Origin: a virus
Virus record (IMG/VR): IMGVR_UViG_3300012793_000001
Coordinates: 1-42,728 of that record
Reading direction: 5' to 3' (one strand)
Length of the DNA stretch: 42,728 bases
Position numbers and translations under genes: made by a program. Shown here in pieces: positions 1 through 42,728 of the stretch. The notes under the pieces are model-generated. The model worked only from the letters and a program-made list of their open reading frames with translations. It did no database searches and was not told the origin of the DNA. The first letter of the stretch is position 1, and every line of letters starts with the position of its first letter.

Positions 1-123
1 CAACTCTGTATCATAAATATGCTTCCCTTTGATTCTATATGCACCGCTATCCATTCTGTAAACTTGTACATAGCTGTGCCAGTAAGTATCACTGTAATTA
101 ACGGATGAACTTGTATGCAAAAG
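1..123. repeat. Terminal overlap, identical to 42606..42728 (circular contig written with a 123-nt overlap)
   Basis: Direct reading: caactctgtatcataaatatgc...ttgtatgcaaaag is found at both ends. The junction lies inside one continuous minus-strand ORF. Confidence 0.95.
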
Positions 124-321
124 GACATCCCCTTCAAAAATCTCCACGCCGTTCTTGTCCTTTAAGCCAGTGGATTGCATGAGGGCGACCTCATCTAAAG
201 GGAAGAAATTAGAATCTCCGTACTCCCAGTGGTTAATTTTGATTTTCTTTCTAAAAAAATCAATGCTTACAACTTCTGTCAAACCTAATCTTTCATCCCA
301 ACATCTAAATTTTGGCACCAT
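1..321 (-). CDS. YopX-domain protein, 5' part. The gene wraps the window junction and continues at 42605..42489, 145 aa in total
   Basis: Hand translation from ATG 321..319 gives MVPKFRCWDERLGLTEVVSIDFF...LMQSTGLKDKNGVEIFEGDVLLHTSSSVNYSD, which joins the 42489..42725 ORF in frame. An AGGAGGG RBS lies upstream. STGLKDKNGxxIFEGD is a typical YopX motif. Confidence 0.85.
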   Translation of the reverse strand, partial: MVPKFRCWDERLGLTEVVSIDFFRKKIKINHWEYGDSNFFPLDEVALMQSTGLKDKNGVEIFEGDVLLHTSSSVNYSDTYWHSYVQVYRMDSGAYRIKGKHIYDTEL

Positions 322-569
322 CTTATCCCTCCTGTTTATTGGTATTTTCCATTTTACAAATACCCACTTTTTGCTGTTGTCATTTTTTTACCAAAATGGC
401 AAAGTGCTAACATCGCACGTGTTGGTATAGTATTTTTTTGCTTTAAGTTGCAAAAATGACCTATTTTTTGTAATTTGGTTGCAACGACACATTCTGCTAT
501 TTCGTCGTTTAATCAACTCGCTCTACATGTGATTGACATATTTGTATTCACACTAATTCGGATTTCTCC

Positions 570-806
570 TTACAAATATTTTTTAGTTATCTCCAACACT
601 TTCATAACAGTTTCTAGCGGAATAGCATGGTTACTATCTAGATTGTGAACTATCTCTGGATATACATCATCATCTTGAATCCATAAAACCATTTGCTTTT
701 TCCTATCGTTAAAATCAATAGTTATATTGTCTGTAGACATTTGGAATGTAATATTGCTGTCTAGATCGTATAAGTCCATGCTAAAGTTTACCAAGTTATT
801 GAACAT
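570..806 (-). CDS. Hypothetical early protein (78 aa)
   Basis: ORF with a GGAGTGAGAG RBS region, packed tightly behind ssb. Confidence 0.65.
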   Translation of the reverse strand: MFNNLVNFSMDLYDLDSNITFQMSTDNITIDFNDRKKQMVLWIQDDDVYPEIVHNLDSNHAIPLETVMKVLEITKKYL

Positions 807-816
807 CTCTCACTCC

Positions 817-1287
817 TTAAAATGGAAGGTCTTGACTATCAATATCGATAGACGAGTTGCTGAATGGGTCTGATTGAACGTTGTTGCGGTTTTGTTGGTT
901 GCGAGTGTAATTATTCGTTTGACTATTTGAAACGCCGCTACCTTGTGTATTTTGGCTAGAATCGGCTTTCTTGCTTTCTAGCAACTGGAAGTTATCAGCT
1001 ACGACCTCAGTGACATAGACTCGTTGTCCTTGTTGGTTATCATAAGAGCGAGTCTGAATCCGTCCTGTTATTCCGATCAACACACCTTTTTTCGCATAGT
1101 TCGCTAATGTCTCAGCTGGCTTTCTCCAAATAACACAATTGATGAAATCCGCTTCTCGCTCTCCGCTCTGATTCGTAAAATTACGATTCACAGCTAATGT
1201 GAAGGTGGCAACTGCGGTTCCGTTGCCTGTGTATTTCAAATCCGGATCTTTCGTTAGTCTTCCGACCAAAGTTAAATTGTTTATCAT
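817..1287 (-). CDS. ssb: Single-stranded DNA-binding protein
   Basis: N-terminal OB fold [20 protein letters not shown]..., a Q/N/S-rich linker and the acidic tail DIDSQDLPF. Confidence 0.95.
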
Positions 1288-1664
1288 TTTGCTTCCTCCA
1301 GTTCAATTTCAATTCTTGGGCAATCCTTATCCACTTCAAACCGATGCTCAAAGTTGGCTATCTCGCCCCAACCATCATTTGCGATCATTCTCGCTTCAAT
1401 CATTCCGTCCAAGATAAACTTGATGCCGAACGCCACGTTGTCTTTATCTTTGCGCTTGTTTTTGCAGTACCAAGTGATTTTCAAGTTGATCGGCGTTGCC
1501 ACTCTAAGTCCTGCTGCTTTCGCCATCAAGAATGCATAGCAACATTTTTCTGTGTTCTCTTTTTTCAGCTTGGCTCCTGCATAGCGGTTCGTCCGCTGGC
1601 TATTGATGAACTTGTTCAAGTCAGTCAATTCCCCAGGAATTACAATCTTTTTGTTATAAGGCAT
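1284..1664 (-). CDS. rusA: RusA-family Holliday junction resolvase
   Basis: 126 aa. The [29 protein letters not shown] block is typical of RusA. Start and stop overlap the neighbouring genes. Confidence 0.8.
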
Positions 1665-1836
1665 TTCGTTTATCCAAGAGGTCCAAAGTTATGACCGCTA
1701 TATCCCTTTCTGATAATTTCAATTCTTGTGCAACCTCCGTTGGCTTCATACCAGAATCTAAGAGTGCCGCTGCTCTCACGAGTAATCTTTTAGGGAAATC
1801 AAATCGCCACCCGTCTAAGCAAATCACTTTCTCCAT
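1654..1836 (-). CDS. Small HTH protein (60 aa)
   Basis: Contains an HTH-like MKPTEVAQELKLSERDIAVI segment. I moved the start to the second ATG (1836) because GGAGG lies 8 nt upstream of it. Confidence 0.6.
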   Translation of the reverse strand: MEKVICLDGWRFDFPKRLLVRAAALLDSGMKPTEVAQELKLSERDIAVITLDLLDKRNAL

Positions 1837-1837
1837 G

Positions 1838-2149
1838 TCATCCGCCTCCATTTTTCAAACTGATGTATAGCTGCTGCGCCTCTTTCCAAAGTTCATCTGT
1901 CGTGACATCCATGAAATTCTTTCCAAAGTGATTGCTGTCTACTAACCGCTTTGATATAAGCAAATGTCGATACATGAGCATGAACACTCTGAATTTAGCT
2001 TCCGCTCCAGTCGATTCTGTATCGCCTGTCTCTTTGACATAACCAGTCATAGACTCTAGCGGAAACTTCATCGATTCTTGATGTTCAGCAGGCAAAAGGT
2101 TGAATATCAATTTCACAGGCTTACTAAAATCCCTCTGTGTCTCCGACAT
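1838..2149 (-). CDS. Hypothetical protein (103 aa)
   Basis: ORF in operon context. It overlaps the end of the replisome organizer gene by 26 nt. Confidence 0.6.
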   Translation of the reverse strand: MSETQRDFSKPVKLIFNLLPAEHQESMKFPLESMTGYVKETGDTESTGAEAKFRVFMLMYRHLLISKRLVDSNHFGKNFMDVTTDELWKEAQQLYISLKNGGG

Positions 2150-3014
2150 CTTCTAAGAACCTCCTTAAATCTTCATCAGTCACTTTTGGCTTGTTGCTAG
2201 AATAATCGACTGGCTCCTTCGCCCAATCTGGCAGTTGTTCTTGTCGAGCATACGATCGTGCCTGCTTCTTAGGTGTTTGCTTATCCTTTCTCGCCCAAGC
2301 TCTTATGGTTGCTAGATAATTTTTGTAAGTCTTACCAGACAGCTCACAGTATTCAGAAACTCGATCGATTCGTTGCTCCCAATCGTTTGGAAACTCTTCT
2401 TTGAGTTTTTCAAGTTGTTCATCATTCAAAAGAACATTTTTATATTCACCGTATCTATGGCGAGGGGGAGTTTTCTTCTTTTTCTTTATTTCTTTTTCTT
2501 TATCTATTTCTCTCTCTTTATCTATTTCTTTATCTATATCTACTTCTTTATCTATATCTGTACCGTCACGTGACGTCACGCTAACGTCACGACTAGCCTC
2601 GAGTAATTCTTGCTTTTTACGCTCACGGTATTTCCTGTTTCTCTCAGCATTCTTTAGCCTAACTTGCTCCATTCCTTCAATATTCTGATGTTTTTCCCAG
2701 TTGCTAATAGCAATCAAGCCATCATTGTTAAGATCAATCATGTTGAAACCAGCAAGAGTTTTGAGTGCTAGTCTTACTGTGTTAACATTCTTTCCAAATA
2801 GAGTTGCTAACATTTCTTCTGTGTAGGGCATATTCCTTTGTATATAGATCAAGCCATCGTCATTGGTCTTACCTGCTAGCACTAGAAGTCTTATCCATAT
2901 GACCAAGATTGCATCTGACTCAGGAACGGCTTGGATTAACCTTATTTTTTCATCGTCAAACATTGTCGTCTTAAGCTTGATCCAACTAATTTCTGCCAAC
3001 TCCTTACCCTCCAA
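2124..3014 (-). CDS. Phage replisome organizer / replication initiator (N-terminal replisome-organizer domain, charged repeat linker)
   Basis: SWIKLKTTMFDDEKIRLIQ...ILVIWIRLLVLAGK is the typical N-terminal domain. The central DIDKEVDIDKEIDKEREIDKEKE repeat region is encoded by DNA iterons. Confidence 0.8.
   Translation of the reverse strand: MEGKELAEISWIKLKTTMFDDEKIRLIQAVPESDAILVIWIRLLVLAGKTNDDGLIYIQRNMPYTEEMLATLFGKNVNTVRLALKTLAGFNMIDLNNDGLIAISNWEKHQNIEGMEQVRLKNAERNRKYRERKKQELLEASRDVSVTSRDGTDIDKEVDIDKEIDKEREIDKEKEIKKKKKTPPRHRYGEYKNVLLNDEQLEKLKEEFPNDWEQRIDRVSEYCELSGKTYKNYLATIRAWARKDKQTPKKQARSYARQEQLPDWAKEPVDYSSNKPKVTDEDLRRFLEDVGDTEGF
2499..2591. repeat. Candidate replication origin. TTTATCTAT iteron x4 (starts 2499, 2517, 2529, 2547), CGTCACG x3 (2564, 2574, 2585) and the 12-bp palindrome CGTCACGTGACG (2564..2575)
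   Basis: Repeats read directly. They lie inside the replisome organizer gene, where several Firmicute phages carry ori. Confidence 0.5.
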
Positions 3015-3681
3015 TCCTTAATTTTATGATTTCATCCTGTTTCAATTTGATGCCTATAACGTGATACTTCTTCTTAAACTCAGTAATCCCCATTTGATGC
3101 TTCTCGGTATGATGGGTTCTGCAAAGTGCTGCAAAAGTAAATTCTGTGTGATCAACTTCTTTCCGCTTACGCCTTCCTAGGGCTTTTTCAAAGTGATCGA
3201 TGTCAGCGTTCTTTTTACCGCAAATGCAGCAAGTCCTGTTTGTCACGCATTTATAGAAAAAGTACTGTTCATTTTGTGGCGGAATCTCATAGCCCTCACG
3301 GAATGGAATGTCATTTGCGAAGATAAAATCTAGTATCAATTCATCTAATGTTGAAACTTCATCGACTGTGTTCTCCGATTGATTCGACAAGCTGATGTTC
3401 TTCCCTGTGAAGTATCGAAATTGCCAATAGAACACGTCTTTAAGGCTTTCTAATGGTTCGCCAGTGTAAATGTATATGTCTTGCATTAAAGCGAATGTGA
3501 AGCGTCTCTGTTCGACTGTGAACCCTCGTGGGTCTTTGATGAATATTTCCGCTTGTCGCTCGCCGTCATATCCATCAAAGATTGTTTTGAGTCGTTCGAT
3601 GTTAAGCGATTCTTTGAGCTGCAAAGTAACTTTATCTCCATCAACATTTGTTATTTTTGCTAGATACGAAAGATTGTTCAT
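3004..3681 (-). CDS. Putative HNHc-type nuclease associated with the recombination module
   Basis: C-terminal CCICGKKNADIDHFE...CRTHHTEKH zinc/HNH-like motif. Located between the ERF gene and the replisome organizer. Confidence 0.7.
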   Translation of the reverse strand: MNNLSYLAKITNVDGDKVTLQLKESLNIERLKTIFDGYDGERQAEIFIKDPRGFTVEQRRFTFALMQDIYIYTGEPLESLKDVFYWQFRYFTGKNISLSNQSENTVDEVSTLDELILDFIFANDIPFREGYEIPPQNEQYFFYKCVTNRTCCICGKKNADIDHFEKALGRRKRKEVDHTEFTFAALCRTHHTEKHQMGITEFKKKYHVIGIKLKQDEIIKLRIGG

Positions 3682-3686
3682 TCAAA

Positions 3687-4331
3687 TCACTTCTTGCCTT
3701 GATAGTATTTTTCCAGTTCATTCAGATATCTAGTCAATGTCCCGAGTTGTTCTGTGTTAACCTTGCTGATATCTACTGAGTAACCAATTTTCTTTTCCGT
3801 AATCTGGTCAAAGAAGTTTTTGCTTTCAAGTTTCGCCATACCAGCAATTTCATCAGATCGTTTTTGCAAAGCTTCTTGTTGCGATTTTGTAATTGGCTTA
3901 GGTGTTGCTTGCTTAACTTGCTCGGTATATTCATCCGAATCTGCATCCTTGGTATCATCAATCTGATAAAGTCCGTTCATTGCATATTTACGGGCATAAG
4001 ATGAAGCTGTTCCTGTTATTTGAGATTCATCCATTCCCTTTTTAGCAAGCGGTTCTCTAGCATATGCAGTTGCAATTTCTTCTTCGCCAGTTTTTACATC
4101 CTTGATTGATGCAGTTGCTTTAATGTAATGCCAATCGCCTATCATTACTGGCTCATCAGAAAGTTTTGCAACTAGTCCATATTTATAGGCAAGAGGTTTA
4201 ACAGCTTCCAAAATATCTTCGGCACTTCTGTAGTTGTACTTACCAAAATTATTTCTTTGGCTCTTGGGAGCTTTCAATTCTGTTATCAAAAGAGATACTC
4301 TCTCTAGAAATGTTCGTTCTTTATCGCTCAA
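3687..4331 (-). CDS. erf: ERF-family single-strand annealing recombinase
   Basis: NNFGKYNYRSAEDILEAVKPLAYKYGL and TASSYARKYAMNGLYQIDD motifs. Sits in the position of the recombination module. Confidence 0.8.
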   Translation of the reverse strand: MSDKERTFLERVSLLITELKAPKSQRNNFGKYNYRSAEDILEAVKPLAYKYGLVAKLSDEPVMIGDWHYIKATASIKDVKTGEEEIATAYAREPLAKKGMDESQITGTASSYARKYAMNGLYQIDDTKDADSDEYTEQVKQATPKPITKSQQEALQKRSDEIAGMAKLESKNFFDQITEKKIGYSVDISKVNTEQLGTLTRYLNELEKYYQGKK

Positions 4332-4663
4332 TTAAATTCCTCCTGTCTTTGTTTCAGCCATTCTTTACCACCTACAAGCCGCAACGTGCTAATCATTAGT
4401 GATTCGGGTCTATATTCATCAACCATTTTTAAAAAGTTATCTTGTTGTAAAACGTATTTAGCCATAGTTCCGTTACTGTTTTCTCGATACCCTATAAACA
4501 TCCAATCTGATTCATGAACAATCGTTCCGTTATCGTCTTCATTCCAATGTGCTGACAGGTCTACTTCTTCCTCGTTGTCGTCTAAAGAATGGATATTAGT
4601 CATCACATGGCTGGTTTCGTCTTGCATCAGGTTGTCGTAATTTGTTGCGATATAATCTGACAT
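4328..4663 (-). CDS. Hypothetical acidic protein (111 aa)
   Basis: Start moved to the internal ATG 4663, preceded by GAGAGGAGTGGGAAG. The longer track ORF would overlap the upstream gene. Confidence 0.6.
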   Translation of the reverse strand: MSDYIATNYDNLMQDETSHVMTNIHSLDDNEEEVDLSAHWNEDDNGTIVHESDWMFIGYRENSNGTMAKYVLQQDNFLKMVDEYRPESLMISTLRLVGGKEWLKQRQEEFN

Positions 4664-4736
4664 CTTCCCACTCCTCTCGATTTGTGGTAAACTTAGGTAT
4701 ATATTTTTTCGTTTCTGACTGACTATAGCTTGCCGG

Positions 4737-5003
4737 CTAGTCGGTCTTTTTTGTTTCCAATACCTCGGTTTCAATAAAATTAATCCAATATCTAGCTTTT
4801 TTTCCTACCGCTTGAATCGATGCTTCTTGTCTGTTTTCCCAGGCATCAGCAATCGTTCTTAGGCTGCTTATTAACTCAACTGCAATAATGCCCAACTTGT
4901 TAACGTTCGGAACTATGCGATCCATGTCCTCGCCATGCGAACCGGTCGCTGATGTGCTACCGATCAGGATTTGGACCAATTTTAAAATTTCATCTTCACT
5001 CAT
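4737..5003 (-). CDS. Hypothetical protein (88 aa)
   Basis: ORF with an ATGA start/stop overlap with the upstream micro-ORF. Confidence 0.6.
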   Translation of the reverse strand: MSEDEILKLVQILIGSTSATGSHGEDMDRIVPNVNKLGIIAVELISSLRTIADAWENRQEASIQAVGKKARYWINFIETEVLETKKTD

Positions 5004-5125
5004 AAATTCCCCCTCCGTTTCTTCATCCGTTCAATATTCTGTCTTGATTGAATCAAAGGCTTGTTATACTTGTACCAGCGGTCAGCAATGATTTTGCCAA
5101 TACGTAGTGCTTCAGCTCTGGTCAT
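5000..5125 (-). CDS. Micro-ORF, 41 aa (MTRAEALRIGKIIADRWYKYNKPLIQSRQNIERMKKRRGNL)
   Basis: Hand translated. Its start overlaps the upstream stop (ATAG/ATG) and its stop overlaps the downstream ATG (ATGA). Below the size cut-off of the ORF track. Confidence 0.45.
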   Translation of the reverse strand: MTRAEALRIGKIIADRWYKYNKPLIQSRQNIERMKKRRGNL

Positions 5126-5126
5126 A

Positions 5127-5264
5127 CTATTTAACCCCCATGATCCAAATCAGAGTTAACAAAAGTACAATGTTTAAACCAATGCTTAAATATGAAATTG
5201 CTTGGAGTTGTCGTGCTTTGTAAAAGTGATTTCTATTTAGACTTGCTAGCCATTTTTTCTTCAT
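5127..5264 (-). CDS. Micro-ORF, 45 aa, with one predicted TM helix (MKKKWLASLNRNHFYKARQLQAISYLSIGLNIVLLLTLIWIMGVK)
   Basis: Hand translated. AGGAGGAG RBS and a start/stop overlap with the flanking micro-ORFs. Confidence 0.5.
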   Translation of the reverse strand: MKKKWLASLNRNHFYKARQLQAISYLSIGLNIVLLLTLIWIMGVK

Positions 5265-5374
5265 GCTGACTCCTCCTTGAAATATCGATCAATCAAAGCG
5301 AGCGCTTCTTCTTTTGTAGAGACGGTATGCCACATTGTCGATCCGTTTGTTTCTATTGAGATAGTGATTTTCAT
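5261..5374 (-). CDS. Micro-ORF, 37 aa (MKITISIETNGSTMWHTVSTKEEALALIDRYFKEESA)
   Basis: Hand translated. AAAGGAGAAACCGC precedes the ATG, and the stop overlaps the next ATG. Confidence 0.45.
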   Translation of the reverse strand: MKITISIETNGSTMWHTVSTKEEALALIDRYFKEESA

Positions 5375-5381
5375 GCGGTTT

Positions 5382-5414
5382 CTCCTTTGGTATAATTGTT
5401 AAAAACTGGTGGTG
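5382..5414 (+). promoter_or_regulatory. Promoter/5'UTR cassette copy 1: extended -10 TGgTATAAT (TATAAT 5391..5396) followed by aaaaactGGTGGTG RBS
   Basis: ctcctttggtataattgttaaaaactggtggtg is near-identical to 7943..7982. It sits directly in front of the plus-strand gene at 5420. Confidence 0.65.
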
Positions 5415-5419
5415 TATTA

Positions 5420-6073
5420 ATGGAAATAAAAACGAAGAAATTTCATTCTAATAGCAGTAATTACTTGCAAAATATTACTATCGAGCTTCCTAAGTTTTGT
5501 CCGAGATGCGGAGTTTCGAACAATCCCTCAACAGAGTATTTAGGTATATCTAGCAATCTTGCATATTTCAAACACTACTGTACCGACTGCTCAAGAAACC
5601 ATTTTTGCTTCAATTTAGTTAATGATAAAATCGGTAAAATGGTAGCTTTATATCCTAACTCTCAGCCTAGTAATCTGCCAAAACTGGTTTGTGATTTTTC
5701 GCCTCGATTTGAAAAAATTTATCACGATGCGGAACTTAGTGAGTTTAATAATGCTTTAGACCTTGCTGGTGTTGGTTATCGAGTATCTTTAGAAATACTT
5801 TTGAAAGATTTTGCTTTAGCAAACGAACTTGATTCTTACGAAGAAATTGCCAAAAAGACATTAAACAATGCTATAAGCCAATACTTTAAATCAGATATTG
5901 ATCTACAAACTTCTGCAGATGTGGTCCGAATATTAGGTAACGACTATGCTCATTGGGACCAACATGAAGGGTATGACATCGAGACTTTAAAATCTTACTT
6001 ACAAATATTCATTCAAATTATCAATACTAAGCTAATGCTCAAGAATCCACCGGTATCTCGAAAAAAATCATAG
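5420..6073 (+). CDS. Zinc-ribbon plus DUF4145-like protein (217 aa), encoded opposite to the surrounding early operon
   Basis: N-terminal CPRCG...CTDC zinc ribbon. The C-terminal AGVGYRVSLEILLKDF...VRILGNDYAHW block resembles the DUF4145 R-x-x-GN-x-x-x-H signature. Start set to ATG 5420, 5 nt after GGTGGTG. Confidence 0.7.
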   Translation: MEIKTKKFHSNSSNYLQNITIELPKFCPRCGVSNNPSTEYLGISSNLAYFKHYCTDCSRNHFCFNLVNDKIGKMVALYPNSQPSNLPKLVCDFSPRFEKIYHDAELSEFNNALDLAGVGYRVSLEILLKDFALANELDSYEEIAKKTLNNAISQYFKSDIDLQTSADVVRILGNDYAHWDQHEGYDIETLKSYLQIFIQIINTKLMLKNPPVSRKKS

Positions 6074-6310
6074 TTCAATATTGTCTAGATACTCTCTGAA
6101 CATATTCAGCAGCTTTAATTTTATTTCTTTTGTTTTTATGTTTTTATCAAGTTCACTAGATATAACTTTTTTAGCTTCTGATATTTTTAATCCACTTAAT
6201 TCCGGAACGATTGCTGAAAATACTTCTTGACATATTTTTTCTTTTTCAACAATTAACTGATTTCTCTTTATCTCATAGGAAGCAAGTTGATCCATAATAT
6301 TCTTTTTCAC
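6068..6310 (-). CDS. Hypothetical coiled-coil protein (80 aa, GTG start)
   Basis: GGAAGGAGGGG RBS 6 nt upstream of GTG 6310. Converges with the 5420..6073 gene and overlaps it by 6 nt. Confidence 0.6.
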   Translation of the reverse strand: MKKNIMDQLASYEIKRNQLIVEKEKICQEVFSAIVPELSGLKISEAKKVISSELDKNIKTKEIKLKLLNMFREYLDNIEL

Positions 6311-6341
6311 CCTAGCCCCTCCTTCCGCGTGGGGTTATTTT

Positions 6342-6530
6342 TCATCCAATACTCCAGTTGCGATCGGCCACTTCATCAATACCCAACAAATCTGCAATAG
6401 CATAGATATGCTCTTTCATCAGCTCTTGAAAGTCTTCGTAAGTTGCTGGCTTTCCGTCCACTTGTAAATTTGATGATTCGGCATACTCCATTGCACTTTT
6501 TAGCGCATCTTTGACGTTCTCAAATTCCAT
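6342..6530 (-). CDS. Hypothetical acidic protein (62 aa)
   Basis: ORF whose start ATG overlaps the stop of the upstream gene. Confidence 0.55.
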   Translation of the reverse strand: MEFENVKDALKSAMEYAESSNLQVDGKPATYEDFQELMKEHIYAIADLLGIDEVADRNWSIG

Positions 6531-7045
6531 TATTTCTCCTCCAACTCCAAAACGTTCAATACTGCAGGCGTTGCTTGCAAATCTGCCAGACTAAAGTGTT
6601 CGTAGGTTAGTACATTTAAATAAGCTAAAGCTTCGTCGTAGTCCACTCGTTTAATTGATGTGTAACGGACAACGTTCATGCGTTTCTTAAGCTTAGAGTG
6701 AATGCGGCTCATGAACATACCTTTCCAAGCTTTAAATAGATTGCCGCTGTATGTTTTACCTTGGCGCTTTTGATGTTCTTCGGTTAAGCTAATGGCAAGT
6801 TTGCTGACGATTGAGCGCAATTCCTTTTGCTCTTCATACGTGATAGTGACTTGCTCAGACATTTTTTCATATAACGTGCGGCTTTCATTGACGTGTTCTT
6901 TTACTTCGTCTTTCAGTTCAATCATTTCTTCTTTGACATTTCCCATTTCACGCAACAAACTTACCAGCGCTTCACTTTGTTTGCCTTGTGTTTCTAATGT
7001 GTGGATCAATGCGATCGTGCTGTTTTCCATTAATTGATTACCCAT
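6530..7045 (-). CDS. ORF6C-domain protein (C-terminal domain of the KilA/ORF6N antirepressor families)
   Basis: The FKAWKGMFMSRIHSKLKKRMNVVRYTSIKRVDYDEALAYL block is typical of the ORF6C domain. Confidence 0.6.
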   Translation of the reverse strand: MGNQLMENSTIALIHTLETQGKQSEALVSLLREMGNVKEEMIELKDEVKEHVNESRTLYEKMSEQVTITYEEQKELRSIVSKLAISLTEEHQKRQGKTYSGNLFKAWKGMFMSRIHSKLKKRMNVVRYTSIKRVDYDEALAYLNVLTYEHFSLADLQATPAVLNVLELEEK

Positions 7046-7941
7046 GCTACTTCTCCTCCGATTTCTTGTTTGATTTGTTTTAATAATTTTTCAACTCTGG
7101 AAATTGAATCCGTGAGTTTTTGCTTTGTCTCATCATTCGCCCCAGCGATTGCTTGTGAATCGTATACCGTTACCGCTTGTTCTTTAACAAATTGATTCAT
7201 ATTGATAATGAGTTTGTGCACACTGATATCGGCATCACGTTGTAGACGTTTTAGTTGTGCTTGTTCTAGTTCATCGGTTTCAACCTTCGCTTTTTCTTGC
7301 AACGCTTTTTCGGAATCCGCTATCCGCTGTTTCAAAGCTTCTTGTTCAGCTTTAAGCGCTTGGTTTTCTCTGGTGATTTCATCAACGATCTTTGTAGATT
7401 GCTTAAGCTGCTGATAGTCGTCTGGAACCTTTTCGACAATGACTTCTTTTTCAATTACTTCCGTTTCTTGCTCATTCAGATCATCAATCATCTGTGCTTG
7501 TAGTTTATTTTGCTCATCCTTAGCTTTTAGCTGCTTTTCAAGCTCTCTGTATTCTTTGGTGGTTTTTATATCACCCGAGAGCACCATTTCTACTGCTTCT
7601 GGTTTAGCTGACGGTTTAGATATTTCTGTTTTGAGTGTGGTTGGTAGTTCTTGGAACATTTCGATTTGTTCGTATTCGTGCATTTGATGCACAAATTTGG
7701 CTTGATTGATATAGTTGTAAACAGTTCTCTTTTTTAAGCCGATTGACGTGAACCACTTTTCGAAGGTTCCTGTTTTATAACTTGCCAGCTTTTCTTGTGC
7801 TTCTATAAGTTTTTCTCCTAATTGAATCGAGCTATTCAAAACAATTGATTGTAGTTCTTGTTCTTTTAGTTTTAAAAATTGTGCAGTGGTATCATCTACT
7901 ATTGAATAGTCAAAATTTGTTGAAACTTCATTCAATGTCAT
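7030..7941 (-). CDS. DUF3102-like early protein with a long coiled coil (303 aa)
   Basis: N-terminal LGEKLIEAQEKLASYKTGTFEKWFTSIGLKKRTVYNYINQAKF resembles DUF3102. The C-terminal half is heptad-rich. Confidence 0.55.
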   Translation of the reverse strand: MTLNEVSTNFDYSIVDDTTAQFLKLKEQELQSIVLNSSIQLGEKLIEAQEKLASYKTGTFEKWFTSIGLKKRTVYNYINQAKFVHQMHEYEQIEMFQELPTTLKTEISKPSAKPEAVEMVLSGDIKTTKEYRELEKQLKAKDEQNKLQAQMIDDLNEQETEVIEKEVIVEKVPDDYQQLKQSTKIVDEITRENQALKAEQEALKQRIADSEKALQEKAKVETDELEQAQLKRLQRDADISVHKLIINMNQFVKEQAVTVYDSQAIAGANDETKQKLTDSISRVEKLLKQIKQEIGGEVAWVIN

Positions 7942-7942
7942 T

Positions 7943-7982
7943 CTCCTTTCTTTGGTATAATTGTTTTAAAAACTGGTGGTGG
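7943..7982 (+). promoter_or_regulatory. Promoter/5'UTR cassette copy 2: extended -10 TGgTATAAT (TATAAT 7956..7961) followed by aaaaactGGTGGTGG RBS
   Basis: ctcctttctttggtataattgttttaaaaactggtggtgg lies directly in front of the plus-strand gene at 7987. Confidence 0.65.
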
Positions 7983-7986
7983 TTAA

Positions 7987-8397
7987 ATGTCAATTTATGA
8001 CGCAGTGATAATGCTGTTCCCTTTGTTTAACAAGTATTCTTTTTATATTTCAGTTTTTTTGTTTTTCTTTTGGCTCTACAAAAGAAATAGTAAAAAATAT
8101 ATGAAGAGAGTTGAAAATAAAGCTAAAATACAGTATTTACAAAGAGTTTTTGATATCCATAAATACAATGAAGAAAATCCAAACCATATGGTCCAGATAA
8201 CTTCGAGCTGGCTAGACATTTACAAATATAAGATTTCTCAAACTGATAACACTTTGTTACTTTCGTTAGTCTTTGCTTACATTTCGTTTAATTCAAAATC
8301 GTTCACTGAGAATACTAGCGAGGATTTTTTCAAGTTTTTAACTATTTCTACAACGCTATTCCTATCTGGCATAACATATATAAAACAAAGAAAATAG
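7987..8397 (+). CDS. Membrane protein (136 aa, about 4 hydrophobic segments), encoded opposite to the early operon
   Basis: Hydrophobic stretches AVIMLFPLF, FYISVFLFFFWLY, LLLSLVFAYISF and ISTTLFLSGITYI. Uses the same promoter/RBS cassette as the 5420 gene. Confidence 0.65.
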   Translation: MSIYDAVIMLFPLFNKYSFYISVFLFFFWLYKRNSKKYMKRVENKAKIQYLQRVFDIHKYNEENPNHMVQITSSWLDIYKYKISQTDNTLLLSLVFAYISFNSKSFTENTSEDFFKFLTISTTLFLSGITYIKQRK

Positions 8398-8602
8398 CAG
8401 CCAATATTTTAGATGGAGATATCTTCCTTGGCATGAATTCAACAAGAATCTTGGGAGTCTGCATATTCTCATCATGAGTGATATTGATATACCGAACTCT
8501 GTACTTTTGGTCGAAATATTTCAGACTTTCTCTAATTTCATCTTCATCTTCAATTCGGCACTTGAGCGTAACCAACATGGTTTCTTTGAATGCTTTTACC
8601 AA
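8348..8602 (-). CDS. Hypothetical protein (84 aa, TTG start)
   Basis: AAGGAG lies 10 nt upstream of TTG 8602. Its 3' end overlaps the convergent 7987..8397 gene by 50 nt. Confidence 0.5.
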   Translation of the reverse strand: MVKAFKETMLVTLKCRIEDEDEIRESLKYFDQKYRVRYINITHDENMQTPKILVEFMPRKISPSKILAAIFFVLYMLCQIGIAL

Positions 8603-8612
8603 TTTATACCTT

Positions 8613-8633
8613 CTCCTTTCTTTGGTATAATTT
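8613..8633 (+). promoter_or_regulatory. Promoter cassette copy 3 (orphan): TGgTATAAT (TATAAT 8626..8631) pointing antisense into the xis-like and cro-like genes
   Basis: 8611..8632 is 22/22 identical to 7941..7962. No RBS or credible plus-strand ORF follows. Confidence 0.45.
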
Positions 8634-8642
8634 CCTTATCAG

Positions 8643-8882
8643 TCAGCGGTGCTTCCCGATCCCGATTTTGTGTTCTTCCATAAAAGCATCGATATCTCGA
8701 ACATCATATTTTGGGTTGCTCTCATCATCAAATACGATTTGCTTCAGTCCTCGCTTAATCCATGCATTCATAGTCTTTGGACTTGTCCCAGCGTAGATAC
8801 AAGCCTCACGCTGATTCAGGTATCGCTTAGGAACGTACTTTTTCAAAATAAGTTGAATAGTTTTTTCATCAATATCCGGCAT
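8643..8882 (-). CDS. Excisionase-like / MerR-type HTH DNA-binding protein (79 aa)
   Basis: YLNQREACIYAGTSPKTMNAWIKRG is an HTH_17-like motif. Second gene of the early operon. Confidence 0.6.
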   Translation of the reverse strand: MPDIDEKTIQLILKKYVPKRYLNQREACIYAGTSPKTMNAWIKRGLKQIVFDDESNPKYDVRDIDAFMEEHKIGIGKHR

Positions 8883-8897
8883 GGTCTCCCTCCTATC

Positions 8898-9101
8898 TCA
8901 AAGTTCATACATCGCTATAATCGAATCGATAATCTTGTTAGCTTCGGCGGATGTTCTCTTGCCATTTAAAATTAAAGACAGGTAGCTCTTATCGATTCCA
9001 AATCTGTCTGCAAGCATCTTGTATGTTAGGAAATTTGAATTTTCAACATATGTTTTGATTTTTTCTCTATCTTTTTGGGTAATTTCCGCAATATCAGCCA
9101 T
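8898..9101 (-). CDS. Cro-like XRE-family HTH regulator (67 aa)
   Basis: YKMLADRFGIDKSYLSLILNGKR HTH. It is the first gene, divergent from the repressor gene across the switch region. Confidence 0.75.
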   Translation of the reverse strand: MADIAEITQKDREKIKTYVENSNFLTYKMLADRFGIDKSYLSLILNGKRTSAEANKIIDSIIAMYEL

Positions 9102-9123
9102 ACTAAAACTCCTTTCTCATTTA

Positions 9124-9144
9124 CTTGTAAACAAATTTAACAAC
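9124..9144. promoter_or_regulatory. 21-bp operator-like element, left copy (cttgtaaacaaatttaacaac)
   Basis: Its reverse complement matches 9284..9304 at 20 of 21 positions. Confidence 0.5.
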
Positions 9145-9160
9145 AATTATCTAAACTATG

Positions 9161-9189
9161 TTGACTTTATTAGATTAATAATCTATACT
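9161..9189 (+). promoter_or_regulatory. Rightward promoter TTGACT-17-TATACT toward the repressor operon. The 15-bp palindrome TAGATTAaTAATCTA (9171..9185) lies in its spacer and -10 region
   Basis: Hexamers and spacing read directly. The palindrome is perfect 7-1-7. Confidence 0.6.
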
Positions 9190-9283
9190 GAATGCATAGT
9201 TAAATAAGACATAAACAATTGATTTTAAAAGCTTTCTTGGCGGTTGGCATTTAATCATCAATGGTGTTTTTGTTGTCTGTTTG

Positions 9284-9304
9284 GTTGTTAAACTTGTTTA
9301 CAAG
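9284..9304. promoter_or_regulatory. 21-bp operator-like element, right copy (gttgttaaacttgtttacaag), covering the predicted start site of the leftward promoter
   Basis: Inverted copy of 9124..9144. Confidence 0.5.
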
Positions 9305-9308
9305 ACAT

Positions 9309-9337
9309 AGTATAGATTAATAATATATATAAGTCAA
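9309..9337 (-). promoter_or_regulatory. Leftward promoter TTGACT-17-TATACT toward the cro-like early operon
   Basis: On the minus strand: TTGACT (9337..9332), a 17-nt spacer and TATACT (9314..9309). The spacer shares tagattaataat with the rightward promoter. Confidence 0.6.
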
Positions 9338-9397
9338 CTATATTTACATTATTTATCTAAACTTTTTTTGTAAGCATTCAGAAAGGTTGGTTTATCG

Positions 9398-9766
9398 ATG
9401 AATACTTACGAAATAATAAAGGAATTAGCAAAAGAAAAAGGAATATCCATTAGACAGCTCGAAATGAATTTCGGGTATTCGAATGGATATTTAGGAAGTT
9501 GGAAAAGACAAACTCCTAACTCTATCGAATTAGCTCGTTTAGCTGATTACTTTGGAGTCTCTGTAGATTACCTCTTGGGAAGAACAGATACACCTCAAAA
9601 TGTAGAAAATAAAGATGAATATGATGACTTAGTCATGATGTTTCGCAAAAATGAAATGGAAATACCTGAAGATAGACGTGATGAGTATAGACGCGAAGTG
9701 GAGAAATTGATGGATTTTGTTAAATTCACAATGAAAGAATTAGACGAAAAGAACAAAAATAAGTAG
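9398..9766 (+). CDS. XRE-family phage repressor (CI/ImmR-like)
   Basis: N-terminal HTH IKELAKEKGISIRQLEMNFGYSNGYLGSWKR...LARLADYFGVSVDYLLGR. Immediately followed by an ImmA-like protease gene. Confidence 0.85.
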   Translation: MNTYEIIKELAKEKGISIRQLEMNFGYSNGYLGSWKRQTPNSIELARLADYFGVSVDYLLGRTDTPQNVENKDEYDDLVMMFRKNEMEIPEDRRDEYRREVEKLMDFVKFTMKELDEKNKNK

Positions 9767-9775
9767 GTGTAGTTG

Positions 9776-10453
9776 ATGGATTTTGAATTGTCGGAGCGTA
9801 TCGAAAACAATAACGTGCTAATTAATAGATTTTTATTAGAAAATGATATAAACCCTATCGAATATAATTGGGAAATGTATTTTAAAAAATTTATAACTGA
9901 TAGAAAAATCGAGTTTATAAATACCCCTCCCAGATTATCCCTAGATTTTTATTCTGGATTCACAGTTAAAAGTAAATATACGACAGCAATTTTTATTAAT
10001 CCGAATATGGTTAAAGCTCGTCAGCGTTTTAGTGCTGCCCACGAGACGGACCACATCATCTATGATTTTGATGATAGTCAGCCTACTCAAAAATTTTTTA
10101 ACGTAGAAGAAAATACGGCTTTCTATACTGCAGAAGAACTCAAAGTTGAAGCGTTAGCAAATGCAGGAGCTGGAGTTAAAATGCTTCCTGATATAACAAT
10201 AGTAAAATTTATGGAGACAGACATCTCTTTCTGCAAAATGGCAGATATTTTAGGATTATCTTATCCAGCTTTATATACCAGGTTAGTACAATTCTGCCAA
10301 ACTACATTGAACTTAAATGGTTCATCAGCGACGTCACTTGTTCAAAGGTTTCAGTATAATAAAAATGATAAATATTTTATAAATCAACGTCTTTCTGGTT
10401 GGGGAAATACAAAGAAAAAAGAAATCGAATATACCTATCAGAACAGTTTATAA
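9776..10453 (+). CDS. ImmA/IrrE-family zinc metalloprotease (anti-repressor protease)
   Basis: HExxH motif (AAHETDHIIYD) and the conserved pairing with an XRE repressor. Start set to ATG 9776. Confidence 0.8.
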   Translation: MDFELSERIENNNVLINRFLLENDINPIEYNWEMYFKKFITDRKIEFINTPPRLSLDFYSGFTVKSKYTTAIFINPNMVKARQRFSAAHETDHIIYDFDDSQPTQKFFNVEENTAFYTAEELKVEALANAGAGVKMLPDITIVKFMETDISFCKMADILGLSYPALYTRLVQFCQTTLNLNGSSATSLVQRFQYNKNDKYFINQRLSGWGNTKKKEIEYTYQNSL

Positions 10454-10544
10454 AAAACACCCCTACCGAAGTTACAGCTTCGATAAGGGCAACTCATTTC
10501 TGAGAGATTACAAAATTATTATATCAAAGAAATGAGGAAAAGAA

Positions 10545-11429
10545 ATGAAAAAAGTAGTATATGGCTTGCTATTTGTTACTTTAGTGCTTTCAGGCTGTGG
10601 CGGTCAAGGTGGCGACGGTGGTGATGTTGAAGAATCTAGTTCTTCGTCAACGATTGCCGTATCCTCTAGCAAAGAAGAAGTAATTGAGTTTAGTGTATAC
10701 CAACCTCAACATTACTTGGAAAACAACAATTTTAACTTATCTGGAAAAGCTGATCCAGAAAGTAAAATCACTGTAAATCAAGGCAATGAATTAGTAAAAG
10801 AAATAGAACCAACAGCCTCTGGTTCATTTAGCATGACAGCTCCACTTCCAGAAACGGAAGATACCACATACGAAGTATCAAATGGAAAAGAAACGAAAAC
10901 AGTGATTGTAAAGTCAAAGGCGACATTAGAGAAAGTTGCTGCAGAGGCCGAAGCAACTAGAAAGAAACAACAGCAAGAGAAAGAAGAAGCTGATAAAAAA
11001 GCTGCTGAAGAAGCAGCAGCGAAAGAACAAGCGGAAAAAGAAGCTGCTGAAAAACAAAAAAAAGAGGCTGAAGAGGCTGCAAGAAAAGCTGCCGAAGAAG
11101 AAAGAGCTAGTTATGATACTGGAATCACATACGAAAACTTAGCGAGAAACCCTGATACTTATTTAGCTGAAAAAGTTAAGTTTTCTGGAAGAATAATTCA
11201 AGTGATGAAAGGTGAAGAACACTCTCAGTTCCGTTTTGCAGTTGACGATAATTATGACCAAGTACTGTATATTGAAATATCGGAAGATCAACTATCAAAC
11301 AATCGTCTTCTAGAAGATGACTATATTACTATCAGAGGCACCTCTTATGGAGAATACACTTATACTTCTGCTTTAGGTGGAGAAATAACTGTTCCCGGAG
11401 TAGTAGTTGATTCATTTGAATTAAATTAA
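10545..11429 (+). CDS. Lipoprotein with an A/E/K-rich coiled linker and a C-terminal beta-rich domain. Candidate superinfection-exclusion protein
   Basis: Signal peptide plus lipobox (LVLSGC). Located between the repressor/ImmA genes and int. Confidence 0.75.
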   Translation: MKKVVYGLLFVTLVLSGCGGQGGDGGDVEESSSSSTIAVSSSKEEVIEFSVYQPQHYLENNNFNLSGKADPESKITVNQGNELVKEIEPTASGSFSMTAPLPETEDTTYEVSNGKETKTVIVKSKATLEKVAAEAEATRKKQQQEKEEADKKAAEEAAAKEQAEKEAAEKQKKEAEEAARKAAEEERASYDTGITYENLARNPDTYLAEKVKFSGRIIQVMKGEEHSQFRFAVDDNYDQVLYIEISEDQLSNNRLLEDDYITIRGTSYGEYTYTSALGGEITVPGVVVDSFELN

Positions 11430-11431
11430 AC

Positions 11432-11471
11432 AAAAAAACACGCCCCTCTTTCCTGATAGTCAGGGGGCGTG
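11432..11471 (-). terminator. Stem-loop (CACGCCCC/GGGGCGTG, 8 bp) whose T-tract is on the minus strand
   Basis: Plus strand reads aaaaaaaCACGCCCC-n17-GGGGCGTGcaaac. A U-tract exists only for a minus-strand transcript. Confidence 0.45.
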
Positions 11472-11530
11472 CAAACAGAAAATAACCAATAGGTTACGCC
11501 TATTGTAACAAATTCTAGGAGTTGAAGCAA

Positions 11531-12664
11531 TTGGCTAAGAAAGAACAGGATATCCGAATAAAAGAATACGTCAAAAAAAATGGCGAAAAAGCTTATATGT
11601 TTAAGCTGTATCTTGGCATTGATCAAGACACCAAAAAACCAATCCGCACTACAAGACGCGGCTTTAGAACTCAAAGAGAAGCACGTTTAGCAATCGCTGA
11701 TTTAGAACTAAACGGATTATCAAAACCAGAGTCTGAACCACAAATGATTCATACCTATGAACAGATATATAATCTATGGTATGAGGAATACAAAACAACA
11801 GTTAAAGCTTCAACGTTACTAAAAACAGAGCGAGTTTTCAAAAATCATATACTTCCAGCATTTGGTAATAAACCTATACAAGACATCAAACCGATGGATG
11901 CACAGAATCAAATGAATATTTGGCACAAGAAGCTTGTGCGTGCAAGCATGGTTATGAATTATGCTGGATTGGTATTTGATTACGCAATAAGAATGCAATT
12001 GATCAATATGAATCCAACAAAAGTGATTAAGAAGCCTGTAAGGAAGGAATCTGTTAGAGAAGACAAAGATATGAATTTCTATGACAAAGATGAGTTGAAG
12101 AAATTTATGGCAGCTTTAGAAAACAACAACAATTTTAGAGCTTTTGTATATTTTCGTTTGTTAGCATTTACCGGAATGCGCAAAGGAGAATCATTAGCGC
12201 TGAAATGGTCTGATATCGATTTGGAAAAACAAACATTATACATAAACAAGGCTGTTTCGAGAAGTGCAACAGGGCTTTATATTCAAACGCCAAAAACTCC
12301 TTCTTCTATTCGAAGAATCTCAATTGATGACAAAACTGTGTCTATATTACAAGAGTACAAAAAAGAGTCTCCAGATGGTTTAGTCTTTCAAAGTGAAGAT
12401 GGAGGAATATTATCGCCTGCTAAACCGAGAAAATGGTACCTAACTGCCATGAAAAACTTGCCGGATGATTTCAAACAGATATCTATTCATGGCTTTCGTC
12501 ACACACATGCATCATTATTATTTGAAGCCGGTGCTTCTATTAAAGACGTTCAATCAAGGCTTGGTCATTCTGACATCCAAACTACAATGGATGTATATAC
12601 CCACGTATCAAAAACAGCAAAAGAGCAGTTAGCAAATAGGTTTAATAATTACGTTGACTTTTAA
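11531..12664 (+). CDS. int: Tyrosine integrase
   Basis: TGMRKGESLAL (catalytic R), HGFRHTHASLL (HxxR) and LGHSDIQTTMDVYTHV (catalytic Y). Start moved to TTG 11531, 9 nt after AGGAG. Confidence 0.92.
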   Translation: MAKKEQDIRIKEYVKKNGEKAYMFKLYLGIDQDTKKPIRTTRRGFRTQREARLAIADLELNGLSKPESEPQMIHTYEQIYNLWYEEYKTTVKASTLLKTERVFKNHILPAFGNKPIQDIKPMDAQNQMNIWHKKLVRASMVMNYAGLVFDYAIRMQLINMNPTKVIKKPVRKESVREDKDMNFYDKDELKKFMAALENNNNFRAFVYFRLLAFTGMRKGESLALKWSDIDLEKQTLYINKAVSRSATGLYIQTPKTPSSIRRISIDDKTVSILQEYKKESPDGLVFQSEDGGILSPAKPRKWYLTAMKNLPDDFKQISIHGFRHTHASLLFEAGASIKDVQSRLGHSDIQTTMDVYTHVSKTAKEQLANRFNNYVDF

Positions 12665-12668
12665 TCGT

Positions 12669-12688
12669 GGTAGTCAAAATGGTAGTCA
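12669..12688 (+). repeat. Arm-type repeats GGTAGTCA x2 (12669 and 12681, 12-nt phase), putative integrase arm sites on the P arm
   Basis: Direct reading. The same octamer recurs three times at 12864..12894. Confidence 0.5.
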
Positions 12689-12720
12689 TTTCTAAAGAAG
12701 CATTGTTCTATCAATAAAAA

Positions 12721-12740
12721 TGCGACTCCCGCCATCTCCA
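12721..12740 (+). other. Candidate attP core: tgCGACTCCCGCCATCTCCA resembles the T-loop/T-stem, 3' acceptor strand and discriminator of a tmRNA (ssrA) gene
   Basis: The pattern is a partial T-loop (CGACT), 5 nt of T-stem (CCCGC), 7 nt of acceptor strand (CATCTCC) and A. Firmicute ssrA genes end ...TTCGAxTCCCGCCxTCTCCA(CCA). There is no 5' half, so this is a fragment and not a gene. Confidence 0.45.
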
Positions 12741-12778
12741 TAGACTAAAATCGAGAAGATTTTCGTAGTTTTTCCTGA

Positions 12779-12820
12779 GAGGTAGAAACCCTATTACACA
12801 GAGGTTTCTACCTCTTTTTT
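12779..12820 (+). terminator. Strong intrinsic terminator (perfect 12-bp stem GAGGTAGAAACC/GGTTTCTACCTC followed by TTTTTT), flanked by the 17-bp direct repeat TTTTCGTAGTTTTTCCT (12760..12776 and 12843..12859)
   Basis: Read directly. Confidence 0.85.
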
Positions 12821-12863
12821 GGTGTTCAAGCTATAGAAAAGCTTTTCGTAGTTTTTCCTTTTT

Positions 12864-12894
12864 AGTAGTCAAATGGTAGTCAAAATGGTAGTCA
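12864..12894 (+). repeat. Arm-type repeats (A/G)GTAGTCA x3 (12864, 12875, 12887; 11-12-nt phase), putative integrase arm sites on the P' arm
   Basis: Direct reading. Helically phased copies of the motif seen at 12669..12688. Confidence 0.5.
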
Positions 12895-12961
12895 ATTATC
12901 ATCATCAAACCAATTTATTTTCCTCGCTTATCCTAGATTGATTTTTTTATTTCCTGTTCGC

Positions 12962-12990
12962 TTTACAAACAGAACAAACGTTCGTATACT
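12962..12990 (+). promoter_or_regulatory. Promoter TTTACA-17-TATACT with a LexA (Cheo-type) SOS box aGAACaaacGTTCg (12971..12984) in the spacer
   Basis: GAAC-N4-GTTC matches the Gram-positive LexA/DinR consensus CGAAC-N4-GTTCG. It lies 22 nt upstream of the polymerase start codon. Confidence 0.7.
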
Positions 12991-13011
12991 TTCCTTAAGG
13001 AGTGAGCTATT

Positions 13012-14376
13012 ATGGGAAGTTTTCGATACGAACTTGAGCCCAAACGTGACATTCTTTTTATTGATGTAAAATCATTTTATGCTTCAGTTGAATGTGTTCA
13101 ACGTGGATTTCACCCAATGAAGACCATGTTGGTTGTCATGTCTCAATCTGATAATACAGGAAATGGGTTAGTCTTGGCTGCTTCGCCACTGGCAAAAAAG
13201 AAGTTAGGCATTTCAAATGTTACTCGTGCTGATAATTTACCAAACCATCCTTTATTGTTCAAGGTCCCTCCACGCATGAACTTATATATAAAAGAAAATT
13301 TGAAAGTAAACAACGTATTTAGAAAATATGTAGCCGATGAGGATCTACTCCTCTACTCTATTGATGAATCAATGATGGACGTAACTAAATCACTGAACTT
13401 GTTTGTCCCAGACAAAAGTTTGTCTCGAAGCGAAAGACGATGGCGACTAGCTAAGATGATTCAACGTGATGTCTATGACACGACAAAACTTTATGTGACT
13501 GTTGGTATTGGAGATAATCCTCTTTTGGCCAAACTAGCATTAGACAACGAATCGAAGCATAATAAATCACTTATTGCGGAATGGACCTATCAAGACGTGG
13601 AAAGTAAAGTTTGGAACATCTCTCCTATCACAGAATTTTGGGGCATTGGATCACGCACACAAAAACGACTTGAGCGAATGGGAATAGAAACGATAGAACA
13701 GCTCGCAAAGGCTAACCCCGATTTGTTGCGAAGTAGAATGGGGATCATAGGAGAACAGTTATACCATCATGCGAATGGAATTGATCGGACGATTATTTCT
13801 GAGCCAGCTCCTCAAATCAGAGATAAAAGTTATGGTAATAGCCAGGTACTAAATAGAAACTACTATCTACATGATGAAATAGAAATTGTCATCAAGGAAA
13901 TGGCTGAACAGGTTGCTGCACGTATTCGCAGACATCATTGCCAAACACAATGTATTCATCTTTATATTGGTGTTGCTTTTGGAGAAACACAAAAAGGATT
14001 CTCTAGACAAATGACTGTCCCACCAACAAATAACACAAAAGTATTGGTCTCGCACGCACTGTTCCTATTTCGTAAATATTATACTGGCCAAGTGGTTCGT
14101 CACGTTGGTATCACTTTTTCAAAATTAATTTACACATCAAGTGTTCAGCTTGATTTATTTGCTGATGCTGAGGACCAGATAAAGCAAATAAAACTGGATA
14201 AAATCATCGATAAGATACGTGAGAAGTACGGATTTACTTCTATCGTTCATGCCAACAGCAAGCTCGATGGCGCTCGTGCGATTGCAAGAAGTAAGCTAGT
14301 CGGTGGACACGCTGGTGGTATGGATGGAATATCTGATGAAGGGACTGATAAAAATAAACATCATAAGTCTGTATGA
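13012..14376 (+). CDS. Y-family (UmuC/DinB/UvrX-like) translesion DNA polymerase
   Basis: ILFIDVKSFYASVE, LYSIDESMMDVT and VGIGDNPLLAKLA motifs of the IMS/Y-family palm domain. GGAG RBS. Confidence 0.9.
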   Translation: MGSFRYELEPKRDILFIDVKSFYASVECVQRGFHPMKTMLVVMSQSDNTGNGLVLAASPLAKKKLGISNVTRADNLPNHPLLFKVPPRMNLYIKENLKVNNVFRKYVADEDLLLYSIDESMMDVTKSLNLFVPDKSLSRSERRWRLAKMIQRDVYDTTKLYVTVGIGDNPLLAKLALDNESKHNKSLIAEWTYQDVESKVWNISPITEFWGIGSRTQKRLERMGIETIEQLAKANPDLLRSRMGIIGEQLYHHANGIDRTIISEPAPQIRDKSYGNSQVLNRNYYLHDEIEIVIKEMAEQVAARIRRHHCQTQCIHLYIGVAFGETQKGFSRQMTVPPTNNTKVLVSHALFLFRKYYTGQVVRHVGITFSKLIYTSSVQLDLFADAEDQIKQIKLDKIIDKIREKYGFTSIVHANSKLDGARAIARSKLVGGHAGGMDGISDEGTDKNKHHKSV

Positions 14377-14540
14377 GCAAGGCTACATTTCCTATTCAGA
14401 GTTTATTCAGGAGTTTCCAGATTCAATTTCCGAATCTCAAGAATGTCTTTTCGGTACAAAGTGCGTTGAGTTTTATGTTGATGTTACTTTAGGTAAAACT
14501 GATTTTAATTACTTTGTACAAGATTATGGAGGCGATCACC

Positions 14541-14801
14541 ATGAAATCATTGAAAGGTGTAGTTTCGAAAATACGAGTGTTGAAGATGAGCAAGACCCCT
14601 TTGGTGCGGTTCTCGATTAATGGTATAAATTGCCTTATTGCTGCCCACAGTTTGAACTTTTTAGTTGACGTTGATGAGGGAATGCAAATCGTGGTTGCTG
14701 GCGAGTATAATGATCGGGAGCAGTTTGTTGTGAAGAAGTATTCGGTGATTGGCAAGACGAAGATTATGATGGTATTTGAAAATTTAATGGCTTATAATTA
14801 A
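14541..14801 (+). CDS. Hypothetical small beta-rich protein (86 aa)
   Basis: ATG 14541 lies 8 nt after GGAGG. I recognise no motif. Confidence 0.55.
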   Translation: MKSLKGVVSKIRVLKMSKTPLVRFSINGINCLIAAHSLNFLVDVDEGMQIVVAGEYNDREQFVVKKYSVIGKTKIMMVFENLMAYN

Positions 14802-14826
14802 TATATTACTTATAGAGGATGGTTTT

Positions 14827-15408
14827 ATGAAAAAAGTCATATTATCTTTATCGTTTTGTTTTTCATTACTTTTTATATCCGCATGCGGTTCTGAGAACTC
14901 AAGCTCGGACAACACCATGAATGATCATAGTGCAGTCAGTGAAACAAAATTAACTGAGGAATCGTCAGTTGTTGATCAATCTGTTTTAGATATTTACGAT
15001 GATAATGAAGACTGGTCTCTAGGAAAAATGGATATTCCTGGATTGATTAATGCTTCATCTGGAAATCAAGAGAAAGCTATTGAAGATGCTAACATGGTTA
15101 TTAATCTATCTTTGTTTAAGTATTTTATTATAGACTCTAATAAAGATAAAATTGAACTAACTGCTGAAGGCGATAATAAAGACTTCTATTCCATAATGTT
15201 TACTATTATGAGTATGCCCGATAAAGAAACGATGGAGACTCTTTCTAATAATTTCGAAGAGTTAGTTTCCCGGAATCCAATAAATCCAGACATTGATTTA
15301 TATACATTAACTGCATTATATTCTTCAGATTCAGAGGAAGAAGATACTACACCTGTCGTTATATCATATCAATTAAATGAAAATAATAAGGTAGAAAAGA
15401 TTGATTAA
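14827..15408 (+). CDS. Lipoprotein of unknown function (193 aa)
   Basis: Signal peptide plus lipobox (LLFISAC), GAGGATGG RBS, AT-rich composition. Confidence 0.75.
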   Translation: MKKVILSLSFCFSLLFISACGSENSSSDNTMNDHSAVSETKLTEESSVVDQSVLDIYDDNEDWSLGKMDIPGLINASSGNQEKAIEDANMVINLSLFKYFIIDSNKDKIELTAEGDNKDFYSIMFTIMSMPDKETMETLSNNFEELVSRNPINPDIDLYTLTALYSSDSEEEDTTPVVISYQLNENNKVEKID

Positions 15409-15410
15409 TA

Positions 15411-15449
15411 AAAGGCTCCCTACTCAAAATTGAGTAAGGAGCCTTTTTA
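15411..15449. terminator. Bidirectional intrinsic terminator between convergent genes
   Basis: 12-bp stem GGCTCCCTACTC/GAGTAAGGAGCC with one mismatch, flanked by AAAA and TTTTT. Confidence 0.8.
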
Positions 15450-15483
15450 CTTATCAAGGTAACACGCTTGAATTATAGTTTAA

Positions 15484-16284
15484 TCAACCTTTGGGTTTGA
15501 TTGTATTTTCATTGAGCTTTTGTTGTAGTTTAACAACATGTGCATTAGGTTCTTTGATAGCTGTTGGAGCGTTTGTCAATCTTACTCCTTCGTTTAGAGC
15601 GAGACCAATTAAATTTACTATTTCTTTTTGTCCATCAGGAAGTTTACTCTTATCAGGATAAATTAAACTATACAAAATGCTTTTCTCCCACAATTCGAGT
15701 TGATACTTCTTCTTTTTTTGCTTCCAAAAAAAACCATTGTGAAAAACATACTTTACTCTAGTTTTATTTAATTCTTTGTAAATGATTTTTGTAATGCGCG
15801 AGTGAAATTTATTAAAGTCATTTACGATAATCGTACCAACCAAAGGATACTGATCAGGATGTAGAGGTGATAGATATTTAGTTAAATTCATAAAGTATCT
15901 TTCTAAACAATATAAAGTGGCACCAGAATCTAGACCCAAATTATCAAAATCATTTGTTCGCAATTTGCTTATATCAGAGATAAAGTTCTCTAAGCTTTTA
16001 GGATTCAACATTATTTCTGGAACAATAGCAAACGAGTCAAAAAAATCTTCCTCCCTATTATTGAAAGTTTCTTCAGGAAAAGCAGGAGCTATAACCTTCA
16101 ATGATTTAATCGTATCCTTATATTTGTTTAAACTTGTAAATATACTTTCGCCTACCATAGATTTCACCTTCGCTTTTTGTTCTTTGCGAAGCTTGCCTTT
16201 ATATAAAAATGCTCCTAGAAATGCACTAAGGATAATACCAAGAATCCCAAGAAGAGCAACTATAATTTCTGTTGGAATTTCCAT
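15484..16284 (-). CDS. N-terminally membrane-anchored protein of unknown function (266 aa), cargo gene downstream of the endolysin
   Basis: One TM helix (IIVALLGILGIILSAFLGAFLY) followed by a soluble domain with no motif I recognise. AT-rich. Confidence 0.7.
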   Translation of the reverse strand: MEIPTEIIVALLGILGIILSAFLGAFLYKGKLRKEQKAKVKSMVGESIFTSLNKYKDTIKSLKVIAPAFPEETFNNREEDFFDSFAIVPEIMLNPKSLENFISDISKLRTNDFDNLGLDSGATLYCLERYFMNLTKYLSPLHPDQYPLVGTIIVNDFNKFHSRITKIIYKELNKTRVKYVFHNGFFWKQKKKKYQLELWEKSILYSLIYPDKSKLPDGQKEIVNLIGLALNEGVRLTNAPTAIKEPNAHVVKLQQKLNENTIKPKG

Positions 16285-16348
16285 AAATTTTCTCCCTAAT
16301 ATTTTTCTTTGAGTATATCAAAATATAGAGTAAGCTTCTATAGCTTCT

Positions 16349-17308
16349 TTACCACGGCAACTTATCATTGTTCAATGCTCGTTGCAATGCCTTAACCATA
16401 TCGGATTTTGGACTGATAATACCGTCCACTGTCGTTCCTAATGCTTTTTGCATCGCTTTGATTGTTGCTTCACCAAACAGACCATCAATTGCCCCATTAT
16501 AAAATCCTTTGGCTTTCAATCGTTTTTGCCATGTACGAATAAGATTCGATCCAATCAACGTTTTATCAAACTTCGCTGCATACAGATTCTTGTTACACGC
16601 TTGCCGGTATTGATGACTGATCTCGTCGTCCGGTGTCATTCCTTCGTATTCCATCGCCCGATTAGCTGTTCCTGGACCAAACATCCCATCTTCTTCGATT
16701 CTTGTGTAATTTGGCTTAACTGGTGGTTTTACCGCAGGTGTACTTGGTTTAATCGGTGGCGTGCTTGGTTTTGACGCTGCGCTATTCGTGGCATATCCGA
16801 ATACAGCCAATGCAGCATTAACACCAGCATCCATTTTTTTAGACATGATATCCATATCTTTCTTACTATCCACAAATCCCCATTCAATCAAAATAGCTGA
16901 ACCAGATGATGCCCGGATCACATACAAGGATGTAGTAGCCTTCGCCCCACGATTTACCCATCCAGTAGCCTTACATACTGCAATACAAATCTCCTCTGCT
17001 AATTTTTTAGCTGCTGTATTTCCTGCATAATACCAAACTTCAAAGCCGTTTGCAGTTCCGTTAAATGCATTCAGATGGTGACTAACATGATAACTTTTTC
17101 CTACAGCATTCATTTTACGAACGATATTGTATAGGTTATCATTTACAGTTCTCCCAACGTTATCTGTTGCATCTACTGCTTTGGTTGCAGCACGGAATTT
17201 ATCATGAATTTTCTGAGCAACCTCATGCTCTTTAAGTCCACAACCAGATGCCCCAGGAACGATCGCATTGTGTCCTCGATGTGAGGTAGAATTATAATAT
17301 TTGACCAT
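16349..17308 (-). CDS. Endolysin: N-acetylmuramoyl-L-alanine amidase (Amidase_3-like) with a C-terminal PG_binding_1-like domain
   Basis: SHHLNAFNGTANGFEVWYY and ILIEWGFVD motifs, a P/T/K-rich linker, and the C-terminal GFYNGAIDGLFGEATIKAMQKALG repeat. Confidence 0.9.
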   Translation of the reverse strand: MVKYYNSTSHRGHNAIVPGASGCGLKEHEVAQKIHDKFRAATKAVDATDNVGRTVNDNLYNIVRKMNAVGKSYHVSHHLNAFNGTANGFEVWYYAGNTAAKKLAEEICIAVCKATGWVNRGAKATTSLYVIRASSGSAILIEWGFVDSKKDMDIMSKKMDAGVNAALAVFGYATNSAASKPSTPPIKPSTPAVKPPVKPNYTRIEEDGMFGPGTANRAMEYEGMTPDDEISHQYRQACNKNLYAAKFDKTLIGSNLIRTWQKRLKAKGFYNGAIDGLFGEATIKAMQKALGTTVDGIISPKSDMVKALQRALNNDKLPW

Positions 17309-17310
17309 GA

Positions 17311-17562
17311 TTATTCTCCTTTCCCAACATAAAAGTAGTCGTCTATTTTTTCGGCTGGATTATCAGTTTTTTCGCGTTTTTTCACTTCAAACTTGAAAGT
17401 TTCATCCTTACCAGTCTTCGTAAGATTTTTGTTCAATGTGTAAGTTTGTTGTCCAATATGATTCATGGTGTGCGCTGCATCTTGCACAGGATCTACTTCC
17501 TTGACGATTTCTGGTTTTGCTACTGCTTCAAAGTCCTCTATAAATTTAGCTTTGTTTCTCAT
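17311..17562 (-). CDS. Hypothetical protein (83 aa) between holin and endolysin
   Basis: ORF with a GGAGGGATATCT RBS region. Confidence 0.6.
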   Translation of the reverse strand: MRNKAKFIEDFEAVAKPEIVKEVDPVQDAAHTMNHIGQQTYTLNKNLTKTGKDETFKFEVKKREKTDNPAEKIDDYFYVGKGE

Positions 17563-17586
17563 AGATATCCCTCCAATTTCTGTATT

Positions 17587-17612
17587 AAAAAAGAGCAGCC
17601 GATTGGCTACTC
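17587..17612 (-). terminator. Putative intrinsic terminator overlapping the holin stop codon
   Basis: On the minus strand: GAGTAGCC-aatc-GGCTGCTC (8 bp with one G-U pair) followed by TTTTTTAAT. Confidence 0.5.
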
Positions 17613-17843
17613 CTTTTTCTCAGTGAATTCTTGACCATCACCATAATCTTGAGAGTTATAGTTATTGCTTGAAACTCCCAGCACTACACCTGCAAATGCA
17701 GTAACTAAGGAAATCACTCCAACAATTTTAGTTGCATCGAAATCATATAACGTTGCAATCCCAGCAATCAAGACCCCTAAAGCCGGCGACCATTGTGTGA
17801 TGATTTTTTTTGCTAAATCATATTGTTCGTTTGTCATTTTCAT
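17607..17843 (-). CDS. Putative holin (78 aa, two TM segments)
   Basis: ALGVLIAGIATLY and IVGVISLVTAFAGVVLGV helices with a charged C-terminus. Located in the lysis cassette. Confidence 0.7.
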   Translation of the reverse strand: MKMTNEQYDLAKKIITQWSPALGVLIAGIATLYDFDATKIVGVISLVTAFAGVVLGVSSNNYNSQDYGDGQEFTEKKE

Positions 17844-17844
17844 A

Positions 17845-18138
17845 CTATTTACCTCTTTCTTTCCATAAAGATTTTAGTTGTTCACCATGTTCAATTAGTC
17901 GTTCATTGTGCCTGTCTAGTCGTTCATCATGCTGCTTGAGTTCGTTATGAATTTCAACACGATCAGATTTGCTGGCTTCTAAATCTCTATTCAACAGATC
18001 CAAGCTGTGACTAAGTTTGGTTAAGTTTTCTGCTATTTTCGTAAAATTACTCATTACTGGCCGGACAACAAATGCAACTAAGCCAATAATTGTCATTACC
18101 CATCCAGCCCACGTCGCTAATTCTCCCACATTTAACAT
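17845..18138 (-). CDS. XhlA-like membrane-anchored coiled-coil lysis-associated protein
   Basis: N-terminal TM helix (WAGWVMTIIGLVAFVV) and a coiled coil with an HDERLDRHNERLIEHGEQL repeat. Confidence 0.6.
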   Translation of the reverse strand: MLNVGELATWAGWVMTIIGLVAFVVRPVMSNFTKIAENLTKLSHSLDLLNRDLEASKSDRVEIHNELKQHDERLDRHNERLIEHGEQLKSLWKERGK

Positions 18139-18155
18139 GCTTCACCTTCTCACTT

Positions 18156-18189
18156 AAAATAAAAAGCAACCGGCTAGAAAGCCGATCGC
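18156..18189 (-). terminator. Intrinsic terminator between the tail and lysis modules
   Basis: On the minus strand: GCGATCGGCT-ttct-AGCCGGTTGC (10 bp, two G-U pairs) followed by TTTTTATTTT. Confidence 0.6.
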
Positions 18190-18209
18190 CCCTGATACTA
18201 CATATCCGA

Positions 18210-18350
18210 TTATTTTGTTTCTACTGGCTTTTTTGCTTCGTCTACAATTTTCGCAACATCTTCTCGTAAAATCTCTGGCACACTTTCGATAGTTCTTTTT
18301 CCTTCAATTACATGCGTTGCGTACAACATTTTCAACGCCGAAAATTCCAT
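18210..18350 (-). CDS. Small protein, 46 aa (MEFSALKMLYATHVIEGKRTIESVPEILREDVAKIVDEAKKPVETK), in the position of an XkdX-like gene
   Basis: Hand translated. GAGGAATGAAAT RBS. Below the size cut-off of the ORF track. Confidence 0.5.
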   Translation of the reverse strand: MEFSALKMLYATHVIEGKRTIESVPEILREDVAKIVDEAKKPVETK

Positions 18351-18364
18351 ATTTCATTCCTCCT

Positions 18365-18715
18365 CTACTTTGAGAAAACATAATCTGTTACTTCCATGAA
18401 AGCAGCTTGTGTCATAGCTAATTCTTGTCGTAACGATTCGTTTTCCTTTTTTAGTTCTTCGAATTCTGGGTTAGTCTCGTTAAACGCATATTGACTAAAA
18501 TCTTTCGTTGTATTATAGATCTCGATTAAGTTGTTCTTGCTGTCGTTAAATTGAGATTCCTTTCCATTTATGATTTGTTCTATTAAGATATCGAAGATAA
18601 CAGGACTATCACCAAACAAATGTAAAACGTCATCCCAATAAAGTTTTGTATAATCTGATAACGTGCCATTCTTTTGAGATAAGTAGAACTCATCTAAGAA
18701 TTTCTCAAAATCCAT
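18365..18715 (-). CDS. Hypothetical protein (116 aa) downstream of the fibre gene
   Basis: Start moved to ATG 18715, preceded by AAAGGGGTGATTACA. Confidence 0.6.
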   Translation of the reverse strand: MDFEKFLDEFYLSQKNGTLSDYTKLYWDDVLHLFGDSPVIFDILIEQIINGKESQFNDSKNNLIEIYNTTKDFSQYAFNETNPEFEELKKENESLRQELAMTQAAFMEVTDYVFSK

Positions 18716-18728
18716 TGTAATCACCCCT

Positions 18729-21218
18729 TTAAACATCCCCAGCAAGAAAGCTGATATCAATTTTTAACCAAGAACCAAGAGGTACTGTGCCAGCCGTGTA
18801 TCTGTCAGAATAGATACTACCGTCGGGGTAAACTGAAACATAGTGCGTATTATTTCCAGATCCTTGACATCTATTCGAGACAATTGCTGAAGGTCTATAT
18901 CCAACTGGCAAAGTGGCCATCTTCTTTTCTCCGCTAAATGCTACTGTGTTTTTAAAAGCCCCTGATAATTGCACAGATCTCATTGATCGTTCACAAGTGG
19001 GTGTCGATGTAGAACCTATAGAAGTCGCGTATGGTTCAAATCCAGTTGAAACATTGTCAATAATTCGCTGCGGAAATTTTATGAGGTCTTGGTAACGCAA
19101 TGTTCCTCCTACACCTTCGACCCTAAGAGTCAACCCATAAGGATTTAACCACCACATTAGCGCGGGATCCGCAGTAGGTGAAGCTGTCTTTAAGCGAACA
19201 GCACCACCCAATCTTGCTGGTCCATATTCTGTAGAAAATTTATGCGATGTGTCTATTTCTCCATCAAAACTCAACTTCCCTTTTAGTGTAGCTTTTCCTG
19301 AAGCTGTGCTACCTGTTGCCCCATCTCCTCCGTCAATTGGTTCATTTGAAAATGGGTTTTGAAATTCAGAACCACTAATCAAAACCCCTGAGATATTTCC
19401 TGCTGTAATGTTTCCTAAATTAGCAGTGATTGCTGAAAGTGTAGTCGTTACAATATTATCTGCTGTGAAAATGTATAAATTAAACTTACTTCCATTCCAT
19501 TGATAAGTTGCACCGATAATATACCCACTTGCACCTGTGTTTTGCCAAAGCATACCAACATAAGGATTAGTTGGTACCGTCGCTTGACTGATGATACCAG
19601 TCGGATCACCTTTTTCACCTTGTTTGGCTACAGTGTATGAAGTGTTTGTGGTATTATCTGTGAAAGTTAGTACAGTCCTCGTCCATAAAAAGCTTCCAGC
19701 AGTAACTGTAGGAATTGATGTACTCCAACCACTACTAGGCGCTGCTGTACCACTAGTAGAACTAGCAAAATTTATAGTTGTACTTTTTATTCCATTCCCT
19801 GTCGCACCAGTTGATCCAGTAGCGCCTGTTGCTCCCATTTTCCCGACAGAATAAGCAGTTGAATTTGTATTATCAGAGTAAGTAAGAACAATTTTCGTCC
19901 AAAGGTACTGATTCTCAGAAACACTAGGAATAGAAGCACTCCATGTTCCTGTTGGTGGCGTTGTGCCAGATGTTCCTGCTTGATAAGTAGTAGCGCTTGA
20001 CACAATTCCTTTCCCATCAGTTCCGTTTGATCCGGCTGGACCTGTAGCTCCTTGCTTGTTTTTCACGACAATAATTATTTTTTGAATCGTCACAGCTTTG
20101 TACACTGCTTGATATGTTGCCGTCCCAACATCTGCTGATAAAGCAGTAACTGTATAACGACCTGCCGAATTAATTGTGCTAGTCATACCAGTTTCTGACA
20201 CTTTCGAAAATGTTACGCCAGATGAAACTTTAGTTTGTCCTTCGTAGATAATAAAGTCTCCTAAAGCTTTCGTGAAGTCAGTTACTGTACCTGATGAGTT
20301 AGCTGGTACGATAATGGATTCATTTGAAAGATACCCACTGATTACTTCTTTTGCGTCTTGCCCGTTCGCACCGTTTTTCCCATCCTTACCATCTTGTCCA
20401 GATTCGCCTAAAATACGTTGCCATGTGTATTTGCTAGGATCTTCACTATCTGTTGGCTCGTAATCAGTATAGGTACCAGCAAAAGTTGGATACGCATTCG
20501 CGAAATCATCTTCGGGAGACGGGGTGTAAATTGTAGATGATGTGTTTTGTTCAACTTTAAATTCTAGAATTTCTGCTGCATACGGCTTGAAAAAAGTTGA
20601 TCTATTTGGTTGCACATAAATACCATTGCTTGCACCTACGCTAGAGTCCAGAACCGTTTTAGTAGTAAATGTTAATTCAACATAGTATGACTTACCGATC
20701 TCAAAATTATAAGCTACACCTGTTGCCCAATCTGCTACCTGTAATTGAGTGCCATTAATTGATAATTTTTGAATAGTGTCAATATAAGTAGTATGCCCTC
20801 CTATCCGTTCAATCGTTCCACTAGATACTCTCACTACAAAGCGCATTGTGTATTGGGTAGCAGGTTTATACTGTTCTCCAACTGTTCTAAACCCTAAATA
20901 CGGGGCTCCATCACTTTTAAATGTGATCTTTCCTAATTGTATTATTACTGTATTCGTTGCGTTAGTGCTGTGTGCAAGCAAACTTTTTTTAGTGGCTAAA
21001 TTTTCATTCGGATAGGTTGTCGTAAAGCGATCGGTACCATCTGAACTCCAAGCGTACGCCCAGTGTATATAAGAGGTCTTGCCATTCTCTCCCGGCGTTC
21101 CCGGAATCCCTTGACCTCCAGGATCACCCTTTGGGCCAACTGGGCCCGGATCGCCTTTGGGTCCTTGACCACCATTCTTAACTTTAGTAAGTGTTATAGT
21201 ATCCTTTACTACTGCCAT
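18729..21218 (-). CDS. Tail fibre / receptor-binding protein with collagen-like Gly-X-Y segments
   Basis: GPKGDPGPVGPKGDPGGQGIPGTPGENG at the N-terminus and further G-X-Y blocks between globular modules. Located after the Tal gene. Confidence 0.8.
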   Translation of the reverse strand: MAVVKDTITLTKVKNGGQGPKGDPGPVGPKGDPGGQGIPGTPGENGKTSYIHWAYAWSSDGTDRFTTTYPNENLATKKSLLAHSTNATNTVIIQLGKITFKSDGAPYLGFRTVGEQYKPATQYTMRFVVRVSSGTIERIGGHTTYIDTIQKLSINGTQLQVADWATGVAYNFEIGKSYYVELTFTTKTVLDSSVGASNGIYVQPNRSTFFKPYAAEILEFKVEQNTSSTIYTPSPEDDFANAYPTFAGTYTDYEPTDSEDPSKYTWQRILGESGQDGKDGKNGANGQDAKEVISGYLSNESIIVPANSSGTVTDFTKALGDFIIYEGQTKVSSGVTFSKVSETGMTSTINSAGRYTVTALSADVGTATYQAVYKAVTIQKIIIVVKNKQGATGPAGSNGTDGKGIVSSATTYQAGTSGTTPPTGTWSASIPSVSENQYLWTKIVLTYSDNTNSTAYSVGKMGATGATGSTGATGNGIKSTTINFASSTSGTAAPSSGWSTSIPTVTAGSFLWTRTVLTFTDNTTNTSYTVAKQGEKGDPTGIISQATVPTNPYVGMLWQNTGASGYIIGATYQWNGSKFNLYIFTADNIVTTTLSAITANLGNITAGNISGVLISGSEFQNPFSNEPIDGGDGATGSTASGKATLKGKLSFDGEIDTSHKFSTEYGPARLGGAVRLKTASPTADPALMWWLNPYGLTLRVEGVGGTLRYQDLIKFPQRIIDNVSTGFEPYATSIGSTSTPTCERSMRSVQLSGAFKNTVAFSGEKKMATLPVGYRPSAIVSNRCQGSGNNTHYVSVYPDGSIYSDRYTAGTVPLGSWLKIDISFLAGDV
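19620..20051 (-). repeat. Tandem duplication of a 216-nt (72-aa) module inside the fibre gene
   Basis: GATGPAGSNGTDGKGI...WSASIPSVSENQYLWTKIVLTYSDNTNSTAYSVGKM aligns with GATGATGSTGATGNGI...WSTSIPTVTAGSFLWTRTVLTFTDNTTNTSYTVAKQ. Confidence 0.8.
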
Positions 21219-21229
21219 CGATTCACCCC

Positions 21230-23653
21230 CTAACTATAAGAAAACTCTACGTCTTGCCCAAAGCCATAACGTAGAGCCTTAACTTTTTGACTTTTCGTGT
21301 CAATCAGAAGAACATCCCAACAGTCCTGCTGTAAAGTATCCCAATATTCTATACGTGGGTCAGGATGTGAAAGATTGATTGTAAGATTATTTATATTATT
21401 TACAACTTTCAACCTGTCTGCGTGATGATGTCCGTTCGCAATTAAGGCAACTTTTCTGGTGCCAGTAAAGTTCACATTTACGTCTACTGCAAAATCTTTA
21501 TCGGTATTACTCCCCGAATAACTTGTACCATTTTTATAAGCACCGATAATTCCTTGAACAATTAAAGAGTTGTGTACCCAGTTCGCATTAGAATCATTCC
21601 AACCTGTTCCCATCGAATTGTGTTGAAAGAATGCTACAGTATAATCTTCTGGCGTTTGCTTCAACGAATCAATTAACCAGTTAATTTGTTCTTTCCTGTA
21701 TCCACCGTAATCAATATAGTCCATGGCACCGTTTGTCGCGGTATAGGGATGGTCAAAGCTATTGAGAACAAAGATTCGAAAGTTTTTATCTGGTACATCG
21801 TAGTAGTAGTACATATTTCTATTACTAGGATTTTCTATGATGCCAAAGGCTTTTGATGGACTAGTTATCATCTTATACATTTCATCCGGCTCTATAAATT
21901 GGTTCATCACATTTCCACTCGCTCTGTTCCCGTAACGGTTGTCATCGTGATTTCCAAGAGAAATAAAATAAGGACAATCGACTTGTCCTATTAATGCCAT
22001 GACCTTTTGCAGATCAATTGTATTTTGTTTTTTTGTACTTCTTCCTTCTACCACATCTCCCAAGTGTAACGCAAAGTCACACTGAACCATATTTGTAAAT
22101 TCAACAAAATTCTTGATATGGTCAAAAACTTTCAGATTTCCTCGGATATACTCTTTGTTAATAACATCTACTGCATAATGAGTATCTGTTATCACTGGCA
22201 CCACCAAAGTGTCAGCAGTTCGTTGTTGTTCAACTCGATAAGCCAATGCTTTTAAGCCGTTAATAAAGTAAATAGCTTGAACCCATTGGTTTTTGTGAAT
22301 ATTGACGCTACAAGTAATCATCGCCACTTCTTCAAAGTCAATGTCTGATACACTAACAATATTTCCTACACCATATGCTTTTCCTTCCCAAGCTAGATCA
22401 TGATTACCATTCTTATCCACTTTATACCAAAAGAAATCTAATTTAGATAAGCTATTAGTGATGTCTTCATTTTCTTTGAATACTGTTGCAGTCAAAGAAG
22501 TGGTCTTTGATTCGCCATCAATAAACCCTGTGCCGTTATTTGGCATGATATTCACCGTGTATCTATCTTCTATCTTGCTTAATTGTTTTTGCAGGACTTT
22601 AAGCTGTGCTGATATTCCACTTGATAATGTGACGAAATTTCCAAATACTGCTTTATTCTTAGACGGATCCACACGACTGATCGTTTTTTCTAGAACTCTT
22701 GCTTTTACCCTGATGGCCGGATTATATTCATTGTCTATAATTTTGACATAGTCAAATACTTGGTAGTCATCAATTCCACGAATCACAGATACTTCATAGT
22801 TCACTTTTACTTCATCGTTATCTTTAAGATAAGCCAATCCTTCAGAAAAAATAGTTGACGGAGTGCTACTATCAGATGAGTAGTAGCCCATCACTTTCTT
22901 TCCGCCGCGATCTTTTTTGGCAACTCGATTATAAAGAATATTTGATCCATCAGTTGTATAGTATGTTCCATCGTCATACTTAATTCTTGAAATATCAGCA
23001 CCTGACCCTAGAACCTTTATTTCTGTAAAAGTAGTATAAATATCTGTCGTTCTATGAATCGTTTCAATATCATCACCTGTTCGCAAAACCACACTATTGC
23101 TCAAGTCCGTTCCCCGTTGCTGGTAAATATCTATATAAGCTTTTCTTAGTTTTGCATTATTGAATTCTAGTACAAAGTCTAACTCAGCTTCGAATGTTTC
23201 AGCAATTGAATATAAGCGCGCTTTTTTTGTATCTCCGGTACCACTACAATCTGGAAGCGCCGTTTTATGCGAAAGTTCATTGATTCGAATTTCCCAAACT
23301 GTATTATAGATCTCTCTATTAATGAAATAATCGATTGTTTGGGCTTTATTACTAGGATAGCTGTCAGAAATATCTCCAATCAATGCTACATCAAAGCTCT
23401 CACATTCGATTGTACGGATCGTTTCATCTTCATATGATATATTCATGATCGTAAATAGCAGACTTTTCTTATTTTCATCTACAAAAGCAATCATATTATC
23501 TTCAATAAGATGCTCGCTACCTTCCATTGATTTAAGAATTGTAATAGAGTAAGTGCTTCCTTGCTTGGTGTACCATTGTTCATCCTCTAGCATATCTTCA
23601 TCCAGAAAAGAGGTAAGAGTATTGAAATTTTCATCTATCACTCTAAAATACAT
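21230..23653 (-). CDS. Tail-associated (Tal-like) minor structural protein with a C-terminal calcineurin-type metallophosphoesterase domain
   Basis: Sits after Dit. The C-terminal half carries ITDTHY, HLGDVVEG, LGNHDDN, FFQHNS and NGHHHADR. Confidence 0.8.
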   Translation of the reverse strand: MYFRVIDENFNTLTSFLDEDMLEDEQWYTKQGSTYSITILKSMEGSEHLIEDNMIAFVDENKKSLLFTIMNISYEDETIRTIECESFDVALIGDISDSYPSNKAQTIDYFINREIYNTVWEIRINELSHKTALPDCSGTGDTKKARLYSIAETFEAELDFVLEFNNAKLRKAYIDIYQQRGTDLSNSVVLRTGDDIETIHRTTDIYTTFTEIKVLGSGADISRIKYDDGTYYTTDGSNILYNRVAKKDRGGKKVMGYYSSDSSTPSTIFSEGLAYLKDNDEVKVNYEVSVIRGIDDYQVFDYVKIIDNEYNPAIRVKARVLEKTISRVDPSKNKAVFGNFVTLSSGISAQLKVLQKQLSKIEDRYTVNIMPNNGTGFIDGESKTTSLTATVFKENEDITNSLSKLDFFWYKVDKNGNHDLAWEGKAYGVGNIVSVSDIDFEEVAMITCSVNIHKNQWVQAIYFINGLKALAYRVEQQRTADTLVVPVITDTHYAVDVINKEYIRGNLKVFDHIKNFVEFTNMVQCDFALHLGDVVEGRSTKKQNTIDLQKVMALIGQVDCPYFISLGNHDDNRYGNRASGNVMNQFIEPDEMYKMITSPSKAFGIIENPSNRNMYYYYDVPDKNFRIFVLNSFDHPYTATNGAMDYIDYGGYRKEQINWLIDSLKQTPEDYTVAFFQHNSMGTGWNDSNANWVHNSLIVQGIIGAYKNGTSYSGSNTDKDFAVDVNVNFTGTRKVALIANGHHHADRLKVVNNINNLTINLSHPDPRIEYWDTLQQDCWDVLLIDTKSQKVKALRYGFGQDVEFSYS

Positions 23654-23665
23654 TTTAACCCTCCC

Positions 23666-25123
23666 TTACAAGAATGCGTTCCTAATAGAAGCTTTTACGA
23701 TTGGTGTCTTATCTGATGCTATCAGTACATCTGTATTGCCAGGTTCAATATAAATCTTATCCGAACCATTCGCTAAATAATCATCTGCTGGTGTTCCATT
23801 CAAAAAAACTTTCAATTTTTCCGTGACTTCCAAATGATCACCAACCGAAAATGTCAATGCTTCTTCTTCAATATTGCTTGTGTTAATCTTGACAAATTTG
23901 GTATAACTGCATCCCAGTTCCATTGGGGGTTTATCAGACCACAATCCCCACCACACCGTCTGAGCGTTTGCACGTAGATTAGACACATCGTCATTTGTAT
24001 AGGAACGACTGTAGGTCCATAAAGATTTCCAATTAGAAGGATTGATTGCGGTTATTGAGAAGGTGAACTTATTCCCCACTTTTTTTATGACCACATTCCC
24101 GAAAAAGTCCCTTCTTTCATATGGAATACTCCCTTTGTAGACACGAGTGTCACCAATAAAAAAATAGTAGTCAACGTATTCGTTACTACTAAATCCTTTC
24201 TTTATTTCCACGCCAGCAATAAAGTTGTTATCTTTATCAACAATATTCATTTCAGTCATCCCTTGTTGCTGGACTTTGGGAGTTTTTGCCGATTTTTTAT
24301 GTCCAACTCGAAACGTCGCTTCCCAATTTTCAACTGAGGAATCATTCGTGTAACGTGTAATCGATGGTCCGTGCCAGATATCTTTATAATTACCAAAATC
24401 TTCCGCCCAAAAATCTTGCGATCTAAATCCCACCTCGCCAGAATTTATTGACGATTCTGGTTTCCAACGAATTCTTGCTGTTTTGAATGACCATTTATTT
24501 TTGGTTGCCGGCGTCATTTCGTCTATCCATAAAACAGTGGACGGTGCCACGGTTTGCACGTCCGGCTCATCCACTGTTCCTAGTTGAATGATCTGATTTT
24601 CTGTTAGTATTCCTAAATAGCTGGTGTCTTCTGTAAAATCGGCTTGAAATCTAACTGGCGTCTTATATGTCCCGTTATTTTCGATCCTTAAAGTTTCACC
24701 AGAAGAAAAAAAGCTTTGTTCCTCTATTCCGTGAGCTAGTCCATCAGGAATAATAAATGTTAGGCTCCCTGTTGCTTCATTCATCTGTTCTAAAGATCTT
24801 ACTAGTTTAGATTCCCCGTCCAATTTTCCCAAATAATAACGATCTGGCTCGTGGGAAAACCAAATTCTGTGCAGCTCTTTATCTCTTGCTAATATAGAAA
24901 TGTCGTCTTTAAAATCTCGCCAGTTCCCTCTTGTCGAAAAAACAGGCAAGGTTATTGTATTTGCTTCACTACGAGAATCTTTAATTTGTGACCCATAACC
25001 TCTTGCAGACCTTACCAATTCATTAGTAACTGGGGCGAAAAGCCCCATCTCAGGTTCTCCAAGTAAATCGAAATAATCAGATAGGATTAAATCGTCGAAC
25101 TTTATAATTAAATCACTTTCCAT
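23666..25123 (-). CDS. Distal tail protein (Dit), long form
   Basis: Lies immediately after the tape measure gene with an ATGA-type overlap. 485 aa. Confidence 0.7.
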   Translation of the reverse strand: MESDLIIKFDDLILSDYFDLLGEPEMGLFAPVTNELVRSARGYGSQIKDSRSEANTITLPVFSTRGNWRDFKDDISILARDKELHRIWFSHEPDRYYLGKLDGESKLVRSLEQMNEATGSLTFIIPDGLAHGIEEQSFFSSGETLRIENNGTYKTPVRFQADFTEDTSYLGILTENQIIQLGTVDEPDVQTVAPSTVLWIDEMTPATKNKWSFKTARIRWKPESSINSGEVGFRSQDFWAEDFGNYKDIWHGPSITRYTNDSSVENWEATFRVGHKKSAKTPKVQQQGMTEMNIVDKDNNFIAGVEIKKGFSSNEYVDYYFFIGDTRVYKGSIPYERRDFFGNVVIKKVGNKFTFSITAINPSNWKSLWTYSRSYTNDDVSNLRANAQTVWWGLWSDKPPMELGCSYTKFVKINTSNIEEEALTFSVGDHLEVTEKLKVFLNGTPADDYLANGSDKIYIEPGNTDVLIASDKTPIVKASIRNAFL

Positions 25124-28100
25124 TATAACAACTCACCTGCCATTCTTTTTCTACTGATATCTTTCCTGTTTTGTGCATCTGTCACAATATCAGCTACTTC
25201 TTTTTCTTTCATTATTATTTTAAGGTTTCTCATGTCAGAACCTAATTGGTTAATCGCTCGAAGCATATCTTCAAATATCGAATTATCAAAGTTTACACTA
25301 AACTCACTCTTTTTCGCTTCTTGTGAGCCGTTATTCGTTACACTTTTCAAATTTCTAACTAATGTAGAATCTTCCGGAATACCTACACCGTCAGCATACT
25401 TTGGAATGCCCAAGCGCCGCATGATCGATTTGGTGATACTAGCTCGAGCAACCTTCGTTCCTGCAGGAGCATTGGGAATATACACATTTCGACCTTGAGG
25501 TATAAATGGAGCCTGACCAGGGAACTGAACCAACTCTTTGTATAATGGTCCAGGCTGATCATTTACGATCATATCTCCACCAGGGTGGTAATTTGTTCCT
25601 TTGGCATTTGGAATAGCTGTCTGTCCAGTTCTTCTCCCTCGATACTCGACATCAATTACGACATTTTTGCTATAAACCTGTGCAATTGCGTTTTTCGCCC
25701 TTTCAACTTCTGAATAATCCGCCGTAGCATGTAAATGTTTCGCTCCAACACTAGTTTCATTGTAGTTTCTGATTTTGGATTGCGCTGTATTGATATTATT
25801 GACAACACTTGTATTATCGCCAAACAACTTCTTCAATTCTGGACTTAATTTGTTGTACTTCTCTAAAGCCGACTGAGTCTGCTCAACCGTCAGCTTAGCT
25901 GGGTTATCAGCAATTAGGGTTTTAACTTCTGGAGGTAAAGCATTCCAATCAGACAGTTTCCCTTTAGTATCAAGCAACTTGTAAAGAGCATCTGTATTAT
26001 CTACACCTAAAGTTTTCCTATCAGAATTATAGGCATTCCATAATCCCATCTCTTCTATTGTGTCATATAAGTTGAGCATTGCTTCATCATTGCCCACAAG
26101 AAGCTTTTTGTCAGTAAGATAAAGATTGTTCCATTTACCCGATTCACCCATTGCAATGGCAATTTCTTCTTTTGCATTTGTGGAAATATCAGCGTTTTTA
26201 GCCATGAATTTCAGCTGTTCCCAACCTTCATCTGTCGAAGCCATGTCTTTCAATACATCAGCCATGTTGGTTCTGACTTCACCAGTTTTAGGATCGAGAG
26301 CCATCTGATTCCACTGGATATCGGCTTCTTCGGTGCCTTTAGCTAACATATCAAGATTTTTTGTTGTATCATCGACACTTGAATTCACTAAATCAGCAAC
26401 TTCATCAACGGTCCATCCATACTGCTGCCAAACAGATGACATTTGTTCCAAACTGTAGCCTTGTTCCAACCGTAGTTTTGCTAAACCTAATATCATAGAT
26501 TCAGAACTATTTTTATGTTCCTTATCCAATTCTTCAAGCAAAGCTTTTTGTCTTTGTACATTATCCTTAGTGCCTTCGATAATCGCTTTTCTATTCTGTT
26601 CATACTTCTCTTGTTCTGTATTTAAAGCTTTTCCAACACTATTTGCTCGTTCCTCAAGTTGTCTGTCAGTAAGCTTGCTTAATTTGTCTTGATACGCAGA
26701 TTCAATTGCAATTCGTTGTTCAGATGTAAAGCCAGCAAGTTTTAGCTGCTTATCTGATAACTGATTATAGTTTGCTTCTATATATGCTCGTTCCTGATCA
26801 GATAGTTCTCGGCTATTTTTACTTGCATCAGATAAAATTTTGTTGATACGGTCAACTCTTTTTTTTGCTTGATCCGCTAACTGCTCACCATATTTTTTAT
26901 CATTTTCAGCTTGCTGCTTTAAACTATCTTGAATGCCTTGGTTATCAACATCCTCAGCATTTTTCATTTTTCGTTGATATTCTTTGTCAATAGTTGCTTG
27001 TATAGAGTCAATAATTGCGTTGTTTGCTTTAATGGCTTTATCAGCCGATCCTTTAACTCCATCTGCATATTCATCAATGTACTTGACTGCCTTTTCCCGT
27101 AATTCATAAGACTTAGTAATCACTTTATCTTGTTCTTCGGTTACTTTAGTTCCCCACTTAGCTCCAGCAAGTTGGTGTTCGTCATATGCTTTTTTACCAA
27201 GATAAACTGCTCCAGCAACTGCACCTAATGCAGCAATACCTATGGCGACTGGTCCAGCCAAGCCTGCAATTGCTGTGCCCATACCGGCAATTCCTCCAGT
27301 TGTTGCTCCAGCTGTTCCAGCCCCAACTGCTGTTGTTGCGGCTGTTCCAACACCCGAAATTGAAGTTGCTAGGCCACCCAACGCTTTCTTTTCAGCTGCA
27401 TCAGCTGCAAGTTTGACAATACCCTTTGAAAGTTTTCCAACACCTTTAGTGACAGATCCAACTATAGAAATACCACTCCCAAGTAGTTTGAGAGTTGGAC
27501 CAGCTGCGGCAGCTATTAGTCCCCATTTGATAATGTTTCTTTGTTGTTCTTTATCTAAAGAGCTGAAAGACTTTGCTAGATTACCCAGACTTTTAATCAA
27601 AGGCTTAGAAGCTTCAAGACCATCTCTTAATGCATCAACAAGTGGACCCCCAAATTCAATAGCTGCATCTACTACTTCATTTTTCAACATCTTCAATTTG
27701 GATTCTGTTGTTTCATACCTTTTGCCTGCTTCTTCAGCAAGAGCCGTATTTTCGCCAAATGCTTTATTACCCATCTCAACTGCACCAGAGAAAACACCGC
27801 TAGCATTAGCAGCTCTTAGCAAGCTATCTCGCAATCGAACTTCTTTGATATCCATATCATCTAAGACTTTAATAGCAGATGTTCCGTTTTCTTCAGCTTT
27901 ACCAAGACCTTCAACAAATTTCATGATTGCCGTGCTTGGATCATCTTTGAACATTTTTGAAAATTGCTCGCCAGTTAGTCCAGCTACGTCAGCAAACTGC
28001 TCCAATGAGGTTTTTGATTTATCAGCTTCTTTGTACATCTTCTTCAATTCAGACGAAGTGAAGCCCATTTCTTTAGAAACACCAGTTAGTTCCTTGCCAC

Positions 28101-29283
28101 CGTTTCGAACAGCAGAAACCAATCGTTCCCATGACACACCTTGATCCTCAGCATGTCCCTTTAACTCTTCAAAGGCTCCGGTCCCTTTTTCAACAGCCAG
28201 TTGCATTTGAACCATGACTTTAGAAAAGGCAGATCCACCAGCTTCTGCTTCAACACCAACCGAGCTTAACGCAGCGGCAAAACCTAAAATGTCCCCTTCA
28301 CTCATTCCTACTTGGTGTCCTGCTCCAGCTAAACGTAATGCCATTTCGGATATTTCTGATTCGGTCGTTGCAAAGTTATTTCCCAAATCTACAATAGCTG
28401 AACCAAGATTGCTAAATTTATCTTGAGACATTTGTGTTATATTAGCAAAACGAGCCAACTCAGTAGCAGCTGTTTCAGCGCTCATGTTTGTTGACTCGCC
28501 TAAATCGATCATTACTTTAGTAAATGCTGAAACATTTTGTGTTTGAATGCCTAATTGTCCTGCAGCCTCTGCTACAGAGGCTATTTCTGAGTGCGTTGAA
28601 GGTAGTTGCTTAGCTAAATCTCTCAAACTGCTCTCTAAATCATCGTATGAATACACTACATTTCCGTTACTGTCCACAACTTCGTCAGAAGTTTTCTTGA
28701 CACCAGCGAAAGCAGACTCCCAATCAATAGCTGCTTTTGTAACTGCTGTTGCTCCTGCAACTAATGGAAGAGTAATTCCTGTTGTTAATGTTGATCCTAC
28801 ACTAGATACCACACTGCCAAACTTTTGGATTTTCTCGCCTTGTTTGATGAAAGCATCGCCCTGTTTGTTAAGCCATCCAGTAACTCCATTCGTTTCAATA
28901 TCAAGACGAGCTAATTGGCCAACAGTAGATTTTAATTGCTGCTCGTAGCCAGCTAGTTTAGCTTGAGCATCGTTATACTTTTGAGCTGCTTTAGCAGTTG
29001 TCGAAGTAGCGTTACCTTGAGAATCTAAAGTCTTGTCGTAAGCTTGTTTTAGATACCCTAACTCATTTTTTTGAGCATCAATAACTTTGTTTAAAGCTTG
29101 CTGCTTAAATGCGAGAGCATCTATTTTTTTGCCGCCTGCATCAGCAATCTTAAAACCTGCTTGCATTTCTTTTGCTGCTGTCTTAGTAGCACGAGTAGCT
29201 CCAGTTAAACTACTAGAAAAAGCTGTAGTGTCTAATCCCAGGGTAATCAGCATCTGCCCGAGTGGTTTTCCATTTTGAACCAA
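25123..29283 (-). CDS. Tail tape measure protein (1386 aa, TTG start)
   Basis: Its length, coiled-coil content and a Gly/Ala-rich hydrophobic segment. AGGAGGAG RBS. Follows the G/G-T chaperone gene. Confidence 0.92.
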   Translation of the reverse strand: MVQNGKPLGQMLITLGLDTTAFSSSLTGATRATKTAAKEMQAGFKIADAGGKKIDALAFKQQALNKVIDAQKNELGYLKQAYDKTLDSQGNATSTTAKAAQKYNDAQAKLAGYEQQLKSTVGQLARLDIETNGVTGWLNKQGDAFIKQGEKIQKFGSVVSSVGSTLTTGITLPLVAGATAVTKAAIDWESAFAGVKKTSDEVVDSNGNVVYSYDDLESSLRDLAKQLPSTHSEIASVAEAAGQLGIQTQNVSAFTKVMIDLGESTNMSAETAATELARFANITQMSQDKFSNLGSAIVDLGNNFATTESEISEMALRLAGAGHQVGMSEGDILGFAAALSSVGVEAEAGGSAFSKVMVQMQLAVEKGTGAFEELKGHAEDQGVSWERLVSAVRNGGKELTGVSKEMGFTSSELKKMYKEADKSKTSLEQFADVAGLTGEQFSKMFKDDPSTAIMKFVEGLGKAEENGTSAIKVLDDMDIKEVRLRDSLLRAANASGVFSGAVEMGNKAFGENTALAEEAGKRYETTESKLKMLKNEVVDAAIEFGGPLVDALRDGLEASKPLIKSLGNLAKSFSSLDKEQQRNIIKWGLIAAAAGPTLKLLGSGISIVGSVTKGVGKLSKGIVKLAADAAEKKALGGLATSISGVGTAATTAVGAGTAGATTGGIAGMGTAIAGLAGPVAIGIAALGAVAGAVYLGKKAYDEHQLAGAKWGTKVTEEQDKVITKSYELREKAVKYIDEYADGVKGSADKAIKANNAIIDSIQATIDKEYQRKMKNAEDVDNQGIQDSLKQQAENDKKYGEQLADQAKKRVDRINKILSDASKNSRELSDQERAYIEANYNQLSDKQLKLAGFTSEQRIAIESAYQDKLSKLTDRQLEERANSVGKALNTEQEKYEQNRKAIIEGTKDNVQRQKALLEELDKEHKNSSESMILGLAKLRLEQGYSLEQMSSVWQQYGWTVDEVADLVNSSVDDTTKNLDMLAKGTEEADIQWNQMALDPKTGEVRTNMADVLKDMASTDEGWEQLKFMAKNADISTNAKEEIAIAMGESGKWNNLYLTDKKLLVGNDEAMLNLYDTIEEMGLWNAYNSDRKTLGVDNTDALYKLLDTKGKLSDWNALPPEVKTLIADNPAKLTVEQTQSALEKYNKLSPELKKLFGDNTSVVNNINTAQSKIRNYNETSVGAKHLHATADYSEVERAKNAIAQVYSKNVVIDVEYRGRRTGQTAIPNAKGTNYHPGGDMIVNDQPGPLYKELVQFPGQAPFIPQGRNVYIPNAPAGTKVARASITKSIMRRLGIPKYADGVGIPEDSTLVRNLKSVTNNGSQEAKKSEFSVNFDNSIFEDMLRAINQLGSDMRNLKIIMKEKEVADIVTDAQNRKDISRKRMAGELL

Positions 29284-29300
29284 GTTTTCTCCTCCTTTCC

Positions 29301-29854
29301 TTATCTATTGATTTCCTTAAACCAATCTTCCATAGAGACAACTTCTCTTCTATTGGCAGAAGGTTGATTGCTATCGGTGTCCGAAAACATAATTTCATCC
29401 AAGTATTGAACATCGGTTTCTAGAATTGTGTTGATGTTCCATCCCGGAAAAGTTAGAATAGTTTGTTTCATAAAGTTAATTAGAGAAGAGTAAAGTTCGC
29501 TTCCCTTTAGACTTCCTTTTTTGGGTCATCTTCCTCAACGACATCTGTTTTTTTCAATCCCAAAACTCGAAATAAAATGATATCCATAATAACGGTATCT
29601 TCAACATCAATGCCGTTCAAAATTGCATCGGCTGTCACTTGCTTGTCATCAAATAGACCAGCGACAAATTTTGCTCTAAATTCTGTTAATTCTTCAGATG
29701 TAGCAGGGTTAGGCTTTCCGTTTCCATCGACTCGTTCTACTAATTCAGTTTCTTCTCGCACATAGTCCAATCTTTTTTTGAATGGTACAAAATCTTGTGT
29801 AAAAGTTTTGGTTTTGCCATCTTTCATACGAAGAGATAACTTAATTTCTGTCAT
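29301..29854 (-). CDS. Tail assembly chaperone G-T fusion made by a -1 programmed frameshift
   Basis: The -1 frame stays open from the slip site to TAA 29303..29301 (KKGSLKGSELYSSLINFMKQTILTFPGW...EDWFKEINR), ending just before the tape measure RBS. Confidence 0.7.
29507..29854 (-). CDS. Tail assembly chaperone (gpG-like, 115 aa)
   Basis: Lies between the major tail/Ig-like genes and the tape measure gene. Acidic C-terminus. Confidence 0.8.
   Translation of the reverse strand: MTEIKLSLRMKDGKTKTFTQDFVPFKKRLDYVREETELVERVDGNGKPNPATSEELTEFRAKFVAGLFDDKQVTADAILNGIDVEDTVIMDIILFRVLGLKKTDVVEEDDPKKEV
29516..29522 (-). promoter_or_regulatory. Canonical -1 slippery heptamer A_AAA_AAG
   Basis: CCA AAA AAG, three codons before the gpG stop codon. 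Confidence 0.75.
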
Positions 29855-29867
29855 GTTCTTTCCTCCT

Positions 29868-29903
29868 AAAATAAATCAAAAAAGGCTAGTCAAATGACTA
29901 ACC
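29868..29903 (-). terminator. Intrinsic terminator overlapping the stop codon of the Ig-like protein gene
   Basis: On the minus strand: GGTTAGTCA-tt-TGACTAGCC followed by TTTTTTGATTTATTTT. Confidence 0.7.
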
Positions 29904-30344
29904 TTCAATAACAGTAATTGTGCATGTAGCTGTTTTTGCACCATCTTTTGTAGTAAAAGTAATATCAGTAGTCGCACCCACTGTTGCATCAGCTTTAACT
30001 GTGACTGTTCCACCACTCACTGTTGCTACGGCAGTATCAGAACTGGACCATGATCCAGATTTATCACTTGCGTTCTCGGGTAATACATTCGGTGTCAACT
30101 TAACTGACCCTCCAACAGCAACATCTGCTGTCGATTTATCTAAGCTTACACTCGAAACTGGAATAGGCAGCGTTTTAAAGGAAGGAATATCCACTTTCGA
30201 AGATTCGCTATCTCCTACAACACGTGTTGCTTTGTACTCCCCGGCAACTACACTTTTATTTGCTTCTTCTCCAGTAATTGTTAAAGGCGAAGGACCTTCT
30301 TTTACAATTGAATCACCTTTATATATTCTAAATGTCTCTACCAT
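29898..30344 (-). CDS. Free-standing Ig-like (Big_2-type) domain protein (148 aa)
   Basis: VSSVSLDKSTADVAVGGSVKLTPNVLPENASDKSGSWSSSDTAVATVSGGTVTVKA is a typical Big_2 repeat. Has its own ATG and RBS. Confidence 0.8.
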   Translation of the reverse strand: MVETFRIYKGDSIVKEGPSPLTITGEEANKSVVAGEYKATRVVGDSESSKVDIPSFKTLPIPVSSVSLDKSTADVAVGGSVKLTPNVLPENASDKSGSWSSSDTAVATVSGGTVTVKADATVGATTDITFTTKDGAKTATCTITVIEG

Positions 30345-30358
30345 ATTAATTTCCTTTC

Positions 30359-30430
30359 TTATGATAAATTGATAACTGCCCCGTCAGTTGTCGGCGTGAC
30401 ATTGCCAATCTCAGGGGAAGTTACTCCCCC
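30359..30430 (-). CDS. -1 frame C-terminal extension of the major tail protein (GGVTSPEIGNVTPTTDGAVINLS)
   Basis: The G5 run (30430..30426) straddles the last sense codons. The -1 frame is closed by TGA two codons upstream and ends at TAA 30361..30359. Homologous to 32429..32497. Confidence 0.6.
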   Translation of the reverse strand, partial: GGVTSPEIGNVTPTTDGAVINLS

Positions 30431-30996
30431 GCGGTGTCAAATAATTCCGCTTCAAGGGCTGTAAATGATTCATCCCCTACAGCAAATCCTACAGTCTCGT
30501 TATCGTCACCAATTTTTTTAGGAATAGGAGCGAAGGTAAATTGATCAGCCTCTGGTGTCGGAGTTGTTCCTTCTTTTGTATTCGCGGTGATAGATTCACG
30601 TCCAAATTTTCCAGCATATAATCCTGTTCCCATCTTTTCACCACGTAACGTTGATGATTCAAACAGAACTGCACAATAAGGCGGTTTTGTTTTCTCTCCA
30701 GCATGATAAACGCCATTCGTTGCTTTTGTGCGCCCTAATACTTCGTTTTCAACCTCAAAAGGCAAGTCTAGAGCACTAAAGGTAGCAGCAACCTCACCAG
30801 TTCCCTCTTGAATGATAAAATAAGGGATATCTGATCCATATACTTTGACTGCTTCTGGGGATAGTCCCGTAATTTCGAAAGCGCTAGTCGCGCCTTCATT
30901 TGTCTTCCCTTCGATTACATACTTTTTAGCGGGAACTGGCTTTAAACTTTCATCTAAGATTTGAATTGTCGCTCTTTTAAAACCTACTAATGTCAT
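30421..30996 (-). CDS. Major tail protein
   Basis: 191 aa. Lies after the head-tail joining genes and before the chaperone gene. Confidence 0.8.
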   Translation of the reverse strand: MTLVGFKRATIQILDESLKPVPAKKYVIEGKTNEGATSAFEITGLSPEAVKVYGSDIPYFIIQEGTGEVAATFSALDLPFEVENEVLGRTKATNGVYHAGEKTKPPYCAVLFESSTLRGEKMGTGLYAGKFGRESITANTKEGTTPTPEADQFTFAPIPKKIGDDNETVGFAVGDESFTALEAELFDTAGE

Positions 30997-30997
30997 G

Positions 30998-31372
30998 CTA
31001 TTTCCTCCTTGTATGAGTGTACTGTCTAATCAGTACATGAATATTTTCATTTTCCGAATGCGGTCTATCTTCCCCATATATTTGAAAGAAATCCGCTTCT
31101 TCCATCCCTCGATCTAATTTGTCGTTCAGTTCTTCAATATCTGTTTTCCCTAGATCAATAAAAGCCATTACCTGAATGCGATAGCTTCTTGAATGGTATT
31201 TGTCTGATCCGTGAGATCCGTTTGTTTCTCCTACATTTTCAATCTTGAAATATGGTACTTGATCTAAGCTTTGGTATTTTTTTGGTACTGTATAGGGAAA
31301 GAAAAGATTCGAATCAATCTCCGGAAATATTCTCGGCAATATATTTACCGCTACTTCCGCAACTGGCGTCAT
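30998..31372 (-). CDS. Tail completion / tail terminator-like protein
   Basis: Called from position and size (124 aa) in the head-tail joining cluster. Confidence 0.6.
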   Translation of the reverse strand: MTPVAEVAVNILPRIFPEIDSNLFFPYTVPKKYQSLDQVPYFKIENVGETNGSHGSDKYHSRSYRIQVMAFIDLGKTDIEELNDKLDRGMEEADFFQIYGEDRPHSENENIHVLIRQYTHTRRK

Positions 31373-31746
31373 AATCCTAATCCTCCTTTTAATTGTTCCA
31401 TATACTCTTGCATTACAGCTTCTGCTTCGGTATCAGCAGTTTTTTCTATAAAATGCTGTCCACTTTGGAATTCAGAACCCATATTTACAACGTGAGCACG
31501 GAAGTAAGCACCTCGACCATATCCAACATCAACATCACCATTATCTTGAACCGCGCCTACTGTTACTGTCTCTTCAAGTAAGATCTTTCCAGTTGATGCA
31601 TCAACTGGAGTATTCGCTTCTAAAGCTTCTCCAAGTTTGAAGCCTGCCGATTTTCCTGCCTTGCGACGGATCTTGCCTTCAACATCGGCAATGGTTTGTG
31701 CGACGTTTCTTTCTAAATCGCCAAGATCGATTGTTACACTCATCAT
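31369..31746 (-). CDS. HK97 gp10-family head-tail joining protein
   Basis: Called from size, position and the SEFQSGQHFIEKT region. Confidence 0.65.
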   Translation of the reverse strand: MMSVTIDLGDLERNVAQTIADVEGKIRRKAGKSAGFKLGEALEANTPVDASTGKILLEETVTVGAVQDNGDVDVGYGRGAYFRAHVVNMGSEFQSGQHFIEKTADTEAEAVMQEYMEQLKGGLGL

Positions 31747-32084
31747 TCCACCGCCTTTAGTATCAAAAGCATAAAATCCTCGTTTTCAACATCTGGATTG
31801 ATGTCAACAATGTTATATCGAACTCCCTTTATACTAACTATCATATCGGGAGTGACTGTTTGTTTTTGCTTTTGCCGAATCACAACGTTAACAGTGTTTT
31901 TATATGAAGTATCTTCACTTTTAACTTCGGTTAGATATTTCTGTTTGTATCCAAACCAAGGCCTCATCACCTCAACGTAATTCGGTATTTTTGTCCCATT
32001 AGGTCCTATTTTAAAACCATCTTGTTTCAAAAACTGCGCGCGTTTAGTGAGTTTTCCTGTACGACTAACCGCCAATAGGATCAC
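31743..32084 (-). CDS. Head closure / head-tail adaptor protein
   Basis: Called from size (113 aa) and position. IKGVRYNIVDINPDVENEDFMLLIL is typical of head-closure proteins. Confidence 0.65.
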   Translation of the reverse strand: MILLAVSRTGKLTKRAQFLKQDGFKIGPNGTKIPNYVEVMRPWFGYKQKYLTEVKSEDTSYKNTVNVVIRQKQKQTVTPDMIVSIKGVRYNIVDINPDVENEDFMLLILKAVE

Positions 32085-32415
32085 CTTCCTTAAACACCTT
32101 ATATTCCGCTTTTAATAATGAAACCAAGCTTGTATATCCCAAATCGAATTCTCGCAAGGTGCCATTCATATTACTTGATTCAATCGTTGCCGATCTAGCT
32201 TTGTAATAATGGTCAGCAAGCATTATGGCAGCAGTGTTAAGCAATTCCACAATCTCGTTTTCTTGAACATAGAAAGAGGGCTTGTCTCTTCCGAGTGCCC
32301 CCTTAATCGTTCCGATTGCTGTTGTAAATGCTCTAATCACTTCTTTGTCATCATCATCCGTATCAATTTTCATTGCAGCTTTGATTTCTTCTAAATCTTT
32401 TTTGGGATCTAACAT
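32065..32415 (-). CDS. gp6-like head-tail connector protein
   Basis: N-terminal LEEIKAAMKIDTDDDDKEVIRAF motif. First gene after the capsid gene. Confidence 0.7.
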   Translation of the reverse strand: MLDPKKDLEEIKAAMKIDTDDDDKEVIRAFTTAIGTIKGALGRDKPSFYVQENEIVELLNTAAIMLADHYYKARSATIESSNMNGTLREFDLGYTSLVSLLKAEYKVFKEGDPIGG

Positions 32416-32428
32416 ACTATGAGCCCCC

Positions 32429-32497
32429 TTATTGAAGCTCTATAACAGCTCCATCAGTTGTAGGATCTACCGATAGAACTTCAGGGGCTGTTATTTT
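32429..32497 (-). CDS. -1 frame C-terminal extension of the major capsid protein (K-ITAPEVLSVDPTTDGAVIELQ)
   Basis: The A4 run (32497..32494) includes the last sense codon AAA before TAA. The -1 frame runs to TAA 32431..32429. Homologous to 30359..30430. Confidence 0.6.
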   Translation of the reverse strand, partial: KITAPEVLSVDPTTDGAVIELQ

Positions 32498-33621
32498 GAC
32501 ACTGCAGCCAGACGGAACGCAGATGCTAGTTTGATACGATGGTCAAACCATGCCGTTACAACAAACAAATTAATACCAGTCTTAACGTCTTTGTCCTGTT
32601 CGTATAACGCATTGATATCATAGTTGAAATGAGAATATGAGAAGTCACCAATGACTGGAGTAACTGCTGCATCACTGAATACAACCGGTTTACCTAAAAT
32701 TTGCTCTGGTTGTGCAGTGTATAATGTAGCATTTCCATTCGCTAACGTTTCAATAATTTCAAGATAGTCAGCATAACGCATAACAATTTTTGCATTTTCT
32801 CGGTAGTCTTCATGCAAATCTGCAACTGCTCCTTTGATGGCTTTATACATGTCAGCTGCTTCGATTTTTTTAATGTTAACGACAGTCGTATCATAAAAGC
32901 TCATATGTTCTTCACCAGTTTTTGGCGTTGTTGCGAATGCTACTTTTCGTTCTTTAGCTGCCACCCCAGATTGCAAATTAGCTTCTACAGTAGTAACAAG
33001 ATTAGTGTTTGTTCCCAACAGAATGGTTTCAGAAATACCGGTAAATACTTTGAATTTATTGCGTGTAAACGAAACTGTGTCACCTGTTGCTTTAAGTTCT
33101 TTAGCTGTTTCTTTGTCCGCAATAAAGTCATCGTCATCGAGCGTGAAAGTAACTTTTGGAATTTCCAAATTTGGAATGCTTGTAATAGTTGATAAACCGC
33201 GAAGCTGATTTTTAACTACTGGATCAGAGATAACATCATTTGCAACAGTCTTAGGCAAGAATTTACCTCCACCTGTACTGTCGTCACCTAATACTTGGTA
33301 TACATCTGTTGGCACTGCTTCTTTTGCCATAGTTTTGCGGATTAATTCAGCTTTAGCATCAATTACTTTTTGTTTAGGATCGCTTGATTCTGAAAAGTTG
33401 CCTTTTGCTAAGCTGGCTTTCTGCTCGGCTTCTAATTGGTCATGCTGATTTTTGATAATTTCAAATCGTTGCTGCAAATCTCCCTTTGTTTGATTCAATT
33501 GATTCAATTCATCCATAGATGTTTTCGGATCAGCAGCTTTTTGAGTAATATCGTCATTTGTTTTTTGAATTTGGTTACCAATTGTAGCCATATCTTGTTT
33601 TAATTCGAAAATTGTTTTCAT
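32491..33621 (-). CDS. Major capsid protein (HK97 fold, with an N-terminal coiled-coil delta-like region)
   Basis: 376 aa. Follows the prohead protease gene. N-terminal coiled coil. Confidence 0.9.
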   Translation of the reverse strand: MKTIFELKQDMATIGNQIQKTNDDITQKAADPKTSMDELNQLNQTKGDLQQRFEIIKNQHDQLEAEQKASLAKGNFSESSDPKQKVIDAKAELIRKTMAKEAVPTDVYQVLGDDSTGGGKFLPKTVANDVISDPVVKNQLRGLSTITSIPNLEIPKVTFTLDDDDFIADKETAKELKATGDTVSFTRNKFKVFTGISETILLGTNTNLVTTVEANLQSGVAAKERKVAFATTPKTGEEHMSFYDTTVVNIKKIEAADMYKAIKGAVADLHEDYRENAKIVMRYADYLEIIETLANGNATLYTAQPEQILGKPVVFSDAAVTPVIGDFSYSHFNYDINALYEQDKDVKTGINLFVVTAWFDHRIKLASAFRLAAVSK

Positions 33622-33624
33622 TTA

Positions 33625-34347
33625 TTAAAGTCCTCCTATAATTGCGCCAATCAAGGCATTGTTTTGTTTTGCTTCTTCGATCATTTTTTGTCTAGCTTTT
33701 TCTTCGTTTAGCGATTGAGTCGTTGACTCAAACTCTTTAGGAACGTTGTTATACTTTTGAAACAATTCCTTGCTGACACAAGCAGCAATTTGCACTGTTT
33801 CTGTAACTTCGTCACACAGCCCAATTTCTAACGCTTCAACTGCTGATAGCCATGTTTCTTCATCCATGATTTGCTTGATCTTTGCTTCGCTTAGCTTGTC
33901 GCCGCCTTTAGATAAGTAAGTGATTACTGAAGACTCTGCGATTTTGTCTAAGTCATCTGCTTGTTTGCGTAACGCTTTAGCATTGCCTACGCTGTAGGTC
34001 CAAGGGTTATGAATCATTAACATGCTGTTTTCAGGCATTACTACCTTGTCAGCACTAGCGACAATCACACTTGCAATTGAGGCAGCCAAAGCATCTACAT
34101 GCGCTACGACCGTCGCTTTGTGTTGTTTCAGCATGTTTCCAATTGCAATTCCTTCGAAAACAGACCCGCCAGGGGAATTCACATGTAAATTAATCTGCTC
34201 AATATCACCTAACGCCTTTAAATCTTTTTGAAAACTAGCCGCTGTCGTGTCGGTGTCGTCCCATTTATATGAGACAATTTCTCCATAAATTGAGATGTCA
34301 GCCTCTTTTATATTGGCTGACTGCTTCACTTCCCAAAACTTTTTCAC
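33625..34347 (-). CDS. ClpP-like prohead serine protease
   Basis: INSPGGSVFEGIAIGNMLK and AASIASVI (Ser) are ClpP/S14-family motifs. Start set to GTG 34347 after GGGAGGTGG. Confidence 0.88.
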   Translation of the reverse strand: MKKFWEVKQSANIKEADISIYGEIVSYKWDDTDTTAASFQKDLKALGDIEQINLHVNSPGGSVFEGIAIGNMLKQHKATVVAHVDALAASIASVIVASADKVVMPENSMLMIHNPWTYSVGNAKALRKQADDLDKIAESSVITYLSKGGDKLSEAKIKQIMDEETWLSAVEALEIGLCDEVTETVQIAACVSKELFQKYNNVPKEFESTTQSLNEEKARQKMIEEAKQNNALIGAIIGGL

Positions 34348-34381
34348 TTTTCCACCTCCCTTCAAGGCAAAATAAAAAGAC

Positions 34382-35614
34382 CTAACTTTTTTCAGTTACG
34401 TCTTGAGTGCTTTTATTTGATTTTCGTAATGTAGGATCCATTTCCAATGGATACATATCGCCGGATATCCATAATTCAGAGGCTTTGCCGCCCTTCGGTG
34501 GTAACTCTTCAAGCATTCTGACCTCGTCTTGGGCCATCCAGCCGTCTCTAATTGCTCCATGATAGAATGCCTGTCGTGCAGCTGAATCACCTCTTAAAAG
34601 AGCATTGAGATTGAATTTAAAATAAATACCATTAATACGCTCTTTAGAAGTTAAAATCTTCTTGTTGAATTCTCGTTCATACTGTTTAACAATTGGAGAG
34701 AGAGTCATATTAACAAACAGTTGCATTAGTTGCTCGTTCGAAGAAAAACTATCGCTCGATTTATTCAGGAATACCCCAGGTACGTTATAAACATTTGCTA
34801 TTCTATCTCTTGTGATATTCTCAGATATCTCCATATCTCCAGCCACAAAACTTCTTGCCATTTCCTTGATTTCAACACCAGGTTCTTGAAATAGCACTCC
34901 ACCATTTTCTTCATAGAATCGCTTGAAGTCTTCGACTACCGCTGTCCTTTTCTCATCATCTACGTTCGCCGAATAAGTCAATATGAAAGAATCTCTCAAA
35001 GACTGCATTTCTTTTAAAGAAAACTGTCTAACTGCTTTATCGAACTCATTTGAGTTCTTCAAAACTGCAATCGGGCTTATCCCCTTCCAATTTCCATTTC
35101 CAGCAATGTGTCTTACATGAATAACGTCAGAATTATGCAAATAGAAGGTTTTACCATCACTGTTTACTTGGTACCACAGTTCCTTTGATTGTTGTTCAAT
35201 TACTGGCTCAACATAATTTGGATTGAAAGGAACTAATTTATCAAATTGTCCTCGAATATCTCTAAAAATCAATGCATACCCATTACCGTTAGTGTTCCTA
35301 CTGACTTCTAAAACATTTATTACCATATCTAGAGTTTGATTAGGGTTTGGATAATAAACGAGCTTATCCATTTGTTCATCAAATTGCTGATCGTAGTTTT
35401 TGTACTTTTTAAATGGCAAACTGGATAAGGTATTAGATAATCTTGAAACAATAGAAAAAATATTTTCATTTGTTTCAAGTGTTCCATTCTCAATTCCAAA
35501 AAAGGTACGTCCGAACCATTTAGTAAAATCGCTCTTTGTAGAATAATCATTGATAATCGATTGTCTTACAAACTCAGGAGTCAATTTATTGACTACCTTT
35601 TGAAATATATTCAC
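34382..35614 (-). CDS. Portal protein (HK97 family)
   Basis: Called from size and its position after TerL. Start set to GTG 35614 after GGGAGGTGG. Confidence 0.88.
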   Translation of the reverse strand: MNIFQKVVNKLTPEFVRQSIINDYSTKSDFTKWFGRTFFGIENGTLETNENIFSIVSRLSNTLSSLPFKKYKNYDQQFDEQMDKLVYYPNPNQTLDMVINVLEVSRNTNGNGYALIFRDIRGQFDKLVPFNPNYVEPVIEQQSKELWYQVNSDGKTFYLHNSDVIHVRHIAGNGNWKGISPIAVLKNSNEFDKAVRQFSLKEMQSLRDSFILTYSANVDDEKRTAVVEDFKRFYEENGGVLFQEPGVEIKEMARSFVAGDMEISENITRDRIANVYNVPGVFLNKSSDSFSSNEQLMQLFVNMTLSPIVKQYEREFNKKILTSKERINGIYFKFNLNALLRGDSAARQAFYHGAIRDGWMAQDEVRMLEELPPKGGKASELWISGDMYPLEMDPTLRKSNKSTQDVTEKS

Positions 35615-35628
35615 CGTTCCACCTCCCT

Positions 35629-37473
35629 TCATCGCTTCAACATGTCTCTCACAGATATGAACCCAACATTCCCATTCCCTTGAGGCTTAGCAAACATCTC
35701 GACCACAGAACAATGACTGTTTACCAAAGCCGCAAATCCATCGATTTTACGAGATTTAGATTGTTTTGTTGGCATCCAATTTCCATTCCTATCTTTGATT
35801 AGTTTCACATTACTCAAATACCATCGAAACATCTTTTTTCGGTTATAAATTACTTTTCCAGATAAAAACATTTCTTTGAGGTGTTTCATTGGTCCACCCA
35901 ATGTTAAGTAACCTTGTATTGCTTCTTCCATAACAAAACCGTAGTCAATTAGCATCTGATTCAAAATCAGGCTATTTCTTCGGTCGTATCGTATTTTTGA
36001 TATTTTATATTTCTTGGATTGCTCGACAAACCAATCGAAAACATATTGATAATCCACATATGATCCAGGAGTTATTGTAAGTGAACCTTCTTTAATCCAT
36101 GCATCTAGCCTCTGTTGATTATTATCTTTATCATATCTCGCTTGACTTATCCAACTATGTTCCAAAACCGCAATTTCACCAGTTTCCAATAATGGGAATT
36201 CCAAATCCGCTGAGGTAAAATCTTCCGTTTCAGCTAAGTCATATCCGGCTACCGCTTCTCTACCAACTAAGGTTTCAAAATCTATCACCTTCTCGTTTTG
36301 ATTTATTGTCTGCATATCTAAGAAGGATAATTCGTCAATATCAGAGAAAAGGTTAAACTGTTTCGTTATCCAATCAGCAAGCTCTTGTGGATTTTTTTTA
36401 TCTTGTTTGTAGTCAGTTATTAAATTAACAACATCCATTAAACACAGGTTAGGATTTGCTTTTATCCACATCTTAGGATTATCAGCTTCTGAAGCATTAT
36501 CAAGTTGTGCTAAATAGTAAAAGAACCGTTCATCTAGATCATCTTCTAAATGTTCCAAACAATCCTTTCCGTTTTCATAGAAATCCATCAAAGGTCCATC
36601 TAAAACCGTACCTGCTGTAGTAATATACATTATCAGTGGTTGCCGTCGCATTCCGCGAGATCTTTTCATGACATTTATTAAAATATAATTGACGAAATCA
36701 TGAACTTCGTCAAAACATCCGAAATGTAAGTTTTCTCCATCTTTTTTCTTCTCCGCTGACATCGCAACCATAACGCAGTTCTTAGCTGGAAACTTAATTT
36801 CTCTTGCCATTGCCTTGAACCTTTTAGTTAAATATGGTGAAGCTTCAATCATTGCTTTAGCTTCTTCAAACAAAATATTAGATTGCTTCTGTGAGTTTGC
36901 TAGGATGTATACATTAGCCCCATTCTCTCCGTCCTCCCCCAACATATAGTTGGAAAGTCCTGATACAATCGTTGTTTTACCGTTTTTACGTCCTACAAAT
37001 TCTAATGCTTCACGATATTTCCTAATACCTGTATCTCTGTGAACCCATCCATAAGTTCCGCCTATAATAAAATGTTGCCAAGGTTGTGCAACAATCTGAT
37101 TAAAATCTCCTTTAGATGGCTTACACTTCTTTTCGAGAAAACGAATTGGCCTGTGCGCTTTTTCTTCGTCGAACACCCAAGGAAAACCATCAGTCCCCTG
37201 TCTTTTCAGATCTCTAAGGTGCCTTTTTGCTGCCAAAATAACCAATTCACTTGCAGGCATTTGAGGATCCCAAGGAGACCATTCTTGTTGGTTTGGCAAG
37301 TTACCGAAGTCAATAACTCTTTCCGCATACCATGTTGTAAGAAGCTCGGGATAAGGCTCTAGCAAATAGCCTCCCCAACTTGCCATCCCATTTTTAAAGT
37401 CCTCCCACCAAGCTTCTAGCTCGGTATAAGTCATATCAATAATTGGTTTAGTAGTCATCGTCATCATCTTCAT
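35629..37473 (-). CDS. terL: Terminase large subunit
   Basis: Walker A (VGRKNGKTT), Walker B (GCFDEVHDF) and a C-terminal nuclease domain. The exact start among several ATGs is uncertain. Confidence 0.93.
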   Translation of the reverse strand: MKMMTMTTKPIIDMTYTELEAWWEDFKNGMASWGGYLLEPYPELLTTWYAERVIDFGNLPNQQEWSPWDPQMPASELVILAAKRHLRDLKRQGTDGFPWVFDEEKAHRPIRFLEKKCKPSKGDFNQIVAQPWQHFIIGGTYGWVHRDTGIRKYREALEFVGRKNGKTTIVSGLSNYMLGEDGENGANVYILANSQKQSNILFEEAKAMIEASPYLTKRFKAMAREIKFPAKNCVMVAMSAEKKKDGENLHFGCFDEVHDFVNYILINVMKRSRGMRRQPLIMYITTAGTVLDGPLMDFYENGKDCLEHLEDDLDERFFYYLAQLDNASEADNPKMWIKANPNLCLMDVVNLITDYKQDKKNPQELADWITKQFNLFSDIDELSFLDMQTINQNEKVIDFETLVGREAVAGYDLAETEDFTSADLEFPLLETGEIAVLEHSWISQARYDKDNNQQRLDAWIKEGSLTITPGSYVDYQYVFDWFVEQSKKYKISKIRYDRRNSLILNQMLIDYGFVMEEAIQGYLTLGGPMKHLKEMFLSGKVIYNRKKMFRWYLSNVKLIKDRNGNWMPTKQSKSRKIDGFAALVNSHCSVVEMFAKPQGNGNVGFISVRDMLKR

Positions 37474-37903
37474 CTTGAGCCATTTTTATAGCCAGTTTTG
37501 CTCTTGCTGAAGGTGATAGTCCTAAGTCACTACCAAAAGAACGCATATTTTTTGAACAAGTATCAAGTTGCTTTATCAAAGGATTACCGATAGACTCAGG
37601 ATTCTCAGCCTGAACTAAACTTGCTTGTGCTTGGAGTTTCATATGTTCTGAGTACCAATAGCAATACATCGCTAAGGGATAAACATCCCCATTGGTGATC
37701 AATTCAATATGGAGCAATTCTTCTGACAAAAATTTAAAGGCCCTAACTGCTGTATTATCTAACCAGTTAGGAGCCTTTATTTTGTCAGTGCGCATTTGAA
37801 GCTTCTCTTCCGCTTCAGCGCGCTTTTTTAAATCCTTGGTATTCTTTTTGTTTGGATTACCGTTTAACAATTGTAATTTTGCGCTTTTTGCTGGTTGCGG
37901 CAT
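37448..37903 (-). CDS. terS: Terminase small subunit (P27 family)
   Basis: MPQPAKSAKLQLLNGNPNKK...APNWLD...GLSPSARAKL is typical of the P27 family. The upstream part of the 228-aa track ORF was rejected. Confidence 0.85.
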   Translation of the reverse strand: MPQPAKSAKLQLLNGNPNKKNTKDLKKRAEAEEKLQMRTDKIKAPNWLDNTAVRAFKFLSEELLHIELITNGDVYPLAMYCYWYSEHMKLQAQASLVQAENPESIGNPLIKQLDTCSKNMRSFGSDLGLSPSARAKLAIKMAQDEDDDDDY

Positions 37904-37929
37904 CTTATCACCTTCTTTATAAAAAAATA

Positions 37930-37967
37930 TTGAAAACGATATCAATAGTATTATAATAATGATATCG
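37930..37967 (+). promoter_or_regulatory. Promoter TTGAAA-16-TATAAT, bracketed by the perfect 8-bp inverted repeat CGATATCA/TGATATCG (37937..37944 and 37960..37967)
   Basis: Read directly. The -10 core attataat is itself palindromic. Confidence 0.6.
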
Positions 37968-38004
37968 ACTGAGATACGTCGAAATATAACTAGGAGGCAT
38001 ACAA

Positions 38005-38169
38005 ATGGGAGAATTATACAAACCTGGCGAAGACAACAAACCCAAAGGAACTTATAAAGAAGTTGGTCCTCGCGGCGGTAAAGTACCAGGCGGAAGAGAA
38101 GTAAATATCGATCCAGGCGATAGATTACCACCAACTTCTGAAAAAGGGAATAAATGGGAAAAACAATAA
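38005..38169 (+). CDS. YjzC-like small protein, 54 aa (MGELYKPGEDNKPKGTYKEVGPRGGKVPGGREVNIDPGDRLPPTSEKGNKWEKQ)
   Basis: Hand translated. TAGGAGG RBS 7 nt upstream. The GxYxEVGPRGG...LPPT pattern resembles the Bacillus YjzC family. Confidence 0.55.
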   Translation: MGELYKPGEDNKPKGTYKEVGPRGGKVPGGREVNIDPGDRLPPTSEKGNKWEKQ

Positions 38170-38250
38170 AACCGTCTGCAGATGATCAATAAGCTTGGTC
38201 AGCTCTTTCTTTAAAAAAGTTGAAAAGCGGTAATTTTGTGAAGGAAAGAC

Positions 38251-38299
38251 TGCACCGTTCTTCGCCGGCCCTCCTAAAAACTTTCGACAGTAGGGGGGC
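38251..38299. other. Candidate cos region: a locally GC-rich patch with a 9-bp inverted repeat GCCCTCCTA/TAGGGGGGC
   Basis: Lies between the HNH and terS genes, the usual place for cos in HNH-dependent cos phages. tgcaccgttcttcgccggccctcc stands out in an AT-rich genome. Confidence 0.3.
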
Positions 38300-38325
38300 T
38301 ATTGTTGTTTTATCAAGTTTTCTAG

Positions 38326-38646
38326 TCATCTTTCATTATTTGCAAAGAATTTAACCACATTGATTTTAGCCTTTGCTTTAGCCTTTCCTCCACTTCGTTC
38401 TGGGTGTTCTCGGTTATGGCAAGCATCACACACTAACTCTAGATTGTTCTCACACCAGAAGAGTGTAATATCTTCCCTTGCTTCTACAATGTGATGGACC
38501 ACTGTACCTCTTGTGTATCTCTTACGTCTCTTACACTCTTGGCATAACCCAAAGTCACGCTGGATAATCGTCTTTCTTAGCTTCCTCCACCTAGTAGTTT
38601 TATAAAGCTTATCAATGTCGTCTCTTGGTCTTGCATAGCGATTCAT
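38326..38646 (-). CDS. HNH endonuclease (packaging-associated)
   Basis: CQECKRR...VHHIV...CDACHNREH motif. Adjacent to the terminase genes. Confidence 0.88.
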   Translation of the reverse strand: MNRYARPRDDIDKLYKTTRWRKLRKTIIQRDFGLCQECKRRKRYTRGTVVHHIVEAREDITLFWCENNLELVCDACHNREHPERSGGKAKAKAKINVVKFFANNER

Positions 38647-38680
38647 TTAATATCATCACAATTTAAGATGCAGTTTAATT

Positions 38681-38902
38681 TCACATTCCATACCTCCTTA
38701 ACCTCTCTGCAATATGCGGATCACTCTTCCAGCCATGCCCGATGTATATCAACCTATGTCGATCGATATACTCGCCACTAAATTGCTGATAGCATTCAAG
38801 CAATGTGTGCTTTGGTTTCAACTCCGCTTGTCGGATGTTCTTATGCCTAAGTATTCCTACTGACAGTTGGATATAATAGTAATATCTCGGCTTAGATGTC
38901 AT
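38681..38902 (-). CDS. Hypothetical protein (73 aa)
   Basis: ORF overlapping the stop of the upstream gene by 11 nt. Confidence 0.5.
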   Translation of the reverse strand: MTSKPRYYYYIQLSVGILRHKNIRQAELKPKHTLLECYQQFSGEYIDRHRLIYIGHGWKSDPHIAERLRRYGM

Positions 38903-40103
38903 ACGTCACCCTCAACCTTTCACTATCATATTCAAACAACTGCAGTACTTTTTTGCCCATCGTCCAACCGTTCTCGATCTCGTAGCTGTCATTCGGCTTA
39001 ATGGTCCCTAACTGACGATGGATCACACCTTGATAGTCGTTCGTCTGCTGCGTGTGGAAATGACCAGTGATTATCTCTCGTGTAGTTGCCTTACTCCATA
39101 TATCGCTAAACTCAGTAGCAAACAGCATAGGTAAATCCTTCCGCTTGCCATACTGCCCATGAGTAATCATGATCGCCACGTTATCCAACATGAACGCTTG
39201 TCGATATTTGTTGTGTGCGTGTACTTGGATGTCCGGATACTTGGCTTCTAGGTATAGGAGAAACATATACTCGATCGATCCGCTATGGTTCCCTTCAGCA
39301 TGTTCAACAGTCACTTGCTTCGAATGTCTCACACACTCAGTAATCAACAGGTCAAAAAAGGAGCGAGCGTCTTTAATCGCTTGCTCCATATCCACATCAT
39401 CTAGTTGTGTGCCAGCCATCGTGACTGACTTCTTGATTTGACTACTATGAAATAAATCTCCTAGCTGACCAATAACAATCTGCTTATAGCCTTTTGAGAT
39501 AACTTCGATCATTCTAGCTAGCTTATCCTTTAGATCCTCTAGCTTAGTAATACCAAAATGCCAATCAGCCAAACCGATGAATAAGTTTCTTTCGCCTGTC
39601 TTGATCGAAGTTAGTTTTACTGGTTCGATTGATTCGTTGAAGGCTGCTAAGTTAAATCCTTTAGGTTTCGGTCTAACAACTATCTTCGACTGATAAAGCT
39701 GTATAAGTCCATCTACTTGGTTGTTCTGTTCCCAGATATTGTTTGTCGCTTGGACCAGTTCCCAATTTTCCGGATCATAGCCGTGCGCTTGTAACACATA
39801 ATTAGGATCTTTTGATTGCTCTTCAGTCATACGTAACTTGATAAGATTTGTTTGCGTGCCGTCTGCTTTGATTTCAGTTGATGCTACATTTTGTTTTAGT
39901 TTATTAGACTTCTTCACGCGCATATTCTTTTCGCTCGGTGGCAACTTCAACCTGGCACGTTTACTCCTAACGCTTGGCCAAGAAAACTCTTTGCCGAATT
40001 CCTCTGATAGCTTAGGCGCTATCTCAATATTAGTTAGTCCTTCATTTGCCAATTCCGACAATCGCTTGACCTGCTGTTCCGTCCATTTAGTAATGATTAC
40101 CAC
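38892..40103 (-). CDS. Metallophosphoesterase (Mre11/SbcD-like calcineurin fold) with an N-terminal HTH-like segment
   Basis: ADWHFG, LGDLFHS, EGNHSG, ITHGQYG and GHFH motifs. The N-terminus WTEQQVKRLSELANEGLTNIEIAPKL looks HTH-like. The start is uncertain (GTG 40103, just after the upstream terminator, is preferred). Confidence 0.7.
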   Translation of the reverse strand: MVIITKWTEQQVKRLSELANEGLTNIEIAPKLSEEFGKEFSWPSVRSKRARLKLPPSEKNMRVKKSNKLKQNVASTEIKADGTQTNLIKLRMTEEQSKDPNYVLQAHGYDPENWELVQATNNIWEQNNQVDGLIQLYQSKIVVRPKPKGFNLAAFNESIEPVKLTSIKTGERNLFIGLADWHFGITKLEDLKDKLARMIEVISKGYKQIVIGQLGDLFHSSQIKKSVTMAGTQLDDVDMEQAIKDARSFFDLLITECVRHSKQVTVEHAEGNHSGSIEYMFLLYLEAKYPDIQVHAHNKYRQAFMLDNVAIMITHGQYGKRKDLPMLFATEFSDIWSKATTREIITGHFHTQQTNDYQGVIHRQLGTIKPNDSYEIENGWTMGKKVLQLFEYDSERLRVTYDI

Positions 40104-40116
40104 CTCGCTTTTCTGC

Positions 40117-40146
40117 AAAATAAAAAGCCACTCGTTATGAGTGACT
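40117..40146 (-). terminator. Intrinsic terminator downstream of the free-standing metallophosphoesterase gene
   Basis: On the minus strand: AGTCACTC-ataac-GAGTGGCT (one G-U pair) followed by TTTTTATTTT. Confidence 0.7.
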
Positions 40147-40231
40147 AGGGTTCTATGTAACAAGTTTTCGCTGACTGGCAGTCGGGATAACTATAAACCC
40201 TAATAACTTTAAACATATACTACTTTAATAG

Positions 40232-41623
40232 TTAGAAACTGATTTCCCTGTCATTTCCAGCTCCAAATCGCGTGAAATAGACTTTTCTTGTATCAAAGTT
40301 AACATTGACAATGTCAAAAGCATCTTCTGTTTTAGACCATAAAGTTCTTAACGGCTTAATATCACTAACAGGTTCACCGCTTTCAGCCAATGAACATAAT
40401 GTCTGAACATAGTTTATTCCATTAACCTTAGCGTTTCGATCATTATGATGGTGACCATTTAGTACACAGATTAATCTATTAAGAGGTTTGCTCTTAAAAT
40501 CATATTCAACGGTAGTTTGGTAGTAATCTGCAGGAAAACGATTATCCAAGTATGTTGTTGTAGCACTTCCTGATGAACTACTTTGAAATGCTTCAAGAAT
40601 ACTCTTTACCACAGATCCATTCATCTGCTCATCTGCTGCCGTTGGATAGATTGTTTTTGCTAAAGATTGATGCATACCAACTATTACATAATAATCATTT
40701 GGTACAGTCTTAAGTGTTTCGATCAAAAATGCTACTTGCTCTTTTCCAAATCCACTTCTTGAACTAATATCAACAGACGCTTTGCCATTATTTACAACAA
40801 GAGGATTATCGAAATTATTCAACATAATTACACGTACTTTTTTATCCGTGAAATCTTTGAAATAATAGTCTTTCTTTCCATCTGGTTTTACAATTCCATA
40901 TTTTAAAAGTGGCTGCATAAACACAGGATAACGTTTCTCAATATCCAGCAAGTCATTTGGATTTAAGCCATTTGCATTAGCATAAATACCATTAATATCA
41001 TGATTTCCCAGTGCAAATAAGGAAGGTACCTCACTTGCAAAAAAGACTTCGAATGCTTCACTAAGTGATCTTAATGTGCCAGTACCATTTTCTGTACCAT
41101 CAACAATATCACCAAGATGAATTCGGCAATCAAGATTTACAAGATTAGTAATTCTATTGACATTTTCCAAATGATTATTTCCATGTAATTTTTCGTTCAC
41201 TCGATTAACAGGTACTCTTTGATAGTGAGAGTCCGTAATATTTACAAAACAAAAGTCTTTATCTGTCATTTTTTTCTTAGCTTTCAAAGCTTTATCCGCA
41301 ATCTCTTCTCGGAAATAATAGTGACCATTATCGGTTACTTCTTGCCATAAAATATAGTTGTCAGTTGAAGCAGGATCTGAATAAGCATTACGTATACCAA
41401 TGAAACTTCTTTTTTGGAAGAAATAATCCATTCGTACTGTTTTTCTCTCACTCCAACCATTAATGATTTCTATACTACACATCCCGGTTAGATTAAACGG
41501 ACGGTTCTTGACTGTATCTGCAATACTACCAGTATAGAATCCAGAGTTTAATTGCAAAATGTCTGTGAAATTACTAGGAAAAGATTTTGGTTGTCCACTT
41601 GCTTGTACTAATTCATATACCAT
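40232..41623 (-). CDS. Free-standing calcineurin-type metallophosphoesterase (463 aa), paralogous to the C-terminal domain of the Tal-like protein
   Basis: ITDSHY, HLGDIVDG, LGNHDING, GMHQS and NGHHHNDR motifs, colinear with the motifs of 21230..22215. AAGGAGTG RBS. Confidence 0.85.
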   Translation of the reverse strand: MVYELVQASGQPKSFPSNFTDILQLNSGFYTGSIADTVKNRPFNLTGMCSIEIINGWSERKTVRMDYFFQKRSFIGIRNAYSDPASTDNYILWQEVTDNGHYYFREEIADKALKAKKKMTDKDFCFVNITDSHYQRVPVNRVNEKLHGNNHLENVNRITNLVNLDCRIHLGDIVDGTENGTGTLRSLSEAFEVFFASEVPSLFALGNHDINGIYANANGLNPNDLLDIEKRYPVFMQPLLKYGIVKPDGKKDYYFKDFTDKKVRVIMLNNFDNPLVVNNGKASVDISSRSGFGKEQVAFLIETLKTVPNDYYVIVGMHQSLAKTIYPTAADEQMNGSVVKSILEAFQSSSSGSATTTYLDNRFPADYYQTTVEYDFKSKPLNRLICVLNGHHHNDRNAKVNGINYVQTLCSLAESGEPVSDIKPLRTLWSKTEDAFDIVNVNFDTRKVYFTRFGAGNDREISF

Positions 41624-41643
41624 GTTCTAATCACTCCTTCACT

Positions 41644-41679
41644 AAAATAAAAAGAAGCGAATCTTAAAGGACTCGCTTC
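41644..41679 (-). terminator. Intrinsic terminator 20 nt upstream of the metallophosphoesterase start codon
   Basis: On the minus strand: GAAGCGAGTC-ctttaa-GATTCGCTTC (10 bp, one G-U pair) followed by TTTTTATTTT. Confidence 0.7.
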
Positions 41680-41797
41680 ACCATATTCATCAGAATAAAG
41701 GTTATAAGAAATATCTATATTATTGATCTTATCCTTTACCTGATAATACTATTTTACCCCTATTGACAGTGAGACAACTATACGTTTTTGTCTCAAT

Positions 41798-42211
41798 TTA
41801 ATTGATTTCACCAATTCTTCTACCAAAATCGAATAATACTTTTTGCCGGATCCGATAGATTGTTGGTTTGCTGTATCCGTGTTTATCTCCGAAAGATTTC
41901 CAATCCATCCAGCTATCTTCACCCCAGTATTTTGTCTCAATCAACTGTCTTATTTCCGCACTTTGATCGCTTAGAGTTTCCTTCACAGCTTTCTTCCACA
42001 ATTCCCGATTCATAATATAAGGATCAGACATTTCCTTGATTACTTGTGACTCAATCGGATTGCTCATAATGTTACTCCGACCTCCACCGATATTTTCATC
42101 GACTTCTCGAAGCTTTAACTCTTCCTTACGAATAGCAATCTCTTTGTTGTATGCTGGATAGTTAGCAAACTTTCTATCCAGCTCATTGATTAATGAATCA
42201 TTCTTTCCCAA
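41798..42211 (-). CDS. arpU: ArpU-family late transcriptional regulator (TTG start)
   Basis: YPAYNKEIAIRKEEL...GGGRSN...ETKYWGED...GYSKPTIYRIRQKVL pattern. AGGAGG lies 9 nt upstream of the TTG. Confidence 0.75.
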   Translation of the reverse strand: MGKNDSLINELDRKFANYPAYNKEIAIRKEELKLREVDENIGGGRSNIMSNPIESQVIKEMSDPYIMNRELWKKAVKETLSDQSAEIRQLIETKYWGEDSWMDWKSFGDKHGYSKPTIYRIRQKVLFDFGRRIGEIN

Positions 42212-42307
42212 TCACTTGCCCTCCTCATTATCCAATCTCTTACCAATCACAACACCTACGAATATAATCGCAACAAATGCCACGAATCCTAACACTATAA
42301 AAGTCAT
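42212..42307 (-). CDS. Micro-ORF, 31 aa, single TM helix (MTFIVLGFVAFVAIIFVGVVIGKRLDNEEGK)
   Basis: Hand translated. AGGAGGGTAACTA RBS. Fills the gap exactly between its neighbours. Confidence 0.5.
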   Translation of the reverse strand: MTFIVLGFVAFVAIIFVGVVIGKRLDNEEGK

Positions 42308-42310
42308 TAG

Positions 42311-42499
42311 TTACCCTCCTGCTTCCATCGCATCCCGAGCTAACGGATCGCTTTTGAAAATTTCATATTTCCTTTGCACTTCTTGTAACTGCTGTTCTAG
42401 CTTCACGATCTGCTTTTGTTGGTCAATTATTGTATAGGATAGCCAACTTAGGCCTGCGATCGTTAGCAGTATTATGATGATAGAGTGACTAGTTTTCAT
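42311..42499 (-). CDS. Small membrane-anchored coiled-coil protein (62 aa)
   Basis: TM helix IIIILLTIAGLSWLSY. Start moved to the second ATG. Confidence 0.55.
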   Translation of the reverse strand: MKTSHSIIIILLTIAGLSWLSYTIIDQQKQIVKLEQQLQEVQRKYEIFKSDPLARDAMEAGG

Positions 42500-42728
42500 T
42501 GGCTTGCTCCACAATGCCGTCAGAAGTACTAAAGTATTCTTTATCTAACAAGTCTTGATTTTGATAAATGTTTCCTACTACCTCTAATCGGTTTCTCGCA
42601 CTCATCAACTCTGTATCATAAATATGCTTCCCTTTGATTCTATATGCACCGCTATCCATTCTGTAAACTTGTACATAGCTGTGCCAGTAAGTATCACTGT
42701 AATTAACGGATGAACTTGTATGCAAAAG
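42489..42728 (-). CDS. YopX-domain protein, 3' part (same gene as 1..321; 42606..42728 duplicates 1..123)
   Basis: Continuous reading frame across the circular junction. Confidence 0.85.
   Translation of the reverse strand, partial: LLHTSSSVNYSDTYWHSYVQVYRMDSGAYRIKGKHIYDTELMSARNRLEVVGNIYQNQDLLDKEYFSTSDGIVEQANEN
42606..42728. repeat. Terminal overlap, identical to 1..123
   Basis: Direct comparison of the two ends. Confidence 0.95.

Follow-up and report, generated by a model that had tools for sequence, protein, structure and literature searches.

Three short plus-strand blocks in a phage genome are, in our judgement, probably cores of portable expression cassettes, which fall into two related families and head backward-facing accessory genes (morons) in the early lytic operon of temperate Enterococcus phages. 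The window, that is the whole stretch of 42,728 nucleotides analysed here, carries an integrase and a cro/repressor switch and represents a complete temperate phage of the Enterococcus type. An earlier note had described the blocks as one promoter/5'UTR cassette occurring three times. They contain the following elements, the two cassette types A and B being defined below.

5368-5373, plus strand: -35-like hexamer TTTTCA of copy 1, 17 nt upstream of the -10
5382-5414, plus strand: copy 1, type A cassette, with the cargo ATG at 5420, 5 nt after the SD
5382-5388, plus strand: SD complement CTCCTTT of copy 1
5388-5396, plus strand: extended -10 TGGTATAAT of copy 1
5408-5414, plus strand: SD GGTGGTG of copy 1, with an A-rich leader between the -10 and the SD
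7941-7982, plus strand: copy 2, type A cassette, with leader TGTTTTAAAAACTGGTGGTGG after the -10 and an ATG at 7987
7953-7961, plus strand: extended -10 TGGTATAAT of copy 2
8611-8650, plus strand: copy 3, truncated type B cassette, with TTCCTTATCAGTCAG after the -10
8623-8631, plus strand: extended -10 TGGTATAAT of copy 3

The three copies and the genes around them

All three copies carry the extended -10 of sigma-A/sigma-70 promoters (TGnTATAAT, with TG at -15/-14 and a dispensable -35), and only two further TGnTATAAT sites exist in the window, five in all. We observed that CTTTGGTATAATT is present exactly three times, always on the plus strand, where chance alone would give about 0.005 exact occurrences of this 13-mer. 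When up to two mismatches were allowed, the window gave 7 matches against a mean of 2.5 in shuffled sequences, and none of 100 shuffles reached 7. Positions 8611-8632 of copy 3 are identical to 7941-7962 of copy 2 at 22/22 positions and the two form the arms of a 22-bp direct repeat, for which about 3e-8 second copies are expected by chance. The three sites (5382-5414, 7943-7982 and 8611-8632) thus hold as the earlier note had given them, in coordinates, counts and identity. The leader AAAAACTGGTGGTG is common to copies 1 and 2 only, with exactly two occurrences in the window; in both cases the cargo ATG follows 5 nt after it, and a perfect TGnTATAAT lies 24-26 nt 5' of either cargo ATG. As had also been claimed, these two copies stand directly before the only two credible plus-strand genes (5420-6073 and 7987-8397) inside the minus-strand early region (1-9101).

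In a consensus scan, copies 1 and 3 each gave a -35-like hexamer with a score of 4/6; copy 2 gave no recognisable -35. The TTTTCA hexamer of copy 1, which reached 10/12 when TG was included, is also kept in the other common upstream context, that of a 143-aa gene. We also noticed that it overlaps the start codon region of a minus-strand 37-aa ORF. The leader of copy 1 is predicted to be unstructured (dG -0.2).

The neighbouring genes of the early region and of the switch are as follows.

5261-5374, minus strand: 37-aa early-operon ORF (MKITISIE...), ATG at 5374, SD inside copy 1 with a spacing of 7 nt
7030-7941, minus strand: 303-aa early gene (phrog_1733), SD in copy 2
8348-8602, minus strand: 84-aa gene, convergent, TTG start at 8602, SD in copy 3 with a spacing of ~10 nt
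8643-8882, minus strand: 79-aa HTH/excisionase-like early gene (phrog_668 and phrog_66)
8898-9101, minus strand: Cro
9398-9766, plus strand: repressor
11522-12664, plus strand: integrase ORF

The proposal that the blocks are used on both strands was essentially right: in each block the 5' CTCCTTT, read on the minus strand, supplies the SD of a gene there; it adjoins the -10 hexamer without overlapping it. The 37-aa ORF is conserved in 22 related loci. For the 303-aa gene, the listed ATG at 7941 lies only 1-2 nt from GGAG, so that the in-frame TTG at 7935, with a spacing of 7 nt, is the likelier start; in relatives this gene directly abuts a type B cassette.

Cassette families in related phages

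The type A cassette consists of (TTTTCA and 17/18 nt,) TGGTATAAT, 4-6 variable nt, AAAAACTGGTGGTG, 5 nt and a start codon. By its sequence, it is a predicted sigma-A extended -10 promoter with an unstructured leader of ~17 nt and a strong SD. Type B has the -10 core of type A with a different leader. The exact type A cassette was found in 22 IMG/VR contigs, with 8 unrelated cargo families and an empty variant downstream, and GGTGGTG and the start codon are there invariably 5-6 nt apart; homology among type A loci ends right after the SD. Type B was found in 51 contigs with at least 11 cargo families. Since the retrieval patterns were exact, these matches inflate the apparent conservation of the cassette, an effect mitigated by a relaxed pattern, which raised the type A cargo to ~15 unrelated families, and by a sample of 38 loci retrieved via the neighbouring 143-aa gene and therefore unbiased for the cassette. 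In that sample, cassette and cargo are present in 20 of the 38 loci. Across 18 aligned cassette-bearing loci, the 30-nt cassette shows one substitution and one indel variant, and variability jumps immediately after GGTGGTG. The search upstream of other cargo that the earlier note had advised was therefore strongly positive, and its idea of a modular promoter/5'UTR/SD cassette for backward-facing moron-like genes is upheld by this occurrence with many cargos.

Could the blocks simply be translation-initiation regions (5'UTR and SD) of minus-strand early genes, with TGGTATAAT incidental? Each window copy does abut a minus-strand gene start and includes the SD complement. We nevertheless consider this reading very improbable. 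The block runs at least 19 nt past the -10, to a plus-strand SD exactly 5 nt before the plus-strand ORFs. In addition, the TG at -15/-14, which was outside the relaxed search pattern, is present in ~46 of 48 cassette-with-cargo matches by a hand tally of the listing (47 of 65 among all relaxed-pattern matches), while the n position and the discriminator vary. At three empty sites (loci L301, L327 and L335), which read SD...|ATCCAATACTCC, the minus-strand SD is kept and the -10, the cargo and the portable hairpin described below are absent. Conversely, type B cassettes are also found directly behind that hairpin, with no overlapping minus-strand SD and no minus-strand start nearby; hairpin and type B promoter form one fused element in L006, L281, L283 and L299. 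The SD-only empty sites and the hairpin-abutting type B cassettes together argue that the -10 belongs to the plus-strand unit.

Recombination joints and the imported module

Copy 3, which had been taken for a further example of the same cassette, is instead a truncated type B whose leader differs. It breaks off ~18 nt after the -10, where it joins the 79-aa gene at its 3' end and points into it antisense, and no plus-strand gene follows it here, so that it is an orphan promoter core. The truncation is identical in L100, L264 and L279. Between copies 2 and 3 lies the second module.

7987-8397, plus strand: cargo 2, 136-aa hydrophobic ORFan (GC 0.282)
7963-8632, no strand assigned: 670-bp indel module, comprising the A leader, cargo 2, the 84-aa gene and one repeat copy

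When we aligned the relatives, L100, L264 and L279 corresponded to the window minus exactly 670 bp, their junction falling within the 22-bp repeat. In L271, the 670-bp module lies between an A cassette and a complete B cassette in a different slot, a donor-like arrangement; cargo 2 is there 100% identical and behind the A cassette, and the 84-aa gene, which travels with it, is 95% identical and in the same arrangement. The region is a mosaic: identity is 93-94% to L018/L292 over 7000-7962, 98.7% to L271 over 7950-8650 and 97.2% to L100 over 8611-8898, which places the crossovers at 7950-7962 on the left and within 8611-8650 on the right. By alignment, the block from copy 2 to copy 3 is thus an imported 670-bp module, with pre-existing cassette cores as the crossover points. 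The same comparison shows the repeats to be recombination joints. Since the same core of 13-40 bp is present at several gene junctions in many phages, it provides the homology patch at which cargo is swapped, inserted and deleted.

These data bear on two further explanations. According to the earlier note, one cassette had been duplicated three times within this genome, a view that fits the 22/22 identity of copies 2 and 3 and the leader common to copies 1 and 2. It is contradicted by the empty sites in L100, L264 and L279, by the arrangement in L271 and by the mosaic breakpoints: copies 2 and 3 border an import close to L271, the sequence on either side matching other phages, the same cassettes are already present at these junctions in relatives, and copy 3 runs on as the type B leader known from 51 other contigs. 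We therefore give such a duplication hardly any credence. The second explanation holds that the blocks are mere recombination boundaries without promoter activity, the cargo being expressed otherwise or silent in lysogens. The breakpoints do fall exactly within the cores, and orphan cores without a plus-strand gene exist in the window, in L100, L264 and L279 and in L302-L307. A homology patch, however, needs neither a perfect TGnTATAAT nor a fixed 5-nt SD spacing nor a constant direction facing the cargo. Moreover, TGnTATAAT and the SD are kept in diverged versions (E. faecium phage 4995_1, E. faecalis phiFL1A and an E. hirae contig), so that in diverged relatives conservation falls exactly on the promoter and SD positions and the discriminator drifts. 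A boundary devoid of promoter activity is accordingly unlikely, and we retain the portable cassettes as the better account.

Compatible with these cassettes is a possibility that we put forward as a tentative one only, namely that copy 3 is a working orphan promoter. It would then produce an antisense RNA to the 79-aa gene and cro, toward the repressor at 9398, and stabilise lysogeny, with a geometry like that of lambda P_RE. Copy 3 has an intact TGGTATAAT and a TTTATA -35-like hexamer 17 nt upstream; no plus-strand terminator was predicted between 8632 and 9398; and the truncated arrangement is kept in four phages, with 0 substitutions in 37 aligned columns where the adjoining gene varies in about one column in 8, a count that comes from only four related sequences. 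Part of this conservation is, however, explained by the minus-strand SD, and the consensus -10 of copy 3 is unlike lambda P_RE, which is a weak, activator-dependent promoter.

Both modules look like morons in that they are extra DNA precisely absent in relatives (module 1 in L301, L327 and L335; module 2 in L100, L264 and L279) and differ from their neighbours in base composition, the GC being 0.336/0.267 in module 1 and 0.282/0.349 in module 2 against 0.38-0.39 in the flanks. No plus-strand terminator was predicted for module 2, and its transcript would consequently run antisense into the early genes.

Cargo, hairpin and comparison with known systems

Module 1 contains the following features.

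5420-6073, plus strand: cargo 1, 217 aa, Cys4 zinc ribbon and DUF4145/HEPN-like domain (RAZR/PD-T7-4-like), GC 0.336
6068-6310, minus strand: 80-aa convergent companion of cargo 1 (phrog_23386), GC 0.267
6308-6342, plus strand: portable hairpin element CACCCTAGCCCCTCCTTCCGCGTGGGGTTATTTTT, stem 6313-6319/6331-6337, U-run 6338-6342, right border of moron 1

From its sequence and predicted structure, cargo 1 appears to resemble the abortive-infection RNase RAZR/PD-T7-4 (RAZR, whose activity phage ring proteins trigger, is described in PMC13017515). It scored 23.6 bits against Pfam DUF4145 (cut-off 23.1) and gave a weak but nearly full-length match to PADLOC PD-T7-4 (E 2.4e-4, 18.7 bits); a PDB sequence search gave no match. 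The architecture of RAZR is found in it, with an N-terminal Cys4 zinc ribbon and a C-terminal DUF4145 bearing an Arg/His pair, catalytic in RAZR: C27, C57, R170 and H178 are invariant, C30 and C54 nearly so, and the gap of 7 residues between R170 and H178 is that of R146/H154 in RAZR. The AF2 model has a pLDDT of 91 and its top Foldseek matches are HEPN domains (probability 0.99, although weak by their E-value of 0.08). The 80-aa gene and cargo 1 occur together in L008, L016 and L017, and a homologue of the 80-aa gene (26% identity, E 3e-9) adjoins a RAZR-like gene of Listeria aquatica. For cargo 2, we found no match in Pfam, PHROG or PADLOC. Most other type A cargos are small membrane-anchored proteins.

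The hairpin lies 240 nt past the stop of cargo 1 and looks, from its sequence, like a putative plus-strand terminator of module 1. Its plus-strand fold is modest (7 bp, 11-nt loop, dG -10.1, z -2.1), no comparable fold was predicted on the minus strand, and it was found in 30 distinct flank contexts. Its bases can also be read as a minus-strand SD and GTG start, to which its conservation may owe something.

The closest analogues are the lambdoid morons and, in T4-like phages, the mobile regulatory cassettes named PeSL, for promoter-early stem-loop (Arbiol et al. 2010, PMC2839356; Comeau et al. 2014, PMC4122927). As in PeSL, diverse ORFans follow a consensus sigma-70-type promoter that recurs and closes with an SD and start codon, and the end points of indels and replacements between close relatives fall inside the motif (7950-7962 and 8611-8650). 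The stem-loop terminator of PeSL may have a counterpart in the putative terminator hairpin, which in relatives forms a composite with the type B promoter. Excised mini-circles are a further trait of PeSL. In the window, unlike in the PeSL composite, promoter and hairpin stand at opposite ends of module 1. The hosts also differ, being temperate Enterococcus-type phages here, whereas PeSL lie in hyperplastic regions of lytic T4-like myoviruses. Furthermore, our cassettes have an extended -10 with a weak or absent -35, conserve leader and SD as part of the unit and oppose the surrounding operon, while PeSL early promoters are co-oriented with their neighbourhood.

With lambdoid morons, such as HK97 gene 15 (reviewed in Cumby et al. 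2012, PMC3594210), the modules share extra DNA of atypical GC at a precise site relative to related phages, their own promoter (here predicted), a terminator-like element (module 1) and expected expression from a repressed prophage (here inferred). Classical morons, however, each carry idiosyncratic signals of their own, whereas here a single standard promoter/leader/SD cassette and a single standard hairpin serve unrelated cargos, which sit in recurrent slots within the early operon and on the opposite strand. Highly similar promoter regions before non-homologous genes are also known from promoter reuse, or mobile promoters, in prokaryotes (Nijveen et al. 2012, PMC3575422); that work concerns genome-wide bacterial statistics, in contrast to a defined phage cassette with mapped breakpoints. 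The defence hotspots of P2/P4-like prophages (bioRxiv 10.1101/2021.01.21.427644) likewise have fixed positions in the prophage backbone with interchangeable cargo, much of it anti-phage, but they are defined by flanking core genes and not by a shared promoter/leader cassette, and their cargo is larger, often multi-gene systems. Finally, the E. faecalis phages phiFL1A-3B (GenBank GQ478081 etc.) have a similar small backward-facing early-region gene, gp05 next to cro, preceded by a diverged type B cassette, TGGTATAAT-TTAATTATCAG...CTGATAAGGTGG-ATG, which is only ~80% identical over 60 nt. No feature is annotated there in the GenBank record and we found no paper describing it in the literature.

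From consensus and conservation in the sequences compared, we infer the promoter, TSS and terminator assignments; promoter activity, expression in lysogens and a defence role of the cargo are proposed with the same reserve. Host RNA polymerase would initiate ~7 nt past TATAAT, whatever the state of the phage lytic programme, where 6-8 nt downstream of the -10 is the rule for this promoter class, and in module 1 the portable hairpin with its U-run would end the plus-strand transcript. Such initiation would let a repressed prophage express the cargo, in convergence with early transcription, and this cargo probably represents prophage-encoded anti-phage or exclusion functions.

Putative promoter blocks in the early operon

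The window covers a whole temperate phage genome (~42.6 kb). A 123-bp terminal direct repeat of 100% identity was observed (bases 1-123 = 42606-42728), and the sequence is the whole phage genome, circularly assembled or terminally redundant. The named phages nearest to it come from Enterococcus (E. gallinarum and E. faecium). The early operon contains antirepressor-like, Erf and SSB genes, and the long minus-strand ORFs past 15.4 kb are putative structural and lysis genes. Rfam and tRNA scans gave no matches. The features concerned are the following.

From 9101 down to 1, minus strand: early lytic operon, from cro (8898-9101) to position 1
5382-5414, plus strand: promoter block, copy 1
5420-6073, plus strand: cargo 1 (module 1)
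6068-6310, minus strand: 80-aa companion (module 1)
7941-7982, plus strand: promoter block, copy 2
7987-8397, plus strand: cargo 2 (module 2)
8348-8602, minus strand: 84-aa gene (module 2)
8611-8650, plus strand: promoter block, copy 3
9398-9766, plus strand: repressor; an ImmA-like protein is likewise encoded on the plus strand
11522-12664, plus strand: integrase ORF

Other repeats were also seen. In the cro-repressor intergenic region a 36-nt pair (9127-9162 and 9333-9368, 72% identity) flanks divergent promoter-like sites, and these repeats are candidate operators. A Lys/Glu/Ala-rich in-frame tandem repeat (10961-11099) lies within the coding region of a 294-aa protein of the lysogeny module, and an 18-nt periodic in-frame repeat (2481-2559) inside a 296-aa early gene.

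We found all three promoter blocks where the earlier note had placed them. CTTTGGTATAATT has three exact matches in the window, all on the plus strand, for ~0.005 expected; chance likeness of consensus signals was considered as the origin of the blocks and rejected. Copies 2 and 3 are identical at 22 of 22 bases, and AAAAACTGGTGGTG, common to copies 1 and 2, stops 5 nt short of the ATGs at 5420 and 7987, which open the only credible plus-strand genes within the early operon. The extended -10 claimed for every copy is indeed present (TGGTATAAT, 3/3), and the proposed dual use of these bases was borne out, the 5' part of each block (CTCCTTT) being complementary to the SD of a minus-strand gene.

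Start 5374, minus strand: 37-aa ORF
Listed start 7941, minus strand: 303-aa gene
Start 8602, minus strand: 84-aa ORF

The 303-aa gene has its listed ATG (7941) just 1-2 nt from GGAG, which is too close, and an in-frame TTG at 7935 with a normal 7-nt spacing; judged by spacing, the TTG fits better as the start.

The type A cassette and its cargo

The earlier note had also proposed a search for the cassette upstream of other cargo in related phages. By an exact-pattern scan of IMG/VR, the type A cassette of copies 1 and 2, TTTGGTATAATTGTT(N0-3)AAAAACTGGTGGTG, was found in 22 contigs, with a start codon 5-6 nt past GGTGGTG in every match; the ORFs behind it form 8 unrelated families, plus an "empty" five-codon remnant. 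With a relaxed pattern that left TG and the discriminator unspecified we obtained ~15 cargo families, at least 11 with a predicted membrane segment. In a manual tally, TG at -15/-14 was present in ~46 of the 48 relaxed hits with a cargo ORF and in 47 of the 65 relaxed hits overall. Variation is seen at the n position (G or A) and in the 4-6 nt past TATAAT (TGTTT, TTAGGT, GGTTT, GTAGAT and others). Such a pattern, TG and SD kept while n and the discriminator drift, would be expected of a constrained extended -10 promoter with its SD. Searches of GenBank phages with the type A cassette or its flanks returned nothing useful, and 15-nt pattern scans of the collection were too short, the matches listed being mostly random.

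To avoid cassette-pattern bias, 38 loci were fetched via the neighbouring 143-aa gene, a common upstream neighbour of cassettes. Cassette and cargo occurred together in 20/38 and a promoter core alone, fused to something else, in 5/38. In three loci (L301, L327, L335) the site is precisely empty: -10, cargo and hairpin are all missing, and right after the minus-strand SD comes the 3' end of a 62-aa gene. Within the 30-nt cassette, 18 loci that carry it differ by one substitution and one indel variant, and variability jumps at the first base past GGTGGTG. The empty sites and this jump indicate that the -10 travels with the plus-strand cargo and not with the minus-strand gene. A function of the blocks on the minus strand only was thus rejected, since empty sites keep the minus-strand SD without the -10.

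The hairpin missing from the empty sites forms the right border of module 1 (CACCCTAGCCCCTCCTTCCGYGTGGGGTTATTTTT, window 6308-6342) and was found in 30 distinct flank contexts (e.g. L002, L004, L283, L299). It folds on the plus strand only, as a 7-bp stem then a U-run (dG -10.1, z -2.1), and several relatives have it joined straight onto a type B promoter, that of a sister family with another leader. On the minus strand the same bases make an SD (GGAAGGAGGGG) and a GTG start, so that a terminator role is plausible, not exclusive. For module 2, no plus-strand terminator was predicted.

Cargo 1 encodes 217 aa with a Cys4 motif (C27/C57 invariant, C30/C54 nearly invariant) and a DUF4145 domain, and R170 and H178 are invariant. 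HEPN domains were the best structural matches of its AlphaFold model (pLDDT 91), and a weak, near-full-length match to PADLOC PD-T7-4 was obtained. PD-T7-4 and RAZR are the same system, an abortive-infection RNase of the zinc-finger/HEPN kind whose catalytic residues are R146 and H154 (PMC13017515). A sequence search of the PDB with cargo 1 gave no hit, and Foldseek returned generic HEPN folds and no RAZR entry. Homologues of cargo 1 also lie backward in early operons of other prophages.

L420: RAZR-like DUF4145 gene, Listeria aquatica
L423: RAZR-like DUF4145 gene, Leuconostoc mesenteroides
L425: RAZR-like DUF4145 gene, Liquorilactobacillus nagelii

These prophages span several Firmicute genera, so that the reverse early-operon slot is a habit of general reach and extends beyond Enterococcus. 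The homologue in Listeria carries a TGATATACT box, but its leader is unrelated. Each cargo gene of the window moves together with a small gene that converges on it from the early-operon strand (6068-6310 and 8348-8602), and the 80-aa companion has an 81-aa homologue, also convergent, beside the Listeria aquatica gene (L420 3660-3905, 26% identity, E 3e-9); this companion of a RAZR-like gene may be a self-immunity or regulatory partner. Cargo 2 is a 136-aa hydrophobic ORFan; PADLOC and Pfam gave no matches for it or for most other cargo.

Copy 3, the type B cassette and recombination joints

The view that one cassette occurs three times holds for copies 1 and 2, but copy 3 is a truncated type B with a different leader. 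In relatives its core continues TTCCTTATCAGT...GAAATAATTGATAAGGAGGT-N-start, and this type B core was found in 51 contigs before at least 11 small cargo families (59-103 aa), most of them ORFans, with DUF1883 and DUF1508 proteins among the rest. In GenBank phages, diverged matches came only from a 102-nt type B query. Diverged type A/B cassettes occur in E. faecalis phages phiFL1A-3B (before gp05), E. faecium phage 4995_1 and an E. hirae contig, TGnTATAAT and SD being kept in all. Among species-representative genomes scanned, only that of Enterococcus entomosocium has the cassette, so what can be said of the host range comes mainly from IMG/VR and a few named phages.

The type B leader has an inverted repeat, CCTTATCA(G)...(C/T)TGATAAGG, which overlaps the SD.

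L015 2612-2675: inverted repeat
L020 8070-8135: inverted repeat
L271 2237-2170, minus strand: inverted repeat
48 other loci: inverted repeat

As RNA it has a predicted fold of dG -13 to -17 (z -3 to -4), and we considered that it is a hairpin sequestering the SD. However, with transcription starting 7 nt past TATAAT, most of the 5' arm would lie outside the transcript, which makes a DNA operator equally possible.

The leader of copy 3 stops ~18 nt past the -10, where it is fused to the 3' end of a 79-aa gene, with no plus-strand gene behind it. The related loci L100, L264 and L279 carry the identical truncation. Either copy 3 is an inert scar, kept partly through its overlap with an SD, or it is an antisense promoter pointing through cro towards the repressor gene. 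A plus-strand ORF behind it (8649-8969), which covers the 79-aa gene and part of cro in antisense, was rejected as a real gene: it has no SD and overlaps a conserved minus-strand gene. It is open for ~88 codons in L100, L264 and L279 too, probably as an artefact of coding on the opposite strand. A second kind of orphan core, TTTGGTATAATTT+ACTTTGATC..., was seen upstream of the 143-aa gene in L302 and L304-L307; it points at a minus-strand gene from the 3' side and has no plus-strand ORF. Orphan promoter cores are recurrent.

Duplication within the genome, as the earlier note had it, is not what the relatives indicate. L100, L264 and L279 correspond to the window minus exactly 670 bp (7963-8632), with the junction within the 22-bp repeat. 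In L271 the 136-aa cargo (100% identity) and the 84-aa gene (95%) lie between two cassettes, a type A next to the 143-aa gene and a complete type B. By BLAST the window is a mosaic: 7000-7962 resembles L018/L292 (93-94%) and ends at the end of TTTGGTATAATT, 7950-8650 resembles L271 (98.7%) and 8611-8898 resembles L100 (97.2%), which places crossovers within 7950-7962 and 8611-8650. From the precise absence, the L271 module and the mosaic breakpoints, the three copies are pre-existing cassette cores that serve module exchange, not products of internal duplication. Donor, empty and recombinant states were all observed, presence/absence polymorphism and breakpoints in the cores alike. In addition, the gene upstream of cargo 1 and its companion is not the same in the window and L016 as in L008, and both modules have a lower GC than their flanks.

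Proposed working and significance

Starting from the observed cassette architecture and its association with diverse cargo, the steps of initiation, leader and lysogen expression can be drawn from what is established for sigma-A extended -10 promoters and morons (PMC3594210). Host RNA polymerase would start ~7 nt past TATAAT without need of phage factors, giving a leader of ~17 nt with the SD exposed; by folding prediction the type A leader is unstructured. With phage-independent initiation and an exposed SD, the cargo would be made in the lysogen, convergent with early transcription, and for module 1 the hairpin would limit antisense read-through.

We regard as rather unlikely a wider reading, in which Enterococcus temperate phages have genus-wide "plug-and-play" slots in the early operon, delimited by two promoter-leader cassettes and one hairpin, with lysogen-expressed defence or counter-defence genes swapped in the cassette cores. 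As further layers, the convergent companions (the 80-aa one, also in a Listeria prophage, and the 84-aa one of cargo 2) may be self-immunity factors, which, made only in the phage's own lytic cycle, would switch off the abortive-infection cargo of the prophage, and orphan cores such as copy 3 may be antisense promoters against cro, stabilising lysogeny.

The cassette-cargo system would work like a moron, and its evolutionary role is like that of PeSL: a repeated promoter with SD before ORFans and breakpoints within the motif are both found here. In relatives, the hairpin fused to type B would make a terminator-promoter composite like that of a T4 PeSL (PMC2839356). It is not a member of the PeSL family, because host phage, orientation, promoter type and leader all differ. 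The literature searched yielded no account of such cassettes from Enterococcus phages.

Through the cassettes, the way in which temperate phages of a clinically relevant genus pick up accessory genes and express them can be approached concretely, from a defined sequence, and Enterococcus gains a compact, apparently strong and portable expression element. With its ~30 nt the cassette marks cargo families that are unrelated and mostly unannotated, ~15 for type A and at least 11 for type B, and it can serve as a search beacon for prophage-encoded defence or exclusion proteins, one of which resembles the recently characterised RAZR RNase; if the plug-and-play reading were true, it would point to dozens of new small immunity and anti-immunity proteins. 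The PeSL idea that regulatory cassettes double as recombination joints is extended from lytic T4-like to temperate Firmicute phages. The greatest use of the finding is twofold: as a beacon for cargo discovery, and as a clear example, from temperate Firmicute phages, of regulatory cassettes in the role of recombination joints.

Follow-up and report, generated by a model that had tools for sequence, protein, structure and literature searches.

The question raised by this locus is why a temperate phage carries a single plus-strand gene (positions 5420-6073) that opposes an early operon in which all of the neighboring genes lie on the minus strand, and what its 217-aa product might do. The original prediction had recognized this antisense arrangement and proposed that the gene is a prophage-encoded function directed against superinfecting phages. 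The analysis described here suggests that its product is probably an abortive-infection nuclease of the zinc-ribbon-HEPN type that works as a single protein and represents a sister family of the anti-phage protein RAZR (PD-T7-4).

The window (the whole stretch of DNA that was analyzed, 42,728 nt) is a temperate siphovirus-type genome and is circularly permuted. Its plus strand codes for the repressor module, which comprises an HTH protein (9398-9766), an ImmA/IrrE-type M78 peptidase (9773-10453), a lipoprotein (10545-11429), and a tyrosine integrase (11522-12664). Small cro- and xis-like HTH genes (8898-9101 and 8643-8882) open the early operon on the minus strand, and the terminase, portal, ClpP-type protease, capsid, tail, and amidase endolysin genes are distributed over 16349-38134, also on the minus strand. 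The portal gene of this block is at 34382-35632 (Pfam Phage_portal, E 4.9e-68), and an Erf-family single-strand annealing protein is encoded at 3687-4331, again on the minus strand (Pfam ERF, E 8.6e-37; PHROG 155, Erf-like). The closest deposited phages infect Enterococcus gallinarum, and share only short stretches with the window, at about 87-91% identity.

Minus-strand genes flank the 217-aa gene on one side at 6068-6310, 6342-6530, 6530-7045 (ORF6C), and 7030-7941, and on the other at 5261-5374, 5127-5264, 5000-5125, 4737-5003, and 4328-4774, with HNHc_6 (3004-3681), a replisome organiser (2124-3014), and SSB (817-1287) located further along on the same side as Erf. The ATG at 5420 is preferred to an upstream TTG at 5396 because the TTG lies within a -10 hexamer, and because most sequences in an alignment of 39 homologs begin at the corresponding 'ME'. 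At its 3' end the gene converges on 6068-6310, and the 6-nt overlap that had been predicted is present, with the sequence TCATAG (6068-6073) supplying a TAG stop codon on the plus strand and a TGA on the minus strand. A Pfam search with the 80-aa product of 6068-6310 gave no match. A terminator scan found no intrinsic terminator on the plus strand 3' of the 217-aa gene, and folding of 6066-6150 gave a z-score of 0.44.

The protein has two domains. An N-terminal beta-rich zinc-ribbon domain (5420-5659, residues 1-80), presumed to be the sensor and specificity domain, contains a Cys4 zinc ribbon formed by C27, C30, C54, and C57, with the CPRC motif at residues 27-30 (nt 5498-5509) and CTDC at residues 54-57 (nt 5579-5590). 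The C-terminal domain (5672-6070, residues 85-217) is all-helical and is assigned to DUF4145/HEPN from Pfam (PF13643) and from Foldseek matches to HEPN domains; it carries R121 and E125 within a GYRxxLE motif, an Rx7H motif (R170 to H178, nt 5927-5953), and a conserved PPVSR tail. Both motifs singled out in the original prediction, the CPRC...CTDC ribbon and VRILGNDYAHW, are borne out by conservation: C27, C57, P79, R121, E125, R170, G173, N174, H178, P210, and P211 are invariant among the 39 homologs, and C30 and C54 are kept in at least 90% of them.

The DUF4145 assignment proposed in the prediction was checked against Pfam and passes the gathering cutoff by 0.5 bit (23.6 versus 23.1 bits, E 5.4e-5, residues 109-189), with the R...H catalytic motif of the family (PMC3710099) kept. 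Because this match barely clears the threshold, many family members go without a Pfam annotation, and most family rows in the homolog listing carry '-' in that field. A Pfam CPDase match at 13.6 bits was rejected, being below the cutoff of 21. PHROGs places the protein in family 1305 (E 2e-38), labeled 'DNA binding protein'. An AlphaFold2 model built from the homolog alignment (mean pLDDT 91) is six-stranded over residues 1-78, with pLDDT of about 85-94 in the zinc-ribbon domain, and all-helical over residues 88-208. In a Foldseek search of this model against the PDB, HEPN domains rank at the top, led by 1wol (probability 0.99; TM 0.63, target-normalised) and followed by 2q00 and the sacsin HEPN domain 3o10, at E-values that are weak throughout (0.08 or higher).

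DUF4145 had been regarded in the original prediction as a domain with no assigned mechanism, and this view is out of date. Anantharaman et al. assigned the domain to the HEPN RNase superfamily in 2013, and already listed zinc-ribbon fusions and members from dsDNA viruses (PMC3710099); the mechanism of one such fusion was solved in 2026 (PMC13017515). That protein, PD-T7-4, was recovered by Vassallo et al. in 2022 as a single-gene 'Zn finger-HEPN' defense system, with accession RRL46918.1 in their supplementary tables (PMC9519451), and was renamed RAZR (ring-activated zinc-finger RNase) by Zhang et al. in Nature in 2026, from E. coli UMB1727 and with PDB structures 9Y9C and 9Y6U (PMC13017515). 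RAZR is harmless by itself; binding of phage triggers, and with it specificity, resides in its Cys4 zinc-ribbon domain, and its DUF4145 domain is a HEPN RNase requiring R146 and H154 (PMC13017515). Activation occurs when RAZR polymerizes as a 24-mer around rings, about 170 A across, that are built from either portal proteins or an Erf-like recombinase (Gp77); it then cuts ssRNA non-specifically and leads to abortive infection (PMC13017515).

The relationship to RAZR is a distant one. A phmmer search of PDB sequences with the 217-aa protein returned nothing relevant and missed RAZR-Ec (9y9c), which is also outside the top 50 Foldseek matches of the AlphaFold2 model, so that the predicted structure gives no direct confirmation of RAZR likeness. 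Family profiles reach 9y9c at E-values of 0.07-0.8 at best, over the catalytic stretch. In profiles A1 and A2 it is outranked by C2H2 zinc-finger proteins (Aart, CTCF), which were discounted as products of the CxxC spacing, there being no His pair in the family; weak matches to RPB9/RPA12 ribbons were also obtained. A HEPN-only profile (A3) lost 9y9c and matched OGT TPR repeats, a spurious helical match, and a 37-column motif profile likewise matched TALE-like BurrH repeats ('ADIVKIAGN') spuriously. The same motif profile revealed residues 138-154 of RAZR-Ec, in which IQQAADICRIVGNQAVH aligns position by position with ADVVRILGNDYAH, such that R146 corresponds to R170 and H154 to H178; CPHCGV, beginning at residue 16 of RAZR-Ec, aligns with CPRCGV of the 217-aa protein.

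A tblastn search with a 23-aa fragment of RAZR-Ec identified Streptococcus prophage proteins including Javan263 gp0009, which matches the PADLOC PD-T7-4 model at E 7.7e-71 (235.9 bits) and PDB 9y9c at E 7.8e-43 over both domains, and is on these scores unambiguously a bona fide canonical RAZR. A canonical RAZR alignment of 28 sequences, with Enterococcus, Listeria, and Vibrio members, was built around it. Alignment of the 217-aa family profile to the canonical RAZR profile with hhalign gives a probability of 97.1% and E 6.8e-11 over 153 columns, at about 21% identity. The aligned columns cover both Cys pairs (C27/C30/C54/C57 with C23/C26/C57/C60 of canonical RAZR), the YP linker, in which invariant P79 aligns with invariant P91 and the remainder differs, R121 with R131, and the R-GN-H motif, with R170/H178 paired to R172/H180; the alignment ends at residue 181, leaving the last ~35 residues outside. 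At the level of single sequences the 217-aa protein falls short of RAZR membership, matching the PD-T7-4 model over residues 27-205 at E 2.4e-4 and 18.7 bits, versus 235.9 bits for the Javan263 protein. HMM scores are 145-330 bits within each family versus 7-34 bits across families. Judged from sequence, then, the two share homology and architecture, and the 217-aa protein is a member of a sister family rather than a RAZR ortholog, because homology is evident at the profile-profile level only and the two groups are discrete by HMM score.

Both families consist of single proteins of about 220 aa with an N-terminal Cys4 zinc ribbon having a CPxCG first knuckle, an (I/L)YP motif in a linker that otherwise differs, and a C-terminal DUF4145/HEPN domain with an Rx7H motif in the context AD-x-x-R-I-x-GN-x-x-x-H. 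In both, variation is greater in the sensor domain than in the nuclease domain, a pattern already described for RAZR (PMC13017515): mean pairwise identity is 0.28 in the zinc-ribbon domain versus 0.49 in the HEPN domain of the 217-aa family, and 0.30 versus 0.60 in canonical RAZR. The families differ at the C-terminus, where, across the alignments of 39 and 28 sequences, the helix-loop-helix (LP...RD) extension of RAZR is absent from the 217-aa family, which ends about 7 residues past PP(V)SR, whereas RAZR runs on for ~25 residues with invariant P222, R232, and D233. A DUF4145/HEPN domain is also present in BxaP, an abortive-infection-type defense protein (PMC10799925), although there it is N-terminal and fused to a HEAT-like domain, and BxaP is associated with BREX rather than being a prophage moron and lacks a zinc ribbon.

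The antisense placement recurs in other prophages. In the E. gallinarum phage phiEG37K the flanking small genes are 91% identical to those in the window, and homology ends at ~5345, just short of the promoter described below; the 217-aa gene is absent from phiEG37K, whose early operon is unbroken up to the switch. A homolog lies antisense between small cro-side genes and an antirepressor in Streptococcus phage Javan330, and the same early-operon position is occupied in Lacticaseibacillus phage JNU_P10, Anaerostipes phage AC844P2, and Fusobacterium phage phiHugo. A Listeria aquatica prophage has the order integrase, cI, two small minus-strand genes, the homolog on the plus strand, and ORF6N/ORF6C on the minus strand, and the canonical RAZR gene of Javan263 is itself prophage-borne in this antisense position. 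By crude ORF calling, opposite-strand genes flank the homolog on both sides in 32 of 55 non-identical IMG/VR loci, where the commonest strand pattern ('--- + -++') places one or a few early genes between the homolog and the repressor/integrase block. The neighbors themselves differ among homologous loci, and the stop-codon overlap is not conserved (there is none at Listeria locus L084). Co-occurrence with Erf was considered and rejected as a family feature, as other carriers have RecT, YqaJ, or no visible recombinase. The recurrence of the position in many prophages, together with the lack of the gene in phiEG37K, shows that it is an accessory insertion (moron) at a recurrent site.

A promoter belonging to the gene itself had been predicted, and a suitable site is located at 5368-5396 on the plus strand, with a -35 hexamer TTTTCA (5368-5373), a 17-nt spacer, and a TG-extended -10 (TGgTATAAT, 5388-5396). 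On the minus strand, the start codon of the early ORF 5261-5374 (ATG, 5372-5374) overlaps this -35. The site matches 10 of 12 consensus positions plus the TG in a consensus scan, which is little proof in itself because 17 such sites occur in the region where chance, judged from shuffled sequence, would give 16.8. Downstream of the promoter is a leader (5397-5419) reading TTGTTAAAAACTGGTGGTGTATTA, with a ribosome-binding site GGTGGTG (5408-5414) positioned 5 nt ahead of the ATG. The promoter element TTTGGTATAAT and the leader element AAAAACTGGTGGTG are kept upstream of homologs that are merely 62-71% identical at the protein level, while the flanking DNA diverges, and this is better evidence of a real promoter than the consensus match; the promoter site is kept in the homologous loci L006, L007, and L012. 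Within the window the 11-mer TTTGGTATAAT has three exact plus-strand copies, and 8 matches with at most one mismatch compared with 1.85 expected. The promoter-leader cassette is duplicated, with a near-identical leader ahead of a second antisense gene, ORF 7987, and the third copy of TTTGGTATAAT is directed through the cro-like gene toward the repressor gene.

Because the gene encodes a distant relative of RAZR, an anti-phage protein with a solved mechanism, its product is most likely a suicide-type RNase with which the resident phage would block rival phages. The prediction of a defense moron is supported from three directions: by homology to the experimentally validated RAZR in the PADLOC and hhalign comparisons, by the recurrent antisense position beside the cI/cro switch in many prophages, and by absence of the gene from phiEG37K. 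The TG-extended -10 promoter would drive expression in lysogens, and since transcription runs in the direction of the integrase and repressor genes, the gene would be active at times when the early operon opposing it is repressed. By analogy with RAZR, the protein may rest as inactive HEPN dimers or oligomers until its variable zinc-ribbon domain binds a multimeric protein of an infecting phage. Binding would bring paired HEPN domains into an arrangement in which a composite active site arises from R170 and H178, and this site is predicted to cleave ssRNA non-specifically, halt translation, and abort the infection. Membrane-based exclusion of the Sie/Ltp type is not suggested by the protein, which has no hydrophobic segment (maximum 19-residue Kyte-Doolittle value 1.05) and no lipobox; in contrast, ORF 10545 bears the lipobox LSGC.

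The location of the gene also invites explanations that do not involve competition between phages. The RNase could serve the life cycle of the phage itself, for example by degrading leaky early transcripts to stabilize lysogeny, or by setting the timing of host shut-off once activated by rings of the resident Erf or portal. Such a role would accord with a gene that sits in the early operon near the cI/cro switch and converges on early genes with no terminator, with a carrier phage that encodes both Erf and portal, and with a copy of the promoter pointing through the cro-like gene toward the repressor gene. We nonetheless regard it as unlikely, given that the gene is dispensable, being missing in a related phage, that the modules for replication and recombination found alongside it differ widely (RecT, YqaJ, and DnaB/IstB among them), that fast variation of the sensor domain suits an arms race better than self-recognition, and that the closest characterized relative is a defense protein.

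Toxins of type II toxin-antitoxin pairs are numerous among HEPN proteins (PMC3710099), and the overlap with the small convergent ORF 6068-6310 could be read as an addiction module, in which a small neighboring antitoxin restrains the HEPN toxin and the prophage is stabilized. However, both neighbors of the gene are on the opposite strand and neither has a nucleotidyltransferase match, so that the MNT partner of a HEPN-MNT pair was not found at either side; the 80-aa neighbor has no Pfam match, neighbors vary by locus with no conserved overlap, and RAZR alone is non-toxic (PMC13017515). An addiction role is accordingly one that we consider decidedly improbable. The PHROG 1305 label and the weak profile matches to C2H2 zinc fingers and RPB9/RPA12 ribbons raise the further idea of a zinc-finger DNA-binding regulator whose helical domain is catalytically irrelevant. 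That label is an unverified annotation, the C2H2 matches reflect CxxC spacing in a family without the His pair, and the strongest conservation is in the HEPN motif (R170-G-N-H178) and R121/E125, all of which makes a DNA-binding regulator very improbable indeed.

An abortive-infection nuclease of the RAZR type does pose a problem of self-protection. The carrier phage encodes both of the trigger classes known for RAZR-Ec, Erf and portal (PMC13017515). As the resident phage makes its own versions of these proteins it must avoid self-triggering, and a suicide nuclease that senses rings sits uneasily with their presence unless something shields it from them. One speculative solution is that the resident Erf and portal alleles are non-cognate and would not trigger the nuclease; another, equally speculative, is that upon induction early transcription collides head-on with the unterminated defense transcript. 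In the latter case convergent early transcription would act as an inbuilt switch for turning off the suicide RNase upon induction of the resident phage, and the family would be wired unlike E. coli RAZR, a reading prompted by the missing C-terminal extension, the carrier's own Erf and portal, and the head-on, unterminated placement behind a promoter-leader cassette that also serves a second antisense gene. We think this unlikely, but if it were true, Gram-positive temperate phages would in general have, at this antisense early-operon position, a previously unrecognized defense hotspot in which ring-sensing nucleases that differ in their triggers, new ones included, can take one another's place.

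Should the protein do no more than RAZR does, the gain is improved annotation and not new biology. To our knowledge, RAZR has been characterized to date from two enterobacterial homologs only, and if the 217-aa family senses phage rings then the principle of supramolecular triggers would extend to Gram-positive hosts of importance in dairy fermentation and phage therapy, would supply many natural sensor-domain variants for studies of specificity, and would raise the question of how a phage dependent on Erf and portal safely carries such a nuclease. An exhaustive profile search gave 2,406 representatives of 50%-identity clusters at E<=1e-3, with 473 at E<=1e-30, and points to a large RAZR sister family of about 2,400 clusters that is evolving separately. 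Because the match to the PD-T7-4 model is weak, the family may escape annotation that relies on this model. Of the top 150 representatives, nearly all are 210-245 aa long and are matched over both domains. Members come mainly from prophages of lactic-acid bacteria, enterococci, Listeria, clostridia, and Fusobacterium, and two IMG/VR contigs carry the identical 217-aa protein.

The extended -10 element TTTGGTATAAT is present as three exact copies on the plus strand of the window, and in each case an early gene on the minus strand has its ribosome binding site and start codon directly beneath the element. The first copy (5386-5396) lies over those of the gene beginning at 5374, the second (7951-7961) over those of the gene beginning at 7941, and the third (8621-8631) over those of the gene beginning at 8602. 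Copies 1 and 2 are followed by near-identical leaders, TTGTT(TT)AAAAACTGGTGGTG, and then by ATG. Because the extended -10 copies are exact and the leaders of the first two are almost identical, the antisense genes of the phage seem to draw on a single, reused promoter-leader cassette.

One of these is the RAZR-like gene, which codes for the zinc ribbon-HEPN protein, and the same promoter-leader precedes a second antisense gene in the early operon (7987-8397, plus strand). Its 136 aa product has a hydrophobic N-terminus and no match in Pfam, PHROGs or PADLOC, and the open reading frame is 28% GC (vs 37.6% for the window). It may be another accessory gene expressed in the lysogen, possibly with a role in exclusion or defence.

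The third promoter-like site (8603-8631, plus strand) has no plausible open reading frame downstream of it, and reads toward the repressor gene at 9398. Transcription from this predicted promoter would cross two genes in antisense, one xis-like (8643-8882) and one cro-like (8898-9101), on its way toward the repressor gene, a geometry reminiscent of that of lambda PRE.

The lysogeny switch of the window is of the ImmR/ImmA type, and not a LexA-like self-cleaving cI, with the gene for a helix-turn-helix repressor upstream of that for an M78 IrrE-like metallopeptidase (9398-10453, plus strand); the peptidase also matches PADLOC capP (E 2.9e-8). Between this ImmA-like peptidase and the integrase is a gene (10545-11429, plus strand) for a 294 aa lipoprotein that carries a signal peptide and then the lipobox LSGC, matches PHROG 5319, and is a candidate surface superinfection-exclusion protein. 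The interval from integrase to lysis module, beside the attachment site, is a typical position for cargo, and here it contains a gene for a Y-family (ImpB/MucB/SamB, UmuC-like) DNA polymerase (13012-14376, plus strand) and a 193 aa open reading frame of unknown function (14827-15408, plus strand).

Because the integrase and endolysin are separated by only 3.7 kb (12664-16349), and because both operons are cut by the ends of the window, the early operon by the left and the late operon by the right, the window looks like a complete, circularly permuted phage genome and not like a prophage flanked by host DNA. An identical RAZR-like protein is encoded on IMG/VR contigs of 42,370 and 49,573 bp.

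Streptococcus phage Javan263 codes for a canonical RAZR (3521-4225; PADLOC PD-T7-4, E 7.7e-71; PDB 9y9c, E 7.8e-43) that is annotated only as a hypothetical protein, and that occupies the same antisense position in the early operon as the RAZR-like gene of the window. This site may be a defence hotspot for alternative zinc ribbon-HEPN families. In the alignment of homologues of the window protein (A2), some of the more remote relatives form a sub-group that has Trp in place of the predicted catalytic Arg at the R170 position (e.g. 'ATWLGNDETHY') and retains the GN...H part of the motif; the catalytic Arg could be shifted in these proteins, or the clade could be inactive or repurposed.

Follow-up and report, generated by a model that had tools for sequence, protein, structure and literature searches.

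The question raised by this locus, in a 42,728-nucleotide stretch of viral DNA (the window; IMG/VR virus record IMGVR_UViG_3300012793_000001), is why the genes of the major capsid protein and of the tail tube protein should both be followed, just past their stop codons, by similar short peptides that lie in the -1 frame. The answer favoured here, to which we assign a probability of roughly 70 %, is a split-domain display, in which recoding adds these peptides to capsid and tail subunits as C-terminal tags and a “headless” protein docks onto them in trans by strand complementation. A single Ig-like decoration protein would then probably snap onto both the head and the tail, the docking step itself being inferred.

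Two related peptides beyond the capsid and tail stop codons

The initial annotation had reported two related -1-frame peptides past the capsid and tail stops, and their coordinates, frames and sequences are confirmed (Table 1). The capsid open reading frame ends in TCA AAA TAA and its -1 frame continues from ..AVSK into ITAPEVLSVDPTTDGAVIELQ and a stop, the codons of the tag occupying positions 32494 to 32432 and its stop 32431 to 32429 of the minus strand. The tail tube gene ends in GCG GGG GAG TAA, with a -1 frame that runs from ..TAG into GVTSPEIGNVTPTTDGAVINLS and a stop (codons 30424 to 30362, stop 30361 to 30359, same strand). When recounted over 21 codons, the two tags share 13 residues, nine of which use different synonymous codons, as previously stated, and four the same codon; the other eight residues differ, and nucleotide identity is only 37/63 (59 %). 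It also held true that the extensions lack a start codon, none being found in the window's list of open reading frames that would yield an ORF of at least 20 aa for either tag, and that the -1 frame of the tail gene is shut by a TGA two codons upstream of the G5 run. As a control for chance, all 1080 stop-terminated 21-mers from the six frames of the window were compared (about 583,000 pairs). If two trivial 21/21 pairs are set aside, which arise from the contig's 123-nt terminal repeat, no other pair exceeds 9/21 shared residues, and the tag HMM matches the window at the two tag positions only. No expression or proteomic data lie behind the translation of the tags in the window phage.

Table 1. 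Features of the split-domain locus, in window coordinates
Feature	Position	Strand	Basis or remark
Major capsid protein gene, 376 aa, HK97-like; carrier of the capsid tag	32491..33621	(-)	Pfam PF05065, E 5e-14
Capsid slip site, A4 run (TCA AAA TAA)	32494..32497	(-)	Sequence; runs of relatives at the same place
Capsid tag, 21 codons in the -1 frame, then TAA; ITAPEVLSVDPTTDGAVIELQ	32429..32494	(-)	Tag HMM, 36.4 bits
Capsid stem-loop, starting 4 nt past the capsid stop	32422..32489	(-)	MFE -28.3 kcal/mol, z -3.5 vs dinucleotide shuffles
Tail tube protein gene, 191 aa; carrier of the tail tag	30421..30996	(-)	Pfam PF04630, E 2e-17
Tail slip site, G5 run (GCG GGG GAG TAA)	30426..30430	(-)	Sequence; commonest junction of relatives
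Tail tag, 21 codons in the -1 frame, then TAA; VTSPEIGNVTPTTDGAVINLS	30359..30424	(-)	Tag HMM, 40.4 bits
Tail stem-loop, directly past the slip site	30373..30423	(-)	MFE -18.8 kcal/mol, z -3.2
RBS of the headless gene, GAAAGGAAA	30350..30358	(-)	Between tag stop and ATG, which are 14 nt apart
Headless N-terminal 62 residues, FN3 from strand C; proposed tag acceptor	30159..30344	(-)	hhalign vs unsplit FN3
Big_2 domain and stop codon of the 148-aa protein; displayed module	29898..30158	(-)	Pfam PF02368, E 2e-13

A search for the peptide in related phages, which the initial annotation had recommended, found the tag in about 95 loci and on the coding strand alone (175 matches of at least 12 bits in 95 sources, against 0 on the opposite strand). 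Two tags, one past the capsid gene and one past the tail gene, are present in 80 loci, and the tags co-vary within genomes. Among these relatives the same tag is reached by a -1 shift, by a +1 shift at CCC_TAA (the head and tail of phiSLT and locus L007) or in frame, as in the phiEf11-type tails, which are 1 nt different from -1-type relatives. The carriers belong to at least five capsid families (PF05065, PF03864, PF25209, PF20036 and PF20911) and to at least two tail-tube families (PF04630 and PF06199). Other searches were less productive: neither megablast of the region against deposited phages nor a first scan of genome contigs with a tail alignment gave a match, and a protein database search with the tag only, its query doubled to reach the 40-aa minimum, returned only 7 weak matches. 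In the public records of phiEf11, phiSLT and phage 47 the recoded tags are without annotation.

The tags are under selection as a peptide, as had been claimed from the window alone. Over 67 unique in-register tags, single-nucleotide codon differences in the tag frame comprise 12,733 synonymous and 4,968 non-synonymous cases, and it is in this frame only that the synonymous ones prevail (3,163:14,389 and 992:15,727 in the other two). Codon entropy is likewise 1.54 at the third position versus 0.86 and 0.79 at positions 1 and 2. These data leave very little room for the idea that the tags are decaying, unused leftovers of full-length frameshift extensions, next to a free Ig-like protein that would serve in decoration or in the tail without any relation to them. 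Full Big_2 or FN3 extensions do occur at the site in close relatives of the same capsid, and gain and loss there must therefore be frequent. However, the 21-codon frame is kept open and always stops just before the next RBS, as the initial annotation had noticed for both window copies; purifying selection acts in lineages with tail proteins down to 46 % identical and in other carrier families; and leftovers are not expected to persist at both genes in 80 loci.

Slip sites and downstream hairpins

Entry into the tags had been attributed to a -1 slip at a homopolymer beside a stop codon, a proposal that gains support from the runs present in all -1-type relatives and from the hairpins. Several criteria of frameshifting are met, in that the shifted frame is open, has no start codon of its own and is conserved as coding sequence, the A4 and G5 runs permit perfect re-pairing of tRNA-Lys and tRNA-Gly, and a stable RNA structure lies a few nt downstream of both window junctions. 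The efficiency of the shift is inferred. At the capsid site, tRNA-Lys on AAA would re-pair one base back (again on AAA) with the stop codon in the A site. At the tail site there are two options: tRNA-Gly on GGG could re-pair one base back on GGG to give ..AGGV.., or tRNA-Glu could slip at GAG to give ..AGEV... 

Neither window site (C_AAA_A, G_GGG_GAG) conforms to the canonical X_XXY_YYZ heptamer. Heptamers do occur at the same position in relatives (G_GGA_AAG, G_GGA_AAA, G_GGA_AAC or A_AAA_AAA), and we infer that at the window sites the stop codon next to the run probably takes the place of a slip in the A site. In every -1-type relative, the re-pairing run, be it G_GGA_AAG, G_GGA_AAA, A_AAA_AAA, CGGGGGAG, GAAAAG or CAAAG, ends 0–1 codon before the stop. 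The capsid slip position is occupied in relatives by CAAAG_TAA, A_AAA_AAA_TAG or G_GGA_AAA_TAG. Among junctions in general, CGGGGGAG_TAA/TAG is the one that relatives show most often.

The 3' arm of the capsid stem-loop extends to the GGGGG of the RBS of the next gene, that of the head-tail connector. In the tail stem-loop CCCCU pairs with the GGGG of the T-D-G-A codons and UUGGC with GCCGA; 0/200 shuffles are equally stable, and the z-score against synonymous recodings is -3.1. RNAalifold detects no single consensus hairpin across relatives because the stem register differs between lineages, and synonymous recoding served as the control in its place. Compared with peptide-preserving recodings, the hairpins of 73 junctions have a mean z of -1.77 and 81 % of them fall below -1 (Wilcoxon p 3e-13). 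The hairpin is thus selected beyond the peptide constraint.

This selection, together with the pairing of the capsid hairpin with the RBS of the next gene, could be taken to mean that the conserved block acts purely as RNA, for example as a hairpin controlling translation of the gene that follows, and is itself untranslated, its peptide similarity being a by-product. Such a view is barely defensible: the substitutions follow the pattern of a coding frame, the same peptide is maintained in the two window copies in spite of their nucleotide divergence (59 % identity), the peptide is found in frame at protein C-termini and is homologous to translated FN3 strands, and a mass peak from Triavirus virions fits the tagged tail protein.

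A domain divided between the tag and the neighbouring gene

The gene past the tail tag has its own RBS and start codon and is predicted to give a free 148-aa protein, composed of an FN3 domain that begins at strand C and of a Big_2 domain. The latter (PF02368) covers residues 63–143 with 50.3 bits, versus a gathering cut-off of 22.8, and its Foldseek matches include the lambda gpV C-terminal domain, the phi29 capsid Big_2 domain and T5 pb6; an adhesive role for Big_2 is inferred. The succession of tag stop, RBS and ATG is common to all 61 unique tag/headless pairs, in which the headless gene always lies 4–18 nt past a tag, and in the set selected by capsid, headless ORFs occur only after tags. 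Since genomes contain one headless gene versus two tags, the headless protein has to reach at least one of the tags in trans. In the window, the capsid tag is 2 kb from the headless gene.

On the basis of profile homology, the tag is assigned to strands A–B of an FN3 domain and the headless N-domain to the same domain from strand C onward, a part of the domain that the initial annotation had missed in the first 62 residues of the neighbour. The tags align with strands A–B of unsplit FN3 extensions, with the break in the B–C loop. When the combined tag and headless profile was compared with unsplit phage FN3 extensions, hhalign gave a match of 95 % (E 3.9e-8) that is unbroken across the junction (columns 4–77 versus 3–82). 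These unsplit extensions all match Pfam fn3 (PF00041; 7/7, best E 3e-13). The chimera of tag and headless protein from L007 scores 24.4 bits against the fn3 HMM at positions 10–83, again across the junction, and the homologue P0069 matches Pfam fn3 positions 48–83. Headless proteins begin at about fn3 HMM position 30, and the incomplete-acceptor criterion of donor-strand complementation is met. Moreover, two kinds of ending occur among homologous capsids, an unsplit FN3 reached via a +1 or -1 shift and the tag-stop-RBS-ATG-headless arrangement, and the unsplit FN3 found in phages with homologous capsids sits at the same frameshift site.

For the window itself, the FN3 assignment rests on profile-profile homology because its own tag and headless chimera has no Pfam fn3 match and because Foldseek of the headless N-domain model returned mostly FN3 domains, none of them significant (best E 0.17). 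An unsplit member was absent among the best 120 matches to the chimera profile, and a PDB sequence search with this profile gave only weak matches, the best being Tuc2009 BppA (E 0.055). MAFFT placed tag-bearing database proteins after the G strand or on Big_2, and they were unusable as alignment rows. The notion that the initiator Met stands in for the FN3 tryptophan was rejected because a homologue loses its Met.

In AlphaFold2 models the headless domain has strands C, C', F and G, with strand E unpaired. AlphaFold modelling had been advocated by the initial annotation as a check of docking, and its outcome was unfavourable: in two runs with the tag fused to the headless protein, the tag was left disordered (pLDDT <50) and undocked, the rest being folded confidently. 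This is only weak negative evidence, because there is almost no alignment depth over the tag.

Proposed assembly in trans and its alternatives

According to the split-domain reading, some ribosomes would slip -1 near the end of the capsid and tail-tube genes, at a short stretch of A or G bordering the stop and with the help of the downstream hairpin, append the 21-residue C-terminal tag and then terminate. The tag would supply the first two β-strands (A and B) of a fibronectin type III domain, and the free 148-aa protein would complete its FN3 sandwich in trans by taking up the tag borne by a capsid or tail subunit. One gene would therefore decorate both head and tail, and frameshift rates would set the density of the Big_2 decoration. 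What the initial annotation had offered as speculation, a docking or strand-donor tag, has become the best-supported mechanism as far as the division of the FN3 domain between tag and neighbour is concerned; direct docking has not been shown. The case for it rests on genetic coupling and on the free and tagged species in homologue virions.

The latter come from published work, and only for homologues have both a tagged subunit and the free headless protein been traced to virions. In Staphylococcus Triavirus virions, peaks were recorded at 23,295 Da (tail protein), at 15,871 Da (the free headless protein with its Met removed) and at 25,208 Da, the last without an assignment by the authors (PMC5923470). 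The computed mass of the +1 tagged tail product of phage 47 is 25,204.7 Da, and it is our inference, not theirs, that the 25,208 Da peak is the tagged tail protein. Virions of phiEf11 contain two capsid bands of 41 and 38 kDa, and a 21-aa -1 extension of the major head protein was proposed by the authors, although extension peptides were not found by mass spectrometry (Stevens et al. 2016, PMC5221750). This earlier proposal had escaped the initial annotation.

The Triavirus masses also bear on a union of tag and headless protein in cis, through a second shift, a hop or readthrough past the tag stop, that would yield a tail-FN3-Big_2 fusion. Reading frames are compatible with it in some cases, the headless ORF being -1 relative to the tail tag in the window-type and L004-type loci (the two lineages first compared) and in the same frame as the tag in L102 and L118. 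Yet a strong RBS and an ATG always intervene, the Triavirus headless protein is free with its own Met-processed N-terminus, and the tagged species fits the tail plus the tag only (the PMC5923470 peak against the computed mass). A hop or second shift across the tag stop was rejected in view of this free virion species, the lack of matching take-off and landing codons, and the absence of a conserved frame relation past the capsid tag, which is followed by the connector gene. We thus hold such a fusion to be very improbable.

The tags could also be translated and functional without binding the headless protein, for instance as a strand for a neighbouring subunit or for some other partner; the headless protein would in that case fold and attach through different contacts, and the adjacency would reflect nothing but common descent from a once-unsplit extension. 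In favour of this possibility, AlphaFold2 arrives at a confident fold of the headless N-domain with no contribution from the tag, which it leaves undocked, and 2 kb separate the window capsid tag from the headless gene. We nevertheless consider it unlikely, since without A–B one FN3 sheet retains only strand E, unpaired in the models, and since tag and headless protein strictly co-occur across unrelated carrier proteins. In addition, the tags co-vary within genomes, and chains of headless-plus-tag proteins make little sense if there is no pairing. Such chains are exemplified by Kayvirus ORF159–161, where ORF159 with a tag is followed by a headless-Big_2-tag protein and then by a headless one only; P0113 and P0115 likewise combine headless domain and tag on one protein.

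The split-domain display is best viewed against known systems. Frameshift-appended Ig-like or FN3 domains on capsid and tail proteins have been described for SPP1 gp17.1*, the head and tail of Lactobacillus A2, Cps and Tsh of Listeria PSA/A118/A500 and the T3 capsid (Fraser et al. 2006; summarised in PMC5009743). As in these, recoding occurs beside the stop at the 3' end of the major capsid and tail-tube genes, by a -1 shift, a +1 shift or none (in frame) with apparently no preference, an Ig-like module would be displayed on a fraction of subunits, and close relatives of the window capsid append a whole FN3 or a whole Big_2. In contrast, the window extension has 21 residues and two strands, which is short of a complete domain, the rest of its FN3 comes from another gene, complete with RBS and ATG, and one gene would serve two differently tagged carriers. 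The phiEf11 major head protein represents a homologous system, with an A7 slip site, a TAG stop, a downstream stem-loop and the 21-codon -1 frame KKIEAPKVESVIPTTDGASIVLS followed by a stop (PMC5221750). However, its authors termed the extension speculative, treated it as a plain extension and made no link to the in-frame peptide of tail ORF15, to ORF16 (headless) or to FN3.

With T4 Hoc and T5 pb10 (PMC5292684), too, a separate small protein with Ig-like domains attaches to the outside of an assembled capsid; these proteins bind a surface site of the capsid lattice via a dedicated capsid-binding domain, and they are not known to complete their fold with a recoded tag or to decorate the tail as well. 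No published description of a split FN3 tag/headless arrangement was found in the literature, and cryo-EM papers on Brochothrix phage NF5 and Nocturne116 as well as a paper on gut-phage adhesins have no bearing on the split.

A further parallel is provided by chaperone-usher pili, in which an incomplete Ig-like fold is completed by a strand of another polypeptide (donor-strand complementation or exchange). The likeness would lie in the deliberately incomplete Ig-like fold, the non-covalent ordered assembly and the head-to-tail chains (cf. Kayvirus ORF159–161). There is no homology, however: the window protein lacks two N-terminal FN3 strands, pilins the last strand, and the window donor is a C-terminal tag with no evident chaperone, its complementation being inferred.

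Somewhat less firmly, we favour a broader generalisation, namely that these loci represent a natural non-covalent “tag and catcher”. An FN3 domain would be split in its B–C loop by a stop-RBS-start cassette, and any carrier that bears the recoded 21-residue tag, be it the capsid, the tail tube or another virion protein, would recruit the free headless-FN3 adaptor by means of it, with headless-plus-tag proteins able to build head-to-tail chains. This device would be widespread, and so far unannotated, in phages of Enterococcus, Staphylococcus (PVL-converting Triavirus, therapeutic Kayvirus), Bacillaceae, Paenibacillus and lactobacilli.

The occurrence of split and unsplit forms in homologous capsids, at one and the same frameshift site, constitutes a clear case of domain fission. 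Tag-bearing loci include PVL-converting phages and phage-therapy strains, small ORFs now called “major tail protein” or “Ig-like” could be renamed, and the two phiEf11 capsid bands and the unassigned 25.2 kDa peak common to Staphylococcus Triavirus virions may be explained. A 21-residue tag and a 62-residue acceptor would also make a compact module, a possible tool for phage display and virion engineering. If docking is confirmed, it would represent a new mode of attachment, in which a part of the fold of the decoration protein comes from the virion, by way of a recoded tag, and one gene serves head and tail, with copy number set by frameshift rates.

Paired peptides past the capsid and tail stops

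Past the stop codons of both the capsid and the tail-tube gene (see table), the -1 frame encodes a 21-codon peptide, here called the capsid and the tail tag. Read through their stops, the two genes would end in ..AVSK-ITAPEVLSVDPTTDGAVIELQ and ..TAG-GVTSPEIGNVTPTTDGAVINLS, respectively, and no start codon is present in either tag stretch of the window. The tags share 13 of 21 residues, nine of these 13 being specified by different codons, and 37 of 63 nucleotides. This likeness is confirmed to lie far beyond chance: among about 583,000 pairs of stop-terminated 21-mers drawn from all six frames, the next best pair in the window reaches 9/21, the only others above this value coming from the terminal repeat of the contig. 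This repeat, 123 nt long, direct and identical at both ends, implies that the contig is circular or terminally redundant, i.e., a complete phage genome assembly. The phage is a temperate siphovirus (37.6 % G+C) with an integrase and an amidase endolysin, and among species genomes its closest capsids belong to Enterococcus and Listeria. A gene for a Y-family (ImpB/MucB/SamB) DNA polymerase, flanked by the integrase on one side and the lysis genes on the other, probably serves lysogenic conversion (a moron).

Coordinates of the features (window positions unless a related locus, L-number, is given)
Feature	Position	Strand	Remark
Capsid gene	33621..32491	-	Pfam PF05065; 3' end TCA AAA TAA
Capsid tag, end	32429	-	
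Capsid hairpin, 3' arm	32422-32428	-	
Head-tail connector, ATG	32415		
Tail-tube gene	30996..30421	-	PF04630; 3' end GCG GGG GAG TAA
Tail tag, end	30359	-	
148-aa protein gene	30344..29898	-	after tail tag; Big_2 at residues 63-143
Tail assembly chaperone gene	29854..29507		PF23857
Chaperone slip site	29516-29522	-	A_AAA_AAG
Chaperone -1 frame, end	29301		
Integrase gene	11522-12664	+	
Y-family polymerase gene	13012-14376	+	
Terminal direct repeat	1-123, 42606-42728		
phiEf11 tail protein, ORF15	L092:2892-3485		tag in frame
Kayvirus Team1, ORF159 region	L094:2837-4246		
Big_2 or Big_2-like frames	L096:5131-5403, L096:7415-7705, L100:5131-5391		
Tag and headless ORF in one frame	L102:5155-5260		
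Headless ATG directly after tag stop	L131:5167-5230		

Both tags are kept in viral contigs with tail proteins 91–95 % identical, and also where these are only 46 % identical. Another 80 loci were gathered by scanning with the N-terminal part of the 148-aa protein. When the 32 residues that precede each stop in the six frames of 95 sources were scored with a tag HMM, 175 matches of at least 12 bits were obtained, every one of them on the coding strand; in 80 loci two tags occur, one past a capsid-sized and one past a tail-tube-sized ORF. Such conservation contradicts the idea that the tags are decaying remnants. Similarity is higher between the capsid and the tail tag within a genome than between tags from different genomes (0.58 vs 0.52, permutation p ~1e-4), and lineage-specific variants are common to the two.

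In 67 unique in-register tags the third codon position is the most variable (entropy 1.54 vs 0.86 and 0.79), and 72 % of single-base codon differences are synonymous in the tag frame as compared to 18 % and 6 % in the other frames. From this pattern we infer that the tags are under selection as peptides. That the block is conserved merely as an RNA element is contradicted by these coding-type substitutions and by the existence of in-frame versions of the tag. The initial annotation, which had claimed homologous peptides past both stops and selection acting on the peptide, is thus upheld on both counts.

The tags and a predicted neighbouring FN3 fragment

No domain is assigned in Pfam to the N-terminal 62 residues of the 148-aa protein. 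Almost all of its homologues start with M-x-x-[FY]-x-[IV]-Y-[KR]-G, and some are typical FN3 domains beginning at strand C, i.e., they are “headless”, without strands A and B; one homologue matches positions 48-83 of Pfam fn3 and another is named an FN3 protein by NCBI.

The relationship to the tags emerges from 36 genomes picked solely by a homologous capsid, in which the 3' frameshift site of the capsid gene was compared. A whole FN3 occupies this site in L103/104, L107, L109, L110, L112, L113 and L116 (e.g., PKAPQSLTVTSKTDSSVSLSWEAVEYSGGIDKYEIYRDGE...), and a whole Big_2 in L096, whose capsid is 90 % identical, and L100. In L097, L098, L102, L105, L118 and L131 one finds instead a tag, a stop, a ribosome-binding site and the ATG of a headless FN3-Big_2 protein (e.g., PKQPQQLLATKTDTSVSLSWS-stop ... 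MMSTTYNVYRDGE....). Joint alignment places the tags, those of the window among them, on strands A-B, with the break in the B-C loop. The window-type profile of tag joined to headless sequence matches the profile of unsplit extensions with 95 % probability (E 3.9e-8), unbroken from tag position 4 to the G strand, and Pfam fn3 is matched by 7/7 unsplit extensions. No unsplit member was found among the best 120 database matches to the joined profile. Taken together, the split and unsplit forms, the alignment and the profile match identify tag and N-terminal part of the 148-aa protein as two pieces of one predicted FN3 domain, and as far as sequence comparison can tell we consider the evidence from the capsid-selected genomes decisive.

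Two arrangements look like early stages of the split: in L102 tag and headless ORF share a frame with two stops and a ribosome-binding site between them, and in L131 the headless gene begins directly after the tag. L096 lacks both tags and headless gene; its complete Big_2 lies in the -1 frame past the capsid behind a slippery A run, and the tail gene, too, is followed by an open frame that is Big_2-like. Shifts at the C-terminus of this capsid family, a hot spot, lead not only into FN3 and Big_2 but also into Thr-rich linkers (L099) and, in L123-L125, an unknown domain of 92 aa.

Entry into the tag frame

In -1-type loci a run allowing re-pairing ends 0-1 codon before the stop, in agreement with the initial proposal of a shift at a run adjoining the stop. 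Runs preceding TAG comprise G_GGA_AAG_TAG, G_GGA_AAA_TAG, A_AAA_AAA_TAG, GGGGAAG_TAG and GAAAAG_TAG, and those preceding TAA CGGGGGAG_TAA, CAAAG_TAA and, in the window capsid, TCAAAA_TAA. A canonical heptamer is not present at the window slip sites; there, by inference, the P-site tRNA probably slips while the A site holds or adjoins the stop codon. Homologous tags are reached by a +1 shift at CCC_TAA in L007, L102, L105 and L118, and at TTA_CCC_AGC_TAA on head and tail of Staphylococcus phage phiSLT. In phiEf11-type tails the tag is in frame, one base different from relatives needing a -1 shift. A third site of recoding in the same operon belongs to the tail assembly chaperone gene and has a canonical heptamer; the -1 frame there is open for ~70 codons (..PKKGSLKGSE..MKQTILTFPGW..EINR, then stop) up to the tape-measure gene, and this is the usual G/GT-type frameshift.

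A hairpin starts 3-6 nt past the stop, its arms formed by the S-P-x-V and P-T-T-D-G-A codons. Native junctions fold better than peptide-preserving recodings (mean z -1.77, 81 % below -1; Wilcoxon p 3e-13 for 73 junctions, which are not independent). The window tail hairpin has -18.8 kcal/mol (z -3.2), and the longer capsid stem, -28.3 kcal/mol (z -3.5), extends to the ribosome-binding site of the next gene. RNAalifold found no consensus structure across lineages because the pairing register differs between them. The head-tail connector gene has GGGGG in its ribosome-binding site, and this stretch is paired to the 3' arm of the capsid hairpin; translation of the connector may thus depend on ribosomes opening the hairpin.

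Carriers, virion proteins and the docking model

The headless gene starts 4-18 nt past a tag stop in 61/61 unique pairs, the tag in question following either the tail gene (window, phiEf11, phiSLT) or the capsid gene, depending on the phage. Within the capsid-selected set every headless ORF follows a tag, and tagless loci have none. Since each genome has two tags and one headless gene, the latter must serve one or both tags in trans. Pfam places the capsid carriers in at least five families and the tail-tube carriers in two; other carriers are unassigned, and a myovirus is represented as well. In Kayvirus Team1, ORF159 (210 aa) ends with an in-frame tag, ORF160 is a headless FN3-Big_2 with a C-terminal tag and ORF161 (75 aa) a headless FN3 alone; these consecutive ORFs, located in the replication-gene region, possibly form a chain. 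Database proteins P0113 and P0115 also combine headless part and tag, and in-frame tags end the small unrelated proteins P0193, P0197 (61 aa) and P0195 (72 aa), e.g., ..SNAKPITPTVESVTPTTDGANIELT, which suggests more carriers of the same docking system.

Published virion data bear on the products. The phiEf11 major head protein forms two bands of 41 and 38 kDa; the authors proposed, as a speculation, a -1 shift at AAAAAAA with a stem-loop and a 21-residue extension, and found no extension peptides (Stevens et al. 2016, PMC5221750). The phiEf11 tail protein, which carries the tag on every subunit, ran at 28-30 kDa vs 21.5 kDa predicted, unexplained by the authors (PMC5221750). MALDI-TOF spectra of intact virions of six Triavirus phages share peaks at 7,936, 11,645, 12,598, 15,871, 23,295, 25,208 and 30,373, of which 23,295 was assigned to the tail protein and 15,871 to an “Ig-like domain” protein (Štveráková et al. 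2018, PMC5923470). For phage 47 the masses that we compute without Met are 23,294.7 Da (tail) and 15,871.2 Da (headless protein), and the +1 product ..GSLP-ANPQNVEVAVNSKSATVSAE comes to 25,204.7 Da. The 25,208 peak, left unassigned by the authors, fits the tagged tail, and 12,598 its doubly charged ion; this assignment is ours. All three Kayvirus chain proteins are separate species in virions (23,069, 17,718 and 7,818 Da; PMC5923470). Comparison of published peaks and computed masses thus establishes that in homologous virions the headless protein is a free polypeptide and that a species of tail-plus-tag mass is present. Fusion of tag and headless ORF in cis, through a second recoding event, is contradicted by this free species and by the capsid context. 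For the window phage, masses predicted after loss of Met are 20,286.5 Da for the tail, 22,281.6 Da (..AGGV..) or 22,353.7 Da (..AGEV..) for its tagged form and 14,929.4 Da for the free 148-aa protein; the capsid tag would add 2,150.4 Da, and the tail tag would lie within a very long tryptic peptide.

The initial annotation had speculated about a shared docking tag for the neighbouring Ig-like protein. The partnership is supported, both being pieces of one putative FN3; docking itself, the weak point of the model, is not shown, as AlphaFold2 left the tag disordered in two runs with the tag fused to the 148-aa protein, the tag region having no usable alignment depth. That the tag acts independently of the headless protein is improbable in our judgement and cannot be excluded.

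That capsid and tail genes acquire Ig-like domains through recoding at their 3' ends is already well known, and the phiEf11 capsid extension was already proposed in print; full-text literature searches found no description of the FN3 split, the common head/tail tag or assembly in trans. In the mechanism that we consider to explain the data best, frameshifting would put the tag on a fraction of capsid and tail-tube subunits, and the free headless FN3-Big_2 protein would complete its own sandwich with it, strands A-B pairing with strand E (PLTITG), which is unpaired in AlphaFold2 models of the headless protein. This completion would anchor the protein and show Big_2 domains on head and tail, an outcome that close relatives reach through cis extensions. 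Comparable display is known from SPP1, A2, PSA, T3 and lambda gpV (PMC5009743; Foldseek for lambda gpV), and it is solely from the literature on cis extensions that an adhesive role for Big_2 may be inferred.

Follow-up and report, generated by a model that had tools for sequence, protein, structure and literature searches.

The baseplate of Lactobacillus delbrueckii phage Ld17 is reported to carry a glycerophosphodiesterase (GDPD) acting on teichoic acid (cited in PMC10194240). A survey of 506 enterococcal phages distinguished five tail lysin types, and metallophosphoesterases (MPEs) are not listed among them (PMC10194240). For phage polysaccharide depolymerases, soluble as well as virion-bound forms are known (PMC5380687; PMC10131341), and in TP-84 the free and the virion-bound depolymerase have been described as products of one gene (PMC10131341).

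Tail proteins of Gram-positive phages commonly carry the MPE module, which forms hundreds of clusters at 50% identity, yet no assigned substrate was found for it. A literature search for a characterised phage tail metallophosphoesterase returned nothing relevant, and no family member with a biochemically defined substrate. Here we analyse a viral sequence of 42,728 nucleotides (IMG/VR record IMGVR_UViG_3300012793_000001; hereafter the window), which encodes one MPE domain within its tail-tip protein Tal and another as a separate gene, here called the free MPE. All features described below lie on the minus strand.

The free metallophosphoesterase and its active site

The free MPE gene (40232..41623) encodes 463 amino acids, starts with ATG and is preceded by a good ribosome binding site (RBS), GAAGGAG, read directly at 41634..41640. 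The protein consists of an N-terminal beta domain (approximately residues 4-98), a linker helix (approximately 103-120) and the MPE domain (approximately 121-463; 40235..41263). A preliminary description of this DNA had read a full calcineurin-type motif set in the product, and all five motifs are indeed present: ITDSHY at residue 129, HLGDIVDG at 169, LGNHD at 205, GMHQS at 316 and NGHHHNDR at 389. They follow the five-motif pattern of PF00149 (D-x-H, G-D, G-N-H-[DE], H, G-H-x-H). The catalytic residues, whose absence would have argued against an enzyme, are intact, as the seven metal ligands D131, H133, D172, N207, H318, H391 and H393 are invariant in alignments A1/A2 (12-14 family sequences) and reach at least 90% conservation across 149 sequences.

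Profile searches agree with this assignment. Pfam Metallophos (PF00149) is passed marginally (22.7 bits, cut-off 21.5), with only residues 129-232 aligned, and the phrog_7158 profile matches residues 118-463 on its positions 216-554 (E 1.1e-46). A search of PDB sequences with the single protein returned only a spurious match, 4inn, and a profile search returned generic MPE matches only. No match to the free MPE was obtained in NCBIfam or PADLOC.

In the AF2 model the core has pLDDT values of mostly 85-97; the full-length value is only moderate, at 65.6. Foldseek, the check proposed in the preliminary description, confirmed the MPE fold for this domain, with 71 PDB chains at E<=1e-3 and matches down to E 1e-10; all 50 matches listed are MPE-type proteins. 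The top neighbours are 2nxf, purple acid phosphatases, Rv0805 and GpdQ (E 1e-7 to 1e-10; for the last three, TM 0.6-0.7 on the target). Because these include both the cyclic-nucleotide phosphodiesterase Rv0805 and acid phosphatases, the fold leaves the substrate unfixed. Matches to Mre11/SbcD are weaker (E 1e-5 to 1e-4), and no nuclease-type capping domain was identified in the free MPE, which places it outside that group. Likeness to the CpdA/Rv0805 class III cNMP phosphodiesterases is at fold level only, with no NCBIfam equivalog match for the free MPE; the NCBIfam CpdA-type model gives Tal 16 bits against a cut-off of 225. Pfam likewise gave no match to the GDPD TIM barrel (PF03009) in the free MPE, the fold being that of an MPE.

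Neither a signal peptide nor a transmembrane segment is found in the free MPE (maximum 19-residue Kyte-Doolittle value 1.15; no K/R in residues 1-10), the former in line with the earlier reading. Without a signal peptide, the protein would reach the wall only after lysis. Comparisons with Pfam, PHROGs and structure-derived sequences detected no Prophage_tail, BppU_N or P68-type anchor at its N-terminus, and since there is no anchor domain it is plausible that the protein is soluble. Judged from its sequence, the free MPE is an intact calcineurin-type metallophosphoesterase and a putative active binuclear enzyme.

Family, N-terminal domain and relation to Tal

At E<=1e-3 an exhaustive family search yields 2457 representatives, of which 671 remain at E<=1e-10. 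The best 147 representatives listed have a median length of 659 aa, with 22 shorter than 480 aa, and among the matches listed the alignment reaches the end of most proteins, or to within about 15 residues of it. Of the best representatives, 67 were scanned; every one matches phrog_7158 and 56 match Pfam Metallophos, and in many of them Prophage_tail, BppU_N or tail/virion PHROGs are found as well. Annotated GenBank phage matches all fall under genes called tail, pre-neck appendage, structural, metallophosphoesterase or hypothetical; one matching record carries no annotation. Lipoprotein- or signal-type N-termini occur in some of the short cellular homologues and suggest that the substrate lies outside the cytoplasm.

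The N-terminal beta domain (residues 1-98; 41330..41623) was delimited by iterated HMM searches, alignment A5 and the AF2 model, in which residues 1-80 have pLDDT >90. It is a module of about 90-95 aa, with conserved residues G28, P42, R60 and W93 (A5), that occurs in one or two copies directly upstream of the MPE domain in many fibre and appendage proteins (P0003, P0004, P0013, P0017, P0020, P0021, P0025, P0029, P0031, P0033, P0036, P0039, P0066, P0087 and others). A Foldseek search of the modelled domain against the PDB gave no significant match. In P0004, two copies and an MPE domain follow an N-terminal region with homology to the anchor of the P68 tail fibre (E 2.7e-18), and the gene lies between collar and knob in a phi29-like genome. 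P0003 and a protein of phage DSP1 (L001) resemble the P0004 N-terminus in alignment A1, the P68-anchor homology being established for P0004. The different 115-aa N-terminal domain described earlier is no orphan: it is a fibre and appendage module of roughly 90 aa. By sequence comparison, the free MPE corresponds to the beta domain, helix and MPE head of a Gram-positive-phage fibre or appendage protein, minus the virion anchor.

Tal (807 aa; 21230..23653) combines a Prophage_tail N-terminal domain (PF06605, 4e-13; phrog_588), an Ig-like region and a C-terminal MPE domain (approximately residues 462-806; 21233..22270), and matches phrog_7158 at 1e-52. BLASTP aligns residues 103-463 of the free MPE with 462-806 of Tal (E 5e-41, 28% identity, 367 columns), a similarity far beyond chance. 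The colinear alignment in the preliminary description thus reflects real homology, over about 345 aa rather than the C-terminal 480, and the three non-catalytic blocks it paired all exist, the Tal version having been listed first. Its terms 'paralogous' and 'same enzyme' were too strong, as the two domains belong to different subclades of phrog_7158. A neighbour-joining tree of MPE domains places Tal in a clade of eight leaves, all Tal-type fusions of 740-860 aa, which excludes the free copy in 49 of 50 bootstraps; the free copy lies in a 20-leaf clade, 15 leaves of which, including itself and P0002, have the same N-terminal domain. Each of the pair ranks only about 14th-19th among the other's matches. 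Tree and ranks together rule out a recent duplication of the Tal domain within this genome, and the two MPE domains are separate acquisitions of one family.

A 26-member cluster of the free form occurs in E. gallinarum genomes, at 463 aa throughout except for fragments; 13 full-length members are listed. Against P0002, which is 77% identical, dN/dS is 0.088 over 416 codons, a value that indicates purifying selection on the free-standing form. P0002 is the only other lineage, and its 5' end is cut by an IS21 element. Genome contigs scanned with the free MPE gave no match, and viral contigs gave only the window's own contig; viral contigs scanned with the short relatives P0020 and P0021 gave none.

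The cassette in the late-operon leader

The free MPE gene is part of a cassette of about 1.5 kb (40204..41739) comprising a leader, terminator T1, the gene and a 28-nt tail, its junctions placed by comparison with relatives L004, L009, L011 and L012. It replaces a hairpin element of about 85-100 nt in the relatives. Its GC content is 33.7% against 37.6% for the window, and its GC3 of 22.4% is the lowest measured (other genes 27-49%). Position and deviating composition identify it as a probable moron-like cargo insertion between conserved genes.

Upstream lies the gene for a RinA-family late transcriptional regulator (41798..42211; 137 aa; TIGR01636 at 49.6 bits, cut-off 31.9; phrog_36; PF05263 in L014). 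Downstream, the first conserved late gene (38892..40103) encodes a helix-turn-helix and MPE-motif protein of phrog_704, 'DNA repair exonuclease', and is followed by HNH, TerS and TerL genes. Its start is probably the GTG at 40103; the listed ORF start at 40163 falls upstream of terminator T2, and the NCBI product in L014 has 403 aa. The earlier placement of the free MPE gene between the late regulator and the packaging genes is right as to the regulator and the region, but the adjoining gene is this phrog_704 gene rather than a packaging gene.

Terminator T1 (41644..41679; hairpin 41654..41679, T-run to 41644) belongs to the cassette. It has a 10-bp stem followed by TTTTTATTTT, an RNA fold of -14.8 kcal/mol (z -4.5) and a T-run ending 3 nt before the RBS of the MPE gene. 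Lying directly upstream, it could silence that gene if efficient. Terminator T2 (40117..40146; hairpin 40126..40146, T-run to about 40117; -10.7 kcal/mol, z -3.2) immediately precedes the RBS of the gene that follows. It is an ancestral part of the late-operon leader, kept in eight relatives (L004, L009, L011 and L012 among them) that all lack the MPE gene, as is the leader box TTAGGGTTTATAGTTATCCCGACTGCCAGTCAGCGAAAACTTGTTACATAG before it (40153..40203), nearly identical in eight relatives. Terminator-like sites in the region number 4 against a shuffled expectation of 2.8, which is not above chance; we credit T1 and T2 on their placement, their fold z-scores and the conservation of T2 in the eight relatives. 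The two terminators share an 11-nt tail, CTTTTTATTTT; as a recombination junction it was considered and discarded, since homology with relatives breaks off at other points (40203/40204 and 41739/41740).

Intrinsic terminators thus flank the gene, one on each side, as the preliminary description stated, yet they do not isolate it. Since T2 is ancestral to the leader, the pair defines no independent transcription unit, and the space between T1 and the RBS is too small for a promoter, so the MPE gene is most likely transcribed through T1. Promoter-like sites in the region are at chance level (13 against 15.3 expected, and 9 against 9.2); the sole sigma-70-like site (41719..41746; 9/12 matches) lies upstream of T1 and is itself at chance level. 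After the regulator gene, the motif GGGGTAAAATAGTATTATCAG (41740..41760) is found at the same relative position in six relatives (L004, L006, L008, L009, L011 and L012). It would be the candidate -10 region of a putative late promoter.

In eight relatives the order is regulator, leader, T2 and first late gene, with the MPE gene absent. Three relatives carry a non-coding insert at its site; the L011 insert, the one tested, matches the Rfam tRNA model, and ARAGORN called no tRNA in the relatives' inserts. No known RNA family was matched by the leaders in an Rfam scan, which thus gives no support to a known riboswitch or attenuator. Compared across relatives, the site is a variable spot, or cargo hot spot, in a terminator-containing leader downstream of a RinA-type regulator.

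Proposed role and alternative explanations

We propose, with a probability of about 0.5, that the free MPE is expressed late and, without an anchor, acts as a phosphodiesterase on wall polymers with phosphodiester linkages, its timing, soluble state and substrate all being inferred. The cassette entered a temperate Enterococcus gallinarum siphovirus independently of the Tal-fused domain. Transcription from the late promoter region upstream would read through T1, making the MPE gene the first, attenuated late gene. The enzyme would then accumulate in the cytoplasm late in infection, be released by lysis and hydrolyse phosphodiester linkages of a wall glycopolymer, for example teichoic acid or decorations of that type on the enterococcal polysaccharide antigen (EPA). 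In this it may complement the Tal MPE on the virion, either clearing neighbouring cells of their barrier or receptor or destroying the receptors that debris carries.

A broader version, which we offer tentatively and consider doubtful, is a two-enzyme system directed at one wall polymer. The Tal MPE would open the wall at adsorption and the free MPE would destroy receptors or strip the barrier at lysis, by a neuraminidase-like logic that prevents loss of progeny on debris or preconditions neighbouring cells; the phrog_7158 module would then be a new and widespread class of teichoic-acid/EPA phosphodiesterase.

The evidence for fibre kinship could also be taken to mean that the free MPE is a second virion component, docking non-covalently on the baseplate or fibres without an anchor of its own and acting in adsorption beside the Tal MPE. 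Those relatives whose context can be recognised are proteins of the tail, an appendage or the virion, the gene runs in the direction of late transcription, and the only phage-like hints for the N-terminal domain model are staphylococcal baseplate chains (9euf_5, E 0.07; 6v8i_AG, E 1). We nevertheless regard this as unlikely, as those hints are not significant, a Tal, BppU_N or P68-type anchor is lacking, and the gene sits apart from the tail module, in a spot that relatives leave empty or fill with a non-coding insert. Its retention without an anchor, behind a strong terminator, might instead mark a decaying, functionless remnant of a fibre gene, as might the IS21-truncated 5' end in P0002. 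The dN/dS value, the intact ligands, the good RBS and a frame that is full-length in the 13 full-length members listed make this very improbable.

Other explanations would place the enzyme's work inside the cell. Known anti-CBASS and anti-Pycsar nucleases (Acb1, Apyc1) have 2H-phosphoesterase and metallo-beta-lactamase folds, from which the calcineurin-type fold of the free MPE differs. This bears on the counter-defence role suggested in the preliminary description, in which a cytoplasmic enzyme of defence or nucleotide metabolism would hydrolyse cyclic (oligo)nucleotide messengers or other nucleotides. The lack of a signal peptide and the presence of the cNMP phosphodiesterase Rv0805 among the structural neighbours would suit it. 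Yet the Tal domain, which works outside the cell, has the same neighbours, fibre heads sharing the N-terminal domain of the free MPE are its closest relatives, and the gene heads the late genes rather than lying among early ones. With no NCBIfam CpdA-type or PADLOC match either, the suggestion gained no specific support and is distinctly improbable. Improbable, too, is a role in lysogenic conversion, with the MPE gene as a moron expressed in the prophage state. The enzyme would then trim lipid-linked precursors of teichoic acid or EPA at the cytoplasmic face, and the receptor so altered would shut out other phages. The cargo-like insertion, foreign composition, terminators on each side and stable retention in many E. 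gallinarum genomes are in keeping with such a role; however, the stretch between T1 and the RBS has no detectable promoter, promoter-like sites do not exceed chance, and T1 would stop read-in from the upstream operon.

The free MPE is a convenient entry to the polymer substrate of its family, being an anchor-less, single-gene form that should express in soluble state. It also allows one to ask whether Gram-positive phages, like those that target capsules, deploy free enzymes that degrade receptors or barriers. Degradation of teichoic acid or EPA decorations would make it a possible tool against enterococcal walls and biofilms, and, should the two-enzyme version hold, phrog_7158 would be a phosphodiesterase class missed by surveys of enterococcal tail lysins. 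The cargo hot spot in a terminator-containing leader, in turn, bears on the control of late transcription in these phages.

Comparison with known systems

The free MPE shares its motifs and its C-terminal R[FY]G.G ending with phrog_7158, the C-terminal MPE module of tail, Tal, BppU-like and appendage proteins of Gram-positive phages. It departs from the norm of that family, a C-terminal domain of a larger anchored virion protein, in being a separate gene without an anchor, situated in the late-operon leader and not in the tail module. The staphylococcal picovirus fibres (P68 gp17 type, PDB 6IAB/6IAC) include a variant with two N-terminal beta domains and an MPE domain (P0004, P0003 and vB_SpsX-DSP1), whose head is homologous over 94-98% of the free MPE at about 30% identity. 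These fibres have a P68-type anchor and coiled coil (tested for P0004) and two beta domains, whereas the free MPE has one beta domain and no anchor.

Among cellular enzymes, GpdQ (the Enterobacter aerogenes glycerophosphodiesterase), Rv0805 and the purple acid phosphatases have the same fold and metal-ligand set. Identity to them is only 13-17%, and the free MPE adds the N-terminal domain, long inserts and a phage fibre context. The Ld17 GDPD and the GDPD tail lysins of enterococcal phages (PMC10194240) have the same proposed job, namely phosphodiester cleavage in teichoic-acid-type polymers. Their TIM barrel is unrelated in fold and family to the binuclear MPE sandwich, so the free MPE may work alike but is not a member of that group. 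With the soluble depolymerases it would share the concept of one activity present both on the virion and as a free protein released at lysis. Unlike in TP-84, the free form would come from a divergent gene of its own, and the bonds cut would be phosphodiester instead of glycosidic ones.

An intact metallophosphoesterase of the phage fibre/Tal family

The stand-alone metallophosphoesterase (MPE) gene (40232..41623, minus strand) starts with ATG behind the ribosome-binding site GAAGGAG (41634..41640, minus strand) and encodes 463 aa. All five motifs listed in the preliminary description were found in the free protein, at residues 129, 169, 205, 316 and 389. The seven binuclear MPE ligands (D131, H133, D172, N207, H318, H391 and H393) are invariant in alignments of 12-14 homologues and at least 90% conserved in 149 sequences. 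Pfam Metallophos passes marginally (22.7 vs 21.5 bits), and phrog_7158, annotated as 'unknown function', matches at 1e-46. Modelled with AlphaFold2 (pLDDT 65.6 overall, mostly 85-97 in the catalytic core), the protein can be superposed on solved MPEs. It matches best the dimetal phosphatase 2nxf, purple acid phosphatases, Rv0805 (a cNMP phosphodiesterase) and GpdQ (a glycerophosphodiesterase), and more weakly Mre11/SbcD. No signal peptide was found, in agreement with the earlier claim, and no membrane segment. Together these results show that the MPE is intact and belongs to the family found in phage fibres and Tal.

At E<=1e-3 an exhaustive HMMER search yielded 2457 representative clusters, of which 671 remain at E<=1e-10; only one representative, P0002, has >50% identity to the free protein. 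The median length of the 147 best is 659 aa, and among the listed hits the alignment in most proteins reaches the end or comes within ~15 residues of it. Of the best representatives, 67 were scanned: every one hits phrog_7158, and some hit Prophage_tail, BppU_N, or tail or virion PHROGs as well. GenBank phage hits fall under genes called tail, pre-neck appendage, minor structural or 'capsid', e.g. in phage ATCCB (baseplate module) and phig1e gpB; some are called hypothetical or metallophosphoesterase, and one record is unannotated. A BFVD entry from Enterococcus phage Idefix is named 'virion protein with calcineurin-like phosphoesterase domain', and the short cellular homologues include some whose N-termini are of the lipoprotein or signal type.

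Origin from a fibre head

The 115-aa N-terminal domain described previously proved to be a beta domain at residues ~4-98, and it is also found elsewhere: iterated HMM searches place one or two copies of it immediately N-terminal to the MPE in many long proteins of phages. Its AlphaFold2 model (29-sequence alignment) has pLDDT >90 at residues 1-80, and a helix follows at 105-120. The fold gave no significant PDB match; the best hints, not significant, were baseplate-structure chains of staphylococcal phages phi812 (E 0.07) and 80alpha (E 1). One bearer of the domain, P0004 (776 aa), begins with a region homologous to the phage P68 tail-fibre anchor (PDB 6IAB/6IAC, E 2.7e-18); in its phi29-like genome the gene lies between those for the collar and the knob, the position at which the receptor-binding appendage of staphylococcal picoviruses sits (PMC9710869). 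A Staphylococcus pseudintermedius podovirus protein spans 94% of the free protein. Since this domain and the MPE occur together in fibre-type proteins, with a P68-type anchor in P0004, the free protein amounts to an anchor-less fibre 'head' and derives from a head of this two-domain type.

The preliminary description regarded the free protein and the C-terminal domain of the tail-tip protein Tal as paralogous copies of the same enzyme. Tal (21230..23653, minus strand) is encoded downstream of the tape-measure and Dit genes and carries a Prophage_tail domain. The similarity itself holds (BLASTP E 5e-41, 28% identity, residues 103-463 against 462-806), but it covers ~345 Tal residues rather than 480. 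Recent duplication of the Tal domain was rejected on search ranks and phylogeny. The Tal cluster representative ranks ~16th in the HMMER search with the free protein, and in domain-only BLAST each lies 14th-19th in the other's list. In a neighbour-joining tree of 90 MPE domains (50 bootstraps), Tal falls in an 8-leaf clade of 740-860-aa proteins (49/50 bootstraps), and the free copy and P0002 in a distinct 20-leaf clade, 15 leaves of which, these two counted, carry the N-terminal beta domain. The smallest clade containing both Tal and the free copy always has at least 28 leaves.

A cargo gene at a variable leader site

The genome of a temperate siphovirus, circularly permuted, makes up the window; it encodes an integrase (11522..12664) and an endolysin (16349..17308). 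An exact copy of the free protein is encoded in genomes of Enterococcus gallinarum (WP_231477763.1 and variants; 26-member 90% cluster). Placement between the late regulator and the packaging genes was borne out on the regulator side, where the gene 5' of the MPE encodes a RinA-family regulator (41798..42211, minus strand); on the other side the immediate neighbour is a phrog_704 gene, followed by HNH, TerS and TerL. The order RinA-like regulator, MPE, phrog_704 protein, HNH, TerS, TerL, portal is kept in 6/6 loci with a flanking gene, as far as the contigs reach.

Eight related loci were compared (phage phiEG37K, six IMG/VR contigs and one E. entomosocium contig). They all lack the MPE gene. 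In each, a leader box (window 40153..40203) and the terminator T2 (40117..40146, minus strand) immediately precede the phrog_704 gene, and a gene for a 137-aa regulator lies directly upstream of these. The distance from regulator stop to leader box is 132-153 nt in five and 385-525 nt in three, compared with 1623 nt in the window. The three longer spacers (L011, L006 and L008) hold non-coding inserts of 250-390 nt at the site equivalent to 40204..41739. In L011, the only insert tested, positions 580-1100 gave one Rfam tRNA match (36.3 bits, 104 nt) and two GGTTCGAATCC T-arm-like motifs; ARAGORN found no tRNA in it. The site looks like a cargo hot spot. Homology with the relatives ends at 41739/41740 and resumes at 40203/40204, so a 1.5-kb cassette (new leader, terminator T1 and MPE gene) replaced a hairpin element of ~85-100 nt. 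GC content is 33.7% in the cassette; its GC3, 22.4%, is the lowest among the genes measured.

The sole other lineage, P0002 (77% identity), lies on a bacterial chromosome beside an IS21 element that removed its first ~9 codons. Between the two, dN/dS is 0.088 over 416 codons (dN 0.148; dS 1.69, saturated), which indicates that the anchor-less form evolved under purifying selection. The free MPE gene is thus shown to be both cargo in a variable part of the leader and conserved.

Terminators and late transcription

T1 (41644..41679, minus strand) and T2 are good hairpins with T-runs. Terminators do lie on both sides of the gene, as described, but they do not delimit an insulated unit, since T2 is ancestral to the leader and kept in relatives, and late transcription would read through both. 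T1 ends 3 nt upstream of the MPE ribosome-binding site, so no promoter fits between them. The motif GGGGTAAAATAGTATTATCAG (41740..41760, minus strand), after the regulator gene and upstream of the variable site, is conserved in six relatives and is a candidate late promoter region. If it is the late promoter, the MPE gene would be the first of the late transcript, read through T1, and this phage and the relatives alike would need read-through of T2 to express their late genes. The position of T2 between this motif and the first late gene in all relatives suggests that late transcription needs read-through or antitermination.

An inverted repeat, GAGACAA-N10-TTGTCTC (41771..41794, minus strand), directly follows the regulator stop and precedes the conserved motif GGTAAAATAGTATTATCAG (41740..41760, minus strand); relatives have a repeat of divergent sequence at the equivalent position. 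Repeat and motif may represent the operator and -10 region of a late promoter. T1 and T2 share an identical 11-nt tail, CTTTTTATTTT (minus strand; 40117..40127 and 41644..41654, 1527 nt apart). It was rejected as a recombination junction because its positions differ from those of the homology breakpoints; the identity is probably convergence of low-complexity sequence.

Neighbouring genes

The adjacent phrog_704 gene (38892..40103, minus strand) encodes a third protein with MPE motifs (DWH, GDLFH, GNHS, GHFH), which has an N-terminal GcrA-like HTH, matches phrog_704 'DNA repair exonuclease' at 7e-87 and is not detectably similar in sequence to the free MPE. In 219 phage records it is conserved as the gene that opens the late region, ahead of HNH and terminase. 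The ORF as listed begins with TTG at 40163, upstream of T2; the true start is probably GTG at 40103, as annotated in relatives. The regulator slot (41798..42211; L004, L007, L010 and L012) holds at least four mutually dissimilar alleles, all exactly 137 aa, upstream of one leader, and the regulators of the window and phiEG37K have no BLASTP similarity. A 54-aa YjzC-family ORF (PF14168; ~38005..38169, plus strand) runs against the HNH and TerS genes that flank it and is possibly a small moron; a terminator-like site is at 38285..38307 (plus strand). Both the gene call and the Pfam hit were made on the identical prophage in L014, and the window coordinates, converted from that locus, are approximate. 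Between the integrase and lysis genes, a typical prophage-cargo position, 13012..14376 (plus strand) encodes a 454-aa protein matching phrog_1268 'DNA polymerase' at 1e-116.

Possible function

We infer that the free MPE is expressed late, accumulates in the cytoplasm and is released at lysis as a free enzyme, which would hydrolyse phosphodiester links of a wall glycopolymer, either teichoic acid or teichoic-acid-type EPA decorations. An extracellular wall-polymer enzyme is suggested because the context of its relatives is exclusively virion or extracytoplasmic and because an MPE-fold glycerophosphodiesterase, GpdQ, exists; baseplate GDPD enzymes offer a precedent (PMC10194240). The same virion context would also suit a virion accessory protein, a less likely reading. 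A nucleotide or second-messenger phosphodiesterase is an unlikely candidate, with Rv0805 among the structural matches beside GpdQ. It is also unlikely that the protein is a lysogenic-conversion enzyme, for which its cargo-like insertion would speak, or a remnant, a reading that its complete ligand set and low dN/dS speak against.

No substrate assignment for the phrog_7158 MPE family was found in the literature searched. A tail-lysin survey of 506 enterococcal phages and prophages reported endopeptidase, transglycosylase, NlpC/P60, GDPD and pectinesterase, with MPE absent (PMC10194240), and no sequenced Enterococcus phage in the GenBank phage collection matches either MPE domain (tblastn, E<=1e-5). 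As phiEG37K is among these, there are two MPE copies here and none in this relative. What is new is the stand-alone, anchor-less copy of a tail-fibre enzyme module, in an MPE class that is itself uncharacterised. The finding would gain interest if the free enzyme were receptor-destroying and the Tal domain wall-opening, acting as a pair; soluble and virion-bound forms of depolymerases are known to occur together (PMC5380687, PMC10131341), a precedent for a free MPE alongside that of Tal.
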